From the NCBI GenBank assembly GCA_964503315.1, contig CAZCZL010000005.1, forward strand, positions 5,335 through 69,334: a stretch of DNA of 64,000 nt. Reading direction: 5' to 3'. Below, in pieces: positions 1 through 64,000 of this stretch (positions within the stretch are counted from its first letter, which is position 1; every line of letters begins with the position of its first letter). The notes beneath the pieces were generated by a model that ran no database searches, was not told where the DNA came from, and saw nothing but the letters and a program-made list of their open reading frames with translations. Position numbers and translations under genes: made by a program. Source of the DNA: an uncultured Ignavibacteriales bacterium. Its GTDB lineage: Bacteria > Zixibacteria > MSB-5A5 > GN15 > FEB-12.

Positions 1-163
1 CGGATTCAATACGCTGAATAGATTCATCGCGGCCTCGCAGAGCTATCAGTCGCGATTTGCCGCAGGATTTGGAACGAACTTCCCGGTCAAAGCGGGGAAA
101 CCGTATCAGGCGAACAACGCCGCGAGCGGAACATTCCCGCAGTAAGGCCAGGAGGGTGACAGT

Positions 164-3100
164 ATGAGAAAAAAACGTCTCGATATATCCGGAGGTGCCA
201 CAGTGGCAAAGGGAAAAGAGCTTCTTAGGATGCAGAAGTTGCTTGGACTTGTCGTACTGTTGTTGGTCACGCCGTTGACATCTGCGTTCGCGCAGGGATC
301 GATCTTTGGTACGGTGCAGAACTCGAATCTGAGCACACCGGCCAACGGACAGATCAGTTTCTACGGCTTCACCGATAATACTGACGACGAGATCCGCCTG
401 GAATCCTCGATCGGTGCTGGATATGACGCCGGCAACTGGTTCGATGATTTCCAGAACTATCTCTCGAAGACACCAGGCAACCCGTACACATACCGCTTCT
501 TCAATACGACGAACGGCGAAGGTGCGGTGCTGGCCAGTACCATTCCGAACAACTCCTTCCAACAGGAGAATATTGTATTGGGTACGGTCAGTTGGCCGGC
601 AGCGCCGACCGGAATGTCGGCCCGGATAATCTCCTCGACCTCCGTGGTCCTCACGTGGACCCGCGTAGCCGGAGTGACGTATCACGTTTACCGTCGTCCC
701 TCCACCTCGCAAGGTTCGTTCTTCCGGATAGACAACCCGGCCGGTTTGTTGACCGATGCCGGCGAGGTTGATAGTTTCTTCGTTGATAATACCGTCTCTG
801 GTGGCTTGTCGTATGACTACCTGTTGATCGGCCAGAATGGTTCTGGTCTCGGTCCGCACTCGTCCATCCTGACGGTCTCCACCGCCACTCCCACCGCGCC
901 GGCGATCGCATCCATTACGCCGACCAGTGGTTCGAGTCTCGGCGGCACGCCGGTGGTCATCGCCGGTACCGGATTCGATGTCAATGGCGCCACGGTGACT
1001 CTTGATGGCGCGCCGCTTACCTCCGTGACTGTAACGTCACCGTTCCAGATCAACGCGGTCACTCCGGCTGGATCCGCCGGACCGGCTGATCTGGTCGTGA
1101 CCAATACCGCCGCCGGGCTTTCCGCATCCCTCCCCGCGGCCTATACCTATCTTGGCAACCAGGCGCCAGTGTTGGCCGCGATCGGCCCGCGCTCGGTAAA
1201 CGAAGGGGCCAACTTGAACTTTGGTGTCTCCGCGAGTGACGCCGACGGCACCACGCCCACTCTGACCACTTCAACGCTTCCGCTTAACGCGACCTTTGTT
1301 GACAACGGCAATGGAACCGGTACGTTCAACTTTACGCCGAGCTTTACGCAGGCCGGCGCGGTCAACGTGACTTTCTACGCGTCGGATGGCATAGTCATTG
1401 ATTCCGAAGTCGTTGCAATCACGATCAATAACGTGAACCAGTTGCCGGTGTTGGCGACGATCGGCCCGCGGTCGGTGAATGAAGGCGCCAATCTGAATTT
1501 TGGTGTCTCCGCGACTGATGCTGACGGTACCACGCCGACGCTGACAACGTCCGCTCTGCCGCCCAACGCGGTCTTTGTTGACAATGGGAACGGCACCGGG
1601 ACCTTTGATTTCTCGCCGAGCTTCAGCCAGTCGGGCGTGATCAACGTCACGTTCTACGCAACGGATGGTTCCGCCATCGACTCCGAGCAGGTCGCTATCA
1701 CCGTGAATAACGTCAACCAGGCGCCGGTGCTGGCGGCAATCGGTCCGCGCGCGACCACTGAAGGAGCCGTATTAAACTTTGGCGTCAGCGCCTCTGATCC
1801 TGACGCGACTACGCCTGTTCTGACTACTTCGGCACTCCCGACCAACGCGACGTTCACTGATAACGGCAACGGCACGGGGACATTCAACTTCGCGCCGAAC
1901 TTCACTCAGGCAGGTGTCTACAACGTGACGTTCTACGCCTCCGATGGCACCGCTATCGATTCTGAAATTGTCGCGATAACGGTTACCGGCACAAACCAAG
2001 CGCCGATCCTGGCCGCTATCGGCCCGCGCGCGGTCACCGAAGGGCAGCTATTGAACTTTGGTGTCACCGCCTCTGACGGCGATGGTTCCACGCCGACCCT
2101 AACGACGTCCACGCTGCCGCTTAACGCCACATTCATCGATAACGGCAACGGCACCGGTACATTCAATTTCACGCCGTCGTTTACGCAGGCTGGATCGGTA
2201 AACGTGACCTTCTACGCGACGGACGGAATCGACACTGATTCCGAAGTCGTCGCGATCACGATCAATGAAGCGGGTAACCAAGCGCCAGTACTGGCGAATA
2301 TCGGCCCGCGCGGTGTCTCCGAAGGGAACACGCTCGCCTTTGTGGTGAGTGGATCCGATGTGGACGGTACTTTCCCGACCCTCAGCGCCGTCAATCTTCC
2401 GCTTAACGCGACTTTGACGGATAACGGCAACGGTACGGCCAACTTCAGCTTCACACCTGATCTGACGCAGTCCGGTTTTTACGCGGTCACATTCATCGCT
2501 TCGGATGGCGCGCTTGCCGACTCCGAGATAGTCGCGATAAACGTCACCGAGACCAACCAGGCGCCGGTGCTGGCCGCGATCGGCCCGCAAGCGGTCACTG
2601 AAGCGCAGTTGCTGACCTTTGGCGTCAGCGCGACTGATGGTGACGGCGACACGCCAACTTTGACCACTTCAGCGCTCCCCAGTGGTGCGTCGTTCATTGA
2701 CAATGGCAACGGTACCGGGACATTCACCTGGACGCCGACCTTCCTACAGGCGGGTGTCTATCCGGTCACGTTCTACGCGACTGATGGTCTGGTGACCGCC
2801 GATGTTGATTCTGAGGTGGTGACCATTACGGTAACTGACGCAGGTAACCAGACACCGGTGCTGGCGACAATCGGCCCGCGGTTCATTACCGAAGGCGCGG
2901 TGCTGAACTTCGCGGTCTCAGCGACGGATGCTGATGGCACTCCGCTTACTCTGACCGCGGATCCGCTGCCGACCAACGCGACGTTCACGGATAACGGGAA
3001 CGGCACGGGGACGTTCAATTTCGCGCCGGACTTCACGCAGTCCGGAGGTTATCAGATCACGTTTGTGGCCAGCGATGGCGCTGCCGCTGACTCGGAGTTA

Positions 3101-5716
3101 GTGACGATCATGGTCACCGAGTCTGGAAACGTTTCGCCGGTCATCACCGCGATCCCTGACACTTCAGTCTCTGAGGGTGGCGTCGTGGTGATCAACGTGA
3201 CCGCGGATGACCCGGATTCACCACTCGCTCCCGCGCTCGGCATTTCCGCGGCGACACTGCGCAATTTCACGTTCACTGATAACGGTAACGGCACCGGCGT
3301 ACTGACTTATTCGCCGGACTATATTGATGCCGGTGTTGACTCGGTCTACTTCTTTGCGACCGATGGCTCTTCCACTCCCGGCTCTGAGCTGGCAGTGATC
3401 ACGACGATCGATGTCAACCAGATACCATTCTTCCGCGCGGTGACACCGAAGCAAGTGCAGGCGAATGATTCGCTCCGCTTCACGGTGACGGCGGTTGACT
3501 CGACCGATCCGGGATGGCCGCGCCGTCTCTTCCTGACCGCGACCGGTCTGCCGGCTGGCGCGACTTTCACTGACAATGCCAACAATACTGGTACTTTCCG
3601 CTGGGCGCCCAATTCGACGCAAGTGGGAAGCTACAACGTGACACTTTACGCGACCGACCAGGGCATCCCCGCTCTCGCCGGGACCGTGGCAGTGCCGATA
3701 TCAGTCGTGCCGGTCAACAATCCGCCGGTGCTGAATCTTGCTTCGGCTGAAGCCCGCATCGTGGGTGAAGGGCAGTCGTTGGTGGTGAGCATCAGCGCCA
3801 CCGATCCAGATGGCGGCACGCCGTCGATCGATGGACAGGACCTCCCCGCCAACTCGTCGATCGTACCGACCGGCGCGGGAACCGCTGACTTTATCTTCAA
3901 CCCTGATTTCACGCAGGGCGGCAATACCGGCAAGTCACGGCTTTACTCCGTGACGATCCTCGCGAGCGATGGCTCTGCGACCGATCGTTCGGTGGTGACC
4001 ATACAGGTTGTCGACGCAGGAAATCAGGTACCGGTCTTCGATACTGTACCGTCGCCGACGTTGACCGAAGGTCTGGTAGATACGTTCGTCGTGCACGCGT
4101 CCGACCCGGATGGCGGCACGATCACATTGTCGGCTATCAACGCGACTCTGCCGACCAATGCTGACTTTATCCCGCGTCCGGATGGTAATGGCTGGATAAT
4201 CTTCAGCCCTGGCTACACGCAGGCCGGTACATATCAGATAGGGATCATTGCGAGCGATGGCACGCTCGTCGATACGGTCTATATAACGATTGAAATTCTT
4301 GAGGCCGGCAACCAGCCGCCGGTGTTGGCGACTATTGCGGATCGTTCTGTGAACGAACGCGCTGCTCTCGTCTTCAGATTCTCCGGCACCGACCCGGATG
4401 GTCCTCGTCCGCTCTTGTCAGCGGCTCCGCTGCCGACGGGCGCGGTGGTGGTTGACTCCGGTAACGGCGCGGCATCGTTCACCTGGGTTCCGACAAACTT
4501 TGACGCGGGTGTGTATCCGGTCTACTTCTATGCCGAAGACCGTGACTTCGCCGGTGTTTTCGATTCACAGCTCGTGAATATCACCGTTCTCGACTCGAAT
4601 ATCGCGCCGATCATTTTCGCGACCGGCGGACGGACGATCAACGAAGGTGACACGCTTCGGTATGTGATCTCCTCTTCGGATGAGGATCTGACCATTCCGA
4701 GCATTCGGTGCCGCCTGACGACCGCTGATTCACTGGCGACCAATATGTCGTTCTTTGATTCCGGCAATGGTATCGGTGTGCTGACGTTTGTTCCTGACTA
4801 CACGCAGGGCGGGAACGGAACGGTCGGGAATACACAGATACTGTACAACGTCTATTTCATCGCGACCGACGAGACTGATCCATTGTTGACTACTCAGACC
4901 TCGGCGGTCCAGATAACGGTGCGCCATATCAACGCGCCGCCGAATCTGGTCTTCCCGTTAGGCGAAGGACCGTTCACGATCAACGAAGGGACCACCCTTA
5001 CCTTCAACGTTACGGCGAACGACCCTGATGGCGGGCTACCCACTATCTCGGCGACGAATATTCCGACAAACGCGACGTTTGCCGCAGGAATAATTTCGAG
5101 GACATTCAGCTTCACGCCGGACTTTACCCAGGCCGGAACCTATGTCGTCAGGTTCTATGCCAACGATGCGGGGACTCCGGTTCGCTGGGATTCGGTCTAC
5201 ATGACGATCAACGTAACGGATGCCGGCAACCAGGCGAGTCGCTTCACGACGACCCTCCCCGACACCTTGAACGTTGCCACTAATGTGTTGACACAATTGG
5301 TGATACGGGCGACCGACCCCGAGCATACCACAATCACACTGGCGGCTTCGCCGCTCTCGCCAGTCGCCACGTGGGTCGATTCCGGGAACGGAATTGGTGT
5401 CTACTCCATCACGCCGGACTCCACCATGGTGGGTCAGGGGTGGGATATGGAGTTCACCGCCACGGACGCTCAAAGTGCCGTAACGACGATGCATACCCAT
5501 CTGCGGGTGGTGAGTTTCCTTCGCGGAGACCTCGATCAGAACGGCAAATATACGTTGATCGACCTGGCCGTGCTGGTGAACTATCTGCTCCGTCAGGGTC
5601 CGCCGCCGGTGACGCCTGAGACGGCTGATGTGAACGCGGACTTGAAGATAGACCTGTCGGATCTGGCGTATATGATCAACTTCATGTATGACGGGGGGAG
5701 TCGTCCGCCGCAATAA
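164..5716 (+). CDS. giant secreted surface adhesin: FN3-like + IPT/TIG + 15 tandem cadherin-like Ca-binding Ig modules + C-terminal dockerin
   Basis: 1850-aa ORF. GGAGGG Shine-Dalgarno (151-156) lies 7 nt before ATG164. Hydrophobic signal segment LLGLVVLLLVTPLTSAFAQ. IPT/TIG-like ITPTSGSSLGGTPVVIAGTGF. Repeated NQAPVLAxIGPR..SASDxDG..DNGNGTGTF..FYAxDG modules. Terminal dockerin. Confidence 0.9.
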   Translation: MRKKRLDISGGATVAKGKELLRMQKLLGLVVLLLVTPLTSAFAQGSIFGTVQNSNLSTPANGQISFYGFTDNTDDEIRLESSIGAGYDAGNWFDDFQNYLSKTPGNPYTYRFFNTTNGEGAVLASTIPNNSFQQENIVLGTVSWPAAPTGMSARIISSTSVVLTWTRVAGVTYHVYRRPSTSQGSFFRIDNPAGLLTDAGEVDSFFVDNTVSGGLSYDYLLIGQNGSGLGPHSSILTVSTATPTAPAIASITPTSGSSLGGTPVVIAGTGFDVNGATVTLDGAPLTSVTVTSPFQINAVTPAGSAGPADLVVTNTAAGLSASLPAAYTYLGNQAPVLAAIGPRSVNEGANLNFGVSASDADGTTPTLTTSTLPLNATFVDNGNGTGTFNFTPSFTQAGAVNVTFYASDGIVIDSEVVAITINNVNQLPVLATIGPRSVNEGANLNFGVSATDADGTTPTLTTSALPPNAVFVDNGNGTGTFDFSPSFSQSGVINVTFYATDGSAIDSEQVAITVNNVNQAPVLAAIGPRATTEGAVLNFGVSASDPDATTPVLTTSALPTNATFTDNGNGTGTFNFAPNFTQAGVYNVTFYASDGTAIDSEIVAITVTGTNQAPILAAIGPRAVTEGQLLNFGVTASDGDGSTPTLTTSTLPLNATFIDNGNGTGTFNFTPSFTQAGSVNVTFYATDGIDTDSEVVAITINEAGNQAPVLANIGPRGVSEGNTLAFVVSGSDVDGTFPTLSAVNLPLNATLTDNGNGTANFSFTPDLTQSGFYAVTFIASDGALADSEIVAINVTETNQAPVLAAIGPQAVTEAQLLTFGVSATDGDGDTPTLTTSALPSGASFIDNGNGTGTFTWTPTFLQAGVYPVTFYATDGLVTADVDSEVVTITVTDAGNQTPVLATIGPRFITEGAVLNFAVSATDADGTPLTLTADPLPTNATFTDNGNGTGTFNFAPDFTQSGGYQITFVASDGAAADSELVTIMVTESGNVSPVITAIPDTSVSEGGVVVINVTADDPDSPLAPALGISAATLRNFTFTDNGNGTGVLTYSPDYIDAGVDSVYFFATDGSSTPGSELAVITTIDVNQIPFFRAVTPKQVQANDSLRFTVTAVDSTDPGWPRRLFLTATGLPAGATFTDNANNTGTFRWAPNSTQVGSYNVTLYATDQGIPALAGTVAVPISVVPVNNPPVLNLASAEARIVGEGQSLVVSISATDPDGGTPSIDGQDLPANSSIVPTGAGTADFIFNPDFTQGGNTGKSRLYSVTILASDGSATDRSVVTIQVVDAGNQVPVFDTVPSPTLTEGLVDTFVVHASDPDGGTITLSAINATLPTNADFIPRPDGNGWIIFSPGYTQAGTYQIGIIASDGTLVDTVYITIEILEAGNQPPVLATIADRSVNERAALVFRFSGTDPDGPRPLLSAAPLPTGAVVVDSGNGAASFTWVPTNFDAGVYPVYFYAEDRDFAGVFDSQLVNITVLDSNIAPIIFATGGRTINEGDTLRYVISSSDEDLTIPSIRCRLTTADSLATNMSFFDSGNGIGVLTFVPDYTQGGNGTVGNTQILYNVYFIATDETDPLLTTQTSAVQITVRHINAPPNLVFPLGEGPFTINEGTTLTFNVTANDPDGGLPTISATNIPTNATFAAGIISRTFSFTPDFTQAGTYVVRFYANDAGTPVRWDSVYMTINVTDAGNQASRFTTTLPDTLNVATNVLTQLVIRATDPEHTTITLAASPLSPVATWVDSGNGIGVYSITPDSTMVGQGWDMEFTATDAQSAVTTMHTHLRVVSFLRGDLDQNGKYTLIDLAVLVNYLLRQGPPPVTPETADVNADLKIDLSDLAYMINFMYDGGSRPPQ
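1157..5524 (+). repeat. in-frame tandem array of 15 cadherin-like modules (about 93-97 aa each) inside the adhesin gene
   Basis: Module-opening AAC codons sit at 1157, 1436, 1715, 1994, 2276, 2555, 2846 and 3128, giving periods of 279, 279, 279, 282, 279, 291 and 282 nt. Modules 1-7 are near-identical at protein level; modules 8-15 are progressively divergent (NVSPVI.., NQIPFF.., NNPPVL.., NQVPVF.., NQPPVL.., NIAPII.., NAPPNL.., NQASRF..). Confidence 0.9.
5525..5713 (+). other. dockerin module (two EF-hand-like Ca loops, each followed by a helix)
   Basis: GDLDQNGKYTLIDLAVLVNYLL ... DVNADLKIDLSDLAYMINFMY. The 12-residue DxDxNG....D and DxNxD...D..D loops are followed by hydrophobic helices, as in type I dockerins. 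Confidence 0.75.
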
Positions 5717-5753
5717 TTGCGCTCACACGCATCTATTTTTGTCGCGTATATCA

Positions 5754-5789
5754 AGCCCGATTCGCCGCGTGCGAGTCGGGCTTTTTGTT
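5754..5789 (+). terminator. rho-independent terminator after the adhesin gene
   Basis: 12-bp stem agcccgattcgc / gcgagtcgggct (one G-U pair), 5-nt loop, then a TTTTT run. It lies 38 nt after the stop codon. Confidence 0.7.
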
Positions 5790-5821
5790 CCCGTCGGACG
5801 CCGTTTTTAAGGTCAAAAGTC

Positions 5822-5850
5822 TTGACAAAAACCCTTCAAATCAGTAAGTT
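5822..5850 (+). promoter_or_regulatory. candidate sigma-70 promoter (TTGACA-17-TAAGTT) far upstream of the 6267 gene
   Basis: Perfect -35 TTGACA at 5822-5827, a 17-nt spacer, and a weak -10 TAAGTT at 5845-5850. This would give a leader of about 410 nt. Confidence 0.3.
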
Positions 5851-6266
5851 ACCATTCGGAAAAGTCTTAATAGTGGTTTGACCGCTTGTGTGGTCTTACA
5901 GGTGTAAATCTCACGGTATAAATGCGAAGGTGGCCGCTCCGCCGACTCAACGCGAGTAGATGATCGTGACCGGATCATCGATGGACGGAGTTGCCTGTAG
6001 CATAAATCACTTTATTGAACGCGTACTGCACTAGTTCACGTCTCGTTGGCTTTTTCGGACGAGGGGTAAGTGACGCCAACTCAACCGGCCTTGCAGAAGG
6101 TATGGAAGGGAGGTGGATTTACAGAGTAGAGTAACAACACGCCGCCGATGCGCATCCATCAACTACAGGCATCGTCCGGCTCCTTTTGCATTTCAGATTT
6201 GATTCGAAGAATCAGTGTAATCCAAAATACGCTGGGAACTATTGTAAACAGTTGAAAGGAACAAGC

Positions 6267-9200
6267 ATGACGAAGAAATGGTTCTCGATTGTCGTCCTTC
6301 TGGTCGTGCTCGTTGGGATGCTGGCTATTACGGCTGATGCCAAGCTGCGTCCGAGCGATCCACGAATTGAGAAGGCACGCATCTTCCAGAGAAGCCTGGC
6401 CCTTGATGACGGTCTGGGTGAGGCGATAGCTGGCGCTCGCGGCTATCAGACTTCCTCGCTCGGCGCCGCTCAGCCGGCTGTCGATTCTCGTGGTGCCCTG
6501 GTTGCGCAGACTTGGCGTGACTGGATGGCGAATGCCGCGATCGGCCGTACCGTCGATCACAACCCCCCGGCCTCGTTGTTCCCCGGTGTGCAGTTCGCCT
6601 ACATGGAGAAAGCCTCCGCGGCGGCGTCAGACCGTACCCGTTGGGGATGGGCGGCGTATGAAGCCGTTACCGCTGGTGGTTCGTATGTACCGGCCGGTGG
6701 TAAAGTGGTAGTGCAGTCGGATGCTCCGGGTTCAGTGGAAGCCGGTTCCTATCCGAAGATCTATGTTGATCAGACTGGTACTGCCCTTTTCGGTTCGTAT
6801 GACTTCCCGGATCAGGCCTCCCTGCCGAACGATATGTACATGCATATTTCGCAGGACGCCGGCCCGATCGTCGGTGACTTCGGTGGTATCCTTGATGGTA
6901 GCGTCATGGACAATGCGATCCGCAACGCGGGTGGTATTGAAGGCGCGACCACCATCTGGCCGACCATGGCTGTCCATGAGGCCGCTGGCGTTCTCACCAT
7001 CTACCTCGCGGCGTTTGAAAACGTCGGTGGTAACGATGGCGCCATGAAGGTTTTCCGCAAAGTTGGGTATGCCCCGGCGAACCCGGATGCTACCTGGTCG
7101 ATCGTCTTCAGTGACACGACCTTCTTCCCGTCTCAGGATATCTCTGCGTCGCCTGTGTCGACCCGTGTAGGCGTCTGCTGGCCGAAGTTCACTCCGGCTG
7201 GCCGTACCGCCGGTGACACGTCGCAGAACGATGTCTGGTGCGCGATCTCCCCGACCGGCGCGTCCGGTACCTGGGTCCGCACGAACATCACCAACTACTC
7301 CGGTGCCGGCTATCGCGCCTGGTTGGAAGTTGGTTGCTTGTTTGACACGTCAGACAAGTTCCACGTGATCTGGAACGGTTCGTACACCGACGGCGTCGAT
7401 TTCGGCAACCGTCGCTGCCGTCTGTTCCACTGGTCGGAGCACGTTCCGGGCAGCATCTACACGATCTTTGATGCTGGTTGGGATCCGACCTTGACGGACT
7501 GCGTGGGTGGTTCGAACGTCATGAACGTTGGTAAGTTCTCCATCGCCGAGTGCGACGGTCGCCTGTACGCGATCTTCTCGGCGTGGAACTGGCCCGGTGT
7601 CGATGGCACCGATCCGGTTGACGACTGCTGCGCCAGCGCTTCGGTCGCCCAGGGCGCCAACGGCGAAGTCTATCTCTCCGTTTCCTCGAGCTTGACCGGT
7701 AATGCGTGGGATGTTCCGCGTAACCTGTCCGGTTCTTACGCTCCGGCCTGCGACACGGGCAACTGCGTCGACGACCGCTGGGCTTCCATCAGCCGTTTCG
7801 GCATGGATGACGCTCTGTATACTTCCCCGCAGTGGGCCAACGCCTATACGTATGATCTGGGCACTGGCTACGCCGGGACGAAGTATCTCCAGGTCTGGTA
7901 TGTCACCGACCGTTATCCGGGCGGTGGTATTCTGGCCACTCCGCAGGGTCCGCTGACCAACAACGATATGCGCTGGATCCGTATGGCGTGCGTTGCGCCG
8001 GTCCCGGCCGCTCTGCTTTCCGTCTCCCCGGGCTTCATCGCCTATCCGGAATACACCAAGCCGTCAGTCGAGAAGCAGTACACGCTGACTCTCGAAAACA
8101 CGGGTAACACCACGTTGACCATGGGTGCGATCACCGCGGTTGAAGATTCCGTGAAGCCGGCCCTTCCGGCGGTTCCGGGATGGCTCGGTTACTCTGGCGC
8201 TCCGGCGAGCATTCCGATCGCCAGCTCCGCCAACATGACGCTGGAACTGAACAACGGTGGTGTTGTCACTACCGGCCCGCGCCGTCTCTATGGTAAGCTG
8301 GTGTTCAACTATGGACCGCCCGCGAAGGTTCTCAATTTCCCGATCGAATTCATCGTGGCTGACACCATCGTGTTCACTACGTGGGATTCCATCACCACCC
8401 AGTGCGGCATTCGCCTGACGGTTGCTTCCAATGGTAACATGGGTAACAACTTCCTCGGCGGCGCCAACATGGGCTTCCCGCAGCCGTCTCCGGAATGCGA
8501 TACCAACGGTGGTACGCTGAATCCGGGTGATGCTGATATTTACATGGGCGACGGTTCGCCGACTATCGTTCGTAAGAACGGTGCGACGTATATCGCTTCC
8601 TGGTCGATCTTCCAGGATGGCTTTGCCTCCGCCAATGGCTTCAAGCCGTTGTTCGGCTTTGCCACGAAGGGCTCCTTCAGCGCCGCTCGCTGGGATGGCT
8701 ACAACTCCGGTACCTTCTGCACCTCCGACTCGCTCGTGAAGGTGGAGAAGACCTGGTGGGCCCCCAATGGCGCGACCAACGCTGATAGCTGTAAGTTCAT
8801 CATTCAGCGCATGCGCGTCTTCCCGTACACCATTGGCAACTCCGTGGCCGGTCTGGCCATCGGTGAAGCTTGGGACTGGGACGTGCCGACTGATACCGGT
8901 ACCTCTTCCGACGTCGCCTTCACCGACCCGACTCGCCGTCTGGCCGGTATGCGCGGATTCCGCTCGGTTGACACCGCTATCACGAACCACTCCTGCTACA
9001 ACAACTCGTTGCGGTATGCTGGTTCTGCGCTCATCGCGATGCACTTGAAGAACTGTGTCGTTGAAACCGCTCTGTATGGTGCTTACAACGCCGCCAACGA
9101 TAGCTTTGTCTATCCGGCCGGCGGATTTGTGCCGGAAGAACTGTGGGCCAACATGCAGTCGACTGGTTACTCTAACGAGTCGCGCGTGACTGACCTTCAC

Positions 9201-9647
9201 ACCGTTCTCGTCTACAAGAACGGCGCCTCGAACGTCGGCTACACTCTGCCGGCGAACGACACGCTGACTATCTGGACCGCGATGGCGGTTGTCCGTCCGA
9301 CCGGCGGCACCACTGCTCAGGGTCTGGATTCCTTGAAGAAAGAGATCGACAAGGCGTTCAAGTGGTATGAAAATGTGCGCCAGTGTACGGCCCCCCCGAC
9401 CTGCTGTATCGGTACCACCGGTAACGTCAACAAGAGCGCTGGCGAAACGCCTGACCTCTCTGACTTGTCACTGCTCGTCGGTTATCTGACGATTCCTGCC
9501 CCGAACAAGCCGGTACTTCCGTGCTTGCCGGAGGCGAACGTCAATGCTACGGGCGGCGTCAACCCTGACCTCTCGGATCTTTCCTTGCTGGTCGGATACC
9601 TGACGATTCCTGCCCCGAACAAGCCGGTCCTGCCGAACTGCCCGTGA
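6267..9647 (+). CDS. secreted Cys/Trp-rich protein of unknown function with C-terminal dockerin-like tandem repeat
   Basis: Start chosen at ATG6267 (GAAAGGA SD 6 nt upstream; signal peptide MTKKWFSIVVLLVVLVGMLAITADA). The ORF track start at 6186 has no signal peptide. There is no recognisable catalytic motif. The C-terminus carries 2x PDLSDLSLLVGYLTIPAPNKPVLP. Confidence 0.8.
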   Translation: MTKKWFSIVVLLVVLVGMLAITADAKLRPSDPRIEKARIFQRSLALDDGLGEAIAGARGYQTSSLGAAQPAVDSRGALVAQTWRDWMANAAIGRTVDHNPPASLFPGVQFAYMEKASAAASDRTRWGWAAYEAVTAGGSYVPAGGKVVVQSDAPGSVEAGSYPKIYVDQTGTALFGSYDFPDQASLPNDMYMHISQDAGPIVGDFGGILDGSVMDNAIRNAGGIEGATTIWPTMAVHEAAGVLTIYLAAFENVGGNDGAMKVFRKVGYAPANPDATWSIVFSDTTFFPSQDISASPVSTRVGVCWPKFTPAGRTAGDTSQNDVWCAISPTGASGTWVRTNITNYSGAGYRAWLEVGCLFDTSDKFHVIWNGSYTDGVDFGNRRCRLFHWSEHVPGSIYTIFDAGWDPTLTDCVGGSNVMNVGKFSIAECDGRLYAIFSAWNWPGVDGTDPVDDCCASASVAQGANGEVYLSVSSSLTGNAWDVPRNLSGSYAPACDTGNCVDDRWASISRFGMDDALYTSPQWANAYTYDLGTGYAGTKYLQVWYVTDRYPGGGILATPQGPLTNNDMRWIRMACVAPVPAALLSVSPGFIAYPEYTKPSVEKQYTLTLENTGNTTLTMGAITAVEDSVKPALPAVPGWLGYSGAPASIPIASSANMTLELNNGGVVTTGPRRLYGKLVFNYGPPAKVLNFPIEFIVADTIVFTTWDSITTQCGIRLTVASNGNMGNNFLGGANMGFPQPSPECDTNGGTLNPGDADIYMGDGSPTIVRKNGATYIASWSIFQDGFASANGFKPLFGFATKGSFSAARWDGYNSGTFCTSDSLVKVEKTWWAPNGATNADSCKFIIQRMRVFPYTIGNSVAGLAIGEAWDWDVPTDTGTSSDVAFTDPTRRLAGMRGFRSVDTAITNHSCYNNSLRYAGSALIAMHLKNCVVETALYGAYNAANDSFVYPAGGFVPEELWANMQSTGYSNESRVTDLHTVLVYKNGASNVGYTLPANDTLTIWTAMAVVRPTGGTTAQGLDSLKKEIDKAFKWYENVRQCTAPPTCCIGTTGNVNKSAGETPDLSDLSLLVGYLTIPAPNKPVLPCLPEANVNATGGVNPDLSDLSLLVGYLTIPAPNKPVLPNCP
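9420..9644 (+). other. dockerin-like module (degenerate loops, duplicated 24-aa segment)
   Basis: GNVNKSAGETPDLSDLSLLVGYLT..(38-aa offset)..ANVNATGGVNPDLSDLSLLVGYLT. Cys residues flank the segments (CCIG.., LPCLP, LPNCP). Confidence 0.55.
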
Positions 9648-9683
9648 TGAACGGTTAGTCTGAGTAGGATTGTCTCGACAATC

Positions 9684-9712
9684 AAAGGCCACCCGCAAGG
9701 GTGGCCTTTTTT
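9684..9712 (+). terminator. rho-independent terminator
   Basis: aaaggccaccc-gcaa-gggtggccttt, an 11-bp stem with a GCAA loop, followed by a T-run. Confidence 0.8.
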
Positions 9713-9734
9713 ATTGGGGGATGGTTTGTGAAGG

Positions 9735-9786
9735 CCCTCACCCGCCCCCGCGAAGGCGGGGGCACCCTCTCCCGGGGGGAGAGGGG
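9735..9786. repeat. REP-like structured intergenic element, family A (CCCTCACCCGCC ... CCCTCTCCC-loop-GGAGAGGGGAAA)
   Basis: ccctcacccgcccccgcgaaggcgggggcaccctctcccggggggagaggggaaa. It contains two GC-rich hairpins. A near-identical copy lies at 58437-58486. Confidence 0.7.
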
Positions 9787-9868
9787 AAAAAGAAAGAGCG
9801 AAGAGCGAAGTGGGGTGTGAGGGGATGGGTCAGGAGTCCGCGACAGCCTTTGCGCAGAAAACGTCCGC

Positions 9869-9946
9869 GTCTGCCCGTCTTCGTCACAGTGATCCGGGCA
9901 GACCGTAAGGTGTGCCGCGCAGGTTTGGAGGTGTGCCGCGCAGATC
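9869..9946. repeat. REP-like element, family B (GTCTGCCCG/CGGGCAGAC stem plus 2x GGTGTGCCGCGCAG at 21-nt period)
   Basis: A 9-bp inverted repeat gtctgcccg (9869-9877) / cgggcagac (9895-9903), then aggtgtgccgcgcag twice. It shares CGGGCAGAC and TGCCGCGCAGAT with 21472-21566. Confidence 0.65.
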
Positions 9947-9947
9947 T

Positions 9948-9985
9948 GATTTCTCCTTCGCCCTTTGGGAGAAGGTGTCGGCCTT
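9948..9985. repeat. family A-related hairpin (TTCTCC-loop-GGAGAAGGTG)
   Basis: ttctccttcgccctttgggagaaggtg. The reverse complement of 48897-48925 contains the related cccttctcccttggggagaaggtg. Confidence 0.45.
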
Positions 9986-10014
9986 GGGCGGACGGATGAG
10001 GGGCTGTTTTTTAC

Positions 10015-10042
10015 TTGTATAAATCGGCTAAGTCGTTATATT
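10015..10042 (+). promoter_or_regulatory. candidate sigma-70 promoter (TTGTAT-16-TATATT)
   Basis: -35-like ttgtat at 10015-10020, a 16-nt spacer, and -10 tatatt at 10037-10042. The leader to ATG10290 would be about 240 nt. Confidence 0.35.
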
Positions 10043-10289
10043 GTAGTCTGTACGGCCCTCGCATACAGTCGCCACCGACTTTGTATCTGACCTCAGTTCG
10101 ACCGTACTGACAACGGCGAATCCCTCATCTGTATGCCCCGGCTGTTCGATGATACTTGCATCCCTGGCGCGAACTTTTTGCGGCAGGTCCATGTTCATTC
10201 ATTACGCAAAGAAACAGATGGTCCGCGGAGAATCCGCCGATACAATCAAGGAACTTATGTCACACGCCAACCTGTATAGGAAAGCACTG

Positions 10290-12680
10290 ATGAGCACTTC
10301 GTTACGATCGCTCGCCGCACTATTGCTCAGCGCAGGGCTGCTGTTGATCGCGGTGCAGGGCGCGTCCGCCGTCTCTACCCAGGGACAGTCGCTGCCGAAA
10401 CCGACGATGCTGAAGGGGAAGGTCACTGTTCAATTCACCGAGGATGTTATCCCGTCGCGGATAGTCAACGGGTTTGGACGGGTCTCGGTGGGGGTCGCGT
10501 CACTGGACAATGTGCTCGCCACGGTGAACGCGAGTTCAGCCGAGGCGATCTTTGTCGACGCGAAGAAGCCGGAAGCCGGATCCGACAAGAAGGATCTCAC
10601 CGGATTCTATGAGTTGACCATCCCGGAGGACGCGGATGTATTCGCGACGGTGCGCGAATTGCTGCAGAACCCGAATGTCAAGCTGGCCGAACCGGTTTGG
10701 CTCTACTATATAGACATTTCCACGCCGAATGATCCGCAGTACGCGAGTCAGTACCAGATGTCGCCGCCCGGTCCCGACCCACAGCCGTACAACGCATGGG
10801 ATCTGGAGCGTGGCTCAGACTCCATCAAGATCGCCATCATCGATACCGGTGTACTCTACAACCATCCTGACCTGACCGGCAATATCTGGGTCAACCCGGG
10901 TGAGGATATAGATGGAGATATGGCGGTCTGGGATCCGGGCGACATGAACGGGATCGATGATGACGGGAATGGATTCATCGATGATCTGGTCGGCTGGGAT
11001 TTCGTGAACGCGATGAGTTCGGTCTGGCCGGGTGAAGATGGGGTCACTCGCGACAATAATCCGAGCGACCACAATGGTCACGGCACGCATTGCGCGGGGA
11101 TCTCCGCCGCGATGACGAATAACGGAACCAACGTGACCGGCGTGGCCGGTGGCTGGTTCGGCGGACACCGTTCGTCACGCGGTTGCCGCATCATGTGCAT
11201 CCGCGCCGGTGGGACGACAGCCGCCGGATTGGGTGAACTCAATTCCAACGATCTCGCCGCGGCCGTGAATTACGCCGCGAATAATGGCGCGCACGTCATT
11301 AATGGGAGTTGGGGTGGCGGGTCTTTCAGCTCCGCGCTCAATTCCGCCATGTTCAATGCTGTTTCGGCGGGTGTGTCGTTCATTCACTCCGCTGGAAACG
11401 ACAATGTTGATGTTGAAGGATGGCACGACCAGGTGCCCGGTGTGGTGACTGTTGCCGCGACCAACAACGCCGACCAGAAGTGGGTCTGGAGCTCGTCACA
11501 GGGTTCCAACTACGGGACCTGGATAACCGTCAGCGCGCCCGGACAGAATATTCTCTCGACCGTGTCGAATTCCTATTCTCCCAGTACGGCGATATATACG
11601 GGTACGTCCATGGCCGCGCCGTATGTGGCGGGGTTGAACGCGCTGATACGGTCGATGATGCCGTCGCTGACGCGCGCGCAGGTTGATTCGATCATTACGG
11701 TGACGACTGACAATATTGACGCGCAGAATCCATCGTATGTCGGATTGCTCGGCACCGGTCGCGTGAACGCGTTCACGGCGCTCTCCGGTCTGGCGAACGC
11801 CAAGTTCACCTCGAACGTGACCGACGCGAATGTTCCGTTCACGGTTAACTTCACCGATCAGTCGCCGAACTCGCCAAGCGCGTGGGATTGGTCGTTCGGC
11901 GATGGCGGTACTTCGACCGACCAGAATCCTTCGCACGCGTACAACATCCCCGGGGTTTACGATGTTTCGCTGAAGATCACGGAGGCAAATGGGCTCGGCG
12001 AAGAGCATCTGAATAATTACATTTGGGCGCGCGCGGATACGATCAAGATCGATTCGCTTATCGTTGACCCGGGGACCAAGCCGGTCTTTACGGTTCGTCT
12101 GGCGAACACGGCGCAAGTCAAGACGATGATGCTGCCGTTCTCCGCGTTCAATGACCAGGGGATCACGCTGGATTCATTCTCGGTGGTCGGCACCCGTTGC
12201 GCGGCCTTCGAGCAAGTGGCGTTGGATGGCGGCGATGGAATGACGACCTTCGGCATCGACCTTCGACCGACGCTCACCGGCACACCGAACTACATGACGG
12301 TCGGCAGCGGTACGATCGTAAAGCTGTATTTCAATATACCTTCCACGGCGGCCAAGGGGACGGTGGTGACGATCGATACGTTGTCGTTGGGATTGGGTGG
12401 TTCGAAGAAGCCAAAGATCGCGGCGACGCTGGCGGATTACTGGCCGGTATTTAAGCCGGGGAAGATCGTGGTTCGGCCATGTATGCGGGGCAAGATGTTC
12501 TGCGGGCCGGGGCTCCCTGACCTGACGGATCTCAGTATATTGATCTCCTACCTGACGACCACGAGTCCGGTGCCGGATCCGTATGGTGGCAATGTGAACG
12601 GGGTTGGCAATATTGACATTTCCGACCTTTCTTACTTGATCGCCTATCTGGTTGCCGGGGGGAACCCACCGCCGAATTGA
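10290..12680 (+). CDS. secreted subtilisin-family (S8) serine peptidase with PKD domain and C-terminal dockerin-like module
   Basis: Asp/His/Ser triad motifs IAIIDTGV, HGTHCAGI and GTSMAAPYVAG. PKD-like FTVNFTDQSPNSPSAWDWSFGDGGTSTDQNPSHAYNIPGVYDVSLKI (about 11802-11995). Start at ATG10290 gives signal peptide MSTSLRSLAALLLSAGLLLIAVQGASA with an AGGAAA SD. Confidence 0.9.
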   Translation: MSTSLRSLAALLLSAGLLLIAVQGASAVSTQGQSLPKPTMLKGKVTVQFTEDVIPSRIVNGFGRVSVGVASLDNVLATVNASSAEAIFVDAKKPEAGSDKKDLTGFYELTIPEDADVFATVRELLQNPNVKLAEPVWLYYIDISTPNDPQYASQYQMSPPGPDPQPYNAWDLERGSDSIKIAIIDTGVLYNHPDLTGNIWVNPGEDIDGDMAVWDPGDMNGIDDDGNGFIDDLVGWDFVNAMSSVWPGEDGVTRDNNPSDHNGHGTHCAGISAAMTNNGTNVTGVAGGWFGGHRSSRGCRIMCIRAGGTTAAGLGELNSNDLAAAVNYAANNGAHVINGSWGGGSFSSALNSAMFNAVSAGVSFIHSAGNDNVDVEGWHDQVPGVVTVAATNNADQKWVWSSSQGSNYGTWITVSAPGQNILSTVSNSYSPSTAIYTGTSMAAPYVAGLNALIRSMMPSLTRAQVDSIITVTTDNIDAQNPSYVGLLGTGRVNAFTALSGLANAKFTSNVTDANVPFTVNFTDQSPNSPSAWDWSFGDGGTSTDQNPSHAYNIPGVYDVSLKITEANGLGEEHLNNYIWARADTIKIDSLIVDPGTKPVFTVRLANTAQVKTMMLPFSAFNDQGITLDSFSVVGTRCAAFEQVALDGGDGMTTFGIDLRPTLTGTPNYMTVGSGTIVKLYFNIPSTAAKGTVVTIDTLSLGLGGSKKPKIAATLADYWPVFKPGKIVVRPCMRGKMFCGPGLPDLTDLSILISYLTTTSPVPDPYGGNVNGVGNIDISDLSYLIAYLVAGGNPPPN
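12501..12677 (+). other. dockerin-like module
   Basis: CGPGLPDLTDLSILISYLTTTSPVPDPYGGNVNGVGNIDISDLSYLIAYLVAGG. The second loop, NVNGVGNIDISD, is EF-hand-like; the first loop is truncated. Confidence 0.6.
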
Positions 12681-12705
12681 GCTGTTGAAGCATAAAGAAC
12701 GGTCC

Positions 12706-12741
12706 ATAGCGGGGTTGTAAATCCAACCCCGCTATTATTTT
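12706..12741 (+). terminator. rho-independent terminator
   Basis: 12-bp perfect stem atagcggggttg / caaccccgctat, 6-nt loop, T-rich tail tattttat. Confidence 0.75.
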
Positions 12742-12764
12742 ATGAGAAAAGGCAGACTTTTTTA

Positions 12765-12794
12765 TTGACGCCGGACTTTGGGGGGTGTTATAGT
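12765..12794 (+). promoter_or_regulatory. candidate sigma-70 promoter with extended -10 (TTGACG-18-TGtTATAGT)
   Basis: ttgacg at 12765-12770 and tatagt at 12789-12794, preceded by tgt. The leader to ATG13005 would be about 200 nt. Confidence 0.4.
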
Positions 12795-13004
12795 TGTGTA
12801 CTTTCTAAAATCTGCCCTAATGTGAAGTGGCATAACACAAACCTCACAGGGAGGTGTAGCAGAACATAGTTTGTTAATGTCTTTGATTTTGTTCCGCGAT
12901 TTCACGGATGGACACGTCGATGGAGTATCGACGGTTGATGGCGCGGCCAAGGTGGCCGCATACTTTGATAACATGTGTGTGGATAATAAAGGTAGGAGTA
13001 TCAA

Positions 13005-13979
13005 ATGAAGCGATCAATTCTGTTCGTGCTTCTGTTCGCCGTTCTGGCGATCGTGGCGGGTTCGAACAGCTACGCGCAGTCGCACGTCGTTAAGATCGAT
13101 ACGATCAAGAACACCCAGTACGCGAACGAGATTCAGGAAGGGCAGAACCCCCGGTTCCTTTTCCGAATCACTAATAACACCGCCAACTACTATGATGTGA
13201 GTTTGGGGGTCAAGTTCACCTCCCCTGATGGCGCCGCGTGGGACAGCATCACGACCGACTCGGTCGGGCCGTTCAATATCGACGGCGAGTGCATCTGGGG
13301 TCTTCGTTGGAACCAGGTGTTTGCGTTTGACGAAGGGAACAATGGATCAGGCGCTGGCAGCGACACGGCCGGATTCCTCGGCGCCGGCAGCCCGACTTCC
13401 GCTTCCCGGCAGTTGGCTCCCAACTACAATGATACGATGATGGCGGTGACCGTCTGGTTGAATGGCACCAGCAACCATGGCAAGCATATCTGCGTTGATT
13501 CAGCCGTCGCTCAGGATGCGCTGTGGACGTGGAAATGGGTGGAGCGCGGTACGTTCGCTGACATATTCCCGACGTTCGAGTCCTATGGCGGCATTACGTA
13601 TGAACCGTCCGGCACCGGTGCCGATCGTATCGGCTCGGGTTACTGCTTCATGGTTCGCGACCCGCTCGTAGGCGTGGACGAGAATGAAGGACTGCTCCCG
13701 AAGGAATTCACGGTCAGCAAGAACTATCCGAACCCGTTCAACCCGTCCACCACGATCGACTACTCCGTGCCGCGGAAGTCGAAAGTGAACCTCTCCGTGT
13801 ACAACGTGCTCGGTCAGAAGGTGGCGACGCTGGTGAATACCGAGATGGCTGCCGGCAAGTACCGCGCCGTCTGGGATGGTAAGGCCGACAACGGCTCGAC
13901 TCTCTCCTCGGGTATCTATTTCTACAAGTTTGAAGCTGACAACTTCGTTAAGACCTCTAAAATGGTCATGCTGAAGTAG
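13005..13979 (+). CDS. secreted protein of unknown function with T9SS type-A C-terminal sorting domain
   Basis: AGGAG SD. Signal peptide MKRSILFVLLFAVLAIVAGSNSYAQ. The C-terminus KNYPNPFNPSTTIDYSVPRKSKVNLSVYNVLGQKVATL...GIYFYKFEADNFVKTSKMVMLK is the typical Por-secretion-tail pattern. Confidence 0.85.
   Translation: MKRSILFVLLFAVLAIVAGSNSYAQSHVVKIDTIKNTQYANEIQEGQNPRFLFRITNNTANYYDVSLGVKFTSPDGAAWDSITTDSVGPFNIDGECIWGLRWNQVFAFDEGNNGSGAGSDTAGFLGAGSPTSASRQLAPNYNDTMMAVTVWLNGTSNHGKHICVDSAVAQDALWTWKWVERGTFADIFPTFESYGGITYEPSGTGADRIGSGYCFMVRDPLVGVDENEGLLPKEFTVSKNYPNPFNPSTTIDYSVPRKSKVNLSVYNVLGQKVATLVNTEMAAGKYRAVWDGKADNGSTLSSGIYFYKFEADNFVKTSKMVMLK
13719..13976 (+). other. T9SS C-terminal sorting domain (Por_Secre_tail type)
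   Basis: NYPNPFNP...Y.V.G..V...........W......SGIYFY.......T.KM.L.K signature. Confidence 0.8.
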
Positions 13980-13998
13980 TCAAATCCTTGAAGACTTA

Positions 13999-14030
13999 AA
14001 CCCCTCCGGCTTTGGCCGGAGGGGTTTTTT
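13999..14030 (+). terminator. rho-independent terminator
   Basis: aacccctccggc-tttg-gccggaggggtt, a 12-bp stem followed by TTTTTT. Confidence 0.85.
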
Positions 14031-14100
14031 GTTGACGGCTTGGCCAAAAGGTGATTGCGCCGATTAACGTGTTGTGGCGCAATATCTTAAATGATTCTCC

Positions 14101-14129
14101 TTGACAATCTTCGGGGGATATGTTAGGCT
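14101..14129 (+). promoter_or_regulatory. candidate sigma-70 promoter (TTGACA-17-TGtTAGGCT)
   Basis: Perfect -35 at 14101-14106. The -10 taggct is weak but has an extended TG. An 8-bp inverted repeat attgcgcc(14054-61)/ggcgcaat(14076-83) lies just upstream. Confidence 0.3.
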
Positions 14130-14184
14130 ACTATTTCAATGGCCCATGCCGCAAGTTATAACTAATTGATAGACAAGGTTTTAT

Positions 14185-16368
14185 ATGTTAGGAGTCATCG
14201 GGAATCGATTCTCCATTGGTAAAGAAACGTATCAGCCCTTCTCAGCCGAACTTCACTATTTCCGGATCGACAAGAGATACTGGTCAATCTGCTTTGAGCG
14301 CATCAAGCGCGCGGGATTTCGGATCATCTCCACCGCCGTGCCGTGGAACTTGCATCAGGATGACAGCAAGTACATCGATTTCAACGGCTACAATGATCCC
14401 CGTCGCGACCTGATCGTCTTTCTGGAACTGGCGCGCGAGTTCGCTTTCAAGGTAGTGCTTCGTCCAGGACCGTGGATCAATGGTCAGCTCCCCAATGGAG
14501 GCTTGCCGAATTTCCTGTTTCAGGATATCCGTCTCCTCGCCCGCGATTCACAGGGAAATGAACTGAAGTTGCCGTCGACCTTCGGTGTCCAGGGCGGATA
14601 TTTGCCGAGCTATCTGCATCCGAATTTCCAGTTTCACCTGAAGAACTATTTCAAGTCATTCATCGAGACGACCAAAAACTACGTTCATCCGCGCGGCCCG
14701 GTTTTCATGGTCGAGCTGGATTATGAGACCTCGTTCGGTCGCATGCTCGATCCGGACAAAGCGGATTACAATCCGGATCTTATCGCGAAATATTACCCGC
14801 CGTTCCTGGATGGCCTCTATCAGGGGGATATCAAGAAACTCGCGACCCGGTACAAAGAAAAGCACAGCTCGTTTGAGTCGGTCGAGCCGCCTAAGAAATT
14901 CGCCGGGTTGGATATCGAAGACTACCCCAAAGTACTGGATTGGATGAAATTCCGTGAGTACACCCTCAACACCTATCTGGAGGTGATGGAGGATCTCTTC
15001 AAGTCGTACACGGTGGAGCCGCTGTTTTTCCGTTCGCTCTATTTCAACGCGGGCGAACTGCTGCCAGCGTTTAATCTGGTGCCGGAGGATCGAGCGCCAT
15101 TTTTGGGCGCGAATGTCTTCCCTGAGGGGAATTATTTCGACCTGGCGAACAAAGCCCGCTTCCTGAAGGCAGAATACGGTTTCGCGTTTGCGTCGTCGTT
15201 CTCATCGGGTGGGGCGTCGGCTATGCCGAATCGTGACCGCGAACTAAAACCGATCACCGATAATATCCGCCGGTTTTACTATGCGGCAGGCGCCGCGGCC
15301 GGATTCAAAGGGCTCAATCACTATATGTTTGTCGATCGCGACTACTGGTATGGCGCGCCGCTGCACCAGGATGGAACGGTCGGCGACGGCTACGAAGTCG
15401 CGAAGAATTTCAACAACGCGATCACGACGCTCGGTTTCGATGAGATGGAATCGAAGAACGATGTCTGCGTGGTGGCCAATCGACTCTACTACATGCTTCG
15501 TCGCACCTCGAGTGAGAAAGAATTCACATACTTGCCGCGGTTGGTCGATGAATCGATGACCGGATTCTGCCGCGACCTGATGCGTCTCAAGATACATTAC
15601 GGTATTCGCGAGAATCGTGACTGGAACGCACTCAAAGAATACAAGATGGTCTTTGTGCCGACCGCCGAAGTGATGTCCGAGAAGGATCAGGAAGGGCTGG
15701 TTGATCTGGCCAAAGCCGGTGTGACCGTTGTCCTGTGCGGTTTGATGCCGAAGTACGACGAGAATCTGAAAGAGTGCCATGTCCTCGCCAATCATTTCCG
15801 TATCAAAACCACGACCGATTATCATATCGGATCGGTAACACACAAAAACGGCACGTTCCCAACGTACATCTATGGCTCAATCCGTCCGCCGGAGGACGGC
15901 AGAGTTAAGAAACTGGCGACCGAGGGGCAAAAGGTCATCGCCGTCAGTACCAATCGCTTCAAAGGGATGATGTATCTCTTCACGTTTGATTTCGCTTCGG
16001 GCGGAAATCACCAGAAGCTGGCGTTTGTCGAGTCAATCCTGTCCGGCGAGAATATCAACAGCCATCTCTACTCGTCCGATCCGTCGGTTGATGTCGCTTT
16101 CCAGATGGGTGAAAAGAAGGGAATGCTTTTTGTCGTGGTCCCGCCACCGGGTGAACTGTCCGACAGTTTTGAGGCGCGCGAGAAAGAGGTCATCATTCGC
16201 GCTGATCTGAAAGAACTTGGTTTCTCCGCGGCCAATCTGAAACTTACCAATATCCTGGCCGGTGAAGGGGCCGAGGCGATCAAGACCTCCGCGAAAGATC
16301 TCAAGGAAGGAATGCCGATCAAGGTGATGTATCCTGACGGCGTCATTTTCCTCGTCGAGAAACGTTAA
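14185..16368 (+). CDS. glycoside hydrolase family 35-like protein (beta-galactosidase fold), cytoplasmic
   Basis: The N-terminal TIM-barrel pattern FSAELHYFRI..YW...ERIKRAGFRIISTAVPWNLHQ...VVLRPGPWINGQLPNGGLPNFL resembles the GH35 signature (HYFR, WN.HE, RPGPYI.AEW..GG.P.WL). No signal peptide. Confidence 0.6.
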   Translation: MLGVIGNRFSIGKETYQPFSAELHYFRIDKRYWSICFERIKRAGFRIISTAVPWNLHQDDSKYIDFNGYNDPRRDLIVFLELAREFAFKVVLRPGPWINGQLPNGGLPNFLFQDIRLLARDSQGNELKLPSTFGVQGGYLPSYLHPNFQFHLKNYFKSFIETTKNYVHPRGPVFMVELDYETSFGRMLDPDKADYNPDLIAKYYPPFLDGLYQGDIKKLATRYKEKHSSFESVEPPKKFAGLDIEDYPKVLDWMKFREYTLNTYLEVMEDLFKSYTVEPLFFRSLYFNAGELLPAFNLVPEDRAPFLGANVFPEGNYFDLANKARFLKAEYGFAFASSFSSGGASAMPNRDRELKPITDNIRRFYYAAGAAAGFKGLNHYMFVDRDYWYGAPLHQDGTVGDGYEVAKNFNNAITTLGFDEMESKNDVCVVANRLYYMLRRTSSEKEFTYLPRLVDESMTGFCRDLMRLKIHYGIRENRDWNALKEYKMVFVPTAEVMSEKDQEGLVDLAKAGVTVVLCGLMPKYDENLKECHVLANHFRIKTTTDYHIGSVTHKNGTFPTYIYGSIRPPEDGRVKKLATEGQKVIAVSTNRFKGMMYLFTFDFASGGNHQKLAFVESILSGENINSHLYSSDPSVDVAFQMGEKKGMLFVVVPPPGELSDSFEAREKEVIIRADLKELGFSAANLKLTNILAGEGAEAIKTSAKDLKEGMPIKVMYPDGVIFLVEKR

Positions 16369-16390
16369 CGGCGTATTGTCAGGAGTGACC

Positions 16391-18091
16391 ATGTCGCTTC
16401 AGGCTGACAGACTAGTCAAACGAATCATGTGGGCGATACTCGGTATCGCCCTTTTTCTTGTTCCGGTGTGTGGCTTTGCGGCTGACGAATCCTATCGTCG
16501 TGGCGCAGTGACCACTGCATCACCAGACGCAACTGCCATCGGCGAGCAGATTTTCCGTCAGGGGGGAAACGCGTTTGATGTCGCGGTTGCTGTTGGCTTC
16601 GCGCTGGCGGTCAGTTATCCGGAGGCGGGGAATATTGGCGGCGGTGGATTCGCGCTGATTCGCGACGCTAAGACTGGGGAAATACGCGCGCTTGATTTCC
16701 GCGAAGTCGCTCCTTTGGCCGCGACGGAGATGATGTATCTTGATCCTAATGGAAATGTGATCAAGGATCTCTCCCTGTATGGCGCGAAAGCGGTCGGAGT
16801 ACCCGGGACAGTGGCGGGGTTACACGAACTCTGGAAGCATTACGGCACTCTTAAGTGGAATGAGCTGATACAACCGGCAGTCGACCTTGCTCGACATGGA
16901 TTGGTCATTGATCAGTACATGTCGGGAGCCATTGCCGAGGATGCTGACAATCTAAAGAGATTTCCGTCTACTGCTGAGATCTTCCTGCCGTATGGAAAGC
17001 CACCGTCACCTGGTGACACGCTCCGTCAGGCGGATCTTGCTCGCTCACTCGATCTAATTGCCTTACGTGGCCCGGAGTCGTTCTATCGAGGCGGGATCGC
17101 CGATCAGATAGTGGCGACCATGCAGAAGCACGGCGGATTGATCACTCACGATGATCTTGCCGCGTACAGACCGGTCTGGCGAACTCCAACGCATATCAGA
17201 TTTGACTCGCTGGATATCTACTCCATGCCGCCGCCATCGTCGGGTGGGATAATTGTCGGGCAGATACTGAAGTTACTCGAGCCATACGATTTCTCCGGCA
17301 TGACGCCAACCTCGCCACAATATCTGCATCTGTTCTGTGAAGCATCCAAACTCGCGTATGCCGACCGGTCAATGCACTTGGGCGACCCTGCGTTCTGGCA
17401 GTCACCTGATCTGCTTGACAGCAGTTACCTCGCTCGGCTTCGCGGGAAGATGAATGCGGAGAAAGCGACGCCATCGTCAGAAATCAAACCTGGCGAACCG
17501 CCTCACGAATCGGACCAGACAACACATTACTCAATCTGCGATTCGGCTGGCAACATGGTGGCAGTCACCTACACGCTGAATACCAGCTTTGGCTCATGCC
17601 TGATGGTCGAGGGAGGCGGATTCCTGCTGAATAACGAGATGGATGACTTCTCCGTCAAGCCAGGAGTGCCGAATGTGTATGGATTGATCGGTGGCGAGGC
17701 GAACAAGGTCGAAGCGGGGAAGCGGATGTTGTCATCGATGTCGCCGACTTTGGTGATGAAGGAGAACAAGCCGTACCTGATCCTTGGTTCGCCGGGTGGT
17801 TCGAAGATCATCACAACAGTCGCGGAGGGGATACTGAGTTTCGCGAGATTCCACCGCAGCGCGACAGAGACAGTCGCCACCGCGCGATTCCATCATCAGT
17901 GGGCGCCGGATATTCTCTATCTTGAGGAAGCGAGTTGGGCGGGATCGGTGAGTGAAGATCTGAAAGCGCGCGGATACACGATCAAGAAGATCCCGGCTTG
18001 GTGTAATCTGCAGTTGGTCGCGATCGATAGTTCCGGCACGATGATTCCCGCCTCCGACCCGCGCGGGAATGGAAAAGCGGGTGGGTGGTAG
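16391..18091 (+). CDS. ggt: gamma-glutamyltranspeptidase
   Basis: AGGAG SD 5 nt before ATG16391. Signal/anchor segment. Autoprocessing-site context ESDQTTHYSICDSAGNMVAVTYTLNTSFGS, plus NNEMDDFS and GSPGGSKII motifs. Confidence 0.9.
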   Translation: MSLQADRLVKRIMWAILGIALFLVPVCGFAADESYRRGAVTTASPDATAIGEQIFRQGGNAFDVAVAVGFALAVSYPEAGNIGGGGFALIRDAKTGEIRALDFREVAPLAATEMMYLDPNGNVIKDLSLYGAKAVGVPGTVAGLHELWKHYGTLKWNELIQPAVDLARHGLVIDQYMSGAIAEDADNLKRFPSTAEIFLPYGKPPSPGDTLRQADLARSLDLIALRGPESFYRGGIADQIVATMQKHGGLITHDDLAAYRPVWRTPTHIRFDSLDIYSMPPPSSGGIIVGQILKLLEPYDFSGMTPTSPQYLHLFCEASKLAYADRSMHLGDPAFWQSPDLLDSSYLARLRGKMNAEKATPSSEIKPGEPPHESDQTTHYSICDSAGNMVAVTYTLNTSFGSCLMVEGGGFLLNNEMDDFSVKPGVPNVYGLIGGEANKVEAGKRMLSSMSPTLVMKENKPYLILGSPGGSKIITTVAEGILSFARFHRSATETVATARFHHQWAPDILYLEEASWAGSVSEDLKARGYTIKKIPAWCNLQLVAIDSSGTMIPASDPRGNGKAGGW

Positions 18092-18242
18092 GGGGCGGGC
18101 ACATTCGACAAGCGAGCAGCGGACCGGTCCAGACGAGGTCTGCCTTGTGAAATCCGGCACTTGCTCCGACGGCCGAAATTCCCTACATTATCCCTCCAAA
18201 GTTGGTTGATAAAAGTAGTCTGTTTATAGAGGAGTGTTTCAG

Positions 18243-19862
18243 ATGGGTATCTATCGCGTCCCGCCGCCAAAGAACGAGCCGGTAATGAGTTACGCCCCCG
18301 GTTCGGCTGAACGTGAAGGAATCAAGAAGGCTCTCGCCGAGCTTAAAGCCAATCCGATCGAGATCCCGATGTATATCAACGGCCAGGAAGTTCGGGCCGG
18401 CAAAAAACTTGAGATCCGCTCGCCGCACAACCACAACCTCGTGCTCGGCCATTATTGGCAGGGTGGCGAGGAAGAAGTCAAGGCCGCGGTCGATGCCTCC
18501 ATGGAGGCCGCCAAAACCTGGGCGTATATGCCGTGGGAGCAGCGTGCGGCTATCTTTCTGAAAGCCGCTGAACTGATGGCCGGACCGTACCGGTACATCA
18601 TGAATGGCGCCGCGATGCTGGCGCACTCGAAGAATATCTTCCAGGCGGAGATCGACGCGGTCTGTGAGTTGGTCGATTTCTTCCGCTTCAATGCCCACTT
18701 CATGCAGCAGATCTATGATATCCAGCCGCTGTCATCGGTGGGTATCTGGGATCGGACGGATCATCGGCCGCTCGAAGGATTCATCTTCGCCGTGACGCCG
18801 TTTAATTTTGTTTCGATCAATGGCAATCTCCCGACCGCTCCCGCGATGATGGGGAATGTGGTGGTCTGGAAACCGGCGTCGACCGCAATATACACTTCGC
18901 ATTTCATCATGAAGATCCTACGCCAGTCAGGTCTACCGGATGGCGTGATCAATATGATCTTCGCGCGTGGCTCCGCCGTTGGCAACACGGTGCTGAAGAA
19001 CCCGAATCTCGCGGGGATACACTTCACCGGTTCGACCGGCGTGTTCCACAACATGTGGAAGACGGTGGGCGAGAATATCGCGACGTACAAAACCTATCCG
19101 CGTCTGGTCGGTGAGACCGGCGGCAAAGATTTTATCGTGGCGCATCCGTCAGCGAATCCGGCCGAGGTCGCGACCGCGATTGTGCGCGGTTCGTTTGAAT
19201 ATCAGGGGCAGAAATGCTCCGCGTCATCGCGCTGTTATCTCCCCAAATCACTCTGGCCGAAGATCAAGGAAGTGATGCTGAAACAGCTTGCTGAGATCAA
19301 GATGGGCGACCCGGAAGATTTCGGGAATTTCGTCAATGCCGTTATCGATGAATCCGCCTATGAGTCGATCAAGGAGTTCATTGATTTCGCCAAAGTTCAG
19401 AAGGATGCCGAGATCTTGCATGGCGGTGTCTGCGAAAAAAGCAAGGGGTGGTTCATTCAGCCGACTGTTGTGCTGACGACCAATCCGCATTTCCGACTGC
19501 TCGAGGAAGAGATCTTCGGGCCGGTAGTAACGCTCTATGTCTACGATGACGCCGAGTACGCGAAGACTCTGCATTTGGTAGACAGCACGTCGCCGTACGC
19601 GTTGACCGGCGCGGTGTTCGCGACCGACCGCAAGGCGGTTGAGCTTGCCGAGCGGACATTGCGTCATGCGGCCGGGAATTTCTATATCAACGACAAGCCG
19701 ACCGGCGCGGTGGTAGGACAGCAGCCGTTTGGCGGCGGTCGTGCGTCGGGAACGAATGACAAGGCGGGCGGAATCCAGAACATGTTGCGCTGGACCTCGC
19801 CGCGTTCGATCAAAGAGACGTTTGTCCCGCCGACGGATTATAAGTATCCGTTCCTCGGATAG
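18243..19862 (+). CDS. pruA: L-glutamate gamma-semialdehyde (1-pyrroline-5-carboxylate) dehydrogenase
   Basis: ALDH-fold motifs GETGGKDF and FEYQGQKCSASSR. The N-terminus VPPPKNEPVMSYAPGSAER is typical of ALDH4-type P5CDH. GGAG SD precedes ATG18243. Confidence 0.85.
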   Translation: MGIYRVPPPKNEPVMSYAPGSAEREGIKKALAELKANPIEIPMYINGQEVRAGKKLEIRSPHNHNLVLGHYWQGGEEEVKAAVDASMEAAKTWAYMPWEQRAAIFLKAAELMAGPYRYIMNGAAMLAHSKNIFQAEIDAVCELVDFFRFNAHFMQQIYDIQPLSSVGIWDRTDHRPLEGFIFAVTPFNFVSINGNLPTAPAMMGNVVVWKPASTAIYTSHFIMKILRQSGLPDGVINMIFARGSAVGNTVLKNPNLAGIHFTGSTGVFHNMWKTVGENIATYKTYPRLVGETGGKDFIVAHPSANPAEVATAIVRGSFEYQGQKCSASSRCYLPKSLWPKIKEVMLKQLAEIKMGDPEDFGNFVNAVIDESAYESIKEFIDFAKVQKDAEILHGGVCEKSKGWFIQPTVVLTTNPHFRLLEEEIFGPVVTLYVYDDAEYAKTLHLVDSTSPYALTGAVFATDRKAVELAERTLRHAAGNFYINDKPTGAVVGQQPFGGGRASGTNDKAGGIQNMLRWTSPRSIKETFVPPTDYKYPFLG

Positions 19863-20013
19863 CCAGACGTTGTCTGGACTGGTCCGCTTCGCGCTTGGCT
19901 ATGAGTGGCAATTGAGTATCCCACCATGAATGGTGGGGTACGAAATCAGTAGTCGATCGCGGAAGTAATACTTCCGTTCAGTCGAATTTGACGCGATGAA
20001 GGGAGACTGATTC

Positions 20014-20670
20014 ATGCGAAAGTTCACTGGCACCCTGATCCTGATCGTGACGGTTGTTGCCGCCTCGCTCTGGGCACAAGCACCCGACGTTGATTCGACC
20101 CAGCCAAAGCAGATTGGCAAGTACAGCGACCTTCTCGAACGACTGCAGGCCGCTGACATGACCATTGACTTCAGCGAACTTCGTCAGTCGTATATCCAAT
20201 CCGATGAGTACAAGCCGTACAGGGACGACATCCTTGAGAGCCAGACCAAGATGCAGAAGGCGCTGAAGAAGAGGAATTTCGCCGAAGCCCGGACCGCAGC
20301 GGAGTCGATCCTTAACAGTGATTATCTTAATCTCGAAGCACACATGGTTTGTGAGGTAACCTCAGATTCGCTTGGGGAAATCAGCCGCGCACATTTTCAT
20401 GGATGGGTTTGCGACGGCCTGCTTGACGCGATATTGGCCAGTGGCGATGGGCTGTCCCAGGCAACCGCATACCATGTGTTGACCGTAAGCGAGGAATACG
20501 TGGTACTCGATGTTCTAGGACTTCAGTCGCGGGGGCAATCGCTCGAGCATGCTGACGATGGAACGTCGTATGATATTTTCAAAGTCAAAGATAAGAACAG
20601 CGGCGAGAAACGCGAGGTCTATTTTAACATCACGCCAATGATGGCCGCGCTGGACAAGATGTTTGACTAA
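20014..20670 (+). CDS. secreted hypothetical protein (paralogue of 35477-36238)
   Basis: AAGGGAG SD. Signal peptide MRKFTGTLILIVTVVAASLWAQA. It shares a DFS..R....Q...Y.P ... A...A..L...Y...(E/D)AH pattern with the 253-aa protein at 35477-36238. Confidence 0.7.
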   Translation: MRKFTGTLILIVTVVAASLWAQAPDVDSTQPKQIGKYSDLLERLQAADMTIDFSELRQSYIQSDEYKPYRDDILESQTKMQKALKKRNFAEARTAAESILNSDYLNLEAHMVCEVTSDSLGEISRAHFHGWVCDGLLDAILASGDGLSQATAYHVLTVSEEYVVLDVLGLQSRGQSLEHADDGTSYDIFKVKDKNSGEKREVYFNITPMMAALDKMFD

Positions 20671-20809
20671 TCGGTATAGCGGGAAGAGTCTGCACAGGAT
20701 GGGCTCTTCCTGACAATAGCGGGAATGCAGAAATCGTAATCACGTCCAATCGGACGACACTATCCATTGGATCATTGTGATCTCCTATAGATTCTACCAA
20801 TATTGACCC

Positions 20810-21376
20810 ATGCTTCCTGAATTCTTCGCGATAATTGGTGCCATCATCGGCTCGCTCGGCGGGCTCTACTATCTATATGATACCATCACCGGCAGAGCCC
20901 AACCCAACCGTGTGACATGGCTGTTGTGGGGGATCTTTCCACTAATCATCTTTGTCGCGCAAAGGGCGCAAGGGATAGAGAGTATTTCCTGGACCTCGTT
21001 GGTTGCGGGGCTTGTGCCATTGCTCGTTGTCGCGGCGTCATTCTTCAACAAAAAGGCGTACTGGAAAAGCGCTCCGCGCGACTACTATCTGATGGCCGCG
21101 GCATTGATCGGTATCATTCTGTGGGCAATCACGGATAACCCGAACCTGGCTCTGTTGTTCTCGCTGGTGGCCGATATACTGGCGGCTATCCCGACACTCA
21201 TCAAGTCGATCAGTCATCCGCGATCAGAAAGTTGGATCGGATATAGTATCAGCGCGATCGGTTTTGGGATTAGTCTACTGTCGGTGCAGATCTTCGATTT
21301 CGAGAATGCGGCATTCGTAGCGTATGTGTTTGTCCTCAACGCGGCCTTTGCGGTGTTGGCATCACGGCGAAGGTAG
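20810..21376 (+). CDS. integral membrane protein, unknown function
   Basis: 188-aa ORF with about 6 hydrophobic segments. No recognisable motif. Confidence 0.6.
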   Translation: MLPEFFAIIGAIIGSLGGLYYLYDTITGRAQPNRVTWLLWGIFPLIIFVAQRAQGIESISWTSLVAGLVPLLVVAASFFNKKAYWKSAPRDYYLMAAALIGIILWAITDNPNLALLFSLVADILAAIPTLIKSISHPRSESWIGYSISAIGFGISLLSVQIFDFENAAFVAYVFVLNAAFAVLASRRR

Positions 21377-21471
21377 TTCGTTGTCAACATAGATGTCGGG
21401 TTTCGCTGTGTTTCTCCTTGAGAAGTTCTGATTTCTTTGAGAAGCCACTCAACCCGACCTACAGCTCAATT

Positions 21472-21566
21472 TCGGGCAGACGGGGACGTCTGCCGCGCAA
21501 ATGGTGGAGTTGCGGATAATCGGGCAGACGAGGACGTCTGCCGCGCACACTGCCGCGCAGATAGTG
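21472..21566. repeat. REP-like element family B: two 48-nt-spaced copies of TCGGGCAGACG(G/A)GGACGTCTGCCGCGCA
   Basis: Each copy forms a gcagacg-NNNN-cgtctgc 7-bp hairpin. A TGCCGCGCAGAT tail is shared with 9909-9946. Confidence 0.7.
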
Positions 21567-21574
21567 GCTGCCAC

Positions 21575-21602
21575 AAAAAAACGGCTCCCGAGAGGGAGCC
21601 GT
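21575..21602 (-). terminator. rho-independent terminator of the cytochrome c gene
   Basis: acggctccc-gaga-gggagccgt, a 9-bp stem. On the minus strand it is followed by a U-run (plus-strand aaaaaaa at 21575-21581). Confidence 0.8.
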
Positions 21603-21652
21603 TCTTACTATCGAACAATCATCGAATAGTCAAAGAATAATCATCGAAGTGC

Positions 21653-22150
21653 TTACTTCGCGGCGACCGGGTGAACCTGGGCTTTGGCCTTCTCGAAATC
21701 GAGCGGCTTAAAGTTGGTGTTACCTTCGGCCTTGTGGCATTTGGCGGTGCAGGTCTCGGCGGTCGGGACAACCAGACCAGCGGCGACCGCGGCCTTGCGA
21801 CCGGCTTCCTTATCCGTATAGGCCTTCTTGCTCATGATGGCCGGCTTCTTGTATTCAGAGCCCGGGCCGTGGCAAGCTTCGCAGCCAACCGAGGTGATCA
21901 TGGTGCCATCAGCCATCGCACCGGTCTGGTGGCAGCCAGCGCACTCGGGTTTGGCCTGTTCTTCGGGTTTCAGCAAATCCCAGGCCTTGGCATGACCGGT
22001 GGTCAGCCATGAATCATACTGGGCTTTGTGGCACATCTTGCATCCCTTTTCCGAACCGACATAGGTCGGTTTGGCCTGAGCGATAACAATGGCAGTCACC
22101 AGCATACCCATGGCGACTACGATCGCGATCAGGACAATCAGCTTTCTCAT
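21653..22150 (-). CDS. membrane-anchored/periplasmic tetrahaem c-type cytochrome
   Basis: Haem motifs CKMCH, CAGCH and CEACH, plus CTAKCH (CX3CH). Start chosen at ATG22150 (AGGAGG SD; signal anchor MRKLIVLIAIVVAMGMLVTAIVIAQA). Confidence 0.85.
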   Translation of the reverse strand: MRKLIVLIAIVVAMGMLVTAIVIAQAKPTYVGSEKGCKMCHKAQYDSWLTTGHAKAWDLLKPEEQAKPECAGCHQTGAMADGTMITSVGCEACHGPGSEYKKPAIMSKKAYTDKEAGRKAAVAAGLVVPTAETCTAKCHKAEGNTNFKPLDFEKAKAQVHPVAAK

Positions 22151-22388
22151 TACGATACCTCCTAATAGGACAAATTTGGTTGTCTCTATCTTTTCTTTTA
22201 TACGTTCCTTCAGCCTTTTTCGTCCCAATAATCGCCCGAATTATCGACGAAAACGCTGGTAAAAAGGATATTGCGAGTCGCCATAGATGTCAAGCTAATT
22301 GCATGTACCAGAGGGGAAAATCGGCCTGGGCGGCGACAAAAAACCTTGCGAACCGGAGGCTGAAGCCGTACGTTCTAGTGATATATTT

Positions 22389-23600
22389 ATGAAGATTCTG
22401 ATAGTCACCCAGCATTTCCCCCCGGAGAGAGGCGCTGTACGGCGTCTTTTTGAGTTTGCGCGCCATTTCGCAAGCCAGGGGCATGATGTCTCTGTGATGA
22501 CTGCCATCCCGAACTATCCGGATGGGATCGTCCCCCCGAAGTACCGCGGCTCTTTCTTCTATATCGAAGAGATGGAAGGAGTTAAGGTTTACCGGAACTG
22601 GGTTTTGGCGGCCTCCAACCGCTATCCCGGGAAGCGGATGGTCGGGTTCATTATCTTCCTGCTTACCTCGCTCATCAATTCGTTTCGGATAAAGACCAAG
22701 TTCGATGTCATCCTGGCATCAACTCCGCCGGTGACCACGCCATTGATCGGCTGGCTGCTCAGCAAACTTCGCCGCACCAAACTGATCATCGAGATCCGCG
22801 ACCTTCAGCCAGAATCGGCCGAGGATTTCGGGAATCTCAATCGGTCGCTGTTCACGCGTGCGCTGAAGAGATTGATGCACTGGCTGTACCGTCGTGCCGA
22901 TCTGGTCGTGCCGGTGACCAGCGGGATGCGCGACTATCTGCTCGAGATCGGGCTCAAACCTGAACGAGTGGTCACGGTCAAATCCGGGTTCAGCTCTGAG
23001 TTTGTGGAGGCCGGCTATAACGGCGTCCGAAAGAAATTCGGCTGGGAAGAGAAGTTTTTGGTGCTCTATGCCGGCACGCTCGGCTGGGCGCATTCGCTTG
23101 AGACGGTTATCGAGGCTGCGCGTCAATTGACAGATCAGCCGGATATCTGTTTTGTTTTTGTCGGCGATGGCCAGAAGCGTGAGGCGCTTGAGGGGATGGT
23201 CCGCGACTACGGTCTCAAGAATGTCGTTTTTGTCGGCTCGCAGCCGCTCGAGGTGATTCCGTATTTTCTCAAGACCAGCAATGTGCTGGTGCACAGCCTG
23301 AAGGATGTTCCGGTGACCCGAAGCGGCGTACCATCGAAGCTATACGAGTATATGGCCTCCGGGCGCCCGATCGTATTCGGCTCGCACGATGGCGAGGCGA
23401 TCAACGAGCTGGAGAAGGCCGGTGGCGCGCTGGCGTTTCCGCCGGATAATCCGGAAAAGCTCTGTGATCTGATCATGGCGCTGAAAGACGGAAAGATCGA
23501 TGGCGAGCAGCTTGGCTCGAAATATCTGGAATACGCGCGCGATCACCATGCGCGCGAGCTCTGGGCGACCAAATATCTCGAAGCGATCCACAAGATCTGA
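22389..23600 (+). CDS. family 4 glycosyltransferase (WcaI/WbuB-like)
   Basis: MKILIVTQHFPPERGA N-terminus. The C-terminal GT1-domain pattern PSKLYEYMASGRPIV fits the E-x7-E region. Start at ATG22389. Confidence 0.8.
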   Translation: MKILIVTQHFPPERGAVRRLFEFARHFASQGHDVSVMTAIPNYPDGIVPPKYRGSFFYIEEMEGVKVYRNWVLAASNRYPGKRMVGFIIFLLTSLINSFRIKTKFDVILASTPPVTTPLIGWLLSKLRRTKLIIEIRDLQPESAEDFGNLNRSLFTRALKRLMHWLYRRADLVVPVTSGMRDYLLEIGLKPERVVTVKSGFSSEFVEAGYNGVRKKFGWEEKFLVLYAGTLGWAHSLETVIEAARQLTDQPDICFVFVGDGQKREALEGMVRDYGLKNVVFVGSQPLEVIPYFLKTSNVLVHSLKDVPVTRSGVPSKLYEYMASGRPIVFGSHDGEAINELEKAGGALAFPPDNPEKLCDLIMALKDGKIDGEQLGSKYLEYARDHHARELWATKYLEAIHKI

Positions 23601-23679
23601 CCGTTCAAAATATCCGTTTTCTCCTGTCACTCCTGCCGGTATATTGGCGCACTAACCACTGTTGTGAGACGAGGTATCT

Positions 23680-25107
23680 ATGTGTAGTCAGCCCGGGACC
23701 GTCACCGCCCGCGAAAAACTTGATATCGCCGACCTTCCGTCGCTCCTGATCGGTGTCGACACGGTCGTCCCGACACTCCATGGCCCGAAGCGCTATATCA
23801 ATTTCGACAATGCTGCCTCTACCCCGACTTTCCAGCCGATCGCCGAGTCAGTCACCTCATTTCTCAAGTGGTATTCCAATGTTCATCGTGGCACCGGCTT
23901 CAAATCACAGCTTTCGAGCTGGATGTATGAGACCTCGCGCGACCTGGTCGCGGATTTCGTGAAGGTCGATCTGGCGACACACGTTGTTATCTTCACAAAA
24001 AACACGACTGAGGCGATCAACAAGCTGGCAAACCGTTTTCCGCTCGACTACGATGATGTCGTCCTGACCACGCTGATGGAGCATCACTCGAATGAACTCC
24101 CCTGGCGGCGTGTCGCGCAGGTGGAACATGTCGGGTTGAACCCAGACGGGACGATCAACAAAGAGCATTTCGTAATGCTGTTGAAGAAGTTTGGCGGCAA
24201 AGTGAAGCTGGTGGCGATCACCGGCGCGTCGAATGTCACCGGCTACATCAATGATATCGAGTTCTTCGCGCAGGAAGCGCACAAGCATGGCGCGAAGATC
24301 CTGGTCGATGGCGCGCAGTTGGTGCCGCACCGCCCGGTCAATATGCGCTCGGGTGATTCGCCGATGCATATCGACTATCTCGTGTTTTCCGGCCACAAGA
24401 TCTACGCGCCGTTCGGCGTGGGAGTGCTGGTGGTCGACAAAGAGACCTTCGAGCAGGGTGAGCCGGATTCCGTGGGCGGCGGCGTCGTTGATATCGTCAC
24501 ACTCGAAGAAGCCTATTGGACGGATCTGCCGGACAAAGAAGAAGCCGGCACACCGGATATCATCGGCGTCGTGGCGCTTGGTAAAGCGATCAAGATGTTT
24601 GAAGCGATTGGCTGGGAGGCGATCATTGAGCATGAAGCCGACCTGACCGCGTACGCCCTATCGCAACTTCGCGAGATCAAAGGGGTCACCCTCTATGGCG
24701 ATACCGATCCGTCGAGCGCGGCGAATCGGCTGGGGGTGATTTCGCTCAATATCGGAGACCTTCCGCACTCTCTGGCGGCCGCAATTCTCAGTTACGAAGG
24801 GGCTATCGGCGTCCGCTCCGGATGTTTCTGCGCGCATACCTATGTCAAATCACTCCTGCGGGTTTCGGATGAGAATTCAAAGCTGCTCGAGCAGCAGATA
24901 TTGTCACGTGACCGTTCGCAGATCCCGGGCGCGATACGGATGTCGTTTGGCCTGTATAACACGCGCGCTGAAGTGGATGAATTTGTGCGGATGGTCAAGA
25001 AGATTGTCGCCGGTGATCATTTCAAAGGGTATATCCTGGACAAAGAGTCCGGCGAATGGACCCCGCCGCAGTTTAAACTCCAGTTTGAAGAGTATTTCAA
25101 GCTGTAA
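23680..25107 (+). CDS. class V aminotransferase-fold PLP enzyme, SufS/CsdA-like cysteine desulfurase family
   Basis: TLMEHHSNELPW (compare SufS MEHHANivPW). PLP-lysine context FSGHKIYAPFGVG. Candidate active-site Cys in VRSGCFCAHTY. Confidence 0.7.
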   Translation: MCSQPGTVTAREKLDIADLPSLLIGVDTVVPTLHGPKRYINFDNAASTPTFQPIAESVTSFLKWYSNVHRGTGFKSQLSSWMYETSRDLVADFVKVDLATHVVIFTKNTTEAINKLANRFPLDYDDVVLTTLMEHHSNELPWRRVAQVEHVGLNPDGTINKEHFVMLLKKFGGKVKLVAITGASNVTGYINDIEFFAQEAHKHGAKILVDGAQLVPHRPVNMRSGDSPMHIDYLVFSGHKIYAPFGVGVLVVDKETFEQGEPDSVGGGVVDIVTLEEAYWTDLPDKEEAGTPDIIGVVALGKAIKMFEAIGWEAIIEHEADLTAYALSQLREIKGVTLYGDTDPSSAANRLGVISLNIGDLPHSLAAAILSYEGAIGVRSGCFCAHTYVKSLLRVSDENSKLLEQQILSRDRSQIPGAIRMSFGLYNTRAEVDEFVRMVKKIVAGDHFKGYILDKESGEWTPPQFKLQFEEYFKL

Positions 25108-25113
25108 TCACGC

Positions 25114-26190
25114 ATGAATATTCTCACTGTCGTCGGGGCGCGGCCGCAATTCATCAAAGCGGCGGCAGTCAGCCGGGAGATTGCCAACATCCCGGCGCTC
25201 TCCGAAAGAATCATTCATACCGGCCAGCATTTCGATGACAACATGTCGGAAGTTTTCTTCCGCGACATGCAGATCCCCGCGCCGGCTTACAATCTCAATA
25301 TCAATTCCCTCTCGCATGGCGCCATGACCGGCCAGATGTTAGTGAAGCTTGAAGAGATATTTCTCGCCGAGAAGCCCGATATGGTGCTGGTTTATGGTGA
25401 CACCAATTCGACACTCGCGGGCGCTTTGGCCGCGGTGAAACTGCATATACCGGTCGGCCATGTGGAGGCGGGATTGCGGTCTTTCCGGATGACGATGCCA
25501 GAGGAGATAAATCGGGTGATGACCGACCGGGTAGCCTCGCTTCTTTTTTGCCCCACTGATACGGCGATGGCGAATTTGAAGGCTGAGGGAGTCGAGCGGT
25601 CGGGAGCGCGGATAGTCAAGTGCGGCGATGTTATGTACGACTGCGCGTTGTACTACGGAAAGATCGCCGAAGAGAAGTCGACCATTCTCGAATGTCTCAA
25701 GCATGAACAGTTTGCGCTCTGCACGGTTCATCGGGCGGAGAACACGGATGATCCCAAAAACCTGCGCGCGATATTTGAGGGGCTGGAACAGATAAACAGC
25801 GAGTGCCCGGTGGTCCTGCCGATCCATCCGCGAACTCGGAAGATAGTCGAATCACTTGGTCTCAAGACCAACGTTACACTGCTCGAGCCGGTCAGCTATT
25901 TTGACATGCTGCGATTGCTGAGGAAGTGTGAGTTAGTATTGACAGATTCCGGCGGATTGCAGAAAGAGGCGTATTTCTTCGGCAAACCGTGTGTGACCTT
26001 GCGCGACGAAACCGAGTGGGTGGAGCTGGTGGAGGTGGGCGCGAACCGGGTGACGGGCGCGGATGCGCCGAAGATCGTCGCGGCGTTTCGGGAGATGCGT
26101 GGCAAGTCGGTTATCGCTGATCGTCGGCTGTACGGGGATGGGAACGCGGCGAGAAAGATAGCGGAAGAGCTGGCCAGTCTGAACTCCTGA
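25114..26190 (+). CDS. wecB: UDP-N-acetylglucosamine 2-epimerase (non-hydrolysing)
   Basis: MNILTVVGARPQFIKAAAV, IHTGQHFD, VYGDTNSTLAGALAA, HVEAGLRS, DSGGLQKEA. Confidence 0.9.
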   Translation: MNILTVVGARPQFIKAAAVSREIANIPALSERIIHTGQHFDDNMSEVFFRDMQIPAPAYNLNINSLSHGAMTGQMLVKLEEIFLAEKPDMVLVYGDTNSTLAGALAAVKLHIPVGHVEAGLRSFRMTMPEEINRVMTDRVASLLFCPTDTAMANLKAEGVERSGARIVKCGDVMYDCALYYGKIAEEKSTILECLKHEQFALCTVHRAENTDDPKNLRAIFEGLEQINSECPVVLPIHPRTRKIVESLGLKTNVTLLEPVSYFDMLRLLRKCELVLTDSGGLQKEAYFFGKPCVTLRDETEWVELVEVGANRVTGADAPKIVAAFREMRGKSVIADRRLYGDGNAARKIAEELASLNS

Positions 26191-26313
26191 CTGCAGCACA
26201 CGGTGATATTTTTCACTTTTGTCTGAATATTCAAATTTATACATAGTAGTAGTCATACAACCGGCCTGGCCGGGAAAACCTGATAGAAACAGCTATCGAT
26301 ACAAGGAGAACCC

Positions 26314-26946
26314 ATGAAGGTTTTCGCGATTATTCTCATCGTTCTGGTCCTGCTGGTGGTTATCCTCGGCGGGTGGATCTGGTCGGCTCGTGGCGGCCTG
26401 ATCGAAAGAAATATGGGTGTCGACCAACAGTGGGCTCAGGTGCAGAATGTGTATCAGCGCCGGTTCGACCTGATCCCGAACCTGGTAGCGTCGGTTGATA
26501 ACTTCATGCAACGTCAGCAGCAGACGTTGACCGAAGTGATCGCGATGCGTCAGCGAGTGATCGACCTGAAAGCTCAGGCGGATAACGCACTTGGTCAGCA
26601 AAATCCGGCATTGCTTGACTCTATCGCCGGACAACTCTCCCGCCAGTTGAATTCATTCATCAACGTGGTGGTTGAGCAGTATCCGGAGATCAAAGGTGAC
26701 CAGAATTACGCTGACCTGATGGCGGCAATCGAGGGTTCGGAGAATCGTATCGCGCAGGAACGGAAAGCATACAACGATGTCGTGCGTGAGTACAATGTCT
26801 ATCGCCAGAAGGGGGTCGGCCCGCTTATCGCCGGAGCGATCTTTGGTTTTCCATACGAGCGGACCTTTTTCGCGGCACAGGCGGAAGCGCAGACCGCGCC
26901 GAGCGTGCGCGACGCGTTCAACCAGGGTCAACCGAGCGGCAACTAA
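26314..26946 (+). CDS. lemA: LemA family membrane protein
   Basis: AAGGAG SD. N-terminal TM segment, then WAQVQNVYQRRFDLIPNLV and YPEIKGDQNYADL motifs. Confidence 0.85.
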   Translation: MKVFAIILIVLVLLVVILGGWIWSARGGLIERNMGVDQQWAQVQNVYQRRFDLIPNLVASVDNFMQRQQQTLTEVIAMRQRVIDLKAQADNALGQQNPALLDSIAGQLSRQLNSFINVVVEQYPEIKGDQNYADLMAAIEGSENRIAQERKAYNDVVREYNVYRQKGVGPLIAGAIFGFPYERTFFAAQAEAQTAPSVRDAFNQGQPSGN

Positions 26947-26959
26947 CGAGTAGCGACCT

Positions 26960-27700
26960 GTGAAGCGACTGTTTCTTCTCGCTGGTTTATTCTCCCTTCT
27001 GTTGACTGTCTCAGTCGCGGCTAAGGAGACCATCAAATACGACGGTCCGGTCACTGATCTGGCCGGACTGCTCTCGAAGTCTGAAGAACAGACGCTTGAG
27101 CAGAAGATCATCGGTTATCGCGATGGCTCGACCAACGAGATCGGCGTGCTGATCGTGCAGTCGCTCGATGGCAAGGCGATCGAAGATTTCTCCTACGATG
27201 TCTACAAGTCATGGGGGATCGGCGTCAAAGGGAAAGATAACGGCGTTCTGCTCGTTATCGCGCTGGATGAACGTCGCACACGTATCGAAGTCGGCTACGG
27301 ACTCGAGGGAGATCTGACTGATATTGAGTCCTCACGGCTTATCCGCAAGGACGCGCCGATGTCCGACCTGTTCCGACAGGGGAAATTCGCCGACGGGATA
27401 AACGCGGGGATCGATGGGATCATCCAGGCGATAGGCGGCGAGTATAATCCGCCGAAGAAAAAGAAGAGCAAGAAGGATATTCCATTTCCGATAATCGGTC
27501 TGGCGATCTTCATGCTCCTTTTTGTGTTGCCTGCCATCAAGCGAAGCGCACGCGGTTCCAACTGGACCATGGGTGGGCCGTTCGGCGGATTTGGTGGTGG
27601 AATGGGTGGAGGACGCGGCTTTGGCGGTGGGGGCGGCGGCGGTGGATTCAGTTTTGGCGGTGGATCATCCGGCGGCGGCGGCGCGTCGGGTGGATGGTAA
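26960..27700 (+). CDS. TPM-domain protein (YgcG-like) with TM segment and Gly-rich tail
   Basis: GTG start. Signal peptide. VTDLAGLLS..E, NGVLLVIALDERRTRIEVGYGLEGDLTD. C-terminal GGGMGGGRGFGGGGGGGGFSFGGGSSGGGGASGGW. Confidence 0.8.
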   Translation: MKRLFLLAGLFSLLLTVSVAAKETIKYDGPVTDLAGLLSKSEEQTLEQKIIGYRDGSTNEIGVLIVQSLDGKAIEDFSYDVYKSWGIGVKGKDNGVLLVIALDERRTRIEVGYGLEGDLTDIESSRLIRKDAPMSDLFRQGKFADGINAGIDGIIQAIGGEYNPPKKKKSKKDIPFPIIGLAIFMLLFVLPAIKRSARGSNWTMGGPFGGFGGGMGGGRGFGGGGGGGGFSFGGGSSGGGGASGGW

Positions 27701-27711
27701 GGTGAAGTAAG

Positions 27712-28347
27712 ATGGCGACACTGGCAGACAAGTATTTTTCGAAGAATGACATGGACGCGATCGAGAGGTCGATCGCCGAGGCTGAATCGCGCTCGGCCGG
27801 AGAGCTTGTTGTACAGATTGCTTCGCGCTCCAAGAACTGGCTGTTAGAAAAGACGCTGGTCGCCTCACTTTTTGGCATCGGCGCGCTCATAAAGGGACTC
27901 CTGCTGACTCGTGAACAGAATTGGGGATACTACTATAATTTTACGCAGGGAGCGCTTTTTGGCCTGGTCGGATTTCTTGTCGCCTTTTTTGTGATAGGAT
28001 GGCTGCTCAAGAACCGGAAGCGGTGTCGCGGTATAGTCTGGAAACGCGGACTTGAGCTTTTTTCTCAGTTGACCCCGACCAAGGGTCAGACCGCCGTCCT
28101 CATATTTGTTTCTCTTGAAGAAGGACAGGCCGCGGTAGTGGCCGACAAGTTGATCGCTTCAAAACTCCCGGCGGATTACTGGGATAAACCGCACGCCATG
28201 ATCATGCGCGGCTTCAAGGCCGGGGCGCACGCCGAGGGGATAATTGAGGCGATCCAGGAGATCGGCAACCAGTTGGCCAGCCACTTCCCGCGTCAATCTG
28301 ACGATGCGAATGAACTGCCGAACCGCCCGACGATCCTCGATCGCTGA
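27712..28347 (+). CDS. TPM-domain-like membrane protein (third gene of the LemA-TPM-TPM cassette)
   Basis: FSKNDMDAIERSIAEAESRSAGELVVQI N-terminus, two TM segments, and a C-terminal region (AVLIFVSLEEGQAAVVAD) like the second half of the TPM fold. Confidence 0.65.
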   Translation: MATLADKYFSKNDMDAIERSIAEAESRSAGELVVQIASRSKNWLLEKTLVASLFGIGALIKGLLLTREQNWGYYYNFTQGALFGLVGFLVAFFVIGWLLKNRKRCRGIVWKRGLELFSQLTPTKGQTAVLIFVSLEEGQAAVVADKLIASKLPADYWDKPHAMIMRGFKAGAHAEGIIEAIQEIGNQLASHFPRQSDDANELPNRPTILDR

Positions 28348-28402
28348 TCCTGCCCCTCCGAAATCACTTGCCTGACAGGTCAAATCGGCCATAACATGGA
28401 CT

Positions 28403-29596
28403 ATGGCCGTCGCATCCAATGAGCTCTATTACATACTGCTGTTGTTCGCGCTGTTTATTGTGCCGCGCGTCCTGCAGCGGTTGCGTCTACCGAGCGCCAT
28501 TACCTGTGTCGGATTGGGTGCGTTGGCCGGGCTTGGCTTTGACTTGTTCCACGGGGACGGCACGGTCCAGTTGTTGGCCACACTCGGTATTGTCTCGCTC
28601 TTCCTGTTTGCCGGCCTCGATGTTGATTTTGTCGAACTGTATCGACACCGGGGAATAGTCGCACAGCACCTCGGGCTTTTTGTAGTTTCCTTGACAGTTG
28701 TGACTTTCGCCGCAGTACTTGTATTCAATCTGGATATCCGTCCGGCCGCATTGGTGGCCCTTGCGCTCATCACGCCATCAACGGGGTTCATTCTCGATTC
28801 GCTCCATTCGCTAGGGCTGTCTGAGCAGGAACGATTCTGGATACGGACCAAGGCGATCGCGTCCGAGATCGTCGCGCTTTTGGTGCTGTTCTTTGTACTG
28901 CAGACGACGACCGTACCGCAATTCGCCAAATCGTTGGGGATCATGGCAGCGCTGGTCGTTCTTCTCCCTCTGTTATTCAAGCTGTTCGCTGACTGGATCC
29001 TCCCCTACGCGCCACGCACGGAGTTTACGTTCATGCTCATAGTAGCCGTAGCGGCGGCGTTCATTACGCTTCGATTGGGTGTCTACTATCTGGTCGGCGC
29101 ATTCATTGTCGGACTCGTTGCTCATAGATTCCAGCATGAGCTTCCTGCGCTGGCATCGGACAGGACGATGCATGCGCTGGAACTGTTTGCCGCGTTTTTT
29201 ATCCCATTCTATTTCTTCTCGGCAGGATTGCACTTGCAGCGAGATGACTTCAGTCTGACCGCGTTGACGACCGGCGGAGGGTTTGTGCTGATCATGATCC
29301 CGCTTCGACTGTTACCGGTAGCGTTTCACAGAAGAATGGCTCTGGGGGAACCATTGAAAGTCGGCATGCGAATCAGCGCCTCGATGTTGCCGACGCTTGT
29401 TTTCACGTTGGTTATCGCCGGCATTCTGAGGGACCAGTTTCAGGTCCCCGCCTATCTGTTTGGCGGGCTGATAGTGTACACTATGGCCAATACGCTTATC
29501 CCCGGTTTTGCCCTTGGCGCTTCTCCTACCAATTTCACGGAACCGAAGATCGGCACTGAGGAGTTCCGGGACCCACTCCCACCATCCACGACTTGA
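28403..29596 (+). CDS. cation:proton antiporter (Na+/H+ exchanger family)
   Basis: 397-aa protein with about 11-12 TM segments. The N-terminal pattern LLFALFIVPRVLQRLRLPSAITCVGLGALAG is typical of CPA-type exchangers. Confidence 0.6.
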   Translation: MAVASNELYYILLLFALFIVPRVLQRLRLPSAITCVGLGALAGLGFDLFHGDGTVQLLATLGIVSLFLFAGLDVDFVELYRHRGIVAQHLGLFVVSLTVVTFAAVLVFNLDIRPAALVALALITPSTGFILDSLHSLGLSEQERFWIRTKAIASEIVALLVLFFVLQTTTVPQFAKSLGIMAALVVLLPLLFKLFADWILPYAPRTEFTFMLIVAVAAAFITLRLGVYYLVGAFIVGLVAHRFQHELPALASDRTMHALELFAAFFIPFYFFSAGLHLQRDDFSLTALTTGGGFVLIMIPLRLLPVAFHRRMALGEPLKVGMRISASMLPTLVFTLVIAGILRDQFQVPAYLFGGLIVYTMANTLIPGFALGASPTNFTEPKIGTEEFRDPLPPSTT

Positions 29597-30832
29597 TCAT
29601 TTGTGTGACTGGTCCAGACGGACCACATCTCCTTCATAGAAGACGGAGAGGAAAAGCAGCAGATAATCTCTAATGTGCCGGGTTATCAGGAAATTGGTCC
29701 GGACGTGCTCTTTTCCATTCTTGCCCAGTTTCTCCGCATACTCCGGCTCCTGGAGCAGTTGCTTCAGGTAGTGCGCGGTCCCTTCAATCGAATGGGACAG
29801 CATTCCGGAATACCGATGCGCGATCTGTAACGGTATCCCTCCGACAGCAGTAGCGATAACCGGGCGCGCTTTCCAGAGCGCTTCGGAAACCGTCAGGCCG
29901 AATCCCTCTTTCAAGGATTTTTGCAGAACAACCGCGGATGCCCGCTGGAGCGCGTTTATCTCGATATCGCTCGATGGCGGCAGGAAGAGCACATGAATAT
30001 CCGGATCATCCGCCGCGGCCTCCTGCACCTCACGGAGCACCTGCATCCCTTCAGGGTCATCGGTCGCCCCGCCTCCGGCAAGGACCAACTGACAGTCGAC
30101 ATGACGCTTGACCATCTTGTAGACCTTGATCACTCCCACCGGGTCCTTGAGGTAATCAAAGCGCGATATCTGGGTCACAATGGGGCGATCCCGGTCAAGG
30201 CCGAATCGCTCCAGAATTGAATCGATAACCGATTGCGGCAACTCCTTGTTTTTGTCGCTGAGCGGGTCGATTGAAGGCGCTATCAGCACTTGCGGAATAG
30301 TGAGGGATTGCGCAAACGCCGGTGCAGAGAAAACGGCCGCGTCATAGTGACCGATGTATGGGTTCAGCAATGACATCAGCTCCGGCTGTGGATTCGTGAC
30401 ATCGATATGACAGCGCCAGAGCCATTTGCTTCCCAATTCCTGTTTTCGCTCGACGAGCGCTATCGGCTGAGGGTCATGGATAAAGGTGATATCGCGGGCA
30501 AACGAAATCTCCGCGGCGTTGCTTCGGTTCGTTTGGAGGAAGTGCTCCCATTCGTCAGGTGTTATCTCGACGGAAACGCCGTGCAGGCCGTTGTGCATCT
30601 TCTTGGTGGTAGAGAAGAACCGTTCGTCCCCTTTGATCACATCCCACCGCGCGTTAATACCCAGTTCTTTGAGGAGGGGGATCATGCGGATCAGGATCTC
30701 GGCCACACCGCCGCCAACGGCCGTGGAGTTGATATTCTGGATCTCTTTCCCTTCAAGGCGTGAGGCCAGAGCCCGCAACTCGTCGATGGTTCCCTGTCCT
30801 ACGATATCTGCATAGTTGTGAAGTTCAGGCAT
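29597..30832 (-). CDS. GT4 glycosyltransferase, TreT (trehalose glycosyltransferring synthase)-like
   Basis: The N-terminal INSTAVGGGVAEILIRMIPLLKELGINARWDVIKGDERFF..TKKMHNGLHG resembles archaeal/bacterial TreT as recalled. C-terminal GT1-domain motif EGFGLTVSEALWKARPVI. Confidence 0.65.
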   Translation of the reverse strand: MPELHNYADIVGQGTIDELRALASRLEGKEIQNINSTAVGGGVAEILIRMIPLLKELGINARWDVIKGDERFFSTTKKMHNGLHGVSVEITPDEWEHFLQTNRSNAAEISFARDITFIHDPQPIALVERKQELGSKWLWRCHIDVTNPQPELMSLLNPYIGHYDAAVFSAPAFAQSLTIPQVLIAPSIDPLSDKNKELPQSVIDSILERFGLDRDRPIVTQISRFDYLKDPVGVIKVYKMVKRHVDCQLVLAGGGATDDPEGMQVLREVQEAAADDPDIHVLFLPPSSDIEINALQRASAVVLQKSLKEGFGLTVSEALWKARPVIATAVGGIPLQIAHRYSGMLSHSIEGTAHYLKQLLQEPEYAEKLGKNGKEHVRTNFLITRHIRDYLLLFLSVFYEGDVVRLDQSHK

Positions 30833-31469
30833 ATTTCCTCACTGCCTGGATAAGGCGCTGGCGAAGTCGCTCCAGCGTGATCGTGTAAGGGTCAAATGCG
30901 GCGATCCTGGCCGCGAGTTCAGGAAAACCGTGGGCGCGCGTCCAGGTGGAGAAGTCATTCTCATCACGCTTGAGTCGAAGCGGCGCTTCGAATAGATGGA
31001 AGTAGAGCGTATTCAGGTTGACCTGCTCGAGTAGCTCGGCGAATTGAGCCAGGTCATTGGCGACATACGAGGTTGGTACCACAAAGGTCCGACAACTCAT
31101 GAAATGAAACTGTTCCCCCGCGGTAGATGAGGTCTGGTGTCCTCCCGAATCGAGGTAGTGAGTCAGTCGCTCGACAAAGGCCTGGCGAATAGATTCTATC
31201 TGTTTGTAGGAGACAATGTCGACACTGGCCAGACTCTCAGACAGCTGGTCAAGGTTGAGGACTGAGCCGGTCCAGAAGGCGAAATCATTGGGCGGCTCCG
31301 GCGACAGGTAGTGATGCTGTTGCAGGAAGTGGTGTGTGTGATAATATATCGAGGCCGGCGGGACCATCTTGATCCCCTCCAGCAATTCTCCAGCAGAGCG
31401 CGCTCGTTGACCAAGGAGCAGTACTTGATGGGATCGCGTGTAAAAGCGGAACGGTTCGGCGGGGTTCAT
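30825..31469 (-). CDS. conserved hypothetical protein in the trehalose operon
   Basis: 214-aa ORF. Translationally coupled on both sides: a 4-nt overlap with 31466-33682 and an 8-nt overlap with 29597-30832. Confidence 0.7.
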   Translation of the reverse strand: MNPAEPFRFYTRSHQVLLLGQRARSAGELLEGIKMVPPASIYYHTHHFLQQHHYLSPEPPNDFAFWTGSVLNLDQLSESLASVDIVSYKQIESIRQAFVERLTHYLDSGGHQTSSTAGEQFHFMSCRTFVVPTSYVANDLAQFAELLEQVNLNTLYFHLFEAPLRLKRDENDFSTWTRAHGFPELAARIAAFDPYTITLERLRQRLIQAVRKYA

Positions 31470-33682
31470 CGGGCGACCTCCGCATCCCAGGCCAACTGCT
31501 CCAGCAATTGGCGAATATCGAGATAGCTTCGCACATTGAATCGCGCTCTGGATTGCACCATGCCGACGCGAATGGAGTAGGCCTCGTCTGGAAGCACAGC
31601 AAAAAGATCCTCATCGGTCCAGTCATCGCCAATAGCCATAATAAAGTCGGCATCGGACGATTCCACCCAGTGAAGCGCCGCGCTCCCTTTGTTGATCCCC
31701 GACATTCTGACCTCGATCACCTTTTTACCGGAAAGCACTTGAAGGTCGATATTGGCGGTGAGGTTGACCAGTGTGTCACGGAGTTCGGCAGCCCGTGTTT
31801 CCGCCAGGTCGGCATCCGAGCGTCGATAGTGCCAGGCGACAGAGTATTCCTTTTCTTCGACAAACGCTCCGGGAAGGCGGTCGGCGTACATGTGGAGCAG
31901 TTGCAGGATCTGCGGTTTCCACTGGTTGGTGGCTGGTTTGAGCGTCCGCCACTCATCCTCAGCCAATTTCAGCCAGACCCCATGTTCCGCCACCAGATCA
32001 AGCGGGAGGTGACCGAACCAGTGTTCCAGTGTCTCCTTGTCCCGGCCGCTGACCATAACGACTGTATTCCGCTCGTCAGCGGAGAGCGTTTCCAGCAGAT
32101 AGAGAATATCCTCAGTTGGCTTGGCCTGTTTCGGCTGGTCGAAATACGGCATCAGCGTACCGTCATAATCAAGCAGCAGGAGCCGACGTTCTGCTGTCTG
32201 GAATCTGTCGAGGAGTGCCTCTCTCTCATTGGGGTGCAGGCCGCGCGCGTACAAACGCTGCTGTTCCTGCTTGATCTGTGACAGTGAACGCATGAAGTCA
32301 TCTGCCCAAACTGTCACCGTATAACGGCGCAATCGATCCTGCATAGCCGTTATCCGCTGGCATTGTTCATCGAGCGACATCTGAAGTCCGGTTTCTATCG
32401 CGTCGGCCACCTCTTCAATATCGTTCGGGTTGACCATCACGGCCTCAGAAAGCTCACGTGAACTTCCGGCGAATTCGGAGAGGACCAACACGCCGTCCAG
32501 ATCTACCCGGCTGGCGACGTATTCCTTGGCGATGAGGTTCATACCGTCACGAAGTGGTGTCACCACCGCCACCGATGACCCGCGATAGAGTGCCGACAAC
32601 TGGTGCGGTGGGACTGACCGGTATTGATACTGGATGGGGGTCCAGTTCATCTGGCTGAATCGTCCATTGATCTTGCCTACTTCCCGGTCGATCTCCTGCT
32701 TCATGTCATCATACTTCTCCACACCCACGCGCGAAGGGATGACTATCACGATGAAGTTGATGCGACCATGCCAGTGTGGGTATTTCTCGAGGAACCGGGC
32801 GAATGACGCGAGGCGATGCTTTATTCCTTTGGAGTAATCCAGTCGATCGATCGACAGGATCAGTTTGGTTCCTTTGAAGTGACGTTCCAGATCCGCCCGT
32901 TCTTTCACGGTTTCGTCAGCCGACGCCAGTTGCTGCCAAAAGTCGAACTCGATCCCCATGGGGAAAGTCTCGGCGAGAACCAATCGATTGTGCAACGGGA
33001 TTCGCCCCATCGTGTGTTCAAATCCGCGCAACCGAAGCACACACTGCAGGAAATACTGCCGGTACTCGGGAGTGTGGAACCCGATCAGGTCAGCGGCGAG
33101 CAGACCATCCAGAATGCCGGTGCGCCATGGCGCCGGTAGCAGTCGAAAGACCTCGAATGACGGCCAGGGTATGTGCAGAAAGAAGCCGATGGATGCATCA
33201 GGATAACGCTCCCTGATCATCTGTGGCGCCAGCATCAGGTGATAATCCTGTATCCATATCAGATCATCGGGGCGCGCTATCTCAAGGACCGCGTCGGCAA
33301 AGAGCCGGTTGATACGGACATATTCCGGCCAGTGGTCATCCTGGAATTTGGCATAGACCAGGAAGTAATGAAACAATGGCCAGATAGTCGAATTGCAGAA
33401 CCCGACATAGAATTTCTCCATGTCGTCCGTCGATAAGTAAACTGGATGAGAACCCTGATTGCGGAGTTCAATAGCGAGATCGGCTTTGTCTTTGTCCGGG
33501 ATCTCGGAACCCGGCCAGCCGATCCAGATGGTATCTTCGATGTCGGTGCGATCGATCTTGAGACGTTCAAGCCAGGTGGAGAGTCCACTGACGAGTCCGC
33601 CCGGACTTCGGTCGCACACAGGTGTGCCGTGATCGTAGCGAACGGTCACCGGCAAACGATTAGCGACAATAATGAGCCGCAT
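31466..33682 (-). CDS. otsAB: bifunctional trehalose-6-phosphate synthase (GT20) / trehalose-6-phosphate phosphatase (HAD) fusion
   Basis: [53 protein letters not shown] (OtsA). [10 protein letters not shown]...VSGRD...[10 protein letters not shown] (OtsB/HAD). Confidence 0.9.
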
Positions 33683-33846
33683 TGAATTTCCTCCTTCCCG
33701 AGAGACCGGGTCGAATTTCGAATCAACGCTCCCTTAATATAATTACAGCCTAAGTGGCGGAAGGTTCCCCTGATACGGGTCGAAAGTCGTAAAGCGATTG
33801 CAGCATAGAGATTTAGAGTAACATAAAAAAGTGCGCGACAGTCCGC

Positions 33847-34620
33847 TCAGCGTGCAGATCGATGTGGCTTTCGCGCCACAAACCACATCATGCGGTCATC
33901 CATTGTCAGCGGCTCACGCTTATACCCGCCATAACATTTTATGTCCGAAAATCCGATTCTTGTGAATGCGGCTATAAGCTCATGACAAGAATACATACGG
34001 ATCGACATTGACAGTTCGCGACGCTTGCCTTTTCCGTAGAACGACAATCGCGAGCGATTTCGCGAGACTGCCAGATCGAAATGGCGGCGCTCGAAATAGC
34101 GTGTACCGGCGGTCTTTTCCCATCCGCTGGGCGAGAAATGGCGGATGATCCAATCGCGATTGATGATATGAAGCAGGAACTTCCCGCCCGGTTTCAGCGC
34201 GCGATAGATCCGCTTGAGAACTTCAAAGTCATCCTTATCATCCGCGAAATAGCCGAGCGAGGTCCAGATATTGCCAGCGGCATCAAACTGGTTCCTGAAC
34301 GTGATCTTCCGCATGTCGCGTTTGTGCAGTGTGATCGAAAGGTCACGAAGCATCATCTTGGTTTCCAGCTCTTCGAGATACGAGGTAGTGATGTCAACTC
34401 CCGTGACCTGAATTCCTCGCTCAGCAAGAGGGAGAGAGATTCTCCCAATACCGCAGGGACAGTCGAGAAAAGACTGACCTTTCTTCAGTCCGAGATATCG
34501 GATGATCGCTTTGACTTGATCCTCGGTTGTTTCAGGACTGACATTGTCAAAGAATGGTCGCCAGAGAGTGAAGAGTTCTTCGTACCACTCGGGTTTGGAC
34601 GATTTCTTAGAGGTTGCCAC
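33847..34620 (-). CDS. class I SAM-dependent methyltransferase
   Basis: Motif I FLDCPCGIGRISLPLAERG and post-I VTGVDIT. Confidence 0.8.
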   Translation of the reverse strand: MATSKKSSKPEWYEELFTLWRPFFDNVSPETTEDQVKAIIRYLGLKKGQSFLDCPCGIGRISLPLAERGIQVTGVDITTSYLEELETKMMLRDLSITLHKRDMRKITFRNQFDAAGNIWTSLGYFADDKDDFEVLKRIYRALKPGGKFLLHIINRDWIIRHFSPSGWEKTAGTRYFERRHFDLAVSRNRSRLSFYGKGKRRELSMSIRMYSCHELIAAFTRIGFSDIKCYGGYKREPLTMDDRMMWFVARKPHRSAR

Positions 34621-34623
34621 GGA

Positions 34624-35013
34624 CTATCCTTTCTTTTCAGCGAATGCCAGCACATGGCAGTCGCGATCGAGGCAATAGGCGACATTGTCTCCCCAATTGC
34701 GCGTCTGCAGTGGAGAGACTAGCGTCGCGCCATGAGCAACCGCGCGCTCGACATATGGTTGTGCTGAATCGACAACGAGATAAAGTTCTGCGCGAGGCAC
34801 ACCCGCGGCCGAGGATGGATCGGGAAGAATTTCGCCGAGAAGTCGCTTGATCCCGGCGGCGGGCATGAGGCCTAACAGCGCTCCGTTTCCGAGTGGAAAC
34901 TCGGTCATGCCGGGAACATCTAGGGTCGGCTCAATTCCCAGCACAGCCTTATAGAAATCACGTGCCCGCGCCTGATCGGCGACATAGAAAATGAAGAGCG
35001 GGAGTGTGGTCAT
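34624..35013 (-). CDS. VOC (glyoxalase/bleomycin-resistance fold) family protein
   Basis: 129 aa. FIFYVADQARARDFYKAVLGIEP ... NWGDNVAYCLDRDCHVLAF. Confidence 0.7.
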   Translation of the reverse strand: MTTLPLFIFYVADQARARDFYKAVLGIEPTLDVPGMTEFPLGNGALLGLMPAAGIKRLLGEILPDPSSAAGVPRAELYLVVDSAQPYVERAVAHGATLVSPLQTRNWGDNVAYCLDRDCHVLAFAEKKG

Positions 35014-35024
35014 CGACAGACCTG

Positions 35025-35420
35025 TTAGTCTTTCACCGGTGCCGGTTTGCCGTTCCGGTCAACTGCCACCATCACGAAATCACCTTTGGTAGCTAATTCA
35101 CGAATCCCTGAAAGAGGATTCTCGGAATAGAGTTCCACCTCGACCGTCACCGAGGTTTTCCCGACCCGCCCGATTTTGGCGATCAGTTCGACCAGGTTTC
35201 CCTGTGGTACCGGCTTTTTGAAAACGATCTTCTCTGACGCGATCGTCACCATCTCTTTGCGAGCGTAACGTGTTGAGCAGACCCAGGCGGCGCGGTCCAT
35301 CCATTGCAGAGCGATGCCGCCAAACAGTGTGCCGTAATGATTGACGAGCGACGGAAAAACCACTTCGACTATGCGGGTAGTGGAATCGATTGGATATGTG
35401 TTTGGATTATTCATACCCAA
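35025..35420 (-). CDS. acyl-CoA thioesterase (hotdog fold, YciA-like)
   Basis: VFPSLVNHYGTLFGGIALQWMDRAAWV. Confidence 0.75.
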   Translation of the reverse strand: MGMNNPNTYPIDSTTRIVEVVFPSLVNHYGTLFGGIALQWMDRAAWVCSTRYARKEMVTIASEKIVFKKPVPQGNLVELIAKIGRVGKTSVTVEVELYSENPLSGIRELATKGDFVMVAVDRNGKPAPVKD

Positions 35421-35476
35421 ATATCGACTCCGGCTATTCCGGAGTCAAGTTTGGGGAATGTCTCCCGAGCGGGTGA

Positions 35477-36238
35477 CTACTGCTTTGACCGACTCATCCC
35501 TGCAGCCTTCACTGAGTCCGGAAGTTGGTCGAGGTAGAGATATGGGAGAGTCAGGTCGAACCAGATCTCTTCACTTTTGCTGGAGCCGCTCTTTTTCGCC
35601 TTCACTTTGTCCAAAACCCGACCTTCGTGCTCGACCGTCTCGACATCTTCACGCGTGTAGCCGAGATACGAGAGGAATGGCCGTTCCTCCAGCAGAGAAA
35701 TGAGCTTGAACGGCGACCCCGGGGATTTTCCGTCGCCCGATGTTCTGATCGATTCGAGAAGTTTGCGCGATGTCCATCCCTGCAGTTTGCTGAGCACAGA
35801 ATCTTTCAACTCCAGATTGGCCGCCGAGGCAAGCGAGTGGGCGTCGATATCACAGTATTCGCGTTGCAGAACCTTGTTGGCGTATTCACGGGCGACAGTC
35901 CAGTTTTTGGCCGCGAATGAGTGGTACATGGAATCACGGTAGTCGCAGGTCCGGTTCCCTTTCTCCAGACAGAAGGGGTCATACTTGGAGGTCTGAGTGA
36001 ACCAGAATCGCATGCGGGAGAAATCGACGGTGGTGTCACCTTCCAGCGTTCGGACCAGGAGGGCGGTGTAGCGGACAAAGCCGACATCGCGAAGCATCGC
36101 CGGTGGGATATTCTTCTGCTTGACCAGAAAGAGGGAATCCTGGGCGAAGGGGCGATCCAGTTCGGTCACCTTTACGGGCGGCTGACCGGCCTGCGCGGAC
36201 AGGGCGGCGAGGAGAAGAATGATCGGCAACAACTTCAT
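35477..36238 (-). CDS. secreted hypothetical protein (paralogue of 20014-20670)
   Basis: Signal peptide MKLLPIILLLAALSAQA. Shared pattern VDFSRMRFWFTQTSKYDPF ... AREYANKVLQREYCDIDAH. Confidence 0.7.
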   Translation of the reverse strand: MKLLPIILLLAALSAQAGQPPVKVTELDRPFAQDSLFLVKQKNIPPAMLRDVGFVRYTALLVRTLEGDTTVDFSRMRFWFTQTSKYDPFCLEKGNRTCDYRDSMYHSFAAKNWTVAREYANKVLQREYCDIDAHSLASAANLELKDSVLSKLQGWTSRKLLESIRTSGDGKSPGSPFKLISLLEERPFLSYLGYTREDVETVEHEGRVLDKVKAKKSGSSKSEEIWFDLTLPYLYLDQLPDSVKAAGMSRSKQ

Positions 36239-36253
36239 ACTGTGGAATTATAC

Positions 36254-36293
36254 ACGAAAACGCCCCCCTGCGGAAGAGTCTTTGTGGGGGGCG
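36254..36293 (-). terminator. GC-rich hairpin terminator after the 2H-phosphoesterase gene
   Basis: cgcccccc(36261-68)/ggggggcg(36086+200..36293 region, i.e. 36286-93), an 8-bp stem with a 17-nt loop. The minus-strand U-tract is the complement of gaaaa at 36256-60. Confidence 0.45.
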
Positions 36294-36296
36294 CTT

Positions 36297-36851
36297 TTAG
36301 ACGCCCAGCAACTGGAAAGACCGGACCGAGACCCACTGCTTGTTCGCCGTCGGCGCGATGAGGTCGATAGATTCCGCGATGAACGATTCATCCCCTAAAT
36401 ACGGCACGATCTTCTCCTTCACCAGCACCACCCGATGGTCGGATATCTCCTTCGCCACCGTGACATGCGGGATGAAGTTCTTGTGCGGGAGCGCCAGATC
36501 CAGCCGGGCATAGAGCGTTTTGTATATCTCATCGATCGGCGCGCACCGCTTGACCTCCCAGAAGATGAGCGGGAAGCCCGGATAAAAATCACCGATAGAG
36601 GAAAGCTCTATCTTGATAGGCGCGATATTCTCGACAGTCTTGCGGATGATGCTGGTGATCTCATCAAACGGCCGCAGCGCCTGGAAAGGAAAGACCAGCG
36701 AGATATGCGCCTCGACGATAGAGTAATCCGGGTCGTATTTTTCACGGATCGGTTCGATCATCCGGCAGAGATGATCCGGGAGGAAGATGACGATCGCGTA
36801 GTTGTTTCCCCCGTTGGGGATCAATTCACCTGAAGAGTACCCGAATGGCAT
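36297..36851 (-). CDS. 2H phosphoesterase superfamily protein (LigT / 2'-5' RNA ligase-like)
   Basis: Two H-x-(S/T) motifs: EAHISLVF and IPHVTVAK. Confidence 0.7.
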   Translation of the reverse strand: MPFGYSSGELIPNGGNNYAIVIFLPDHLCRMIEPIREKYDPDYSIVEAHISLVFPFQALRPFDEITSIIRKTVENIAPIKIELSSIGDFYPGFPLIFWEVKRCAPIDEIYKTLYARLDLALPHKNFIPHVTVAKEISDHRVVLVKEKIVPYLGDESFIAESIDLIAPTANKQWVSVRSFQLLGV

Positions 36852-36874
36852 ATCGATTATGATTCCTTGTCTGC

Positions 36875-38320
36875 CTATTTATGGAAAACTATTTCGATCC
36901 GACGGTTTTTAGAGCGACCTTCGGCCGTCTGATTGGAGGCGATGAAGTTGGTTTCGCCGCGTCCGATAATCGTGATCCTGTCTCCCAGCACTCCGTATAC
37001 CACCAGATAGTCACGTATCCGATTGGCCCGTTTTTCCGAAAGTTTCAAGTTGGCGGCGTCGACACCGATGTCGTCAGTGTAGCCATTTATCTCCAACCGA
37101 ATCTCCGGAACCAGCACCAAAGCCCTGGCGAGTGATTCAACTCTGGTCTTGGTCTTGGCGTCGATCTCAAATCCGCCCGGTTCGTAGTCCGGTCGTAGAA
37201 CCATCGGCTTGCTGAAGATCGTCAGATCCATACAGCCAAACTTGTCGACCGGGATCCCTATCAGTGTCGTCGGGCAATCATCCAGGCCATCCGGCACGCC
37301 ATCCCGGTCGCCATCCAACGGACATCCAGTTGGGTCAACCTGCGCGCCGACCGGATTGGTCGGGCAGCCATCCTTGTAGTCAGGTATGCCGTCGAAATCC
37401 GAATCAACCGGGCAACCGAAGATATCGATTTTACCTCGCGCAGCCGGTTCGGTGCCGGGGCAATCATCCAGTCCGTCGGCGACTCCATCGCCATCGCTAT
37501 CCTTGGGGCAACCGTATCGGTCGACCTCTATGCCTCGCGGCGTGCCGAGGCACTTGTCGATATCATCAGCCACGCCGTCGGCATCGGAGTCAATGGCCGC
37601 TAGTTTGCCGGGACGGGCAGGTGCTTCGGGCTGAGACCAGGAGGAATCCGAGCTCCAATTCTCTCTTGGACGGCCGCCGCCGAAATGGATATTCAGTGAA
37701 AGCATGCCGTTCATGATCCATCGATCGCGGGCTTCATTGACTGGTGCCGCGAATTCAGCTCCCGCGCCGGTCAGATAATCCGCTGTGCCGGTGAACTGGA
37801 AGGAGACTGTTGGGGAGGCATGCAGCATCAATTTCAATCCGGCCGTGACGAACAGCTCGGAGGCGGAGTATTCTATATCCTGACCGCGATTCCCTTCCAC
37901 GCGGAGAGTGGTGTCATTCCATTCGTCGACGACTTTCCAGTCGAGCAGTCCGCCGCCGAATCCAAGACCGATGTTGAACCGCGACCAGGCGGGCTTGAAC
38001 AGATGACTGACCAGTGCGCCGACTCGAATCCCCTTTAACTCACCGCGAAGTCCCCCCATGGGCCGAAGTGTGTCAGCCGGGCTGGAGATGACCTCTTCTT
38101 CTTTGCTGTTGATCAGAGAGCCGTTCATTTCGACCAGCCACCGGTCGTTGATTCGATGTCCCAGGACCGCGCCGTAAGACATCCCCATCTTGAACGTAAA
38201 ATCCTTCCCCCCTACGGGCTGAGTTAGGCCCGCAGAACCGCCAAGCCAATAGCGGTAGTCATCCGCCGACACCGATGTGACGAGGATAAGTAGGGTCAAT
38301 ATGATGAGAACCCGGCGCAT
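36875..38320 (-). CDS. OmpA-family outer-membrane protein with thrombospondin type-3 Ca-binding repeats
   Basis: Signal peptide and N-terminal beta-barrel-like region. DSDADGVADDIDKCLGTP / DSDGDGVADGLDDCPGT / DSDFDGIPDYKDGCP / DGDRDGVPDGLDDCP repeats. C-terminal OmpA domain NGYTDDIG...LSEKRANRIRDYL...NRRIEIV. Confidence 0.85.
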   Translation of the reverse strand: MRRVLIILTLLILVTSVSADDYRYWLGGSAGLTQPVGGKDFTFKMGMSYGAVLGHRINDRWLVEMNGSLINSKEEEVISSPADTLRPMGGLRGELKGIRVGALVSHLFKPAWSRFNIGLGFGGGLLDWKVVDEWNDTTLRVEGNRGQDIEYSASELFVTAGLKLMLHASPTVSFQFTGTADYLTGAGAEFAAPVNEARDRWIMNGMLSLNIHFGGGRPRENWSSDSSWSQPEAPARPGKLAAIDSDADGVADDIDKCLGTPRGIEVDRYGCPKDSDGDGVADGLDDCPGTEPAARGKIDIFGCPVDSDFDGIPDYKDGCPTNPVGAQVDPTGCPLDGDRDGVPDGLDDCPTTLIGIPVDKFGCMDLTIFSKPMVLRPDYEPGGFEIDAKTKTRVESLARALVLVPEIRLEINGYTDDIGVDAANLKLSEKRANRIRDYLVVYGVLGDRITIIGRGETNFIASNQTAEGRSKNRRIEIVFHK

Positions 38321-38368
38321 AGCTACAATCTCAGGCAGGCGTGCGGTCGACGCAATTAAAACTGTAAC

Positions 38369-39628
38369 CTAATAGAGCTTTTTGACTTCGGAACCGGTAT
38401 AGTAATGCTTCAGGATATTGTCAAAGGTCCAGCCGACCCGGGATTTGCCGATAGCCCCGCACTGGCACATGCCGACCCCGTGACCGTATCCGCCACCGAC
38501 AAAAGCGATTCTCTCGACATTCCCCTGGCTATCCCGATTGACCTCGACATCAAACTTGTCCGACTGCAGGATCAGGTCAGGGTTGGAGTTGCGCCCGATA
38601 GCCCAGCGAATGCGATCTTTGAAAAACCGATGGTTATCGGTGTCCGTCCGCACAAAGAGCTTGGCGACCCGTCCACCGGCGGTCCGTTCTTCGATACGCA
38701 CGTCCGTTATCGGCGCCAGCTTGATCTGGCGGCCACGGTCGCCGGAGAGATACTGCTCGAGTCTTCCCCGAAGCTGCGCTTCGGTAAACTCCTCACGCCA
38801 GGTGTAGTACTTGGACCATGAACAGGAGGCGGAGTCATCGACCGGCTTCAAATACGGCGCGGCCGGTTTATCCCAGACATGCGAGATGTCGTCGGTCATG
38901 CCACCGCAGGTCGAGTGATAGTAGGCGTTGATAAAGGCATCTTCGAACATGATGATATCGCCGGTGGTCTGGTCGATCGCTTCGTTGACCAGGCGATTTT
39001 CCACGTTCATCCCCTCGTACAACTGGTCGACCACCGTCGGCTTCATATCGTACGGTTCCTGGCCGTACTGCTGCAGATGTTTGATCGCATAGGTTCGCGC
39101 CGCGACCGCCTGCGCCTTGATCGCCTCGATCTCCGAGCGGTCACGGTCGCCGATCTCCGGCGGAACCACGCCGCGGAGGTAATCTTCCATATATAGGACA
39201 TTCACCAGGCGAACGCTCGACCCATATGGGAGGGCTTTGACGATACCTCGATACCCGCGCTTGTTGAAATGGATATGCGAGGTGTTCCCCCGTGGAATGA
39301 AATTGACTTCATCCAGATCTTCTTGTATAAGCTCGCCGCGGTTGTTTTCCACGCGAAGGCGCGGGCCATATATTTTGACCCGGACATCCTGCCCGGAATA
39401 GTAGACTGCCTGGCTCTCCCCTTGAAGACACTCGATTGCGAACGCGCCATCAGACTCGATCAGCACTGAGGGTTCATTTTCAATCAGCAGGACGCGGACG
39501 AACGGGACGCGGATTATGGGCGTGACATTCTCGTCCTTCACGCCGGGAATACCGGCACAACTCCAGAAAACGACTATCAGAATGAGGCCGAAAGCCGCTC
39601 GCACGCCATATCCAAGAACTCTGTTCAC
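38369..39628 (-). CDS. SpoIID/LytB-domain protein (peptidoglycan lytic transglycosylase family)
   Basis: AIKAQAVAARTYA, YYHSTCGGMT, GHGVGMCQCGA. Confidence 0.85.
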   Translation of the reverse strand: MNRVLGYGVRAAFGLILIVVFWSCAGIPGVKDENVTPIIRVPFVRVLLIENEPSVLIESDGAFAIECLQGESQAVYYSGQDVRVKIYGPRLRVENNRGELIQEDLDEVNFIPRGNTSHIHFNKRGYRGIVKALPYGSSVRLVNVLYMEDYLRGVVPPEIGDRDRSEIEAIKAQAVAARTYAIKHLQQYGQEPYDMKPTVVDQLYEGMNVENRLVNEAIDQTTGDIIMFEDAFINAYYHSTCGGMTDDISHVWDKPAAPYLKPVDDSASCSWSKYYTWREEFTEAQLRGRLEQYLSGDRGRQIKLAPITDVRIEERTAGGRVAKLFVRTDTDNHRFFKDRIRWAIGRNSNPDLILQSDKFDVEVNRDSQGNVERIAFVGGGYGHGVGMCQCGAIGKSRVGWTFDNILKHYYTGSEVKKLY

Positions 39629-39662
39629 AGCAACCCTGCTTCTGTTTAGTGTCCGTACTTGT

Positions 39663-40847
39663 TTATACCGGCGGCTGGGCGATCGTCCCCAAAATCGGGA
39701 GCCGCTTTTGTCTGCCGCCGAATCGTGTCGCCAACGGCTGTGACCAGAGGCAAGACGCCCCCATCACCGCGTAGCTGGCCGCTTCGGTCATTGAAGGATC
39801 CATTCCAAGCTCGTGAACCGAAGAAACATTGAACCCGTTTAGACTTGCGCTTACGCGCTCGCGAAGAAAACTGTTATACGCTCCCCCGCCGGTCAAATAT
39901 AAACTCCGGATAGAGCGATCATGTTGAACTATCGGCCGCACTTTGCGACTGATGCCAAACGCGGTCAATTCAATCGCGGTCGCCAACAGGTCATGCGAAG
40001 ACAGTTTGAGCCGCTTTCCTTCGCGGATCATCTTCGCGGCCAACTCGGCCCCGAACTGCTCCCGGCCGGTCGAGACCGCAGTATCCCGAAAAAACTTCAG
40101 TGCGGTCAGCGTGGCCAGGAGCCGCTGAGAGACCGCGCCATTGCGAGCGAGCTTGCCATCATTATCGAATCTTTTTCCGAAGAGCTTCTGGCTGAGGAGA
40201 TCGGAGAGCACATTCCCGGGACCGCAATCGGCCGCGCGAACCTTGCTGATTTTGCCTCCGGCGGGGATGTAAAAAAAGTTCGCCATCCCTCCCACATTGA
40301 CAACCAACCGCGACACTCTTGGATGTTGAAAGAGTCTCACCACTGCGGCTACGGTGATAGGCGCCCCTTCGTTCCCCAGAGCGATATCGGCTTGGCGGAA
40401 ATCACCTACTGCTACTTTGCCGGTATGAGCCGCGATTCTCGCAAGTGAGCCTATCTGGAGTGTCCCGTGCACGACCATCCCCGCCATTGATCGTTTGCGC
40501 GGCATATGTCGGATCGTCTGCCCATGCGAAGCTACAGCGTCGACGGTGATCCGTTTTGCGCGAAGGTTTTTCAGATAGGATGCCGCTTCTCTACCGAAGA
40601 ACTCCCCCAACAACGCGTCAGTCGCAATAAGCTGCTCAAGAGTAGTCGACGAACTATCCGCCAGAGCAAGGACTTCCTTCCGGATCGCGGCGGAGTATCT
40701 CTTCGATGACGAATGCAGCAGCACTACAGGCTTTTTTGATGATCGTGGAACGCGAACTACCGCCATATCCAGACCATCGGCCGAGGTTCCGGAGTTGAGA
40801 CCCAGGATGGTCAGACTCTGTTTAGTGTCAGGTTCCAGCGGTCTCAT
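39663..40847 (-). CDS. anmK: anhydro-N-acetylmuramic acid kinase
   Basis: ILGLNSGTSADGLD, VASHGQTIRH, NVGGMANF, YLTGGGAYN. ATG at 40847 preferred; the TTG at 40853 would overlap the nagZ stop. Confidence 0.85.
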   Translation of the reverse strand: MRPLEPDTKQSLTILGLNSGTSADGLDMAVVRVPRSSKKPVVLLHSSSKRYSAAIRKEVLALADSSSTTLEQLIATDALLGEFFGREAASYLKNLRAKRITVDAVASHGQTIRHMPRKRSMAGMVVHGTLQIGSLARIAAHTGKVAVGDFRQADIALGNEGAPITVAAVVRLFQHPRVSRLVVNVGGMANFFYIPAGGKISKVRAADCGPGNVLSDLLSQKLFGKRFDNDGKLARNGAVSQRLLATLTALKFFRDTAVSTGREQFGAELAAKMIREGKRLKLSSHDLLATAIELTAFGISRKVRPIVQHDRSIRSLYLTGGGAYNSFLRERVSASLNGFNVSSVHELGMDPSMTEAASYAVMGASCLWSQPLATRFGGRQKRLPILGTIAQPPV

Positions 40848-40849
40848 TC

Positions 40850-41887
40850 TCAACTGATGGAGGAACGTCCAAGTTTGAATTTCAGACCGGCGATGCGCGC
40901 CAGAGACGCGCGGATCCGCTCGGGAGATACTTCGCCGCGCTTGCAGGCATCAACGAAGTAATCAAACGCCTGTATGGCAAGATCGGTCTGTTGACCGAAG
41001 AGCAGGATATCATGGCCGGCGTTGAACGCCGCCACTGCCCGTTCACCCGGATCACCCAGCTCCACCGCTCCGCCCATACAGAGATCATCCGTGATGACCG
41101 GTCCATCGAAGCCGAGCGAGCCGCGCAGCATATCCTGGATGATCTGCGGCGACGCGGTGACAATTTGCTTATCGATCTTCGGTAGCCGCACATGCGTGGT
41201 CATTACCATGTCCACGCCGGCCTCGATCCCTGCCTGGAAGGGGATCTTCTCCCGTTGTTCCCAGAGCATATCGTCGTAATCAGCGATGGCAGTCTTGTGG
41301 TGCGGGTCGTTTTTGGCCGCGCCAAAACCGGGGAAATGTTTGAGACAGGATATCAGACCATGCGCCTTGCTTATCTGGACCGATTTGGCGACAAATCGGG
41401 CGACCAGATCGGCGGACGAGCCAAATGAGCGATCTTTGATACAGCTATTCTCGGGGTCGATATCGATATCCGCGACCGGAGCGAGATTCATGTTTATCCC
41501 GAGCGCTTCCATATAGACCGCGGCGCGGGAATACTCTTCGGCAAAGTGCTCGAGGTTTCCTTCCTTCCCATAAGCTGAGGCCGCGCGATACTCGACCGGC
41601 GCGCCTTTAAGACGGCAAACCCGGCCACCTTCCTGGTCGATAGCGATGAACGGCGCCTCGTTACGATAGACCGACCGGATCGTCTCGATATTCTGGCGAG
41701 CGACCTGGTGGGTCGCGCAGTTGTCGGCAAAAACTATGACGCCGCCGATCTGCTCTTCGGCGATGAAGTTCAGGAACGCTTTGGACGGTTCTCCGCCGGG
41801 GAACCCTATGATAAAGAGTTGTCCAAGTTGCTGGTACATAGCCTTAGTACGTCTGATCTTGCCGGTCGTGTTCACTTCGGGTTGCAT
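40850..41887 (-). CDS. nagZ: beta-N-acetylhexosaminidase (GH3)
   Basis: IAIDQEGGRV, KHFPGFG, VMTTHV, VITDDLCMG. Start at ATG41887, 10 nt after the GGDEF gene stop. ATG41839 is an alternative. The track start at 42010 would overlap the upstream gene by 113 nt. Confidence 0.8.
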   Translation of the reverse strand: MQPEVNTTGKIRRTKAMYQQLGQLFIIGFPGGEPSKAFLNFIAEEQIGGVIVFADNCATHQVARQNIETIRSVYRNEAPFIAIDQEGGRVCRLKGAPVEYRAASAYGKEGNLEHFAEEYSRAAVYMEALGINMNLAPVADIDIDPENSCIKDRSFGSSADLVARFVAKSVQISKAHGLISCLKHFPGFGAAKNDPHHKTAIADYDDMLWEQREKIPFQAGIEAGVDMVMTTHVRLPKIDKQIVTASPQIIQDMLRGSLGFDGPVITDDLCMGGAVELGDPGERAVAAFNAGHDILLFGQQTDLAIQAFDYFVDACKRGEVSPERIRASLARIAGLKFKLGRSSIS

Positions 41888-41897
41888 CACATCACTC

Positions 41898-43454
41898 TCA
41901 CAGTGTGCAGACAGAGTTTTTACCAGACCCCTTCGCACGATAGAGCGCCTGGTCGGCGACAGAGACCAGCTCTTCCTGTGAGCGGCCATTTTCCGGGAAC
42001 GAACTGACACCCACGGAGACCGTGATCTTCAACCTGCCGGCCGTACCGGCATCGATCACTGTCCCCTCCACCTGTTCGCGGATCCGTTCGCCGATGAGCG
42101 AGGCCTCCCCTGCCGCAGTCTGCGGCAGGATGACGACAAACTCCTCGCCACCGTAGCGGGCGAAGATGTCGACATCACGAATACACCGCTTGATGATCCG
42201 CGACAGTTCCTTGAGGACGATATTCCCAATCTCATGACCGTAGGTGTCATTTAACTTCTTGAACCAGTCAATATCAACCATAATCAGCGAGACCGGGAGG
42301 TCGTAACGCTGGGCACGTTTCTTTTCTTCCTGAAGTTTCTGGATGAAATAGCGGTAGTTGAAGGTCTCCGTCAGTTCATCGATGATCGTCAGCTCTTCGG
42401 TACGTTTGTGCAGTTCGGAGTTTTCGAGCGCCAGAGCGGTGGAACGCGCCAGGATCGACAGGAACTGCTCCTCCCGGTCACTGAGCCGTTTGCTCTCCGA
42501 GGCTTCGGCGATCAGAAGGCCGTTGGTCTGGCCGTGCGTGGTCAAAGGCACGATCATCACGGCTCGCGAGACATCCGACAAGGGCGTGTAATCCTTTCGC
42601 TCGCGGATATCCTTCACGCGGATTGTCTCATGCATATCCGCCACGCGGCGGATCAGATCGTTGTCCGCGACCTCCATTGCTTTCATGTTGTGGCTCTGCT
42701 GGCCATCCACCGAGCGCGCGCGATAGTAGAACTGCCCCCGTCGGTCGCGGAAGACCACCGCGCAGGTGGAGAACTGAAGCGTGTTGGTCATCAGGCGCAT
42801 TACTTCTCTGACAACCCCATCCGTGTCAAGGATAGCGGCGAGAATACGCGTATTCTCATAGATCATCTCGACCTGTGCCTGTGAACGCTCCAATTCCGCC
42901 GTTCGAAGATTCAACGTGTCAAATAGCTTCATCAGACGGCCTTCAGAGCGACGGAGAAACTCGGCGACGTATGAGATACCGAGGAAGAGCGCCCAGAGCA
43001 TGCCTAGGCGAAGGGTCAGGTCATTGATGTCATGCAAAGTCTGCAGCGGCAGGACCAGAACAAGGTAGCTGAGCGACGCGACCATTGTCGCCGCAAAGGC
43101 CAGCCAGAAGGTCAACAGATACGCCGCCACCGAGACTGTCAGGTAGTAGAGCAGATAAAACGATGAATCGTATCCTCCCGTAACCTGGATATAGAGTGGA
43201 ATGAAAAAAAGGTCGAAGACAATGCACGACAGATGTGCCAGTTTGAGGTCGAATTTCCCACGCACTGCCGCGGCAAAAACCAGCAGGTGAGTCAGGTAAA
43301 TAACCGGTACTCCCACCGCTACCCAAAGCGGCGTGTTCCCCCGCATGAATAGCATACACCCTATCAGTCCTGCCAGCGTCACCACTCGGGTGGCCAGATA
43401 GAACGAATCCAGGCGAGGAAGGAGCGTTTTATTCCGGTCGAGAAATAGCTTCAT
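41898..43454 (-). CDS. membrane-bound diguanylate cyclase (5-6 TM + GAF + GGDEF)
   Basis: RYGGEEFVVIL active site with an RDVD I-site 5 residues upstream. GAF-like central region. Hydrophobic N-terminal third. Confidence 0.85.
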   Translation of the reverse strand: MKLFLDRNKTLLPRLDSFYLATRVVTLAGLIGCMLFMRGNTPLWVAVGVPVIYLTHLLVFAAAVRGKFDLKLAHLSCIVFDLFFIPLYIQVTGGYDSSFYLLYYLTVSVAAYLLTFWLAFAATMVASLSYLVLVLPLQTLHDINDLTLRLGMLWALFLGISYVAEFLRRSEGRLMKLFDTLNLRTAELERSQAQVEMIYENTRILAAILDTDGVVREVMRLMTNTLQFSTCAVVFRDRRGQFYYRARSVDGQQSHNMKAMEVADNDLIRRVADMHETIRVKDIRERKDYTPLSDVSRAVMIVPLTTHGQTNGLLIAEASESKRLSDREEQFLSILARSTALALENSELHKRTEELTIIDELTETFNYRYFIQKLQEEKKRAQRYDLPVSLIMVDIDWFKKLNDTYGHEIGNIVLKELSRIIKRCIRDVDIFARYGGEEFVVILPQTAAGEASLIGERIREQVEGTVIDAGTAGRLKITVSVGVSSFPENGRSQEELVSVADQALYRAKGSGKNSVCTL

Positions 43455-43622
43455 CTAGCTGTATCCTGCGCTACCGTAACAATATCGGCCGGTTTGGCGG
43501 CTGGTTTACGAAGCGGCCCCAGATAACTCATCCATCGCTGTATCGGCAAAACCAGGCTTGCCTCAATCCTCTGTGCTGGTTATTGTTAGGCAAAATTCTC
43601 GAATTCCTTTATGGGAGCAGAT

Positions 43623-45326
43623 ATGTCTCTGGCGCTCCTTGCTATCGCCTTTTTGGCTCTCTTGATGGTCGCGTATCGTCTGTACGGAGGATGGGTCTCC
43701 CGGCAGGTCAGTCTCGATGACCGCCGCGTCACCCCCGCTCATAAAGTGAACGACGGTGTCGATTACGTCCCGACCAAAATGCTCTATCTTTTTCCCCAGC
43801 ATTTCTCCGCTATCGCGGCCGCCGGACCGATTGCGGGCCCGATTCTGGCCTGCCAATCATTCGGCTGGCTCCCCTGCCTGCTCTGGATCGGTCTTGGTGT
43901 GGTGTTGATCGGCGCGGTGCATGACTTCTCATCGCTGGCGGCCTCCGTGCGTCATGGCGGAACCTCAATCGCTGATATAGTCCGCAATCTGATGGGGCCG
44001 CGCGCCGGTATCGCCATCATGGTCTTCATTTGGATAACGCTCATCTACGTGACCGTCGCGTTTACCGCGATGACTTCGGCAAGCTTCGTCACGACACCAG
44101 AGGAGTTGCAGGGGGTTAAGGTTGATTTCAATCCGGGCGGCGCGGTCGCGTCGGCCAGTATCATGTATCTACTGCTCGCGATGGTGATGGGCGTGGTGCA
44201 ACGATTCCTCAAGCCGCCGCTCTGGCTCTTGACGGTCACTTTCGTTCCGGCTACGCTCGGGGTTGTTTGGTTGGGGACTTCACTTTCTCACCTCTGGACT
44301 TTTGATCTGCAAACCTGGGGACTGCTGATACTTGCGTACTGCGCGGTAGCCTCGGTGGTGCCAGTGTGGGCTCTCTTGCAGCCGCGCGGCTACCTCGGAG
44401 GATTTATTCTTTTTCTCGCCTTGGGGCTTGGTATCGTCGGCATTTTCTTCGGCGGATATGAGATCAAGCAGGAAGCTTTCAAATCGTTTGATATCGGCGG
44501 CGCGACGGGGACACTTTTCCCGTTCCTTTTTGTCACGATCGCGTGCGGGGCATGTTCCGGTTTTCACGGGCTTGTTTGTTCGGGGACGACGTGCAAGCAG
44601 ATAGACAAGGAGTCGCATATCAAGCCGGTCGGCTATGGTGCGATGCTGGCCGAGGGGTTTGTCGCGTTCATCTCTCTCGTCACGATCATGATTGTCGCCT
44701 CCGGTGACATCAAAGGACTCAGTCCCGCGACAGTCTATGGCAACGGCATCGGACACTTCTTGACGCTGATCATTGGCGAGCAGAACCTTCCCTTCGCGAT
44801 CACGTTTGGCGCGATGGCTTTCTCGACTTTTGTGTTCGACACGCTCGATGTTTGCACCCGTCTTGGGCGTTACATCATTCAGGAGATATTCCATTGGCCG
44901 GGGAAGTTAGGGGCTATAACGGCGACTCTTATCACGGTCGCGGTGCCGGTCTATTTCGTGTCGACCTCGCTTAATGCCGGATGGCGTGGGTTCTGGACAC
45001 TGTTTGGAGCGTCGAACCAACTGCTCGCAGCGCTTACGTTGCTGGCAATATCCGTCTGGCTGTACAAAGCGCGTCGACGGATCGCTTTCACCCTTCTCCC
45101 CATGCTGTTTGTGCTGACCATCACACTCTGGGCACTGGGGAAATTGACCTGGAGCAATTTCACTTCTGAGAACGTCACCACCGTGATGATCATCAACGGC
45201 GTGGCGTCGCTCGCGTTGATGTTATTGGCGGTCTATCTGGTGATAAAAGGTCTGCTGGAGGCGAAGAAGGGGGAGAGAGACGAGACCGGATTTGTGGCGC
45301 CGGAATCGGCACGCGCGAAAAGCTAA
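43623..45326 (+). CDS. cstA: carbon starvation protein A (peptide/pyruvate transporter family)
   Basis: YRLYGGWV, NDGVDYVPT, QHFSAIAAAGPIAGPILA, LFPFLFVTIACGACSGFH. ATG43623 is preferred (GGGAG SD 5 nt upstream); ATG43611 is also possible. Confidence 0.9.
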   Translation: MSLALLAIAFLALLMVAYRLYGGWVSRQVSLDDRRVTPAHKVNDGVDYVPTKMLYLFPQHFSAIAAAGPIAGPILACQSFGWLPCLLWIGLGVVLIGAVHDFSSLAASVRHGGTSIADIVRNLMGPRAGIAIMVFIWITLIYVTVAFTAMTSASFVTTPEELQGVKVDFNPGGAVASASIMYLLLAMVMGVVQRFLKPPLWLLTVTFVPATLGVVWLGTSLSHLWTFDLQTWGLLILAYCAVASVVPVWALLQPRGYLGGFILFLALGLGIVGIFFGGYEIKQEAFKSFDIGGATGTLFPFLFVTIACGACSGFHGLVCSGTTCKQIDKESHIKPVGYGAMLAEGFVAFISLVTIMIVASGDIKGLSPATVYGNGIGHFLTLIIGEQNLPFAITFGAMAFSTFVFDTLDVCTRLGRYIIQEIFHWPGKLGAITATLITVAVPVYFVSTSLNAGWRGFWTLFGASNQLLAALTLLAISVWLYKARRRIAFTLLPMLFVLTITLWALGKLTWSNFTSENVTTVMIINGVASLALMLLAVYLVIKGLLEAKKGERDETGFVAPESARAKS

Positions 45327-45892
45327 AGGCGCCGTGTCGCTCGTTTCTGTTGACCGACATACAGCGCGGTTAGGAAAAGACCCGCGCCAAAGAGGAATCC
45401 GCCAAATCCGGTTTTTCCATAGACCGACCATGGCGGCGTGATTTTCAGTCGTGAATCGGCCGGGTTAGCCGGATCATAGTGTATCACTACCTGCTTCCCA
45501 ATCGGATATTCCGAGGCGACCCCTTCGGCCGCATCCCGCTTCGCATTGCGACCGCCAAAGCCGGGTGGATCGAGATTGGTGCTGTCGCGATAGATGATCT
45601 CATCAACCGCGTACTGGTAGACTATCTCCGGGCGATACGCTCGTTCACCGACCACTCGCGAATCAGTGATAACTCCCTGAACGGAGTTCCAGCCCCGCAG
45701 GCTGACATACTGCTCCATCAGGCTCATCTGGGAATAGACCAGCCAGATTCCAATAATGGCAATTACAAGGGAGGATACCGTTAACCATCCCGGCACACGG
45801 AAGGGGGGCTGTCGCCAGACCAGGCCGAGGATAGCCCCGACGAGGCCGAATGACAGAAGCATGACAATTCCGATGACCAGCGGCTGATCCAT
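45323..45892 (-). CDS. DUF3592-like membrane protein
   Basis: TM - beta-rich domain (YRPEIVYQYAVDEIIYRDS ... YPIGKQVVIHYDPANP) - TM. ATG45892 preferred over the upstream TTG at 45952. Confidence 0.7.
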   Translation of the reverse strand: MDQPLVIGIVMLLSFGLVGAILGLVWRQPPFRVPGWLTVSSLVIAIIGIWLVYSQMSLMEQYVSLRGWNSVQGVITDSRVVGERAYRPEIVYQYAVDEIIYRDSTNLDPPGFGGRNAKRDAAEGVASEYPIGKQVVIHYDPANPADSRLKITPPWSVYGKTGFGGFLFGAGLFLTALYVGQQKRATRRL

Positions 45893-46026
45893 GTTCCCTT
45901 TCGCAATCTCTAAACGACTGTAACAATATATCCCGACTGAATTTCCGGACAACCTTTTAGTTGCCTTTTTGACCCGGCCCTAGCAACTTGTTATGGCTCC
46001 TCCCGTACAGAGAACTAACGGAGCAT

Positions 46027-47358
46027 ATGAAACAAGTGACCCGACATAATCGCCAAATTTCTCCGCTATGGCTCCTTCTATTGGCCATGGCGGCTCTGCT
46101 GGTCTGCGCCAATCTCGCGGTTGGGTCAACGTTCAAGAAGGTCAATAACTACTCGGTCACCAATCTTGAGGCGATCGATGATGACCTGTATGTCTGGGCC
46201 AACCGCTTCCAGATGCTCGGCGTGGTCAATGGCGATCTTTCCTGTTTTGCCTACACCGCCTCCAACTCGGGGGAGATAACCCAATCCGCGAATATGTTCG
46301 GCCGCAAGATCACGCATTCCGGCAAGATCGGCGGCGCGTTGCGTGTTTTCGCCCAAGAGATAGATATCAGCGGCTATGTGGGACGTTCGGCGCTGCTTTT
46401 CGGCAGTGATATAACCGTCGCGCAAGGCGCGGTGATCGAACGGGATCTGAATCTTTTCGGCGCCGATGTAATGATCGAAGGCGCGGTGAAAGGAAATCTC
46501 AAAGCCGATGCTGGGCGCATCACCCTCACCGGCGTCGTGGCCGGAGATGTTACGCTCAAAGCTGATGAGATCACGATCCTTCCACCGGCTGTCATTGTTG
46601 GCAAGCTGACCTATACTTCCAAAAATCAAGCGACTATCGATTCGACCAACGGAGTCACTATCTCCGGCGGAACGACCTGGCTGCTCCCCTCAACTGACGA
46701 AGAAAAGAAAGACGAAGAAGAGGACCGCTACACGTCGCTGGTGATCCGCATCTCATCGATCTTCGCGGCGTTTCTTTTTGGTCTTATCGTTATGCGCCTT
46801 TTCCGCCCATATGCCGAAGAATCATTCGCCCAACTGCGCACGCGTTTCTCCGTCGCTATCGCCGCCGGTATGCTTGGCGTGGTCCTGCTCGTGCTTTGCA
46901 TTATTGTACTGGTCATCACGCTGGCGACCATGGTAGCCGGGCTGGTCGTTATCTCGACCGAAGCGGCGCCGTTCGGCGCGTTGATCCTGATCTTCTCGCT
47001 CCTGATGATCCCGATCTCCGGATTCCTCTCGGTGACCGGGGCGATCGTATTTTATTCCGGCAAGATCGTGGTGGCGCTGGTGATCGGGTACCTGATAATC
47101 GGGCGGGTGCGCCAGTTGTCTCAGCCGTTGAGCAAATCGGCGCTGTTTCTCGGCCTTATCCTGGTCTATGCTCTGTTCGCGATACCGTATGTTGGATTGG
47201 TACTCTATATCCTGCTTTCGGTGATCGGCGCGGGTGCGATCATCCTCGGTATCAAACATTGCCGACGACCTCTCATCGCGGATGCCGCACCCGAACTTCC
47301 GAATAATCCGCCGCCGGTAACGCCGCCGCCGATAGTACCACCCGCTGGTATGGCGTAA
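46027..47358 (+). CDS. bactofilin-like (polymer-forming beta-helix) domain fused to a polytopic membrane domain and Pro-rich tail
   Basis: Signal/anchor segment, then repeated G.V.G(D/N)L.A..I.I.G windings (ISGYVGRSALLFGSDITVAQGAVIERDLNLFGADVMIEGAVKGNLKADAGRITLTGVVAGDVTLKADEITI). An acidic linker is followed by about 6 TM segments and NNPPPVTPPPIVPP. Confidence 0.6.
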   Translation: MKQVTRHNRQISPLWLLLLAMAALLVCANLAVGSTFKKVNNYSVTNLEAIDDDLYVWANRFQMLGVVNGDLSCFAYTASNSGEITQSANMFGRKITHSGKIGGALRVFAQEIDISGYVGRSALLFGSDITVAQGAVIERDLNLFGADVMIEGAVKGNLKADAGRITLTGVVAGDVTLKADEITILPPAVIVGKLTYTSKNQATIDSTNGVTISGGTTWLLPSTDEEKKDEEEDRYTSLVIRISSIFAAFLFGLIVMRLFRPYAEESFAQLRTRFSVAIAAGMLGVVLLVLCIIVLVITLATMVAGLVVISTEAAPFGALILIFSLLMIPISGFLSVTGAIVFYSGKIVVALVIGYLIIGRVRQLSQPLSKSALFLGLILVYALFAIPYVGLVLYILLSVIGAGAIILGIKHCRRPLIADAAPELPNNPPPVTPPPIVPPAGMA

Positions 47359-47489
47359 GCGATTCCTGGTTCGGGTCATCGTACGCTCTCGCCCCGTCAA
47401 TCGTGGGCTTTAACACTCCAAGTTTAACGATTGATTTTCACCCTTCGACATGATTTTATTGTGCCAGTGACAAGAAAGTCAGGGAGCCT

Positions 47490-48074
47490 ATGACCGCAGG
47501 AAGACTCGAAGCCTTCTCCGATGGCGTGCTGGCCATCATCATTACCATCATGGTGCTGGAACTGAAAGTGCCGCATGGCGACAGCCTCTCCTCACTTCGC
47601 CCGCTCCTCCCCATCTTTTTGACCTATCTCCTCAGTTTTACCTATATAGGCATCTACTGGAACAACCACCACCATCTGCTTAAAGCAGTCAAGCGGGTGA
47701 CGCCGCGGGTGATGTGGAGCAATCTGCACCTTTTATTCTGGCTGTCGCTGGTGCCGTTCGCAACAGGGTGGCTTGGCGAAAACCATGGCGGCACCTGGCC
47801 GACCATCCTCTATGGAGTCATCATGCTGTGCGCCGGGATCGCCTACATGATCCTGCAATGGTCGATCATCTGCCAGCATGGGCATGGTTCAAAACTGGCA
47901 GAGACATTCGGGAGCGATCTGAAAGGGAAGATGTCGATCGGCGGGTATGCGCTGGCGATCATGGTGGCGCCGTTGCAGCAATGGATTTCCGACGGGTTAT
48001 TTGTCGCGGTCGCACTTGTCTGGTTCATCCCGGATAGACGATTGAAGAAGGTGGTGGAGGAGATAGAGGGGTAG
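47490..48074 (+). CDS. TMEM175/DUF1211-family potassium channel
   Basis: RLEAFSDGVLAIIITIMVLEL signature helix 1, with about 6 TM segments in total. Confidence 0.75.
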   Translation: MTAGRLEAFSDGVLAIIITIMVLELKVPHGDSLSSLRPLLPIFLTYLLSFTYIGIYWNNHHHLLKAVKRVTPRVMWSNLHLLFWLSLVPFATGWLGENHGGTWPTILYGVIMLCAGIAYMILQWSIICQHGHGSKLAETFGSDLKGKMSIGGYALAIMVAPLQQWISDGLFVAVALVWFIPDRRLKKVVEEIEG

Positions 48075-48112
48075 GGGGCTGCGACTCTGCGCCAATTGCG
48101 CCGACTGAAAAC

Positions 48113-48664
48113 ATGAGCCACAAATCGTCGCCAATTCGCGTTGCGGTTACGGGTGGTCCCGGCGCGGGGAAAACTACGCTGCTTGAAGGGCTCAGACAGC
48201 GAGGCTACGCCATACTACCGGAAGTTGCGCGAGCCATCATCGCGGAGCGTAAAGCGCGTGGTCTGCCTCCCAGACCATCGCAGGTTGAATTCGCCAGGGC
48301 GATCTTTGAACGGGATATTTCCCAGTATGAGGCGACTCGTGCGCATGAGGGCGCGATCTTTTTCGATCGGAGTTTGCTTGATTCGCTTGGTATGATGACC
48401 GAGTCAGGTCAATTGACCGAGACGGAAACGCGAAAGCTCATTGCCCAGTATCGTTATCATTCTACCGCATTCATACTGCCCCCCTGGCGCGAGATCTACC
48501 ATACGGACTCAGAACGGGATCAGACGTACGAAGACGCCGTGCGCGTTTATGAGGGCCTTCGGAAATGGTACACTCGTTGCGGATATGACCTGAAGGAAGT
48601 TCCCAGAGGGACGATTGTTGATCGCTGTGACTTTGTTTTGGAAAATCTTGCAGAGCACCGGTAG
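48113..48664 (+). CDS. P-loop ATPase (AAA_28 / NadR-kinase-like)
   Basis: Walker A VTGGPGAGKTTLL. 183 aa. Confidence 0.65.
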   Translation: MSHKSSPIRVAVTGGPGAGKTTLLEGLRQRGYAILPEVARAIIAERKARGLPPRPSQVEFARAIFERDISQYEATRAHEGAIFFDRSLLDSLGMMTESGQLTETETRKLIAQYRYHSTAFILPPWREIYHTDSERDQTYEDAVRVYEGLRKWYTRCGYDLKEVPRGTIVDRCDFVLENLAEHR

Positions 48665-48733
48665 TGCTTGATCGCAGCCTATATATGGGAAATCAGATGT
48701 TCTGATGATTCTTGCCCAGCGAGCAGAAATCTT

Positions 48734-48806
48734 TGACCCCAACGGGAGTCGAACCCGTGTTACCGCCGTGAAAGGGCAGTGTCCTAGGCCACTAGACGAT
48801 GGGGTC
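48734..48806 (-). tRNA. tRNA-Glu (anticodon UUC)
   Basis: The minus-strand read GACCCCATCGTCTAGTGGCCTAGGACACTGCCCTTTCACGGCGGTAACACGGGTTCGACTCCCGTTGGGGTCA has a 7-bp acceptor stem, a CTTTCAC anticodon loop and a GGTTCGA T-loop. It is close to the E. coli tRNA-Glu pattern. CCA is not encoded. Confidence 0.9.
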
Positions 48807-48832
48807 ATCGAACGAAGCTTTTGGAGACCCGT

Positions 48833-48860
48833 AGTATATAGGTTTTGACCCGACTGTCAA
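48833..48860 (-). promoter_or_regulatory. near-consensus sigma-70 promoter for tRNA-Glu (TTGACA-16-TATACT)
   Basis: Minus strand: TTGACA is the complement of 48855-60 and TATACT the complement of 48833-38. The -10 lies about 27 nt upstream of the tRNA 5' end. Confidence 0.5.
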
Positions 48861-48880
48861 GCCAACTTCCGTCTCCTCAT

Positions 48881-48971
48881 CCGGCACTTCGTGCCACCTT
48901 CTCCCCAAGGGAGAAGGGAAGCTGACAAGGAGTCTCCAGCGCTCTTTTCCCCTTTCCCGGCCCTCTCCCCC
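48881..48971. repeat. REP-like element family A, inverted orientation
   Basis: ggcac-ttc-gtgcc hairpin. ccttctccc-caa-gggagaagg 9-bp hairpin. ttttcccctttcccggccctctccccc is the reverse complement of a GGGGGAGAGGG..GGGGAAAA-type arm, as at 9775-9790. Confidence 0.55.
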
Positions 48972-48973
48972 GT

Positions 48974-49405
48974 CTACCGTATCGCCATGGTAATCAAGAC
49001 GTTCGCGAATTCTTTCTCTACCCCATCCTGAATGCCATAGACCCTCCCACCGGTGAAACTGAGCCTCTCCCCCGGCTTGATCACCCACCCCTCCGCCTGA
49101 ATCGGGTCGGCGTCGGCCGGCCGGAGTAATTGCACCGAGAAGTTGACGGAGATGATCTCCTGGCCGGGGGACATTAGGCTATACGCCGCCAGCCCGGCCA
49201 TTTGATCGACCAGCCCGATCACCGCGCCGGCGTGCAACGCGCCATGCTGCTGCATCAGGTCGAGTCGTCGGGGAATGCGGCCATGCACTCGCCCCGGCTC
49301 GATCTGGTCGAGTTCGATCCCCAGGAACGCCGAAAACGGCATCCGGCTGTTCAGTTCGCGGACGGCCGCTTCGAAATCCGGCCGACGCGGTTCAAACTGC
49401 CCCAT
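48974..49405 (-). CDS. PaaI-family hotdog-fold thioesterase
   Basis: NSRMPFSAFLGIEL ... HGALHAGAVIGLVDQMAG. Confidence 0.75.
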   Translation of the reverse strand: MGQFEPRRPDFEAAVRELNSRMPFSAFLGIELDQIEPGRVHGRIPRRLDLMQQHGALHAGAVIGLVDQMAGLAAYSLMSPGQEIISVNFSVQLLRPADADPIQAEGWVIKPGERLSFTGGRVYGIQDGVEKEFANVLITMAIR

Positions 49406-49463
49406 ATCTGCTCCCGTCTGTTGTTAGATTGACACTGTAAGGCTGCACCCTCATAATAACAGA

Positions 49464-50795
49464 ATGCAGCTCGGCTCGAAACGATTTCTCGCTCTCGCCC
49501 TCTTCACTACCCTGCTTATCATCCTGGTGAACTTTGCCTGGTGGTCGTATTACCAGCGGACCGAGAAGTTGCTGGAACATCAACTGAGCCGACGGCTCCA
49601 GTCTATCGCCCAGTCATTCGCCAAGACTATGCCGACCTCGCTTGTCGACAGCCTGCCGTTTGCCTCGGTCGACCAGTACAGACAGGTATTGCGCCTGCTG
49701 AATGATATACGAACCGCCGACTCGCTGGCGGAGATATTTATTCTCGACGACCGGTATGAGTATATCGCGACCAGTTCTCCCGAGGCGGACAGCATCTATT
49801 TTCTGGCCGGGATGAACGGATCGTACATTGATTCACTCTTCTTTTCGATGACCCCACACGCGATCGTCACCCCCGCCTATCAGACCGGGAGTCTTTATCT
49901 AAAATCGGCGTTTGCGCCGCTTCTGGGTGAGGATTCCTCGGTGGTGGCGGTGGTGGGAGTGGAAGCGAATGTCGATTATTTTGATGACCTCTCGCTCTTG
50001 CGCCGGAATCTGCTCTATGCGACTGGAGTGTCGACTGTGGGGGGACTCATTCTCGGGATTCTCTTCCTGGCTCTCCAACAACGATTAAACAAAGCGGAGC
50101 AGCAGCTTTTCCTTGGGCAGACGCATGCGTATCTCGGGCGTATGGTGGCGGTCGTTTCGCATGAACTGAAAAACCCGCTGATGATCATCCGCGGCTCGGC
50201 CGAGCGAATACGGAAAAAAACGGGAGCGGAGGAAGCCTCGTTTATCCTTGAAGAGACCGACCGGCTGAATAATATCGTCAGTGGGTATCTGGCGTTCGCC
50301 AAGGCGGAAGGTTCGCTTCTGGTGGGGGAGTCAACCGAATCGTTTGACCTGACCGAATTGCTTACATCCGCCGCAAAACATCTTGGAGAACGGTTCGCCG
50401 ACCAGCAAATCGACTGGAGAGAACAGCCGACATCCGAACCGGTGCTGATAACCGGCTATCGAAGATCCCTCCGGCAAGTGATTCTCAATTTGCTCGTGAA
50501 TGGGGTTGAAGGGTGCCTTGAGGCAGGCAAACCGGTTCGATTGGGAGCGGAGATAGAGCAGAAGAGCAAGGGCCTGGTCGCAATTCGTGTTACCAATTAC
50601 GGCACGGAATTGAGCCCGAAAGAGATCCAAAAACTCTTCACGCCATTCCACACGACCAAGCAGACTGGCTCCGGATTGGGTCTGTATGTCAGTCGTAAAT
50701 TAGTTGAAGAGATGGGGGGAAAGCTGAATCTTGTAAGCAAGACCGGCAGTGGCGCGGTGAGCGCTATCATTGAACTGCCGACCCATTCATCCTGA
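49464..50795 (+). CDS. sensor histidine kinase (2 TM with periplasmic domain, HisKA + HATPase_c)
   Basis: H-box VSHELKNPL, N-box LNLLVNGVEG, G-boxes GSGLGLYVSRK. Confidence 0.85.
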   Translation: MQLGSKRFLALALFTTLLIILVNFAWWSYYQRTEKLLEHQLSRRLQSIAQSFAKTMPTSLVDSLPFASVDQYRQVLRLLNDIRTADSLAEIFILDDRYEYIATSSPEADSIYFLAGMNGSYIDSLFFSMTPHAIVTPAYQTGSLYLKSAFAPLLGEDSSVVAVVGVEANVDYFDDLSLLRRNLLYATGVSTVGGLILGILFLALQQRLNKAEQQLFLGQTHAYLGRMVAVVSHELKNPLMIIRGSAERIRKKTGAEEASFILEETDRLNNIVSGYLAFAKAEGSLLVGESTESFDLTELLTSAAKHLGERFADQQIDWREQPTSEPVLITGYRRSLRQVILNLLVNGVEGCLEAGKPVRLGAEIEQKSKGLVAIRVTNYGTELSPKEIQKLFTPFHTTKQTGSGLGLYVSRKLVEEMGGKLNLVSKTGSGAVSAIIELPTHSS

Positions 50796-50800
50796 GGAAT

Positions 50801-52129
50801 ATGGCCAGAATATTAGTTGTCGATGACGAACCGAAAATGACGTCGCTGGTCTGCGGCGAACTGGAGGATGCCGGTCATGCCGTCACCACCACGACCAAGC
50901 CATCCGATGCCCTCACCCTGCTGGAACGCCATTCGTTTGATATCGTGATCACCGATCTCTCCATGCCGGAAGTGTCGGGCATGGTGGTTCTCGAGAAGGC
51001 GCTCGAAAAGCCGGGGACCGAGGTGGTGATGATGACCGCCTTCGGGACGGTCGAGACCGCGGTCGCCGCCATGAAAAAAGGGGCGGCGGATTACCTGCTG
51101 AAACCGTTCTCGCTGGATGAACTTACAATTACGGTCGGCAAACTCGTAGAGAAACAGCGTCTCACGTCGCTGGCTACGCACTTCCAGGAGGAAGCCAGAG
51201 TCGAAATGGCCGATACGCTTATCGGCTCCTCCCCCGCGGCAGAGAAAGTCCGAAGGCTGATATCCCAGGTCGCCACGACCGAGACCACTGTTTTGTTGAC
51301 CGGACGTTCCGGGACCGGCAAGGAGCTGGCCGCCCGGATGATCCATGACCTCTCCCCCCGCCGCGCCAAGCCATTTATCGCCGTAAACTGCGCCGCCATT
51401 ACCGAGACCCTGCTTGAGTCCGAACTCTTCGGCCATGAGAAGGGAGCATTTACCGGCGCGGTTGCCCGGAAGCGTGGACGGTTCGAACTGGCCGATGGGG
51501 GGACCATCTTTCTGGATGAAATTGGTGAGATGTCCGCCCAGATGCAGTCCAAGCTTTTGAGGGTGCTCGAAGAGCGCCAGTTGGTGCGGGTCGGCGGGGT
51601 CGACACCGTGGCGGTTGATGTCCGCATAGTGGCCGCGACCAATCGCGTGCTCAAAGACGATATCCGGTCCGGGGCGTTTCGGGAGGATCTGTATTTCCGG
51701 CTGGCGGTCTTCCCTATCCCGATGCCGAGCCTGGCGGAGCGGGGAGATGACGTTGTGGAATTGGCGAGCTATTTCCTGGCGCGGCAGCGCTATCCGCATG
51801 TTCGACTTGATGCTCCCGTGGCAGAGATGCTCCGGTCGTACGACTGGCCCGGCAATATCCGGGAGCTTCGGAATGTCCTGGAGCGTGCCACCATTCTGGC
51901 CGGCGGCGAGCCGCTGACGGTCGATGATTTCGCGCTGGAGACCGAGGATGCTCCCATTGCGGCGGAGGGGATGATTCCGCCGGGGTCGGGACTCGAGGAT
52001 ACGGAAAAAAGCATGATCCTCAGTGCGCTCCAGACCGCCAAGGGAAACAAGACTGAAGCGGCCAAGTTGCTGAAGATAACCCGTCGCCGGCTCTACAGCC
52101 GGATGAAGGCGCACGATATCCCATGGTAG
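50801..52129 (+). CDS. sigma-54-dependent response regulator (NtrC family)
   Basis: Receiver (ILVVDDE..DLSMPE). AAA+ domain (GRSGTGKELAARMIH, GAFTGA, FLDEIGEM, RVVAATN). Fis-type HTH (GNKTEAAKLLKITRRRLYSRMK). Confidence 0.9.
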   Translation: MARILVVDDEPKMTSLVCGELEDAGHAVTTTTKPSDALTLLERHSFDIVITDLSMPEVSGMVVLEKALEKPGTEVVMMTAFGTVETAVAAMKKGAADYLLKPFSLDELTITVGKLVEKQRLTSLATHFQEEARVEMADTLIGSSPAAEKVRRLISQVATTETTVLLTGRSGTGKELAARMIHDLSPRRAKPFIAVNCAAITETLLESELFGHEKGAFTGAVARKRGRFELADGGTIFLDEIGEMSAQMQSKLLRVLEERQLVRVGGVDTVAVDVRIVAATNRVLKDDIRSGAFREDLYFRLAVFPIPMPSLAERGDDVVELASYFLARQRYPHVRLDAPVAEMLRSYDWPGNIRELRNVLERATILAGGEPLTVDDFALETEDAPIAAEGMIPPGSGLEDTEKSMILSALQTAKGNKTEAAKLLKITRRRLYSRMKAHDIPW

Positions 52130-52256
52130 CCACGTAAATGGTAGGTGAGCGTTCCGGGACGGAACCTGTACCGGCCGGTACATAACGAGGAGTTTCTGTT
52201 CACAACACAGCGTCGCGGTTGGATATGAGACAACAACTTAGCATGGTTATGCGGAA

Positions 52257-52271
52257 CGGCACAGCGATTGA
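52257..52271 (+). promoter_or_regulatory. possible sigma-54 (-24/-12) promoter: cGGCAC-N5-TTGa
   Basis: CGGCACAGCGATTGA has GG at 52258-59 and TTG at 52268-70, the correct 10-nt register versus TGGCAC-N5-TTGC. The -12 C is replaced by A. It lies about 30 nt upstream of ATG52301 and directly downstream of the NtrC-type regulator. Confidence 0.3.
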
Positions 52272-52300
52272 TGGTAAGGGAGTTGAAAGAGAGATATGCT

Positions 52301-53332
52301 ATGCGTAAGATACTCCCATACATCCTAATCGCGCTGGCGCTGCTGATCGGACAAGGACTACTGGCGCAGTCCGGGGTTCTGCGAGACAAGGTCCAGGAAG
52401 AACTCGACCGGACCGACCAATTGATCGCTCAGGCCGAGGAGCAGTTGCAATCGATGGAGAACCCGGCTGGCCTGGCATTTCTGGAGCAGGCCAAAGTGAC
52501 GCAGCAGCAGGCCAAAGATCTATTTGCCGGCAATCAGTTTGTCGAAGCGCGCCGCATGACATTGCTGGCACGGGATCTCTTGCGCAAGGCGCTCCGAACC
52601 AATCGTGCCACGGAGCTTGGATCCGACCAGGCCCTCCGTAAACTTGAGCAGGCCGAAGATAAATTGGAGCGGGCGCGCGAGCTGCTTGCGGAGAGTGAAA
52701 ATCAGCCGTCGACCGCTCTCTTGGATGTCGCCACTGACAATCTGAAGAGAGCCTGGGATTTTTATACCGCCGGTAAGTTCATCCCGGCGATAAAGCTGGC
52801 GGAGCAGGTTGAGAAGACCGCAGATCGAATACTGAGCCGCGGCGGTTCAGGGTCGTCCGCCAACTATCAGCGACGACTTGAGTCCGTACGTGACGCTATA
52901 GACAAAGCTGGCGAAGTTGTGGAGGGGTGCCAGATGGAAGAGGGAAGATCGCTGCTTGATCAGGCAGTAAAGGCTCTTGAATCGGCCGAGCAACTGGCAG
53001 ATAAAGGCCAGACGAGGGCGGCGCTTCAAATGCTCCAGAAAGCCAAAGTCTTTGCCGCACGAGCAATGCGCGCTTGCGAAACAGGGGATGAGAATCTGGC
53101 CGCTCGTTACCAGCGCCTGCTGGGTCTGGCCGATCAACTGAATGAACAGAGCCAGTCCCTGAGTGGCGACAATAGAGAAGCAGTGGACCTGTTACTGACT
53201 AAAGCATACGAGCAGCTTGAGATCGCCAGGACGGCGATCGATGCCGCCGATGTCGCCAAGGCGACCCCGGCGCTCCAGGCGGCAAACCTGGCGATTCGCC
53301 AGGCCGAAGAGATTATTCTGGAGAGCAATTAG
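52301..53332 (+). CDS. exported all-helical protein with four about 75-aa internal repeats
   Basis: Signal peptide MRKILPYILIALALLIGQGLLAQ. Four helical-hairpin units, each of the form L..AE..L....N.....LL..A...L..A..........A...A..A. Confidence 0.75.
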   Translation: MRKILPYILIALALLIGQGLLAQSGVLRDKVQEELDRTDQLIAQAEEQLQSMENPAGLAFLEQAKVTQQQAKDLFAGNQFVEARRMTLLARDLLRKALRTNRATELGSDQALRKLEQAEDKLERARELLAESENQPSTALLDVATDNLKRAWDFYTAGKFIPAIKLAEQVEKTADRILSRGGSGSSANYQRRLESVRDAIDKAGEVVEGCQMEEGRSLLDQAVKALESAEQLADKGQTRAALQMLQKAKVFAARAMRACETGDENLAARYQRLLGLADQLNEQSQSLSGDNREAVDLLLTKAYEQLEIARTAIDAADVAKATPALQAANLAIRQAEEIILESN

Positions 53333-53352
53333 CATCTAAAGGAACATAGGAT

Positions 53353-54621
53353 TTGTTCAGACGCTATGTCGCGGTAGTCCTGGTTCTGATAACCATAGCC
53401 GGTCGGGTCGATGCTGAGCATCGACCGTTTGCGTTCAAGGCAGGCATCGGCTACGATTACCTCTCTCAACGCTATTTCCTCGATTCATTGGCAGTCTCCG
53501 GCCCGGATACCGTCCTGACCCGCTTTGCTCTGTCCAGCGAATATCTCAATGACCTCAAAGGGAGCATGGAGTTGGCGTACCGCTACGCTGGAACCAATAA
53601 GTTTGACCTTGCGACCCGGCTCGACCAGACGAAAGACATTACCCGCGTGAAGGTTACGTCGAATTGGCAGGCTCTCGCCAGCCTATTCGCCTTGCGCTGG
53701 CGGAACCAAGTCGATTGGCGACATCAGTTTGACGATAGTAGTTCGACTCTGGGCAGCTATGCCACCGCGCTCAGCAATCTGAAAGTCCGACGACCCGTTA
53801 CTGGCTCCACGACGCTCTGGGGGCAGGCCCAGGGCGAGTTGACCGACTTCTATGGTGATATTGGGACAGGGTACGATTTCTACAGGGTCTGGGGGAAACT
53901 GGGATTGGAAAAGGCATTCGGCTATTCCTCCCTACTCTCAATGAACGGCTTTATCATCGATCGCGAGGTATCAGACTCGACCACGCTCAATTACCGGGCG
54001 TATGGCGTCGAGGGGTCGTTTTCCGGCCTGCTCTCGCGGCTTCAGATCGATCTGCTGACCCGCTGGGAGAAGCGGGATTACAACCGCTCCGGCAGCGATG
54101 ATGATTACTCCCGGTTTGAACTGGACTCCCGGAGCAGGGTTGACCTCGGACGCGGCTACTTCTCAGGTCAGTTGCTGGAGCTAGAGACTACTTCCTACGA
54201 CCCTTCTGACCCACTCAATGTCGACTACAGCCGGATCCGCTGGAATGCCACGATCGGACTGACCCTTGGAAGTCTTGAACTGGCGGCAGGGCCGGACTGG
54301 GAGCTTCTCAATCAGGCGGCAGGGTCGGACAGCACGACTGAGGAGTATCGGGAGGCTGCCGGGCTCCTGGAGCTGAATTTGGTGACCACTCGTGGACTGT
54401 TCCTATCGGCCGAAAACCGGCTCGGCAAACGAACTCTCGACCACCCCAGTGAATACCAGTCAGACTTTAGCTTCTATGAGCTGACCCTACTGGGGAATTG
54501 TCTCCTGTGGAAGCATGTCGATGTGAACCTTCTGCTTTCGTCCACCTGGGAATGGCACGACCTGGAGTCCGAGGATAACCGGGCTGTACTGGTATCCGCC
54601 GGCATCTCCTATCGGTTGTAG
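53353..54621 (+). CDS. putative outer-membrane beta-barrel protein
   Basis: TTG start. Signal peptide FRRYVAVVLVLITIAGRVDA. Alternating-hydrophobicity strands rich in Y/R/D/G/S. C-terminal LVSAGISYRL. Confidence 0.65.
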   Translation: MFRRYVAVVLVLITIAGRVDAEHRPFAFKAGIGYDYLSQRYFLDSLAVSGPDTVLTRFALSSEYLNDLKGSMELAYRYAGTNKFDLATRLDQTKDITRVKVTSNWQALASLFALRWRNQVDWRHQFDDSSSTLGSYATALSNLKVRRPVTGSTTLWGQAQGELTDFYGDIGTGYDFYRVWGKLGLEKAFGYSSLLSMNGFIIDREVSDSTTLNYRAYGVEGSFSGLLSRLQIDLLTRWEKRDYNRSGSDDDYSRFELDSRSRVDLGRGYFSGQLLELETTSYDPSDPLNVDYSRIRWNATIGLTLGSLELAAGPDWELLNQAAGSDSTTEEYREAAGLLELNLVTTRGLFLSAENRLGKRTLDHPSEYQSDFSFYELTLLGNCLLWKHVDVNLLLSSTWEWHDLESEDNRAVLVSAGISYRL

Positions 54622-54712
54622 CGCTCCATTCGCTTCCGTATTCTGACGTACTCCGCCAGATTCAAAGGTTGGTTTACCTCATTGCACGAGGCGGTCCTTA
54701 ATTGGGGTTGTT

Positions 54713-54728
54713 TGTGAATTGCATCACA
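54713..54728. promoter_or_regulatory. CRP/FNR-type box, perfect TGTGA-N6-TCACA
   Basis: TGTGAATTGCATCACA. Confidence 0.45.
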
Positions 54729-54769
54729 ATCAGTCAGGGCCGGAGCAGGGTGGGTTCGCCGACGGAGTA

Positions 54770-54785
54770 TGTGAAGTTATTCACT
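54770..54785. promoter_or_regulatory. CRP/FNR-type box, 9/10 (TGTGA-N6-TCACT)
   Basis: TGTGAAGTTATTCACT. Confidence 0.4.
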
Positions 54786-55030
54786 ACCTGATAGCTGGGC
54801 TGGTTCGGGCGGTCGACTTTGATTCTCGCGGCAAGATCAGCCCGAAATCGCCAATCTGGCCAAGATCGGACTCCAATCACGACAACGACTCAGTCTGTGA
54901 GCAAACACAGGTGCTGAGCCTGGTGGGGCAACATCGCCATCGGACGGCGGAGCATCGTCCGGGGGCTCTGATCGGCACGTCCCTCCATCAAACTGTCTCT
55001 ACGTTGGTCGGTTCCGGGAACAATCAACCA

Positions 55031-55046
55031 TGTGAAAACAATCACT
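55031..55046. promoter_or_regulatory. CRP/FNR-type box, 9/10 (TGTGA-N6-TCACT)
   Basis: TGTGAAAACAATCACT. Confidence 0.4.
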
Positions 55047-55109
55047 ACCATGCGTTTCAGAGTCAGACAACGACTCCAAGACAACGGATACGGCCAGGAC
55101 CTCTTACTA

Positions 55110-55125
55110 TGTGAATGTATTCACA
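55110..55125. promoter_or_regulatory. CRP/FNR-type box, perfect TGTGA-N6-TCACA (part of 18-bp palindrome ATGTGAATgtATTCACAT)
   Basis: TGTGAATGTATTCACA. Confidence 0.45.
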
Positions 55126-55375
55126 TGCTTGTACGATTGCCGCGCATGACTGGCTCCTTAGTCGCTTCATTATTCAGCGCAGGCGTGCTCCCAACCAATG
55201 GCGCTGGCGGGTGATGATCCGGTGGCGCGGTGGAGTCTCCCTCGGCGGTGAATTGACCTCGGCTCTCGGCGGTTTGTGCTTCCCTTTGAATATCGGTCGG
55301 ACTCTGTAGATGGTCGGATTTTGATACTACCGGTTGTAGTAACTTCCTTTCTGGTGCCAGATCTCGAATTTTCTC

Positions 55376-55404
55376 TTGACAAAATCAGGTTATGGCCCTA
55401 TGTT
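55376..55404 (+). promoter_or_regulatory. candidate sigma-70 promoter (TTGACA-17-TATGTT)
   Basis: ttgaca at 55376-81 and tatgtt at 55399-404. The leader to ATG55787 would be about 375 nt. Confidence 0.35.
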
Positions 55405-55786
55405 GCGGGCGTCTAGGGAAATAGTTGTGTGAATAACGCTTCTGTTTTGAATCTGCAGCACCTTTGGTAACGTTAAAACAACATTAACGTTAGCGTATCG
55501 AAAGCTCGACCTTCAGGTTTAATCAAACGAGTTTGAAACCTAAGCGGATAAGTCTGTCCGTACGGTTTTTCCAAGACTCAATATTCACTTTGATCAGTAG
55601 TTCAGTGAGTCCGTGTGACGTTGTGCCGTTGGCGCATCACCAGCACATGAGACATCTGGATCTGACGGGTCCGATACCCGATCTCTGATGAGATTCATAT
55701 CGGAAACTTAGGGGTAAGTCATCCTGGGGCATCTCGGGAAGATAACCCAAACTTCGATGACCTTTAGGTTCTTAAAGGAGCATTAA

Positions 55787-58363
55787 ATGATGCAAAAAAG
55801 AAATTTATATTCTTTGTTGCTGATCTCCTTTTTAGTGGTATTCGCCTCGTCTATGGCGTTCGCGAACCAGGTGACGTTCGAGTCCAAAACGCTGCCGCGG
55901 TGCTTCAACTCCGCGTCCAACGTAACGGCGATCGTCTCTGCTGATTCGGTGAGCGCGATAGAGATCGTGGTCGTGGTTGATGGTAACGTTACGTTACCGC
56001 TTCCAGGCAGCATCTTCACCTTCGACGCGGGCTTCACAGCTCTGACCGATCGCGTGGTGGATGATACGTCTGGTGTGGACGGTACCTTGCCCGATACGAT
56101 TCGCATTGCCGCTATGTTGCTCAACCCGAGCGCTGGAGCGTTAGCACAAGGAAATCATGTTGTCGGCCGGATAAACTATAGAACCAATGACGTCTGCTCA
56201 GGTTCTGGTACCCTTCAGGGCGGCGTTTTCGACTATCCGATCCCGGCAACTGTTACCACCCAGTTTGTTGATGCCGCCACCTCTACCATTCTTCCGGTTG
56301 TCGTGAACAATGGTACGGTGACGATCACCAACCTCGCGCCGACTATTGCTGCAATTCCCAACGGTACACTGTACTGGGGCCAGACCTTCTTGGCGACGGC
56401 TGCCGGTTCCGATGCTGATATGGCGAATGGCTGCGAGACCTTGACCTATGCCAAGGTTGCTGGTCCGGCTGCTATGACCGTAAATCCGACCTCTGGCGCC
56501 ATTTCCTGGTTGACCACTGGCGCTGATGTCTGCACCCATAACGTGACCATTTCGGTTACCGACAAGTGCGGATCCTCGGCCCAGACGTCATTCCAGATCT
56601 GCGTCCAGAATAAAGTCCCTGTCATCACCTGCCCGCCGAGCCCGATCATGATCACGTTGGGCGACGTGGCCAATGGCGATGTCAACGCGACTGATGCCGA
56701 TGCTGGTCCGAAGCCGCTTATCTATAGCGTAGTGAGCTTCAACGGCCCGGGCACGGTGACCATGAACCCGTCGACCGGCGTATTCAGCTGGCCGACCGTG
56801 AACGATGACATCGCCTATCTTGGCTCCTTCACGCTCGTCGTGATGGTCACGGATAGCGCCAACGTCTGCAGCCCCTGCAGCCCCTCCAACGCTGACACGT
56901 GCTCCGTCACGATCAACGTTAACTGGGGTAAGGTCGTGATCGAGAAGATCCACAACCAGCTTCAGGGTGAGTTTGCGGAAGTTGACATCGTTCTTGGCAC
57001 CAACTACCCGATCGGCGGTTTCGACCTCCTGATCAAGTATGATAACTCTGCCCTGACCCTCACCGAGGTGCTCCCGGGTGGATTCATCACTGATTGCGGA
57101 TGGGAATACTTCACTTATCGTTTCGGCGCTGATGGCAACTGCAACGGCGGCTGCCCGAGCGGACTCGTCCGTATCGTCTCCATCGCCGAGACCAATAATG
57201 GTAACAACCATCCGGATTGCTTCACCAACTATCCGCCGCCTCCGGGCCTCGATAGCGTCATTGCTACCCTGAAGTTCCTGGTCTCCAACGACCGGACTTT
57301 GGAATGCCAGTACGCCCCGATCGAGTTCTTCTGGATCGACTGCGGTGATAACGGTCTGTCGTCGGTCGACGGTGACTCCCTGCTCATTTCCCGTTATGTT
57401 TACGGGTACGGCGGTGGCGATCCGTACTTCCATATTGAAGCGACTGCCGGTATCGAATTCCCGACCACGTTCGGCGCCCAGGAAGAGTGCGATATCTTCA
57501 CTCCTGGCAAGCCGTCCACGTGGCGCATCGTTGATTTCTTCAACGGTGGCGTTGATATCGTCTGCGCCGACTCGATCGACGCCCGTGGCGACATCAACTT
57601 GAACGAGTTCGCGTATGAAATCGCTGACGCGGTTCTCTTCTCGCGGTACTTCATCTACGGTCTTGGGGTCTTCACGATCAACCAGGCCGGTCAGGTGGCT
57701 GCTACCGACGCGAACGCTGATGGTCTGACGTTGACGGTTGCCGACCTCGTCTACTTGATCCGTGTGGTCGTGGGCGACGAGCTTCCGTATGACAAGGTTG
57801 CGGCCGTGAATGCCAACTACACGTTTGAAAACGGCGTGCTCGCGATCGACGGTGTCGATCTGGGTGCCGCTTTCGTCGTGGTGTCTGGCGATGTCACCCC
57901 GACTTTGACCGCTCAGAACGTTGGCATGCAGTATGCCTTTGACGGCACGAACACTCGCATCCTGGTTTCGCCAGTGATCGACGAGAACGTTACCAACATC
58001 ACCGGATTCTCAGGCACGTTCCTGACCGGCTTGAATGGTAACATCGTGTCCATCGAAATGGCTACTGTCCAGGGTCAGCCGGTTGCCGGAAAGATCATTC
58101 CGAAGCACTTCGGCCTGGCTCAGAACTATCCGAACCCGTTCAACCCGGCTACCACGATTGAGTTCGCTCTGCCGGTCGCCAGCAACTACACCCTGACGAT
58201 TTATAACGTCACCGGTCAGGTTGTCACGACCTTTGAGGGGACTGAAGAAGCTGGTATGCACCAGGTGATCTGGAATGCTAATGAAGTCTCTTCTGGTATC
58301 TACTTCTACAAGTTGAATGCCGGTGCCTTCAGCAGCACGAAGAAGATGGTCCTGCTCAAGTAA
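55787..58363 (+). CDS. scaffoldin-like surface protein: beta-sandwich (cohesin-like?) - 2 cadherin/He_PIG-like Ig - cohesin - dockerin - spacer - T9SS C-terminal sorting domain
   Basis: AAGGAG SD. Signal peptide MMQKRNLYSLLLISFLVVFASSMAFA. Cohesin pattern VVIEKIHNQLQGEFAEVDIVLGTNYPIGGFDLLIKYDNSALTLTEVLPGGF. Dockerin DARGDINLNEFAYEIADAVLFSRYF..DANADGLTLTVADLVYLIRVVVG. CTD QNYPNPFNPATTIEF...SGIYFYKLNAGAFSSTKKMVLLK. Confidence 0.85.
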   Translation: MMQKRNLYSLLLISFLVVFASSMAFANQVTFESKTLPRCFNSASNVTAIVSADSVSAIEIVVVVDGNVTLPLPGSIFTFDAGFTALTDRVVDDTSGVDGTLPDTIRIAAMLLNPSAGALAQGNHVVGRINYRTNDVCSGSGTLQGGVFDYPIPATVTTQFVDAATSTILPVVVNNGTVTITNLAPTIAAIPNGTLYWGQTFLATAAGSDADMANGCETLTYAKVAGPAAMTVNPTSGAISWLTTGADVCTHNVTISVTDKCGSSAQTSFQICVQNKVPVITCPPSPIMITLGDVANGDVNATDADAGPKPLIYSVVSFNGPGTVTMNPSTGVFSWPTVNDDIAYLGSFTLVVMVTDSANVCSPCSPSNADTCSVTINVNWGKVVIEKIHNQLQGEFAEVDIVLGTNYPIGGFDLLIKYDNSALTLTEVLPGGFITDCGWEYFTYRFGADGNCNGGCPSGLVRIVSIAETNNGNNHPDCFTNYPPPPGLDSVIATLKFLVSNDRTLECQYAPIEFFWIDCGDNGLSSVDGDSLLISRYVYGYGGGDPYFHIEATAGIEFPTTFGAQEECDIFTPGKPSTWRIVDFFNGGVDIVCADSIDARGDINLNEFAYEIADAVLFSRYFIYGLGVFTINQAGQVAATDANADGLTLTVADLVYLIRVVVGDELPYDKVAAVNANYTFENGVLAIDGVDLGAAFVVVSGDVTPTLTAQNVGMQYAFDGTNTRILVSPVIDENVTNITGFSGTFLTGLNGNIVSIEMATVQGQPVAGKIIPKHFGLAQNYPNPFNPATTIEFALPVASNYTLTIYNVTGQVVTTFEGTEEAGMHQVIWNANEVSSGIYFYKLNAGAFSSTKKMVLLK
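56927..57409 (+). other. cohesin-like module
   Basis: G-x-F-x-V-D-I-V-L....PIGGFDLLIKYDNSALTLTEVLPG matches the cohesin core (G..v.vpv......i...df...YD...L....v.pG). It contains a Cys-rich insertion (CNGGCPSG..HPDC). Confidence 0.6.
57578..57778 (+). other. dockerin module
   Basis: DARGDINLNEFAYEIAD + helix AVLFSRYFI, then DANADGLTLTVAD + helix LVYLIRVVV. Confidence 0.6.
58115..58360 (+). other. T9SS C-terminal sorting domain
   Basis: LAQNYPNPFNPATTIEFALPVASNYTLTIYNVTGQVVTTFEG...SGIYFYKLNAGAFSSTKKMVLLK. Same family as 13719-13976. Confidence 0.8.
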
Positions 58364-58385
58364 CGTTGACGCAGAGTCCGTTTTG

Positions 58386-58418
58386 AAAAGCCCCGGCCCT
58401 GCCGGGGCTTTTCTTTTT
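58386..58418 (+). terminator. rho-independent terminator
   Basis: aaaagccccggc-cct-gccggggctttt, a 12-bp stem followed by a T-rich run. Confidence 0.85.
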
Positions 58419-58436
58419 GGAGAGGGGAGAGAAGTT

Positions 58437-58486
58437 CCCTCACCCGCCCGCCTATGGCAGGCTCCCTCTCCCAAGGGGAGAGGGGA
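58437..58486. repeat. REP-like element family A (second direct copy)
   Basis: ccctcacccgcccgcctatggcaggctccctctcccaaggggagaggggaaa aligns with 9735-9786 over its whole length. Confidence 0.7.
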
Positions 58487-58673
58487 AAGCGTCGTCTCTC
58501 TAAGGGAAAAAACGGACCGAAAAGGGGGAATCGATTGCAGATTCTCCGCCGACTTCCCGGCTTCGAACTGACTTAAAGACCGAAAACTGAGTTGATCTGT
58601 CGTGCCAGTACGGTCACAGACAATTGCCATTGCCAGAGCAGGTCAGAGCTTAAGAAGCTGTGGTGAGAGAAGT

Positions 58674-59225
58674 CTACTGCGAGTCAGTAGCAGGGGAGGG
58701 GATATCTTCCGTCGCCGGTTTCGGCGGTTTGTGGAAGAGCACCTTGATCAACAGAAAGACCAGCGCGCAACTGATGGCGGAGTCGGCGATGTTGAAGGTC
58801 CACCAGCGGTCGATATGCAGTCCCAGGAAATTGATATTGAAGAAATCGACATCAATGAAATCCACCACTTTGCCGATGCGGATACGGTCGATCAGGTTGC
58901 CGATAGCTCCACCGCAGATGAACGCCAGCGGGATCGCGAATGAGGCCATCGCCCGATAGAGATACAAGTAATATAACAGGAGCGGAATGATTATCAGCGC
59001 GATGATCAGGTACCAGGTGGAGGAACCGAAGCTGGTCCCCATCGCCCCCCCTTCGTTGTAGACGAGGGTGAACTTGAAGAAATCTCCGATGACGGTGATA
59101 GATGGTTGGCCGGTCAGGGTGTCGACCGCCCAGACTTTGGTGACCTGGTCCACGGCGGCCACCACTAGAATAATGACCGCGGCCCAGATGAGGTAGGAGG
59201 AGTTAGGCTTTGCCAGTTTTCGCAT
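58674..59225 (-). CDS. lspA: lipoprotein signal peptidase (signal peptidase II)
   Basis: VDQVTKVWAV, NEGGAMG, VDFIDV, WWTFNIADSAI. ATG59225 overlaps the upstream gene's stop by 23 nt. Confidence 0.85.
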   Translation of the reverse strand: MRKLAKPNSSYLIWAAVIILVVAAVDQVTKVWAVDTLTGQPSITVIGDFFKFTLVYNEGGAMGTSFGSSTWYLIIALIIIPLLLYYLYLYRAMASFAIPLAFICGGAIGNLIDRIRIGKVVDFIDVDFFNINFLGLHIDRWWTFNIADSAISCALVFLLIKVLFHKPPKPATEDIPSPATDSQ

Positions 59226-59595
59226 CCTCTTCGCGCGACTTGCAATCGATACAGAGGCGGGCATGCGGAACCGCTTCGAGTCTGGCCGCGCCGATATTCT
59301 TATTGCAGCTCTGGCAGACGCCGTAGGTACCGTCTTTGATGCGACGGAGCGCTTCGTCGATATGGTAGATCAGGCGGCCCTGTTTGGAGGCCATCATGAA
59401 CGCCATTTCGCGATCCATGGTCTCGGTTCCCTGGTCGGCCATATGGTATGAGTACGAGGAGAGGTCGCCGGTCGACTCTTTGATCGAGGTGCCGATATGG
59501 GTATCCTGGATGATCCCCAGCTCTTCGAGCAACTCGCGCTTTTTGGCGAGCAGCAACAGTTCGTACTTCTTGAGATCCGCTTCTTTCAGAGCCAT
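59203..59595 (-). CDS. TraR/DksA-family C4 zinc-finger protein
   Basis: CQSCNKNIGAARLEAVPHARLCIDCK. N-terminal coiled coil. It sits between ileS and lspA. Confidence 0.8.
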   Translation of the reverse strand: MALKEADLKKYELLLLAKKRELLEELGIIQDTHIGTSIKESTGDLSSYSYHMADQGTETMDREMAFMMASKQGRLIYHIDEALRRIKDGTYGVCQSCNKNIGAARLEAVPHARLCIDCKSREEDAKTGKA

Positions 59596-59610
59596 TCGAC
59601 TCTCCCGCTG

Positions 59611-62600
59611 TTAAAGTTTCTCTACCGCGATCGCGGCGGTTTCACCATTTATGTTCCACTGCGTGCCGCCGTCAAAACCATTCGTATCCAAGAACTCGAT
59701 AGAGCGGGCCAGGGTTTCCCGGCGGATAAATTCGTCATAACGGCCGGCGGCCGCACGGAGCGGCGCGGTGCCGCTCATCCGTATCGAAATATGGTCAGTC
59801 ACATCAAAGCCCGAGCTTTTCCGCATATTCTGGATCTTGTTCACCATCTCGCGGGCGAACCCTTCGTCTATCAGATCCTGCGAAAGCTCCGTCACCAGCG
59901 CGACCGTTAGAGGGCCGTTGCTTTCTACGGCGAAGCCGTCCTTTTCGGTCTTCTGTATGTCAACATCTTCGGTCGTCAGGCTGACCGGCCCGCCGTCTGT
60001 CGGGACAGCCAACTTGCCGGACTGCTCAAACTGGCGAGCCTGCTCGCTGGTGAGACCGGCGATAAACGCCTGCGCCGTCTTAACGTGCGCTCCAAGTTTC
60101 GGTCCCGCCACTTTGAAATTCAGCTTTGCGCCGTAAGTGACATAATTCCCCAGCTCGGTCGAGGGGAGCACTTCTTTTACGTTCAATTCGTCTTCGATTA
60201 TCTCGATATATTCACCAAGGCGGGTGAAATCCGCGTCAGATTTGACTCCAACCAACAGTTTCGACAGCGGTTGGCGAACCTTGAGGTTCCTGCGCGACCG
60301 GGCCGCACGCCCTAACGAGACAATATCTCTCACCATTTCCATGGTGTCATCAAGTTTATCATCGATCTGTGAGATATCCGCGGCAGGGAAACCGGCCATA
60401 TGGACCGAGAGCGGCATCCCATGCTCCATCCGCTTTTCCCCGGCCAACTCTTTCCAGAGCAATTCGGAGGTGAACGGCGTCACGGGGGCGGTCAAGCGAC
60501 TGACTCCTTCAAGAATGCGATAAAGAGTCAGATAAGCTCGCATCTTTGACGGATCATCTTCCTTGGCCCAGAACCGACGGCGATTCAGCCGGACGTACCA
60601 GTTGGAGAGGTCATCGATTACAAACGACTGGATCTTGCGTACGGGCCGGGTGATCTCGTACTTGTCTAGATCTTCATTCACCGACTTGACCAGAGAATGA
60701 TAGCGGGACATCACCCACATATCGAGCGTTTCCGGCGCGCCGGATTTCGATTCGAGGAACTTGTCTATGGTCACGCCGGCTTGGTGAGCACGGTCGGTGA
60801 TATTGTCTATATTCGCGTAGAGCGCAAAGAAGCTGTAGGTATTGCGCAGCGTATCGAAATACTTGCGGCAGACCTCGGCCAAACCGTTTTCATCGAAATT
60901 GGTCGGCAACCAGAGGTTGGAGTTGGCGACCAGATACCAGCGGACCGGATCGGCGCCATATTTGGCCACTGTCGCAAAGGGGTCAACCACGTTCCCCTTA
61001 TGCTTCGACATCTTCTTGCCTTCTTTGTCGAGAATGAACTCGAGCACGACGACATTCTTGAACGATGCTCCCTTCGGGAGATCGTCGCGAACCTCGGAAA
61101 GCATGGTTGATATCGCTATCAGCGAATAGAACCATCCGCGGGTCTGGTCGACCGCTTCGGAGATGAAATCCGCCGGGTACTTCTCTGCAAACTGCGCCTG
61201 GTGTTCAAACGGGTAATGCCACTGCGCAAACGGCATGGCGCCCGAATCAAACCAGACATCGATCAGTTCCGGCACACGCGACATTGTACCGCCGCACTCG
61301 CACTTCAACTTGATCTCATCGATGGTCGGGCGGTGCAAGTCGAGTTTCCCCTCGGCGGCGAGCTGTTTCCATTTCGGGTCGGCTGCTTCGTTGACCAACT
61401 GCTCAACCGAACCGACGCCGTGCATTCTGCCGCAGGCCAGATTGTCGCAGATCCAGATCGGCAGGGGAGTTCCCCAGAATCGTTCACGAGACAGCGCCCA
61501 ATCAACGTTATTCTCCAGCCAATTGAGCATACGGCCGGTCCGTATCTCATCCGGCACCCAGTTGATGGCGTTGCTGTTCCGTATCAATTGCTCGCGGAAC
61601 TGCGTCGTCTTTATGTACCAGCTCTGGCGCGCTATGTATATGAGCGGCGAATCACAGCGCCAGCAGAACGGGTAATTGTGCTCGTATATCTCTTTCTTGA
61701 AAAGCTGGCCCGCGATCTTCATGTCCTTGATGATGATCGGGTCGGCATCTTTGATATACATGCCGGCGTACGGGCCGGTCCCTTCCTTGAAAAGACCATT
61801 CGCTTCCACCGCCTGGAAGACCGGGAGATTGTACGCGCGCCCTACTTCGTAGTCATCCGCGCCATAGCCGGGGGCGATATGGACTATGCCAGTGCCATCC
61901 TCAAGAGTGACAAACTCGCCGGTGATGACATAAAACGCCTTGTCGGCTTCATGCTTGAAGGTATCAAACAGCGGGATGTATTTCCGCTTGGCGAACTCCG
62001 AGCCTTTGCGCTTTTCGAGCGCGGGCTTTTCCTCGCCGAACAGCTTGGCGACCAGCGCTTCCGCCAGCACCAGCTTTTCCCCTTCATGCTCGACCATGAC
62101 GTAGTCGGCATCCGGCCGCATACAGAGCGCGGCGTTGGAGGGGAGAGTCCAGGGAGTGGTGGTCCAGACCAGATAGCTGAAATCGCCATCGGCGGCTTTC
62201 ACCTTCACATAGACCGAGGGATCTTTGACCAGATCGTATCCCTGCGCCACTTCGTGTGATGACAATCCGGTGCCGCAACGAGGGCAGAAAGGAACGGTCT
62301 TGTATCCTTTGTAGAGCAGGTCGCGGTCGAAGTAGTTTTTCAGGATCCACCAGACCGACTCGATATATTCGTTCTTCAGCGTGATGTAGGCATCATCGAG
62401 ATCCAGCCAATAGCCGATCTTGCGGGTTATCTCATTCCAGTCGGCGAGGTATTTGAAGACCGACTCGCGGCATTTCTGGTTAAACTTGTCGATGCCGTAT
62501 TCGACGATCTTCTGTTTGGAATCGAGTTTGAGCTGTTTTTCGACCTCGATCTCCACCGGAAGGCCATGTGTGTCCCAGCCCCCTTTGCGGTCGACCCGGA

Positions 62601-62832
62601 ACCCCTGCATATATTTGTAGCGGCAGACCAGGTCTTTGACCGTGCGGGAGATGACGTGATGGATGCCCGGGCGGCCGTTGGCGGTCGGCGGGCCTTCGTA
62701 GAAGACGAAGTGCGGCTTATCTTTATGTGCGGCCTGGGCCTTGTGGAAGACCTCCTGCTGTTCCCAGAACGTGAGGACAGCGTCTTCGGCTTTCGGCTGC
62801 GAATAATCGTCTTTAAGAGCGTCGAATTTCAT
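59611..62832 (-). CDS. ileS: isoleucine--tRNA ligase (type 2)
   Basis: HIGH-type PPTANGRPGIHHV, KMSKS-type KKMSKHKGN, CP1 editing-domain motifs (WTTTPWTLPSN), Zn-type CPRCGT. Confidence 0.95.
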   Translation of the reverse strand: MKFDALKDDYSQPKAEDAVLTFWEQQEVFHKAQAAHKDKPHFVFYEGPPTANGRPGIHHVISRTVKDLVCRYKYMQGFRVDRKGGWDTHGLPVEIEVEKQLKLDSKQKIVEYGIDKFNQKCRESVFKYLADWNEITRKIGYWLDLDDAYITLKNEYIESVWWILKNYFDRDLLYKGYKTVPFCPRCGTGLSSHEVAQGYDLVKDPSVYVKVKAADGDFSYLVWTTTPWTLPSNAALCMRPDADYVMVEHEGEKLVLAEALVAKLFGEEKPALEKRKGSEFAKRKYIPLFDTFKHEADKAFYVITGEFVTLEDGTGIVHIAPGYGADDYEVGRAYNLPVFQAVEANGLFKEGTGPYAGMYIKDADPIIIKDMKIAGQLFKKEIYEHNYPFCWRCDSPLIYIARQSWYIKTTQFREQLIRNSNAINWVPDEIRTGRMLNWLENNVDWALSRERFWGTPLPIWICDNLACGRMHGVGSVEQLVNEAADPKWKQLAAEGKLDLHRPTIDEIKLKCECGGTMSRVPELIDVWFDSGAMPFAQWHYPFEHQAQFAEKYPADFISEAVDQTRGWFYSLIAISTMLSEVRDDLPKGASFKNVVVLEFILDKEGKKMSKHKGNVVDPFATVAKYGADPVRWYLVANSNLWLPTNFDENGLAEVCRKYFDTLRNTYSFFALYANIDNITDRAHQAGVTIDKFLESKSGAPETLDMWVMSRYHSLVKSVNEDLDKYEITRPVRKIQSFVIDDLSNWYVRLNRRRFWAKEDDPSKMRAYLTLYRILEGVSRLTAPVTPFTSELLWKELAGEKRMEHGMPLSVHMAGFPAADISQIDDKLDDTMEMVRDIVSLGRAARSRRNLKVRQPLSKLLVGVKSDADFTRLGEYIEIIEDELNVKEVLPSTELGNYVTYGAKLNFKVAGPKLGAHVKTAQAFIAGLTSEQARQFEQSGKLAVPTDGGPVSLTTEDVDIQKTEKDGFAVESNGPLTVALVTELSQDLIDEGFAREMVNKIQNMRKSSGFDVTDHISIRMSGTAPLRAAAGRYDEFIRRETLARSIEFLDTNGFDGGTQWNINGETAAIAVEKL

Positions 62833-63057
62833 GTCTCAGATTCCTTTAGAGCCGCTAAATGTAGCTAAGATATCAACATTTGCAAAAGGTTTTTTGAGGG
62901 GGGAAGGGAGAGGCACGGGGGCTGCTTTTGGCTACGTAAGGCATTACTAATCAACCGATAAACGGAATCGCGAGACGGGTCGCACGTGGACTGATAATGT
63001 CTACGAAGTTGGCTCGTGCTCCCGCCCAACGGCGGCTTTGTTGTCCATGCTTTCCGT

Positions 63058-63087
63058 TTGCACGGAATCGGGCCTTCCTCGTATATT
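63058..63087 (+). promoter_or_regulatory. candidate sigma-70 promoter (TTGCAC-18-TATATT)
   Basis: ttgcac at 63058-63 and tatatt at 63082-87, 35 nt upstream of ATG63122 (GGGAGGA SD). Confidence 0.4.
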
Positions 63088-63121
63088 TGTGGTACTGTCA
63101 GAATAGAAAGGGAGGATCAAC

Positions 63122-63853
63122 ATGCGTCGACTGTTCACCGCTTTTGCTCTCGTGTCGCTGATGATCTGTGTGGGGGGATGCGACTCCGAGAAACCCACTA
63201 AATCTGATCCGCTCCCCGAACCGGAGTTTGCGGTTGCGGGGCAGATATACCTTTATCGCTGCTACGGCAAGAACGATACAAACAACAACCCGCCGGGGGT
63301 AGACTTTCGGTGCACAACAATCTCCGGCCATCGTGGTAGATTGACATTTGTCGATACGTTAACAGGGGTGCATACAGCCGTTATTTGCGACTCCAACGGA
63401 TTTATCGTTCGGCTCGACTCCGCGGTCTACGATGTCATCGTAGAGTCTGCTTCCAGCCATCCGGATACCTTGTTTGGATTGTCAATCATCTCCGATACTC
63501 TGCTGAGTTTTGAAATGGTTGCTGATTGGATCCCGGGTGGAGTAATTGAAGCTACCATTGGATACAACCCGGCTACGGATTCTCTGGGCGAGTCGCGAGA
63601 ACGACAATTGCTGGACTCTCTCTTTGACTTGATTGCTTTTGGCGCTTGCGATATCGCTTCGGCTCAGAGGAGAATTATTTCGATCGAAGGTTTGGAACCC
63701 AATCTCTGGGTGCGATATCGGTTGCCCGTAATCGATCCGTTTGAGACCTGGAGAGTCGTTGGACTAGTATACTCGACTCGATCAGTGCAGGATTCGGTTT
63801 TCGCCCCGTACCGTTGTGACATTTATCCGGTTGCAAATCTCTGTATGGACTAA
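63122..63853 (+). CDS. lipoprotein, unknown function
   Basis: Lipobox MRRLFTAFALVSLMICVGGC|DSEKP. 243 aa. Confidence 0.75.
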   Translation: MRRLFTAFALVSLMICVGGCDSEKPTKSDPLPEPEFAVAGQIYLYRCYGKNDTNNNPPGVDFRCTTISGHRGRLTFVDTLTGVHTAVICDSNGFIVRLDSAVYDVIVESASSHPDTLFGLSIISDTLLSFEMVADWIPGGVIEATIGYNPATDSLGESRERQLLDSLFDLIAFGACDIASAQRRIISIEGLEPNLWVRYRLPVIDPFETWRVVGLVYSTRSVQDSVFAPYRCDIYPVANLCMD

Positions 63854-63925
63854 GACTGACAAGCGGCATTTCTTTGGGTTGCGGTTCACAGCGCGCAAAA
63901 GGCTCATAACTAAGGGAGGACTACT

Positions 63926-64000
63926 ATGCGTAGGTTGATGGCAGTTATTGTCTTGATTATTTTCCCACTAGCTCTCTTGGGCGGGTGCGATTCGGAGAAG
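63926..64000 (+). CDS. lipoprotein (5' fragment, runs off the window), paralogue of 63122-63853
   Basis: GGGAGGA SD. MRRLMAVIVLIIFPLALLGGC|DSEK has the same lipobox and +2..+5 residues as the preceding gene. Confidence 0.6.
   Translation, partial: MRRLMAVIVLIIFPLALLGGCDSEK

Follow-up and report, generated by a model that had tools for sequence, protein, structure and literature searches.

The window analysed here, i.e. the whole 64-kb stretch of DNA (64,000 nucleotides), carries near its start three consecutive genes on the + strand, 164-5716, 6264-9647 and 10149-12680, every one of which is closed by a duplicated loop-helix module. The genes, modules and terminators are:

164-5716, + strand: gene 1, 1850-aa secreted adhesin-like protein with a TIG domain and 12 Big_9/cadherin-like repeats (Pfam)
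5525-5713, + strand: tail 1, predicted type I dockerin, canonical and without Cys (loops DLDQNGKYTLID and DVNADLKIDLSD)
5753-5793, + strand: intrinsic terminator of gene 1, 13-bp stem (stem-loop end 5783) followed by a T-run
6264-9647, + strand: gene 2, putative 1127-aa secreted Cys/Trp-rich protein with no Pfam, NCBIfam or PDB sequence match
9402-9644, + strand: tail 2, predicted four-Cys "CC-type" dockerin variant, CCIGTTGNVN...PDLSDLSLLVGYLT...C...ANVN...PDLSDLSLLVGYLT...LPNCP-stop
9684-9717, + strand: intrinsic terminator of gene 2, stem (stem-loop end 9709) followed by a T-run
10149-12680, + strand: gene 3, 843-aa secreted S8 subtilase with a PKD domain (Peptidase_S8 and PKD in Pfam)
12018-12479, + strand: candidate cohesin-like beta-sandwich (protease aa 624-777) between PKD and dockerin
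12480-12677, + strand: tail 3, predicted intermediate dockerin with a degenerate loop 1 (CGPGLPDLTD) and a canonical-like loop 2, NVNGVGNIDISD
12706-12745, + strand: intrinsic terminator of gene 3, stem (stem-loop end 12735) followed by a T-run

The three open reading frames proposed in the sequence-only reading are all present, with lengths of 1850 aa (164-5716), 1127 aa (ATG at 6264, in a frame open from 6186 to 9647) and 843 aa (10149-12680). The true start of gene 1 is probably the ATG at 230, immediately 5' of the signal peptide; for gene 3, the ATGs at 10257 and 10290, shortly 5' of the signal peptide, are the probable alternatives. The product of gene 3 contains the DTG, HGTH and GTSMA motifs. 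The body of protein 2, for which the label "Cys/Trp-rich" is fair (1.95% Cys, 2.84% Trp), belongs to a family found only in Zixibacteria-type genomes, whose members without exception bear a tail of the type of tail 2; among the orthologs, identity is 56% for P0111, 47% for an ORF in L029 and 46% for P0074. Around P0111, the closest ortholog, the synteny of the three-gene island is not conserved upstream, where housekeeping genes are found.

All three proteins have signal-peptide-like N-termini, as judged by inspection and not by a predictor, in which a hydrophobic core follows a basic n-region and precedes an AxA-like site, and cleavage is predicted after MQKLLGLVVLLLVTPLTSAFA (before QG) in protein 1, after MTKKWFSIVVLLVVLVGMLAITADA (before K) in protein 2 and after LRSLAALLLSAGLLLIAVQGASA (before V) in protein 3. 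Thus the earlier assignment of a signal peptide to each protein stands, as does that of a strong terminator to each gene: of the 16 terminator-like sites within positions 1-14500, the four strongest include the three sites 3' of the genes, with stems of 11-13 bp followed by T-runs. The remaining one of these four (13998-14027) lies 3' of the next gene.

The tails are shared by otherwise unrelated bodies (adhesin-like, without any match, and S8 protease), as had been claimed, and the tail motifs quoted earlier match the three sequences exactly. Of all six-frame ORFs in the window that reach 80 aa, only these three match a regular expression describing the loop-helix junction. The proteins end with ...GGSRPPQ, ...PVLPNCP and ...GGNPPPN, respectively, and have no terminal hydrophobic stretch; a sortase- or exosortase-type signal (LPXTG, PEP-CTERM or GlyGly-CTERM, i.e. 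motif, hydrophobic helix and basic tail) is absent from the three C-termini. Neither the proteins nor their isolated tails match the type IX secretion system (T9SS) models Por_Secre_tail / TIGR04183, and tails 2 and 3 have no match at E<=1 among the NCBIfam sorting-domain and dockerin-anchor models. A T9SS C-terminal sorting domain (CTD; Por_Secre_tail / TIGR04183) is present on the product of the next gene (13005-13979), and a GH35-like protein encoded nearby (14185-16368) has no dockerin. The only feature that Rfam and a tRNA scan detect in the window is a tRNA-Glu.

Nature of the C-terminal modules

The Pfam Dockerin_1 profile, proposed earlier as a check on the tails, is matched above its threshold only by tail 1, which taken alone scores 43.2 bits against a gathering threshold of 22.9; tail 3 remains below the threshold with 19.1 bits and tail 2 has no match. 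An independent HMM, built from 87 modules of other genomes (MAGs) and containing no sequence of the window, retrieved only the three tails from the 671 six-frame ORFs of the window, namely tail 2 with 98.3 bits (E=7.7e-30), tail 3 with 49.9 bits (E=1e-14) and tail 1 with 40.8 bits (E=6.8e-12), the next match having E=1.3. A type I dockerin is made up of two tandem segments of about 22 residues, in each of which an EF-hand-like loop, with ligands at positions 1, 3, 5, 9 and 12, precedes a helix. In the alignment of the tails (A1) both segments are present in all three sequences, with invariant Asp-9 and Asp-12 in the loop, invariant Leu and Tyr in the helix, and a conserved L..L(I/V).YL. Its profile matches 17 PDB sequences, dockerins throughout (best E=2.3e-5), and Dockerin_1 is detected at E<=1 in 12 of the 16 aligned tails. 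The AF2 model of tail 2 (pLDDT 89.7, pTM 0.78) consists of a helix, a short helix and another helix, and the Foldseek search of PDB with this model places dockerins at all ranks from 1 to 15 (probability up to 0.91, target-normalised TM-score 0.64-0.81), with E-values that are weak (0.07-4) for the 83-residue model and with one canonical dockerin row included in the MSA. Taken together, Pfam for tail 1, the independent HMM for all three, the PDB profile matches, and the model with its structural neighbors for tail 2 bear out the earlier dockerin reading, and we consider it very likely that the three tails are dockerin-family modules.

The tails come in three flavours: canonical Cys-free in the adhesin, four-Cys with the LPNCP end in gene 2, and intermediate in the S8 protease. 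The division into an EF-hand class and a PDLSDLS class suggested in the sequence-only reading is replaced by a continuum, since P0111, the ortholog of protein 2, has a canonical first loop (GDINGDGRVDVGD) and a Pfam Dockerin_1 match on record. The description of tails 2 and 3 as Cys-flanked applies in part: tail 2 has a CC pair at the start of the module, a Cys in the linker and a penultimate Cys, and tail 3 has two upstream Cys and none at the terminus. The conserved Cys of tail 2 probably form disulfides. Both loops of tail 2 have 14 residues, two more than the canonical 12, and begin with Asn, so that their ability to bind calcium is uncertain.

In principle, the resemblance of the tails might be a product of chance or low complexity, and the three genes might be neighbours by coincidence, since the motif is short and tail 2 escapes Pfam. 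This explanation, to which we assign next to no probability, is effectively refuted by the E-values obtained with the independent HMM, by the number of clusters (see below) and by the recurrence of the gene layout in 25 of 69 loci elsewhere, and the confident dockerin-like model of tail 2 also stands against it. By our own estimate, the probability that three such genes among about 50 would be consecutive is ~0.002. The two halves of tail 2 are identical in 24 of 24 amino acids, while their DNA differs in 11 of 72 nucleotides, all differences being synonymous, and on these grounds we reject low complexity, which the sequence-only reading had named as a possible refutation.

Distribution of the CC-type tail in Zixibacteria

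Database searches reveal that tail 2 represents a large family, with 1,635 representative clusters at E<=1e-10, a conserved CC...C...C pattern and LPxCP as the usual terminus. The matches in genomes, found in a scan of GTDB representatives that do not include the window's own genome (best match 72% identity), are nearly all from Zixibacteria, with up to about 17 loci per MAG. Pfam Dockerin_1 recognises just two of 76 full-length carriers at E<=1e-5; thus the family is mostly unannotated, and standard annotation is mostly blind to the cysteine-rich variant. Our literature search returned no paper joining Zixibacteria with dockerin or cohesin.

The carriers include proteases, proteins with adhesin-like repeats and uncharacterised bodies, and their genes often occur two or three in a row. 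According to Pfam, the bodies of the 76 carriers comprise TSP3 repeats, FG-GAP, beta-propellers and peptidases of families M4, M64, C25 and S8, and none of the top 25 Pfam families is a GH family. About 87 of 91 complete module-bearing ORFs exhibit a signal-peptide-like N-terminus within the first ~80 codons by a crude heuristic. The clustering of tagged genes, noted earlier for the window, extends to other Zixibacteria: at least two module genes are present in 25 of 69 loci and at least three in 10 of 69. Across 198 modules, the two halves of one module share 72% identity, and halves taken from different proteins 49%.

The position of the module raises the question of whether the CC-type tail might itself direct sorting or anchoring, with the dockerin fold redeployed as a tag for dedicated machinery, by analogy with the T9SS CTD or PEP-CTERM/exosortase. 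The module ends within 0-2 residues of the stop codon in 84 of 104 cases, with CP as the terminal dipeptide in 66; single genomes contain numerous paralogous carriers, whose bodies are secreted and diverse; and the T9SS CTD is usually missing from the carriers but present on neighbouring secreted proteins, which fits two alternative tags. Against this, the module is a dockerin by both fold and sequence, it has no hydrophobic or basic anchor and matches neither Por_Secre_tail nor the NCBIfam sorting domains, and it is found also at the N-terminus directly after the signal peptide (L046, L061, L064, L065) as well as internally, ahead of a genuine T9SS CTD (L051, P0058). Furthermore, a disulfide bond offers a simpler account of why the terminal Cys is conserved, and no candidate processing enzyme adjoins the genes. 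We therefore regard a sorting signal, the alternative put forward in the sequence-only reading, as weakened and unlikely.

The candidate receptor and a model of docking

The protein proposed earlier as the receptor is encoded 43 kb from the three tagged genes, with the following features:

55787-58363, + strand: candidate receptor, 858 aa, with signal peptide, He_PIG/cadherin-like repeats, cohesin, its own dockerin and T9SS CTD
56903-57559, + strand: cohesin, aa 373-591 (AF2 model and Foldseek)
57560-57790, + strand: divergent own dockerin, directly after the cohesin
58127-58360, + strand: T9SS C-terminal sorting domain (Por_Secre_tail / TIGR04183 match)

The Pfam Cohesin profile gives only 12.1 bits for this protein; the AF2 model of aa 373-591 (pLDDT 87) has cohesins as all of its top 46 Foldseek matches in PDB, with 3ul4_A as the best one (E=9.8e-10, target-normalised TM-score 0.80). 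The earlier name "scaffoldin" is therefore correct as to the cohesin fold but not as to a multi-cohesin array, one cohesin being demonstrated, and we consider the term an overstatement. The N-terminal 160 aa, tried as a second cohesin, were rejected as unrelated to the cohesin profile. The cohesin belongs to a family of at least 449 database members, whose source names, where given, are Zixibacteria/GN15. At L053 a CC-dockerin gene lies immediately upstream of an ortholog of the cohesin protein, and at L073 a Dockerin_1 protein is encoded about 5 kb from the cohesin gene; an adjacent cohesin gene is found at just one of about 70 module loci.

The S8 protease of the window may contain another domain of this type. 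Its aa 624-777 score 14.4 bits (E=0.043) with Pfam Cohesin and have cohesins as the best PDB profile matches (E>=0.26), and a database search with this pre-dockerin domain found two proteins only. The hhalign comparison with the alignment of structurally validated cohesins yields E=3.9e-7 and a probability of 93% when the bridging repeats of L053 are included, and E=0.0025 with a probability of 12% without them. This region is probably a cohesin-like domain, with weak to moderate support.

We propose, as the more probable interpretation though with considerable reservation, a non-cellulosomal cohesin-dockerin system for surface display. The tagged proteins would be exported via Sec by means of their signal peptides, and the dockerin would fold outside the cytoplasm, the CC-type being probably stapled by two disulfides that join both ends and the linker. 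It would then plug non-covalently into the cohesin of a surface protein, for which 55787-58363 is the candidate in the window and whose T9SS sorting domain should tether it to the outer membrane; in this way the cell would keep adhesins, proteases and further exoproteins on its surface. Besides the dockerin nature of the tails and the cohesin fold of the candidate receptor, the model draws on the gene neighbourhoods at L053 and L073, on the signal-peptide-like N-termini and extracellular body types of the carriers, and on the precedent proposed for Cloacimonadota (PMC8542988). The near-identity of the module halves (72% vs 49%, and 24/24 in tail 2) suggests, by analogy with dual-binding-mode clostridial dockerins, two equivalent binding faces, and fits the dual binding mode stated as a property of enzyme-borne dockerins (PMC5429695). 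What counts against the model is that the dockerin-tagged proteins have no T9SS CTD, which leaves their passage through the outer membrane unexplained. In addition, the dockerin of the candidate receptor, adjoining the cohesin, might itself occupy that cohesin, which is the one solid cohesin found in the window and lies 43 kb from the tagged genes. The Pfam results for tails 2 and 3 and the unusual loops of tail 2 also weigh against the model, as does the excess of dockerins over cohesins in many genomes, reportedly large (Peer and co-workers, 2009).

A version of the model coupled more tightly to T9SS, which we consider speculative and improbable, would reserve the T9SS signal for the cohesin(-dockerin)-CTD proteins. 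The many CC-dockerin proteins, stapled by disulfides and devoid of a CTD, would dock to these, perhaps binding in the periplasm and crossing the outer membrane as hitchhikers, and the dyads of cohesin plus dockerin (the 55787-58363 protein and probably the S8 protease) could, by linking head to tail, build up a protein mesh on the surface.

Alternatively, the tails could be dockerin-derived calcium-binding or disulfide-stabilised modules that function without any cohesin, in self-association, in binding of glycans, LPS, minerals or substrates, or solely in protein stabilisation. Modules resembling dockerins are widespread in non-cellulosomal settings, where no partner is known for them. In Zixibacteria the carriers appear far more numerous than recognisable cohesins, consistent with the near absence of adjacent cohesin genes, the TSP3 repeats that are frequent in carriers bind calcium themselves, and the cohesin of the window bears its own dockerin. 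On the other hand, halves kept nearly identical under purifying selection indicate a two-fold symmetric protein-binding surface and not a purely structural role, the same phylum possesses a conserved cohesin family, and the protease-type carriers appear to combine a cohesin-like domain with a dockerin. A function without cohesin thus seems to us a minor possibility, and we retain docking to a surface cohesin as the working model.

These results add a large and mostly unannotated subfamily of dockerins, and a candidate matching family of cohesins invisible to Pfam, both in the uncultured and poorly studied diderm phylum Zixibacteria, for which they suggest a surface organisation of proteases and adhesins. 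They also provide a concrete candidate pair, the three tails and the cohesin at 56903-57559, and a putatively disulfide-stapled natural dockerin that may be of interest for protein engineers.

Comparison with known systems

Conceptually the system is not new, since both non-cellulosomal cohesin-dockerin systems and a CTD-anchored scaffoldin from a related phylum are already known. The clostridial type I dockerins (Acetivibrio/Clostridium thermocellum; PDB 1ohz_B, 2ccl_B, 4fl4_A, 4dh2_B) provide the best profile and structure matches and share with the tails the length of ~65-80 residues, the two repeats of calcium loop and helix, the near-identity of the halves and the C-terminal position on secreted proteins. 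In contrast to them, the modules described here occur in a diderm Zixibacterium and not in a Firmicute, on an adhesin, a protease and an unassigned protein instead of glycoside hydrolases, and tail 2 differs by its four conserved Cys, LPxCP end, Asn at loop position 1, 14-residue loops and escape from PF00404. Nor is there a cellulosome sensu stricto: unlike in Clostridia, there is no multi-cohesin scaffoldin, the 55787-58363 protein having one detected cohesin and no tandem array, and the dockerin carriers are not mainly CAZymes.

Like the T9SS CTDs (Por_Secre_tail, TIGR04183), the tails label the C-termini of numerous secreted proteins within a genome that are otherwise unrelated. The T9SS CTD is a beta-sandwich of ~75 residues cleaved by PorU, whereas the three tails are predicted helical dockerins with no match to its models.

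A close parallel is Ca. Stygibacter (Cloacimonadota), another candidate phylum of the FCB group, for which dockerin-tagged enzymes including an S8 peptidase and a CTD-anchored cohesin scaffoldin have been proposed (PMC8542988). There, too, enzymes with signal peptides carry C-terminal dockerins, and the protein with the cohesins ends in a conserved domain that serves to fix it to the cell surface (PMC8542988). However, that scaffoldin has 3,755 aa, with tandem cohesins and CBMs, and was recognised through standard InterPro domains (PMC8542988), whereas here a single divergent cohesin (12 bits in Pfam) is fused to its own dockerin, and the dockerins are mostly of the Cys-bearing subfamily.

Cohesins and dockerins outside cellulose degradation are represented also by the Archaeoglobus fulgidus cohesin (2xdh) and by NagH/NagJ of Clostridium perfringens (2ozn, 2jh2), in which, as here, a single polypeptide can combine a cohesin with a dockerin; the Foldseek search with the window cohesin retrieved both 2xdh and 2jh2. 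Those systems comprise few proteins per genome, while in Zixibacteria we observe a large paralogous family of tags, arranged in part in tandem clusters, together with a cohesin coupled to a T9SS sorting domain.

Three neighbouring genes and their C-terminal modules

The ORFs of genes 1, 2 and 3 are consecutive on the plus strand, and a terminator-like hairpin lies downstream of each:

164-5716, plus strand: gene 1 ORF, 1850 aa
5753-5783: terminator-like hairpin downstream of gene 1
6186-9647, plus strand: gene 2 ORF, 1127 aa counted from the ATG at 6264
9684-9709: terminator-like hairpin downstream of gene 2
10149-12680, plus strand: gene 3 ORF, 843 aa
12706-12735: terminator-like hairpin downstream of gene 3

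Judged by eye, all three N-termini run from a basic through a hydrophobic segment to an AxA-like motif, and the three hairpins, together with one at 13998-14027, are the four strongest terminator-like sites in the first 14.5 kb. These features bear out the sequence-only reading, which had described three neighbouring secreted-protein genes, each with its own strong terminator; the tail motifs it quoted are also present, and no further ORF in any of the six frames of the window shows their loop-helix junction pattern. According to Pfam, protein 1 comprises a TIG domain and 12 Big_9/cadherin-like repeats, and protein 3 a Peptidase_S8 domain with intact D, H and S catalytic motifs and a PKD domain, while protein 2 gave no domains or matches in Pfam, NCBIfam or a PDB sequence search. 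A fourth consecutive secreted-protein gene (13005-13979, plus strand), with its own strong terminator at 13998-14027, encodes a C-terminal T9SS sorting domain (Por_Secre_tail/FlgD_ig) in place of the dockerin, so that two alternative C-terminal tags occur side by side. Elsewhere in the window we found a trehalose cluster (29597-33682, minus strand; a TreT-like glycosyltransferase and a fused trehalose-6-phosphate synthase/phosphatase) and two DUF4919 paralogs 15 kb apart (20014-20670, plus strand, and 35477-36238, minus strand).

The tails had been proposed to be dockerin-like, and with Pfam Dockerin_1 (threshold 22.9 bits) this holds for tail 1 alone, by its sequence a standard type I dockerin (43.2 bits when searched without the body), whereas tail 3 remains below the threshold (19.1 bits) and tail 2 gives no match. 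A database search with tail 2 revealed 24 proteins whose very C-terminus is formed by a common, sharply delimited module (consensus SCC(I/V)GTTGNVNxSxxExPDLSDLSLLIAYLTxxPxPxLPCxxEANVNxxGxIDLSDLSLLIAYLTxxPxPxLPNCP), with which all three tails align across both repeat segments; Asp at positions 9 and 12 of both loops is among the invariant residues. A profile of the tails and the family alignment matched 17 PDB sequences, all of them dockerins (best 4fl4_A, E=2.3e-5). To avoid circularity, we searched the 671 six-frame ORFs of the window with an HMM built from 87 modules of other genomes only; significant matches were confined to the three tails, at 40.8 bits (E=6.8e-12) for tail 1, 98.3 bits (E=7.7e-30) for tail 2 and 49.9 bits (E=1e-14) for tail 3, and the next-best match had E=1.3. 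Because this independent HMM recovers all three, the Pfam-positive and Pfam-negative tails constitute one homologous family; the tails cannot be put down to chance or to low sequence complexity.

For tail 2, a confident AF2 model (pLDDT 89.7, pTM 0.78) shows a short helix between two long ones, and each of its 15 top PDB matches is a dockerin (types I to III; target-normalised TM-scores 0.64-0.81). Their E-values do not fall below 0.07, which is weak but unsurprising given the small size of the domain, and the MSA included one canonical dockerin row. The suggested division of the tails into an EF-hand and a PDLSDLS subtype stands as far as sequence variants go, but there is no clean split: the protein 2 ortholog P0111 (bodies 56% identical), for which a Pfam Dockerin_1 match is on record, has a canonical GDINGDGRVDVGD first loop within the Cys framework of tail 2, so that the two types intergrade.

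The halves of tail 2 (9462-9533 and 9576-9647) share a 24-residue stretch with 100% identity, and the 11 differences among its 72 nucleotides are all synonymous. Over 198 modules, the mean identity between halves is 72% within a module versus 49% between proteins. This excess within modules and the purely synonymous differences in tail 2 show that the halves co-evolve and are kept alike by selection, and those of tail 2 point to purifying selection for identity rather than to a recent duplication. According to PMC5429695, such likeness of the halves underlies the dual binding mode of dockerins borne by enzymes; we take the symmetry as the best indirect sign that the module still functions as a protein-binding surface with two faces and has not decayed into a relic. 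That it serves instead as a cohesin-independent Ca-binding or oligomerisation module we regard as unlikely.

Distribution and placement of the four-cysteine (CC-type) dockerins

When 1.84 billion representative proteins were searched with HMMER, there were 8,561 matches at E<=1e-3, the weaker of which will take in ordinary dockerins, and 1,635 at E<=1e-10. Scanning of GTDB representative genomes revealed 69 loci, nearly all in MAGs labelled Zixibacteria, Zixiibacteriota or GN15, the others in "uncultured Ignavibacteriales" (seemingly default labels) and one Sedimentisphaerales MAG; a single MAG contributes up to about 17. At least two module genes occur in 25 of the 69 loci and at least three in 10, within at most about 12 kb and mostly head-to-tail on one strand, as in the window. 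At one locus (L029:4828-11141) three tandem paralogs of the protein 2 body (466, 603 and 1053 aa) each carry a CC-type dockerin, so some islands of tagged genes stem from tandem duplication, whereas the bodies in the window are mutually unrelated.

The four Cys residues are invariant or nearly so among 76 full-length carriers, only two of which reach Dockerin_1 at E<=1e-5, hence routine annotation misses the family. A crude heuristic detects a signal-peptide-like start inside the first ~80 codons in about 87 of the 91 carriers whose N-terminus is complete. The bodies are, by their predicted domains, of extracellular types: thrombospondin type 3 (TSP3) repeats (15/76), FG-GAP and other beta-propellers, BNR, peptidases (M4, M64, C25, S8), and Plastocyanin-like, NosD and lectin-like domains; glycoside hydrolases are absent from the top 25 Pfam families of the 76. 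TSP3, their commonest body domain, is also found in an OmpA-family protein of the window (36875-38320, minus strand), which fits a diderm envelope.

Could the tail be a sorting signal in its own right? Its strict C-terminal placement is suggestive, as among the 109 module-bearing ORFs (the 69 loci plus the window's three) the module ends 0-2 residues from the stop in 84 of the 104 that are stop-bounded, and so is the CP dipeptide with which 66 modules terminate; yet the tail has a dockerin fold and no anchor segment whatever, cohesins exist, and the module also occurs internally and at the N-terminus, all of which makes a sorting role very unlikely. In four cases a CC-type dockerin directly follows the signal peptide, with e.g. 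a Fib_succ_major-like domain among the bodies downstream:

L046:5830-6840, N-terminal CC-type dockerin
L061:5833-8259, N-terminal CC-type dockerin
L064:1149-1922, N-terminal CC-type dockerin
L065:5911-6747, N-terminal CC-type dockerin

These cases make the module position-independent, its C-terminal place not being obligatory. In L051 and P0058 the module is followed by a spacer and a genuine T9SS sorting domain (CTD), with which dockerin-type repeats are likewise combined in P0066 and P0138.

A cohesin-bearing protein and a probable cohesin-like domain

Two regions of the window are candidates for the dockerin-binding side:

55787-58363, plus strand: candidate receptor, 858 aa, with signal peptide, He_PIG/cadherin-like repeats, cohesin region, dockerin-like pair and T9SS sorting domain
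12018-12479, plus strand: cohesin-like candidate domain, aa 624-777 of protein 3, between the PKD domain and the dockerin

Pfam barely flags the cohesin of the 55787 protein (12.1 bits, E=0.23), while its Por_Secre_tail scores 45.9 bits. The AF2 model of residues 369-660, from a 40-sequence alignment (pLDDT 87), has 46 PDB hits at E<=1e-3, all of them cohesins and headed by 3ul4_A (E=9.8e-10, target-normalised TM-score 0.80); a non-cohesin first appears at E=0.013. The sequence-only reading of a scaffoldin is therefore right as to the cohesin fold, but the protein has one demonstrated cohesin and no multi-cohesin array. The cohesin (aa 373-591) is followed at once by a divergent dockerin (aa 592-668), a spacer of ~110 aa and the CTD. 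This architecture is conserved in at least 449 database matches; where a source is named, it is Zixibacteria or GN15 in nearly every case. The ortholog in a different MAG (L053) is immediately preceded by a CC-dockerin gene and followed by a second cohesin-like protein, and in the complete Zixibacteria genome LS998015.1 the same C-terminal cassette ends a 2405-aa ORF (L073:4283-11497), with a Dockerin_1 protein ~5 kb away. The public gene call there (499 aa) covers just the cohesin-dockerin-CTD part of this ORF; since ~8 kb upstream lack a called gene, the protein is in reality probably far longer.

Upstream of the cohesin gene (49464-54621) lie a histidine kinase, a sigma-54 response regulator and two proteins without Pfam domains (354 and 422 aa), an order kept in the closest relative (L072:3176-7844; cohesin 88% identical, assembly broken by apparent frameshifts), so the cohesin protein may be under sigma-54 regulation.

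The protease domain recurs immediately upstream of CC-type dockerins (P0123, P0128, L055, L057, P0294), and the second cohesin-like protein of L053 contains two copies. It scores 14.4 bits with Pfam Cohesin (E=0.043), and its top PDB profile matches are cohesins, none significant; compared by hhalign with the validated cohesin alignment, it reaches E=3.9e-7 (probability 93%) if the L053 repeats are included and only E=0.0025 (12%) if they are left out. We consider a cohesin-like fold probable, which would make the S8 protease a cohesin-dockerin dyad like the 55787 protein.

A putative display system and its known counterparts

The identities, distribution and genomic clustering of the modules, all documented here, are best read as a display system of the non-cellulosomal cohesin-dockerin kind in a diderm bacterium, for which we infer binding and the assignment of partners. 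Tagged proteins would be exported through Sec and, crossing the outer membrane by some route if devoid of a CTD, would dock via the C-terminal dockerin, presumably in a Ca-dependent manner, onto cohesin-bearing surface proteins, themselves exported and anchored by the T9SS sorting domain. The initial CC, the linker Cys and the penultimate Cys would form two disulfides; in the model of tail 2 the two ends lie next to each other, and residues 7 and 81 form a beta-bridge.

We found no paper that connects Zixibacteria to cohesins or dockerins, and the names under which family members are publicly listed carry no useful information. New here are the four-Cys dockerin subfamily, its size and taxonomic focus, and its pairing with a divergent cohesin-dockerin-CTD family; the principle of cohesin-dockerin display is already known. 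The system is not a cellulosome, as it lacks both the multi-cohesin scaffoldin and the CAZyme cargo that characterize the latter. It is closely analogous to the scheme proposed from genomes for Cloacimonadota, with dockerin-tagged enzymes, including an S8 peptidase, and a CTD-anchored cohesin scaffoldin (PMC8542988).

Follow-up and report, generated by a model that had tools for sequence, protein, structure and literature searches.

Rex is the main NADH/NAD+ sensor in many anaerobes and Gram-positive bacteria and is usually viewed as a repressor that blocks a promoter from one site. The known Rex systems rely on a regulator with a winged-helix and a Rossmann domain, which is released by NADH, and cover recurring themes (respiration, TCA cycle and fermentation, cytochrome bd, and autoregulation of rex); the same kind of regulator, as judged from its sequence, and the same themes were encountered here. 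The Rex operators of S. coelicolor, S. aureus, B. subtilis, Thermus, and Thermotoga consist of the same 18–20-bp palindrome as the sites described below, TTGTGAA-N4-TTCACAA (PMC2883068, PMC6391272), given as TTGTGAAW4TTCACAA for S. aureus (PMC2883068) and as TTGTGAANNNNTTCACAA for the general consensus (PMC6391272). The S. aureus motif was first noticed as TGTGAn6TCACA, akin to Crp-type sites; Rex is known as a dimer acting at promoters, and its known targets carry one operator (S. aureus ldh1 has two), which lies inside the promoter or a few bp away (PMC2883068). Most of the work on Rex concerns Gram-positive bacteria; the locus analyzed here is from Zixibacteria.

Several operators per repressor, distributed over hundreds of bp with helical spacing, are characteristic of the lac (O1-O2-O3), gal (OE-OI), ara (O2-I1), and deo systems. 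In systems of this type, the apparent in vivo repeat is ∼11 bp, one of the operators lies on or next to the promoter, and a tetrameric or higher repressor loops the DNA. To our knowledge, oligomerization of Rex beyond the dimer is not known. Promoter-less clusters of high-affinity sites with variable copy number occur in titration arrays, like the DnaA-titrating datA and tandem decoy operators. The locus described here resembles the latter in being a cluster of strong sites with no promoter of its own and with variable copy number, but it is fixed beside one gene, at a constrained promoter distance, in many genera; unlike the lac-type systems, it has no box near the downstream promoter (P1) and is not phased with it. 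Operator, regulator, and regulon are of known kinds; no description of the architecture was found in the Rex literature searched. Compared with known Rex targets, it is unusual in having many boxes (four here, up to seven in relatives), in their position 250–1100 bp upstream (with a minimum distance of ∼250 bp) without adjacent promoters, in their helical phasing (spacings in multiples of ∼11.2 bp), in a copy number varied by tandem duplication, and in its occurrence in Zixibacteria.

The stretch of DNA analyzed (the window; 64,000 nucleotides, C5:5335-69334) belongs to a genome of 3.52 Mb in 50 contigs (G000). A sequence-only reading of the window had described four palindromes of the type TGTGA-N6-TCACA, attributed to the CRP/FNR family, in an ORF-poor region upstream of a scaffoldin-like gene. 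Coordinates and letters of the two exact sites (54713–54728, TGTGAATTGCATCACA; 55110–55125, TGTGAATGTATTCACA) and of the two 9/10 sites (54770–54785, TGTGAAGTTATTCACT; 55031–55046, TGTGAAAACAATCACT) were verified, and the centre spacings of 57 and 79 bp within the two pairs proved correct; the centre spacing between the pairs is 261 bp. Within the window, TGTGA-N6-TCACA is matched seven times if up to one mismatch is allowed, compared with 1.57 ± 1.21 matches expected; seven was reached in 0 of 100 shuffles. The three matches other than the palindromes all lie inside ORFs. The exact form occurs 14 times in the 3.52 Mb of the genome, where ∼2.6 occurrences would be expected from our estimate of its composition.

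For scoring of the sites, a weight matrix was trained on 20 other sites of the genome, with the four boxes of the array left out. Predicted Rex box 1 (54711–54730, TTTGTGAATTGCATCACAAT; centre at ∼−690 relative to the P1 start) scored 22.7 bits, box 2 (54768–54787, TATGTGAAGTTATTCACTAC; 57 bp from box 1) 21.7 bits, box 3 (55029–55048, CATGTGAAAACAATCACTAC; 261 bp from box 2) 18.0 bits, and box 4, the proximal one (55108–55127, TATGTGAATGTATTCACATG; 79 bp from box 3, centre at ∼−293 from the P1 start), 23.4 bits. They rank 9th, 17th, 29th, and 7th, respectively, among the ∼30 sites of the genome with at least 18 bits. Only 0.003 such sites are expected per 413 bp, and the probability of finding at least four, corrected for all windows, is ∼3e-8. 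In the whole-genome scan, no second cluster was detected, and no other 1-kb window contains even three sites. The cluster is, thus, beyond chance, as had been claimed, and a genome-wide matrix scan, a check of the kind that had been suggested, revealed no comparable density elsewhere in the 3.5-Mb genome. The view of the sites as a nonrandom cluster for a dimeric regulator, in noncoding DNA upstream of the scaffoldin-like gene, holds accordingly. Except for the boxes themselves, no repeat, and no tandem duplication, was found within the window (TRF and repeat search). Exact sites also flank an ORF on contig C1, an arrangement considered as a MITE or insertion sequence with TGTGA terminal repeats; this idea was rejected because the ORF encodes glutamine synthetase, the first C1 site being its promoter box.

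The boxes lie between a 422-aa gene without family match (53353–54621, plus strand), the stop codon of which is 92 bp before box 1, and the scaffold gene (55787–58363, plus strand), encoding an 858-aa T9SS-sorted surface protein with He_PIG/cadherin-like Ig domains and a Por_Secre_tail. No intrinsic terminator was found after the 422-aa gene, which is syntenic in most, not all, of the array-bearing genomes. A comparison of nine orthologous spacers revealed no conserved ORF in the region. The possibility that the spacer hides a gene (the 131-aa ORF 54719–55114, or one in any other frame) was rejected because no frame stands out in this comparison, and because the spacers of G000 and its relative G004 differ by indels of 1, 2, and 4 nt. 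No known RNA family was detected in 54000–56500 at E ≤ 1 (Rfam).

The sigma-70-like promoter previously placed at 55376–55404 (P1; plus strand, TTGACA-17-TATGTT) was confirmed and is the sole such match in 54400–55900; its CTTGACAAA −35 and TAnnnT −10 elements are kept throughout the family. A palindrome, TACTAC-N5-GTAGTA (55325–55341; centre at ∼−78 from the start), preceded by an A/T tract, is kept in nearly all aligned loci, including those free of Rex boxes, and is probably the site of another regulator of P1. Between this upstream element and the proximal box lies a variable, G-rich, box-free segment (55128–55324), the length of which is kept but not the sequence. P1 is followed by a leader RNA with three hairpins (55411–55571, plus strand), the last of them terminator-like (55544–55561 plus T run). 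The leader is 100% identical between G000 and G004, with flanks at ∼82%. The stretch just 3′ of P1 (55410–55476) is kept in 71 of 108 genomes and 37 of 47 genera of the family, and the scaffold gene, whose start region is invariant across the family, follows the module in every genome.

Judging from their sequence, the four palindromes are very probably operators of the NADH/NAD+-sensing repressor Rex. Each is an 18–20-bp palindrome matching TTGTGAA-N4-TTCACAA (18.0–23.4 bits), and the consensus of the 20 other sites in the genome, TTTGTGAA-N4-TTCACAAA, equals the published Rex operator. The gene for Rex itself is located ∼2 kb past the end of the window (G000:C5:71393-72061; 222-aa ORF) and has an exact box (C5:71339) 46 bp upstream, at its promoter. 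Lying outside the 64 kb, it was out of view in the earlier reading. The encoded protein contains the domains PF06971 (Put_DNA-bind_N) and PF02629 (CoA_binding), exceeds the cut-offs of the NCBIfam models for Rex (NF003995, 260 bits with a cut-off of 126; NF003993, 249.9 with 217; NF003992, 241.1 with 226), and aligns over its full length, including the GxGxxG stretch, with Rex proteins of solved structure (PDB; E 1e-45 to 1e-35). Rex is encoded in 38 of 41 relatives; completeness is 70%, 76%, and 91% for the three genomes lacking it. In the control for this survey, the PF06971 search also matched the genome of E. coli, a species in which, for K-12, no Rex regulon is known to us. Relative to its reversed control, the motif is enriched in each of the 41 relatives. 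Among 80 rex loci taken from named Candidatus Zixiibacteriota/GN15 genomes, 77 carry TGTGA-N6-TCAC(A) upstream of rex at a distance of no more than ∼100 bp, and in 76 of these, the palindrome is perfect.

The genes at the other strong boxes of the genome encode cytochrome bd oxidase (cydA), citrate synthase (gltA), fumarase (fumC), aldehyde dehydrogenase, 3-hydroxyacyl-CoA dehydrogenase, a 2-oxoacid:ferredoxin oxidoreductase, glutamate dehydrogenase (gdh), glutamine synthetase (glnA), rubrerythrin, and multihaem cytochromes; this set, devoted to energy and redox metabolism, is a typical Rex regulon. Because a box precedes rex, because the motif tracks Rex across genomes, and because the regulon consists of energy and redox genes, the regulator was assigned as Rex and not as a CRP/FNR-family protein. 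Co-regulation of the presumed dockerin-bearing partners of the scaffold was rejected as a general rule, as only 1 of 31 dockerin genes, coding for a dockerin-multihaem cytochrome (C25:7204), has a box (12.3 bits).

TGTGA-N6-TCACA is the core of the E. coli CRP site, and this 5-6-5 core, on which the earlier reading drew, is present in the boxes; it is common to Rex sites, too. The resemblance between Crp-like and Rex motifs has been noted (PMC2883068). The assignment of the boxes to CRP/FNR was not borne out by the extended motif (TTGTGAA/TTCACAA, which differs from the CRP consensus), the nearby rex gene, the distribution across genomes, or the regulon. The Crp/Fnr-family gene that had been called for does exist: one protein with a cNMP-binding and an HTH_Crp_2 domain is encoded (G000:C8:85648-86316). 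It does not, however, track the motif. No homologue of it was detectable in five motif-bearing genomes (G010, G021, G024, G025, and G028), of which G010 even has a three-box array, and in G012 and G020, the protein is present and the locus has no boxes. Furthermore, the protein scores far under every NCBIfam cut-off for CRP, FNR, and FtrB. In the recognition helix, CRP has the pattern Arg-Glu...Arg and the FNR type E--SR; the helix of this protein, PETLSRSF (TIPETLSRSFARL), is of the FNR-like E--SR kind and lacks the Arg-Glu pair of CRP. Promoter-like elements at distances of the −41.5/−61.5 type from the boxes, where CRP sites would be positioned, were also not present. With the box upstream of rex and a redox and energy regulon indicating Rex instead, binding of the boxes by this protein is exceedingly improbable. 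An easy annotation mistake is corrected in this way, as TGTGA-N6-TCACA need not mean CRP, and a Rex regulon and weight matrix were obtained for the phylum Zixibacteria.

At ordinary targets in this genome (rex, gltA, fumC, aldehyde dehydrogenase, gdh, glnA, and others), the box is situated on, or just 3′ of, a strong sigma-70 promoter, often of the form TTGACA-16/18-TAnnnT, a placement as in S. aureus. The operator, thus, overlaps or adjoins the promoter at these targets, but not at the four boxes of the array. One cytochrome gene, on contig C24, has a single box well downstream of its promoter, at ∼+85. The boxes of the array are 293–690 bp upstream of P1, in agreement with the earlier view that the distance is too large for ordinary action. 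The first mapping, in 16 genomes, yielded 47 array boxes. None of these has a sigma-70-like promoter beside it that scores at least 10/12 on either strand. Their mean best promoter score was 7.2/12, compared with 7.15 for random intergenic DNA (of which 3.5% scored at least 10), whereas 7 of 26 other strong boxes of G000 reached at least 10. The possibility that each box gates a sigma-70 promoter of its own was, thus, ruled out statistically, and because the array boxes have no promoter neighbors, the usual mode of Rex, promoter occlusion, does not apply to them. Looping to a weak box near P1 was also considered and rejected, as no box of at least 7 bits is present there and there is no phasing with P1.

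The arrangement of the boxes is conserved beyond their surroundings. In G004, the spacer is 82% identical, box 1 is identical, and the half-sites of the boxes are unchanged while box spacers and flanks are altered. BLAST gives no alignment of the distal spacer with G002 and G003, yet four boxes persist there with the same geometry, box 1 being kept despite its diverged flanks. The spacing of 57 bp between boxes 1 and 2 is identical in four species, in which the geometry is 57, 261–263, and 77–79 bp, with the last box 246–257 bp from the −35 element. A member of a different genus (G022) has four boxes, too, and box 3 is kept in G004, G002, G003, G022, G005, and G007. The option that the sites are a remnant, raised in the earlier reading, is excluded by this conservation across many genera.

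When boxes were mapped in the 65 loci containing the leader, 41 had them, in numbers from one to seven. In G042, a 77-bp tandem repeat (6.2 copies, 79% identity) carries seven boxes of 24–28 bits, and the core of box 4 is identical to that of the box in one of these repeat units. G111 has seven boxes, spaced by 54, 54, 55, 64, 110, and 78 bp, and G119a has three, spaced by 113 and 113 bp; in both, no sequence repeat is detectable between the boxes, and only boxes and spacing are kept. Across the 41 loci, the proximal box precedes the leader start by 249–380 bp (median 304), never by less, and the intervening segment is not conserved in sequence. The array was found only at the scaffold locus, at a constrained distance to P1, in more than 15 genera.

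The distances from box to box are periodic at 11.1–11.3 bp, with a phase near zero (R 0.65–0.67). This analysis comprised 56 values from 27 de-duplicated architectures, and the random sets with which it was compared included the scan over periods; 0 of 2000 random spacing sets matched the observed periodicity of ∼11.2 bp. With 10.5 bp per turn, neighboring boxes would face roughly opposite sides of the DNA; with ∼11.2 bp, they face the same side. Looping assays in vivo have given helical repeats close to this value of ∼11.2 bp. Between the proximal box and P1, the distance shows no helical phasing (R ∼0.3), which counts against a specific loop to P1.

The exclusive association with the P1–leader–scaffoldin unit, and the constrained distance to it in more than 15 genera, are the reasons to regard the array as serving this unit. 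That it provides Rex- and NADH-dependent control of the downstream unit is, on balance, what we would expect; for the more definite reading, that the helically phased predicted Rex array is a distal control module of the unit, the chances appear about even. At low NADH/NAD+, Rex dimers would occupy the boxes, and the spacing in multiples of ∼11.2 bp would hold them in a fixed rotational register, so that occupancy could be cooperative. The resulting nucleoprotein block, 250–700 bp upstream of P1, would keep the scaffoldin unit from being fully transcribed: it would either halt polymerases coming in from upstream or interfere with the long upstream region of P1. Upon a rise in NADH, for instance, when electron acceptors become limiting, Rex would leave and the block would be lifted. 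This specific mechanism, a block of incoming or upstream-dependent transcription, is proposed tentatively and is rather doubtful in its details: the terminator-like hairpin of the leader would likewise stop transcripts derived from upstream, which counts against a block of incoming transcription, and the divergent upstream gene in G059, together with the differing upstream genes elsewhere, indicates that read-through from the upstream gene is not the general source of such polymerases. Neither higher-order or long-range action of Rex nor Rex arrays or roadblocks are documented in the literature searched.

Other explanations can be given for a promoter-less array. The other Rex boxes of this genome are located on promoters, and the array might likewise gate an unrecognized promoter (P2; nonconsensus, or for an alternative sigma factor) in or just after the boxes, which Rex would occlude in the normal fashion; the transcript would cross the ∼250-bp segment and continue into P1, leader, and scaffoldin gene, or it would be a small RNA of its own. 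The conserved length of what follows the proximal box (249–380 bp) and a TCATTAT block that G000, G004, and G002 retain ∼44 bp past box 4 are consistent with this. The block is missing, however, outside these three close species, the segment shows neither cross-genus conservation nor a conserved ORF or Rfam match, and 0 of 47 array boxes score at least 10/12 as a promoter, no better than random. The existence of P2 is, therefore, considered unlikely, and the same applies to either fate of its transcript. Array-bound Rex could also act solely as a roadblock or insulator against read-through, halting polymerases on their way from the upstream beta-barrel gene to P1. Most arrays begin 38–120 bp past the stop codon of a co-oriented gene, without a conserved terminator there, and the box of the cytochrome gene on C24 is also downstream of its promoter (∼+85). 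The array of G059, however, follows a divergent prolyl oligopeptidase gene, those of G111, G057, G119b, and G103 have other, or opposite-strand, frames upstream, and the constant distance to P1 would be left unexplained, all of which renders this purely insulating role decidedly improbable.

Alternatively, the boxes could be a decoy or sink, which, when filled cooperatively, titrates Rex and thereby sharpens or delays the response of the regulon, its place beside the scaffoldin gene being historical. Their number would suit such a function, as the array accounts for 4 of the ∼30 strong sites of G000 and G042 has up to seven boxes of 24–28 bits; so would the absence of promoters, the distance from P1, the variation of copy number by tandem duplication, and the phasing, which fits cooperative filling. 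A sink could sit anywhere, though, and the array always occupies one locus, in more than 15 genera and at a constrained distance to P1; G000 has no second array, and many relatives have Rex and its regulon but no array. That the array is a decoy or sink is, thus, improbable.

A further reading allows for distant control or for a sink. The array may act as a cooperative redox "rheostat," in which up to seven Rex dimers assemble on one face of the DNA in an all-or-none manner; this is offered as a conjecture, with the odds rather against it. The promoter-less array, at least 250 bp away, would then act from a distance on a strong promoter or as a built-in sink that sets the NADH threshold of the regulon, an equally conjectural proposition, and evolution may, on the same speculative footing, have adjusted its strength through repeat units gained and lost. 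If true, this would amount to an enhancer- or silencer-like, or decoy, logic that is undescribed for Rex, and we know of no such logic in other one-component metabolic repressors.

The same operator has, in these bacteria, been put to a different use, in an architecture that many genera of an uncultured phylum have both kept and remodeled. Should Rex act from the array, this would be a natural case of long-range or cooperative array control in bacteria, or a natural decoy array. Zixibacteria are regarded, on the basis of metagenomes, as capable of flexible anaerobic respiration, and action of Rex from the array would link the redox state of the cell to the display of a T9SS surface scaffold in this phylum.

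The leader transcribed from P1, the sigma-70-like promoter ahead of the T9SS scaffold gene, is very highly conserved at window positions 55411-55571 and continues to the ATG at 55787. Between the genome holding the window (G000) and its relative G004, the leader was 100% identical across ~430 bp, the flanking DNA being ~82% identical, and the leader core was kept in 71 of 108 family genomes. The leader fold consists of three hairpins, the third of which carried compensatory changes and was followed by GGUUUU(U), which makes it terminator- or attenuator-like. Comparison of the leader region with Rfam returned no match. The P1 leader, lying in front of the T9SS scaffold gene, is thus a candidate for either a small RNA or a cis-regulatory RNA of a new kind. 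In the distal leader, the element TTGGCGCATCACCAGCA (window 55637-55652) has GG and GC in the sigma-54 -24/-12 register; according to an alignment judged by eye, it is conserved in the four closest species only. A sigma-54 activator gene is present in the window at 50801-52129.

Upstream of P1, an A/T tract together with the palindrome TACTAC-N5-GTAGTA (window 55316-55341; centre at about -78 from the P1 start) was kept at nearly all family loci, including those free of Rex boxes. The palindrome is probably the site of another P1 regulator.

In several relatives (G090, G091, G119, G011 and G117), the P1-leader core was found in two or three copies, frequently at contig ends. These observations cover loci L157, L184, L185, L173 and L177 as well as genomes G011, G117 and G014. 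In G055 and G010, contigs terminate right at the Rex-box array. Some genomes carry more than one copy of the P1-leader cassette, and assemblies tend to break at it.

The rex gene region itself (G000:C5:71289-72061) lies ~2 kb past the window end. Its promoter, TTGACA-17-TATACT, carries two Rex boxes, one at 71289 (17.1 bits) covering the -35 element and one at 71339 (24.1 bits) at the start site, a predicted layout that is the textbook arrangement for autoregulation. Elsewhere in G000, on contig C1, the glutamine synthetase gene lies between two exact TGTGA-N6-TCACA palindromes, at C1:375828 and C1:377276. The first is a predicted Rex box at the glutamine synthetase promoter; the second, which has a G+C-rich spacer, is located at the 3′ end of the gene, between convergent genes.

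Among the about 31 dockerin-bearing ORFs of G000, one encodes a multihaem cytochrome c with a dockerin domain (G000:C25:7127-8616), and a moderate Rex-like box (12.3 bits) is positioned 70 bp upstream of it. This redox protein might be able to dock onto a cohesin scaffold.

What the first reader, a model, noticed from the sequence alone, without database searches (positions are those of the whole stretch)
55787..58363. Cohesin, dockerin and a T9SS sorting domain in one 858-aa protein: candidate outer-membrane scaffoldin of a non-cellulosomal cohesin-dockerin display system
Seen in sequence: one secreted protein contains five module types.
- A module with the cohesin core pattern (..GEFAEVDIVLGTNYPIGGFDLLIKYDNSALTLTEVLPGG.., about 56927-57409).
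- An N-terminal beta-sandwich-like module that may be a second, divergent cohesin (about 55865-56330).
- Two cadherin/He_PIG-like Ig modules.
- A two-loop dockerin (57578-57778).
- A Por-type T9SS C-terminal domain (58115-58360).
Established knowledge: cohesin-dockerin pairs assemble clostridial cellulosomes, where scaffoldins are anchored through SLH domains or sortase. T9SS CTDs direct cargo across the outer membrane and to covalent surface attachment in Bacteroidota-like bacteria.
Inference: this protein would be a T9SS-anchored scaffoldin. The three dockerin-tailed proteins at 164-12680 have no T9SS CTD of their own and are obvious candidate ligands. Carrying both a cohesin and a dockerin, the protein could also self-polymerise or dock onto another scaffoldin. 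None of the candidate cargo is a carbohydrate-active enzyme; it is an adhesin, a protease and an unknown protein. That points to an adhesion/proteolysis surface complex rather than a cellulosome.
Basis: partly seen in the sequence, partly recalled or inferred. Interest (0 to 1): 0.78.

Follow-up and report, generated by a model that had tools for sequence, protein, structure and literature searches.

The report
T9SS surface protein with cohesins, dockerin
This gene from a Zixibacteria-like genome encodes a secreted surface protein with two cohesin-fold modules, a variant dockerin and a type IX secretion sorting tail, which suggests that cellulosome-style "plug and socket" assembly is used on the outer membrane of non-cellulolytic Gram-negative bacteria, probably to display proteases and adhesins.

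Summary
ORF 55787-58363 (+) encodes 858 aa with this layout: signal peptide, cohesin 1, two cadherin/He_PIG Ig modules, cohesin 2, dockerin-like module, unknown beta module, T9SS type A CTD.

- **Cohesins:** Pfam misses both in this sequence. High-confidence AlphaFold models of both modules hit only cohesins in the PDB, with the top 50 hits all cohesins in each case.
- **Dockerin:** Pfam misses it in all 56 orthologues scanned. A profile-profile comparison with real dockerins gives 95% probability, against at most 2.4% in shuffled controls. Both Ca loops are almost invariant but one residue longer than canonical.

The scaffoldin reading is partly supported. The protein is not a one-off. Cohesin 2, the dockerin, the beta module and the CTD form a fused cassette, with a median 1-residue gap between cohesin and dockerin. 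The cassette occurs in at least 1012 protein clusters (50% identity) and was seen in MAGs labelled Zixibacteria, Ignavibacteria and Calditrichaeota, sometimes repeated within one protein.

Genes for CTD-less proteins with canonical C-terminal dockerins (S8 proteases, Ig adhesins) lie near cassette genes in 5 of 18 loci, against 2 of 70 control loci (p = 0.0035). That favours a real cohesin-dockerin display system.

Binding, the role of the fused dockerin and the T9SS machinery remain untested. Similar systems have been inferred in Cloacimonadota and Chlorobiota, so this is a new variant of a known kind.

The parts
55787..58363 (+). Whole gene: 858-aa secreted multi-module protein. It is conserved full-length at 50-98% identity among the 120 best of 527 hits; the taxon-named ones are all Candidatus Zixiibacteriota.
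55787..55864 (+). Signal peptide, residues 1-26 (MMQKRNLYSLLLISFLVVFASSMAFA / NQ). Read from the sequence, no predictor run.
   Evidence: sequence; N-terminus conserved in orthologues
55865..56332 (+). Cohesin 1, the distal cohesin-fold module, residues 27-182. At HMMER sensitivity it was found only in this orthologous group.
   Evidence: AF2 pLDDT 90.7; Foldseek top 50 all cohesins, E 6.6e-8, TM up to 0.78; 9 of 147 cassette representatives carry it
56336..56605 (+). Ig module 1 (He_PIG), residues 184-273
   Evidence: PF05345 E 1.1e-6, above the gathering score; 51 of 56 orthologues
56624..56920 (+). Ig module 2 (cadherin-like), residues about 280-378
   Evidence: PF00028 18.7 bits, below the gathering score; cadherin-23 in PDB at E 0.008; family profile against cadherins E 2.7e-14
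56924..57571 (+). Cohesin 2, residues 380-595. A cohesin fold with Cys-rich insertions and eight invariant cysteines. It is the first part of the conserved cassette.
   Evidence: cysteine couplings C507-C593 and C437-C478
57572..57784 (+). Variant dockerin, residues 596-666. Two F-hand repeats, D602-x-N-x-N-G..E611..D614 and D641-x-N-x-D-G......D653. Each loop is 13 rather than 12 residues. It is fused to cohesin 2 with a gap of about 1 residue.
   Evidence: hhalign 95.3% against real dockerins, with controls; real-dockerin HMM hits orthologues; Ca-ligand positions 93-100% conserved in 304 units; three helices in the AF2 model but pLDDT 47-60
57788..58117 (+). Beta-rich module of unknown fold, residues 668-777. 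It is the third part of the cassette.
   Evidence: No Pfam or PDB match; co-occurs with cohesin-dockerin in most of the 147 representatives
58127..58360 (+). T9SS type A C-terminal sorting domain, residues 781-858
   Evidence: TIGR04183 E 8e-13, PF18962 E 7e-12; 56 of 56 orthologues
55375..55786 (+). Conserved promoter and about 380-nt 5' leader. It holds -35 CTTGACA (55375-55381), -10 TATGTT (55399-55404), an invariant box GTCTAGGGAAATAGTTGTGT (55411-55430), hairpin 55467-55492, and an anti-Shine-Dalgarno hairpin 55761-55780.
   Evidence: Alignment of 8 orthologous loci; RNAalifold pairs with compensatory changes; no Rfam match at E <= 10; coordinates
49464..54621 (+). Frequently syntenic upstream block: histidine kinase (49464-50795); sigma-54 NtrC-type regulator (50801-52129); palindrome TGTACCGGCCGGTACA (52167-52182); sigma-54-like promoter (52257-52271); unknown helical exported protein X1 (52301-53332); unknown exported protein X2, read by eye as beta-barrel-like (53353-54621).
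   Evidence: Present in the window, L001, L002, L003, L084 and probably L086. Absent in L085 and L087.
164..5716 (+). Candidate ligand A: 1850-aa Ig-repeat adhesin-like protein with a true C-terminal type I dockerin (residues 1788-1840, nt 5525-5683) and no CTD.
10149..12680 (+). Candidate ligand C: S8 subtilase plus PKD, with a probable C-terminal dockerin (about nt 12522-12650) and no CTD.
6186..9647 (+). Protein B: 1153 aa, no Pfam domain. Its tail holds a duplicated 24-residue unit that is dockerin-like only in its helix pattern. Not confirmed as a dockerin.

Best explanation
The gene encodes a cell-surface display protein. The Sec system exports it through its signal peptide. Its type A CTD then takes it across the outer membrane through the T9SS and leads to covalent anchoring on the cell surface; this step is inferred from what is established about type A CTDs.

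Its membrane-proximal end is a conserved, fused cassette: cohesin 2, Ca-binding dockerin variant, beta module, CTD. The same cassette is shared by more than a thousand different T9SS cargo protein clusters; it was seen in MAGs labelled Zixibacteria, Ignavibacteria and Calditrichaeota. This orthologous group adds two Ig spacers and a second, distal cohesin.

The cohesin modules act as sockets for canonical dockerin tails carried by secreted proteins that have no CTD of their own. Those proteins are S8 proteases and Ig-repeat adhesins, such as A and C in this window. The result would be an adhesive and proteolytic complex held on the outer membrane rather than a cellulosome.

What is shown and what is inferred:
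- Shown: the module identities, the cassette and its distribution, and the genomic association with dockerin-tailed genes.
- Inferred: the binding itself, which cohesin binds which dockerin, the job of the fused dockerin, and surface anchoring.
For: - Module identities: T9SS CTD; cohesin 2; cohesin 1; dockerin.
- Family: full-length orthologues at 50-98% identity; the taxon-named ones are all Zixibacteria.
- Cassette: 1953 clusters at E <= 1e-3 and 1012 at E <= 1e-30. The dominant architecture is [variable]-coh-doc-beta-CTD, with a median cohesin-to-dockerin gap of 1 residue. It is present in MAGs labelled Zixibacteria, Ignavibacteria and Calditrichaeota.
- Association: CTD-less ORFs with C-terminal canonical dockerins occur in 5 of 18 cassette loci against 2 of 70 CTD-only loci, Fisher p 0.0035, odds ratio 13. 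In L004 a gene for an S8 subtilase with a dockerin tail lies directly downstream of the cassette gene. L013 and L016 repeat the architectures of window proteins A and C.
- Precedents: a CTD-bearing scaffoldin-like protein plus dockerin-tailed S8 and C25 peptidases was inferred in Cloacimonadota (PMC8542988). A cohesin/dockerin pair was modelled in Chlorobiota (bioRxiv 10.64898/2026.03.19.712371).
Against: - No binding evidence of any kind exists.
- Proteins A to C are 43 kb from the gene. No dockerin-tailed gene at E < 1e-3 lies within 7-10 kb in seven close orthologue loci; the more distant orthologue locus L070 has one borderline hit at E 0.001.
- The neighbourhood enrichment rests on few loci. 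It may partly reflect taxon-level co-occurrence, because the control loci are mostly Ignavibacteria and Bacteroidota.
- Cohesin 2 is always fused to its own dockerin, so it may be occupied or purely structural.
- It is unclear how CTD-less dockerin proteins would cross the outer membrane.
- No T9SS core gene is in the window.
- The AF2 confidence for the dockerin segment is low, pLDDT 47-60.
Confidence: 0.5

Rival explanations
1. Self-assembling pedestal. The fused dockerin of one cassette plugs into cohesin 2 of a neighbouring cassette, on the same or a different cargo protein. Many T9SS cargo proteins would then be daisy-chained into a Ca-dependent lattice or fibre on the outer membrane. Dockerin-tailed enzymes would be secondary or unrelated.
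For: - Cohesin and dockerin always travel together, with a gap of about 1 residue, in at least 1012 clusters, and as up to 3 or more tandem units in one protein.
- The dockerin is very strongly conserved across paralogues. The 73-residue dockerin HMM gives E about 1e-37 in L010, where the 219-residue cohesin HMM gives 7e-43.
- Ca-ligand residues are 93-100% conserved.
- With essentially no linker, the dockerin may not be able to reach the canonical binding face of its own cohesin (inference from cohesin topology, not tested). That would favour pairing between molecules.
Against: - Direct-coupling analysis on 304 units (Neff 235) finds only 1 cohesin-dockerin pair among the top 50 couplings. 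Such pairs make up 42% of all possible pairs. There is therefore no co-evolving interface, although an invariant interface would also give no signal.
- It does not explain the enrichment of canonical dockerin-tailed genes next to cassette genes.
Confidence: 0.2
2. Rigid structural stalk. The cohesin fold and the Ca-binding dockerin-like helices are only a stiff, Ca-stabilised spacer that holds passenger domains away from the membrane, comparable to Ca-rigidified cadherin linkers. Neither module acts as a receptor or a ligand.
For: - The modules are obligately fused and occur in repeated units.
- The one strong inter-module coupling links L392, which lies between the first two predicted strands of cohesin 2, to A634 in the dockerin linker. 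E395-A634 appears at rank 82. This suggests a fixed packing at the pole of the sandwich.
- The cassette always sits next to the CTD, about 175-195 residues from the C-terminus.
Against: - Both folds belong to families whose established function is mutual recognition.
- It does not explain cohesin 1, which has no fused dockerin.
- It does not explain the neighbourhood enrichment of dockerin-tailed genes.
Confidence: 0.2
3. Plain adhesin. The cadherin/He_PIG and cohesin-fold beta-sandwiches bind an external substrate, another cell or a mineral or polymer surface. The cohesin and dockerin similarity would be only ancestral.
For: - Ig and cadherin-like modules are typical of adhesins.
- The gene has its own strongly conserved promoter and leader. 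It is often linked to a two-component sigma-54 system, which suggests regulated surface remodelling.
Against: - Cohesin-specific fold matches are exclusive, with the top 50 hits all cohesins for both modules.
- The dockerin Ca loops are preserved.
- The reading is not exclusive of the best explanation.
Confidence: 0.1

Closest known systems
Clostridial and ruminococcal anchoring or adaptor scaffoldins (for example C. thermocellum OlpA/OlpC/SdbA, R. flavefaciens ScaB/ScaE)
   Same: - Cohesin-fold modules; the best structural matches are 3ul4 OlpA, 4dh2 OlpC, 4ums ScaB and 5lxv ScaC.
- Cohesins and a dockerin in one polypeptide, as in adaptor scaffoldins.
- A dedicated cell-surface anchoring module at the C-terminus.
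- Partner proteins with C-terminal two-repeat dockerins.
   Different: - The organism is Gram-negative and from the FCB group.
- The anchor is a T9SS type A CTD rather than SLH domains or a sortase signal.
- There is no CBM and no CAZyme cargo.
- The cohesin and dockerin are fused without a linker into a repeated cassette.
- The dockerin loops are 13 residues long and invisible to PF00404.
- Cohesin 2 carries Cys-rich insertions with eight invariant cysteines.
Scaffoldin-like protein of Ca. Stygibacter (Cloacimonadota), Williams et al. 2021, PMC8542988
   Same: - It comes from an uncultured bacterial candidate phylum known from metagenome-assembled genomes.
- Cohesin domains occur together with a conserved CTD that the authors assign to cell-surface attachment, citing a T9SS review.
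- Dockerin-tailed S8 peptidases are the inferred cargo.
- The evidence is purely bioinformatic.
   Different: - The Stygibacter protein is 3755 aa, with tandem cohesins and CBM2/CBM3 modules. Its cargo includes GH18 and GH57 enzymes.
- No fused cohesin-dockerin cassette is described there.
- The present family has only two cohesins, which are Pfam-negative in this sequence, and no CBM.
Non-cellulosomal cohesin/dockerin proteins, for example Archaeoglobus fulgidus cohesin (PDB 2xdh) and the survey of Peer et al. 2009 (the survey is cited from my own knowledge; the paper is not held)
   Same: - Cohesin and dockerin modules occur outside cellulolytic organisms, sometimes in the same protein.
- 2xdh is among the structural hits for both modules.
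   Different: - Those proteins are not T9SS cargo.
- A conserved cohesin-dockerin-beta-CTD cassette has not, to my knowledge, been described.
Chlorochromatium epibiont Cag_2037/Cag_2038 cohesin-dockerin pair (bioRxiv 10.64898/2026.03.19.712371)
   Same: - FCB-group bacterium.
- Non-cellulosomal use of cohesin and dockerin, together with long Ig-repeat proteins, for surface exposure.
   Different: - The cohesin and dockerin there are on two separate proteins, and export is by T1SS.
- There is no CTD anchor and no fused cassette.

Membership tests
Cohesin (PF00963; type I/II/III cohesin modules) | Nine-stranded beta-sandwich (jelly-roll) cohesin fold | tested here: met
   Cohesin 2: AF2 block-mean pLDDT mostly 81-93, lower in two loops. 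Foldseek top 50 all cohesins, best E 7.8e-10, TM 0.81. Cohesin 1: pLDDT 90.7, top 50 all cohesins, best E 6.6e-8, TM 0.78.
Cohesin (PF00963; type I/II/III cohesin modules) | Significant sequence match to the family profile | tested here: inconclusive
   The window sequence scores 12.5 bits against a gathering score of 24.1. However, 29 of 56 orthologues match at E <= 0.01 (best 1.2e-8), and the family profile hits PDB cohesins at 5.7e-4. For cohesin 1 the best hit is a cohesin at E 0.12, and hhalign against cohesin 2 gives 0.6%.
Cohesin (PF00963; type I/II/III cohesin modules) | Ca-dependent binding of a dockerin on the 8-3-6-5 sheet | not testable with these tools
   No multimer prediction or experiment was available. 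Only an indirect genomic association exists.
Dockerin (PF00404 Dockerin_1) | Two tandem F-hand repeats of about 22 residues with Ca-ligand pattern D-x-[DN]-x-[DN]-G ... D, each followed by a helix | tested here: met
   Both repeats are present. D602, N604, N606, E611, D614 and D641, N643, D645, G646, D653 are 93-100% conserved in 304 units. The final Asp is at position 13, not 12, in both loops, and the linker is 5 residues longer.
Dockerin (PF00404 Dockerin_1) | Significant match to the Pfam family model | tested here: not met
   No hit for the isolated segment even at E <= 10, and none in 56 of 56 orthologues at E <= 0.01.
Dockerin (PF00404 Dockerin_1) | Homology to verified dockerins by more sensitive comparison | tested here: met
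   hhalign 95.3%, E 2e-8, 60 columns, against a profile of the protein A tail plus 3ul4_B, 5nrm_B and 1daq_A. Shuffles gave at most 2.4%. An HMM of the same four sequences hits the segment in orthologues and paralogues, at E 8.9e-6 to 3e-3.
Dockerin (PF00404 Dockerin_1) | Compact three-helix fold | tested here: inconclusive
   AF2 predicts three helices, but pLDDT is 47-60. Intra-dockerin couplings between repeat 1 and repeat 2 (I603-T640, R600-A644, Y610-V660) support a compact domain.
T9SS type A cargo (TIGR04183 / PF18962 CTD) | C-terminal sorting domain above the curated cutoff, plus an N-terminal signal peptide | tested here: met
   48.2 bits against a cutoff of 23, and 45.9 bits against 27. 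The signal peptide was read from the sequence.
T9SS type A cargo (TIGR04183 / PF18962 CTD) | T9SS machinery (PorK/L/M/N, Sov/SprA, PorU/PorV) in the same genome | not testable with these tools
   None of the window's ORFs scanned matches a T9SS core family, and the rest of the genome is not available. Indirect support: a second CTD protein lies at 13005-13979, and the CTD is conserved in 56 of 56 orthologues.
Scaffoldin of a cohesin-dockerin display system | One or more cohesins plus a cell-anchoring module in one secreted protein | tested here: met
   Two cohesin folds plus the CTD.
Scaffoldin of a cohesin-dockerin display system | Dockerin-bearing partner proteins encoded in the same genome | tested here: met
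   Protein A has a true dockerin and protein C a probable one. Related loci show adjacent dockerin-tailed genes.
Scaffoldin of a cohesin-dockerin display system | Demonstrated specific cohesin-dockerin pairing that assembles the partners | not testable with these tools
   This needs AF-Multimer or AF3 with Ca, or pull-down or ITC.

The most novel reading that the evidence does not exclude
The fused cohesin-dockerin-beta-CTD block is an undescribed, self-assembling pedestal of T9SS cargo, so far seen in MAGs labelled Zixibacteria, Ignavibacteria and Calditrichaeota. The variant 13-residue-loop dockerin of one molecule would plug into the cassette cohesin of the next. Dozens of different cargo proteins would then be chained into a Ca-dependent outer-membrane lattice. 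Free cohesins, such as cohesin 1 here, would recruit CTD-less proteases and adhesins through canonical dockerins. This would be a Gram-negative, non-cellulolytic counterpart of the cellulosome with two orthogonal cohesin-dockerin specificities. In this orthologous group its expression would be gated by a conserved, structured 5' leader.
Probability: 0.2. Interest if true: 0.8.

Novelty: new variant of a known kind. Interest (0 to 1): 0.55.

Why it matters
Cohesin-dockerin assembly is the textbook mechanism of Gram-positive cellulosomes and a widely used tool for protein engineering.

- **Scope of the mechanism.** A large, unannotated family couples both modules to the T9SS sorting domain. It comprises at least a thousand clusters, and every member whose source name was looked up is labelled 'hypothetical protein' or only 'T9SS sorting domain protein'. 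That would extend the mechanism to outer-membrane display in uncultured FCB-group phyla, with proteases and adhesins as the likely cargo. This bears on how sediment and soil Zixibacteria degrade detrital protein and attach to particles.
- **Annotation gap.** The cassette exposes a blind spot: Pfam's Dockerin_1 model misses the 13-residue-loop variant completely, and Pfam's Cohesin model misses about half of the orthologues.
- **Testable material.** It offers candidate cohesin-dockerin pairs that may be orthogonal to existing ones, for direct testing and for synthetic biology.

Tried and rejected
- **Direct Pfam and NCBIfam scans.** Scans of the protein and of the isolated segments gave no significant cohesin or dockerin call. 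Family-level and structural evidence was needed.
- **Family dockerin HMM against the window.** An HMM of the family's dockerin segment, searched against all window ORFs with filters off, did not hit the tails of A, B or C. The variant and canonical dockerins are therefore related only at profile-profile level.
- **Cohesin 1 against cohesin 2 and the beta module.** hhalign found no sequence similarity, below 1%. The fold search settled the matter instead.
- **Cis or homotypic cohesin 2-dockerin interface.** Mean-field DCA on 304 units gave essentially no inter-module couplings. The result is a weak negative, not decisive.
- **Sigma-54 promoter upstream of the target.** None was found with correct spacing. 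The conserved promoter is sigma-70-like. The sigma-54-like site and the palindrome lie upstream of X1 instead.
- **Rfam.** Nothing matched the leader, at gathering scores or at E <= 10.
- **X1 and X2.** Neither has a Pfam or NCBIfam match. Only X2 was searched against the PDB, as a profile, with no match.
- **ORF 13005-13979.** This CTD protein lies next to the dockerin genes. It is not detectably a cohesin by sequence, and its fold was not tested.
- **Search with the cohesin 1 profile.** It returned only N-terminal fragments of orthologues.
- **T9SS core genes.** None was found among the window's ORFs scanned.
- **Literature.** No paper combines Zixibacteria with dockerin, T9SS or type IX secretion. 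Peer et al. 2009 is not held.
- **Genome scan.** The genome-contig scan was dominated by the CTD peptide pattern, so it does not give a clean census of the family.

Full report
**1. Observation.**
Standard HMM scans confirm only part of the description.
- The T9SS type A CTD is confirmed: TIGR04183 E 8e-13 and PF18962 E 7e-12, residues 781-855.
- One He_PIG Ig module is confirmed: residues 184-273, E 1.1e-6.
- The cadherin match at 298-378 is below Pfam's threshold.
- Neither Cohesin nor Dockerin_1 is reported for the protein. The isolated 379-594 segment gives Cohesin at only 12.5 bits, E 0.18.

**2. The protein family.**
The protein belongs to a well-conserved family. A homology search returned 527 hits. 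The best 120 are almost all full-length proteins of about 850 aa at 50-98% identity. Where a source names them, they are called 'T9SS type A sorting domain-containing protein'; the taxon-named ones come from Candidatus Zixiibacteriota MAGs. I aligned 56 of them (A1).

**3. The two cohesins.**
For the main cohesin the evidence is as follows.
- Of the 56 orthologues, 29 match Pfam Cohesin at E <= 0.01, the best at 1.2e-8.
- A profile of residues 376-680 finds cohesins as its 15 best PDB matches, the best being 4ums ScaB at E 5.7e-4.
- An AlphaFold2 model of 376-680 is confident over 376-595, with block-mean pLDDT mostly 81-93 and lower values in two loops.
- In Foldseek against the PDB, the 50 best hits of that model are all cohesins. 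Examples are 3ul4_A OlpA (E 7.8e-10, TM 0.81 normalised by target length), 4dh2, 5lxv, 2ccl, 1aoh, type II and type III cohesins, and the archaeal 2xdh.
- The alignments span about 215 columns. The module therefore runs to residue 595, not 541. It carries insertions with eight invariant cysteines.

The N-terminal module (residues 24-186) has no usable sequence signal. Its best PDB hit is a cohesin at E 0.12, and hhalign against cohesin 2 gives 0.6%. Its AF2 model, however, is very confident (pLDDT 90.7, pTM 0.86). Again the top 50 Foldseek hits are all cohesins, with E 6.6e-8 and TM up to 0.70 normalised by query and 0.78 by target.

**4. The dockerin.**
The negative results are these.
- Residues 596-666 get no Pfam hit in any of the 56 orthologues.
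- No PDB dockerin is hit by the profile.
- An HMM of this segment does not hit the tails of the upstream proteins.

The positive results are these.
- The tail of protein A is a verified dockerin: PF00404 E 4.8e-9, 3ul4_B 5.6e-5, CelS 1daq 4e-4. I built a small profile from that tail and three PDB dockerin fragments printed.
- hhalign of the family segment against this profile gives 95.3% probability, E 2e-8. It covers 60 columns and both repeats. Each Ca loop is one residue longer than canonical, and the linker is five residues longer.
- Controls were low: at most 2.4% in thirty column shuffles, 1.7% for the reversed profile, and at most 1.4% for the protein's other modules.
- The same four-sequence HMM hits this segment directly in orthologues and paralogues: L002 at 8.9e-6, L084 at 6e-5, L001 at 2e-4.
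- In 304 aligned units the Ca-ligand positions are almost invariant: D602 100%, N604 99%, N606 95%, E611 93%, D614 100%, D641 98%, N643 98%, D645 98%, D653 100%.
- AF2 predicts three helices but with low confidence, pLDDT 47-60.
- Direct couplings between repeat 1 and repeat 2 (I603-T640, R600-A644, Y610-V660) support a compact domain.

I conclude that this is a divergent dockerin with 13-residue loops.

**5. The cohesin 2-dockerin pair is a fused cassette.**
I searched 83 loci fetched from GTDB genomes with domain HMMs. The block cohesin 2-dockerin-beta module (followed by the CTD) turns up at the C-terminal end of other, often much longer proteins. Examples are ORFs of about 1090, 1436, 2376 and 3117 aa, in MAGs labelled Zixibacteria, Ignavibacteria/Ignavibacteriales and Calditrichaeota.

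An exhaustive profile search of 1.84 billion cluster representatives found 1953 proteins at E <= 1e-3 and 1012 at E <= 1e-30. Most match end to end over the 300-position bi-module. The proteins are 474-3057 aa long and carry up to six matched stretches each.

Among the 147 best representatives:
- the dominant architecture is [variable]-cohesin-dockerin-beta-CTD;
- the median gap between cohesin and dockerin is 1 residue;
- the last dockerin ends a median of 192 residues from the C-terminus;
- several proteins repeat the unit two or three times;
- only 9 of 147 carry the N-terminal cohesin of the target's orthologous group.

The ten representatives looked up are unnamed or called 'hypothetical protein'.

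**6. Is there an interface between cohesin 2 and its dockerin?**
I ran mean-field DCA on 304 units (Neff 235).
- Among the top 50 couplings, 36 lie within the cohesin and 13 within the dockerin. Two of the cohesin couplings are cysteine pairs, C507-C593 at rank 1 and C437-C478 at rank 17. These look like disulfides.
- Only one of the top 50 is a cohesin-dockerin pair (L392-A634). Such pairs make up 42% of all possible pairs.

This gives no support for a co-evolving cis or homotypic interface. It cannot exclude an invariant one.

**7. Evidence for a real cohesin-dockerin system.**
The real-dockerin HMM finds CTD-less ORFs with C-terminal canonical dockerins in 5 of 18 loci that carry the cassette. 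Those loci are L004 (two ORFs), L006 (two ORFs), L007, L008 and the window. It finds them in only 2 of 70 loci fetched through the CTD alone. Fisher's exact test gives p 0.0035, odds ratio 13.

Pfam identifies the neighbours as follows:
- an S8 subtilase directly downstream of the cassette gene in L004;
- a GSDH-like protein, also in L004;
- three proteins with Dockerin_1 above the gathering score, in L006 and L008.

In the control loci, L013 carries an Ig-repeat adhesin like protein A, and L016 carries an S8+PKD protease like protein C.

There are caveats. The numbers are small. The control loci differ in taxonomy. Seven loci holding close orthologues of the target (L001-L003, L084-L087) show no dockerin-tailed gene at E < 1e-3 within 7-10 kb, and the more distant orthologue locus L070 has one borderline hit at E 0.001. 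In the window, A to C are 43 kb away. Of the three, A is confirmed, C is probable (Pfam 15.9 bits, hhalign 94.5%), and B is unconfirmed (8.7%).

**8.
In the window and in L001, L002, L003 and L084 (and probably L086), the gene follows a conserved block. The block is a histidine kinase, a sigma-54 NtrC-type regulator, an unknown helical exported protein of about 350 aa, and an unknown exported protein of about 420 aa whose sequence I read by eye as beta-barrel-like. Downstream genes vary, and L085 and L087 lack the block.

A perfect palindrome, TGTACCGGCCGGTACA, and a sigma-54-like site precede the first unknown gene.

All eight loci keep a gap of 470-1260 bp before the target gene. Within that gap, all eight share a sigma-70-like promoter, an invariant 20-nt box, hairpins with compensatory changes, and a hairpin that sequesters the Shine-Dalgarno sequence. 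Rfam has no match.

**9. Mechanism.**
The best-supported reading is a T9SS-anchored display protein whose cohesin modules capture dockerin-tailed, CTD-less proteases and adhesins. I give it a confidence of 0.5.

Three things remain open: the role of the fused dockerin, which cohesin binds which dockerin, and how CTD-less partners would cross the outer membrane. The rival readings are a self-assembling pedestal or lattice, a Ca-stiffened stalk, and a plain adhesin. No T9SS core gene is in the window.

**10. Comparison with what is known, and verdict.**
- The closest structures are clostridial and ruminococcal anchoring-scaffoldin cohesins.
- The closest concept is the CTD-bearing scaffoldin-like protein with dockerin-tailed S8 and C25 peptidases inferred in Ca. 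Stygibacter, Cloacimonadota (PMC8542988).
- A cohesin/dockerin pair has recently been modelled in Chlorobiota (bioRxiv 10.64898/2026.03.19.712371).
- Nothing in the held literature links Zixibacteria with dockerins or the T9SS.

Three features are new here: the fused cohesin-dockerin-beta-CTD cassette and its size as a family, the Pfam-invisible 13-residue-loop dockerin, and the Cys-rich cohesin.

I rate it a new variant of a known kind, with interest 0.55.

Noticed in passing
window 55375-55786: A conserved sigma-70-like promoter (CTTGACA / TATGTT) is followed by a 5' leader of about 380 nt. The leader holds a 20-nt box that is nearly invariant (one or two substitutions in two loci) in 8 orthologous loci (GTCTAGGGAAATAGTTGTGT, 55411-55430), hairpins with compensatory changes, and a hairpin that sequesters the Shine-Dalgarno sequence (55761-55780). 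RNAalifold also pairs the 5' end, GCGUC, with the AUGAUGC start region. There is no Rfam match even at E <= 10. It may be an undescribed regulatory leader.
   Followed up: partly
window 49464-54621: A block lies directly upstream of the target in at least 5 of 8 orthologous loci. It consists of a histidine kinase, a sigma-54 NtrC-type regulator, a perfect palindrome TGTACCGGCCGGTACA (52167-52182), a sigma-54-like site (52257-52271), and two unknown exported proteins. X1 is helical (52301-53332). X2 reads by eye as beta-barrel-like (53353-54621). Neither has a Pfam or NCBIfam match; X2 also has no PDB sequence match. Function unknown.
   Followed up: partly
window 13005-13979: A second T9SS type A CTD protein (324 aa) lies directly downstream of the three dockerin-tailed genes. 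Its N-terminal domain of about 240 residues has no family match. It is not detectably a cohesin by sequence, and its fold was not tested.
   Followed up: partly
window 56924-57571 (residues 380-595): Cohesin 2 carries eight invariant cysteines (C437, C452, C456, C478, C507, C519, C568, C593) in insertions absent from classical cohesins. Coupling analysis pairs C507-C593 (rank 1) and C437-C478 (rank 17), which suggests disulfides.
   Followed up: partly
window 9400-9647 (C-terminus of ORF 6186-9647): Protein B ends in two copies of the same 24-residue unit, PDLSDLSLLVGYLTIPAPNKPVLP, flanked by cysteines. The helix pattern is dockerin-like, but the Ca loops are degenerate and hhalign against real dockerins gives only 8.7%. 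The rest of the 1153-aa protein has no Pfam domain.
   Followed up: partly
L008 1269-3929 and 4486-6879: Two adjacent genes both carry the cohesin-dockerin-beta-CTD cassette. The second has the target's overall layout but a compact cohesin without the Cys-rich insertions. A gene for a protein with a canonical dockerin tail (3-866) lies just upstream.
   Followed up: partly
L011 9914-13682: Three cohesin-dockerin-beta units lie in three overlapping reading frames of a Zixibacteria MAG chromosome. They are either tandem genes or one repeat protein broken by frameshifts.
   Followed up: no
P0028 (UniRef A0A1C9U4P8, uncultured bacterium pAW1): An orthologue at 56% identity is named 'FG-GAP repeat protein' by its source. 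Among the families matched by 56 scanned orthologues (P0028 included), no FG-GAP family appears, so the name looks like a misannotation.
   Followed up: no
window 48734-48806 (-): A single tRNA gene is the only Rfam match above the gathering score in the whole window.
   Followed up: no
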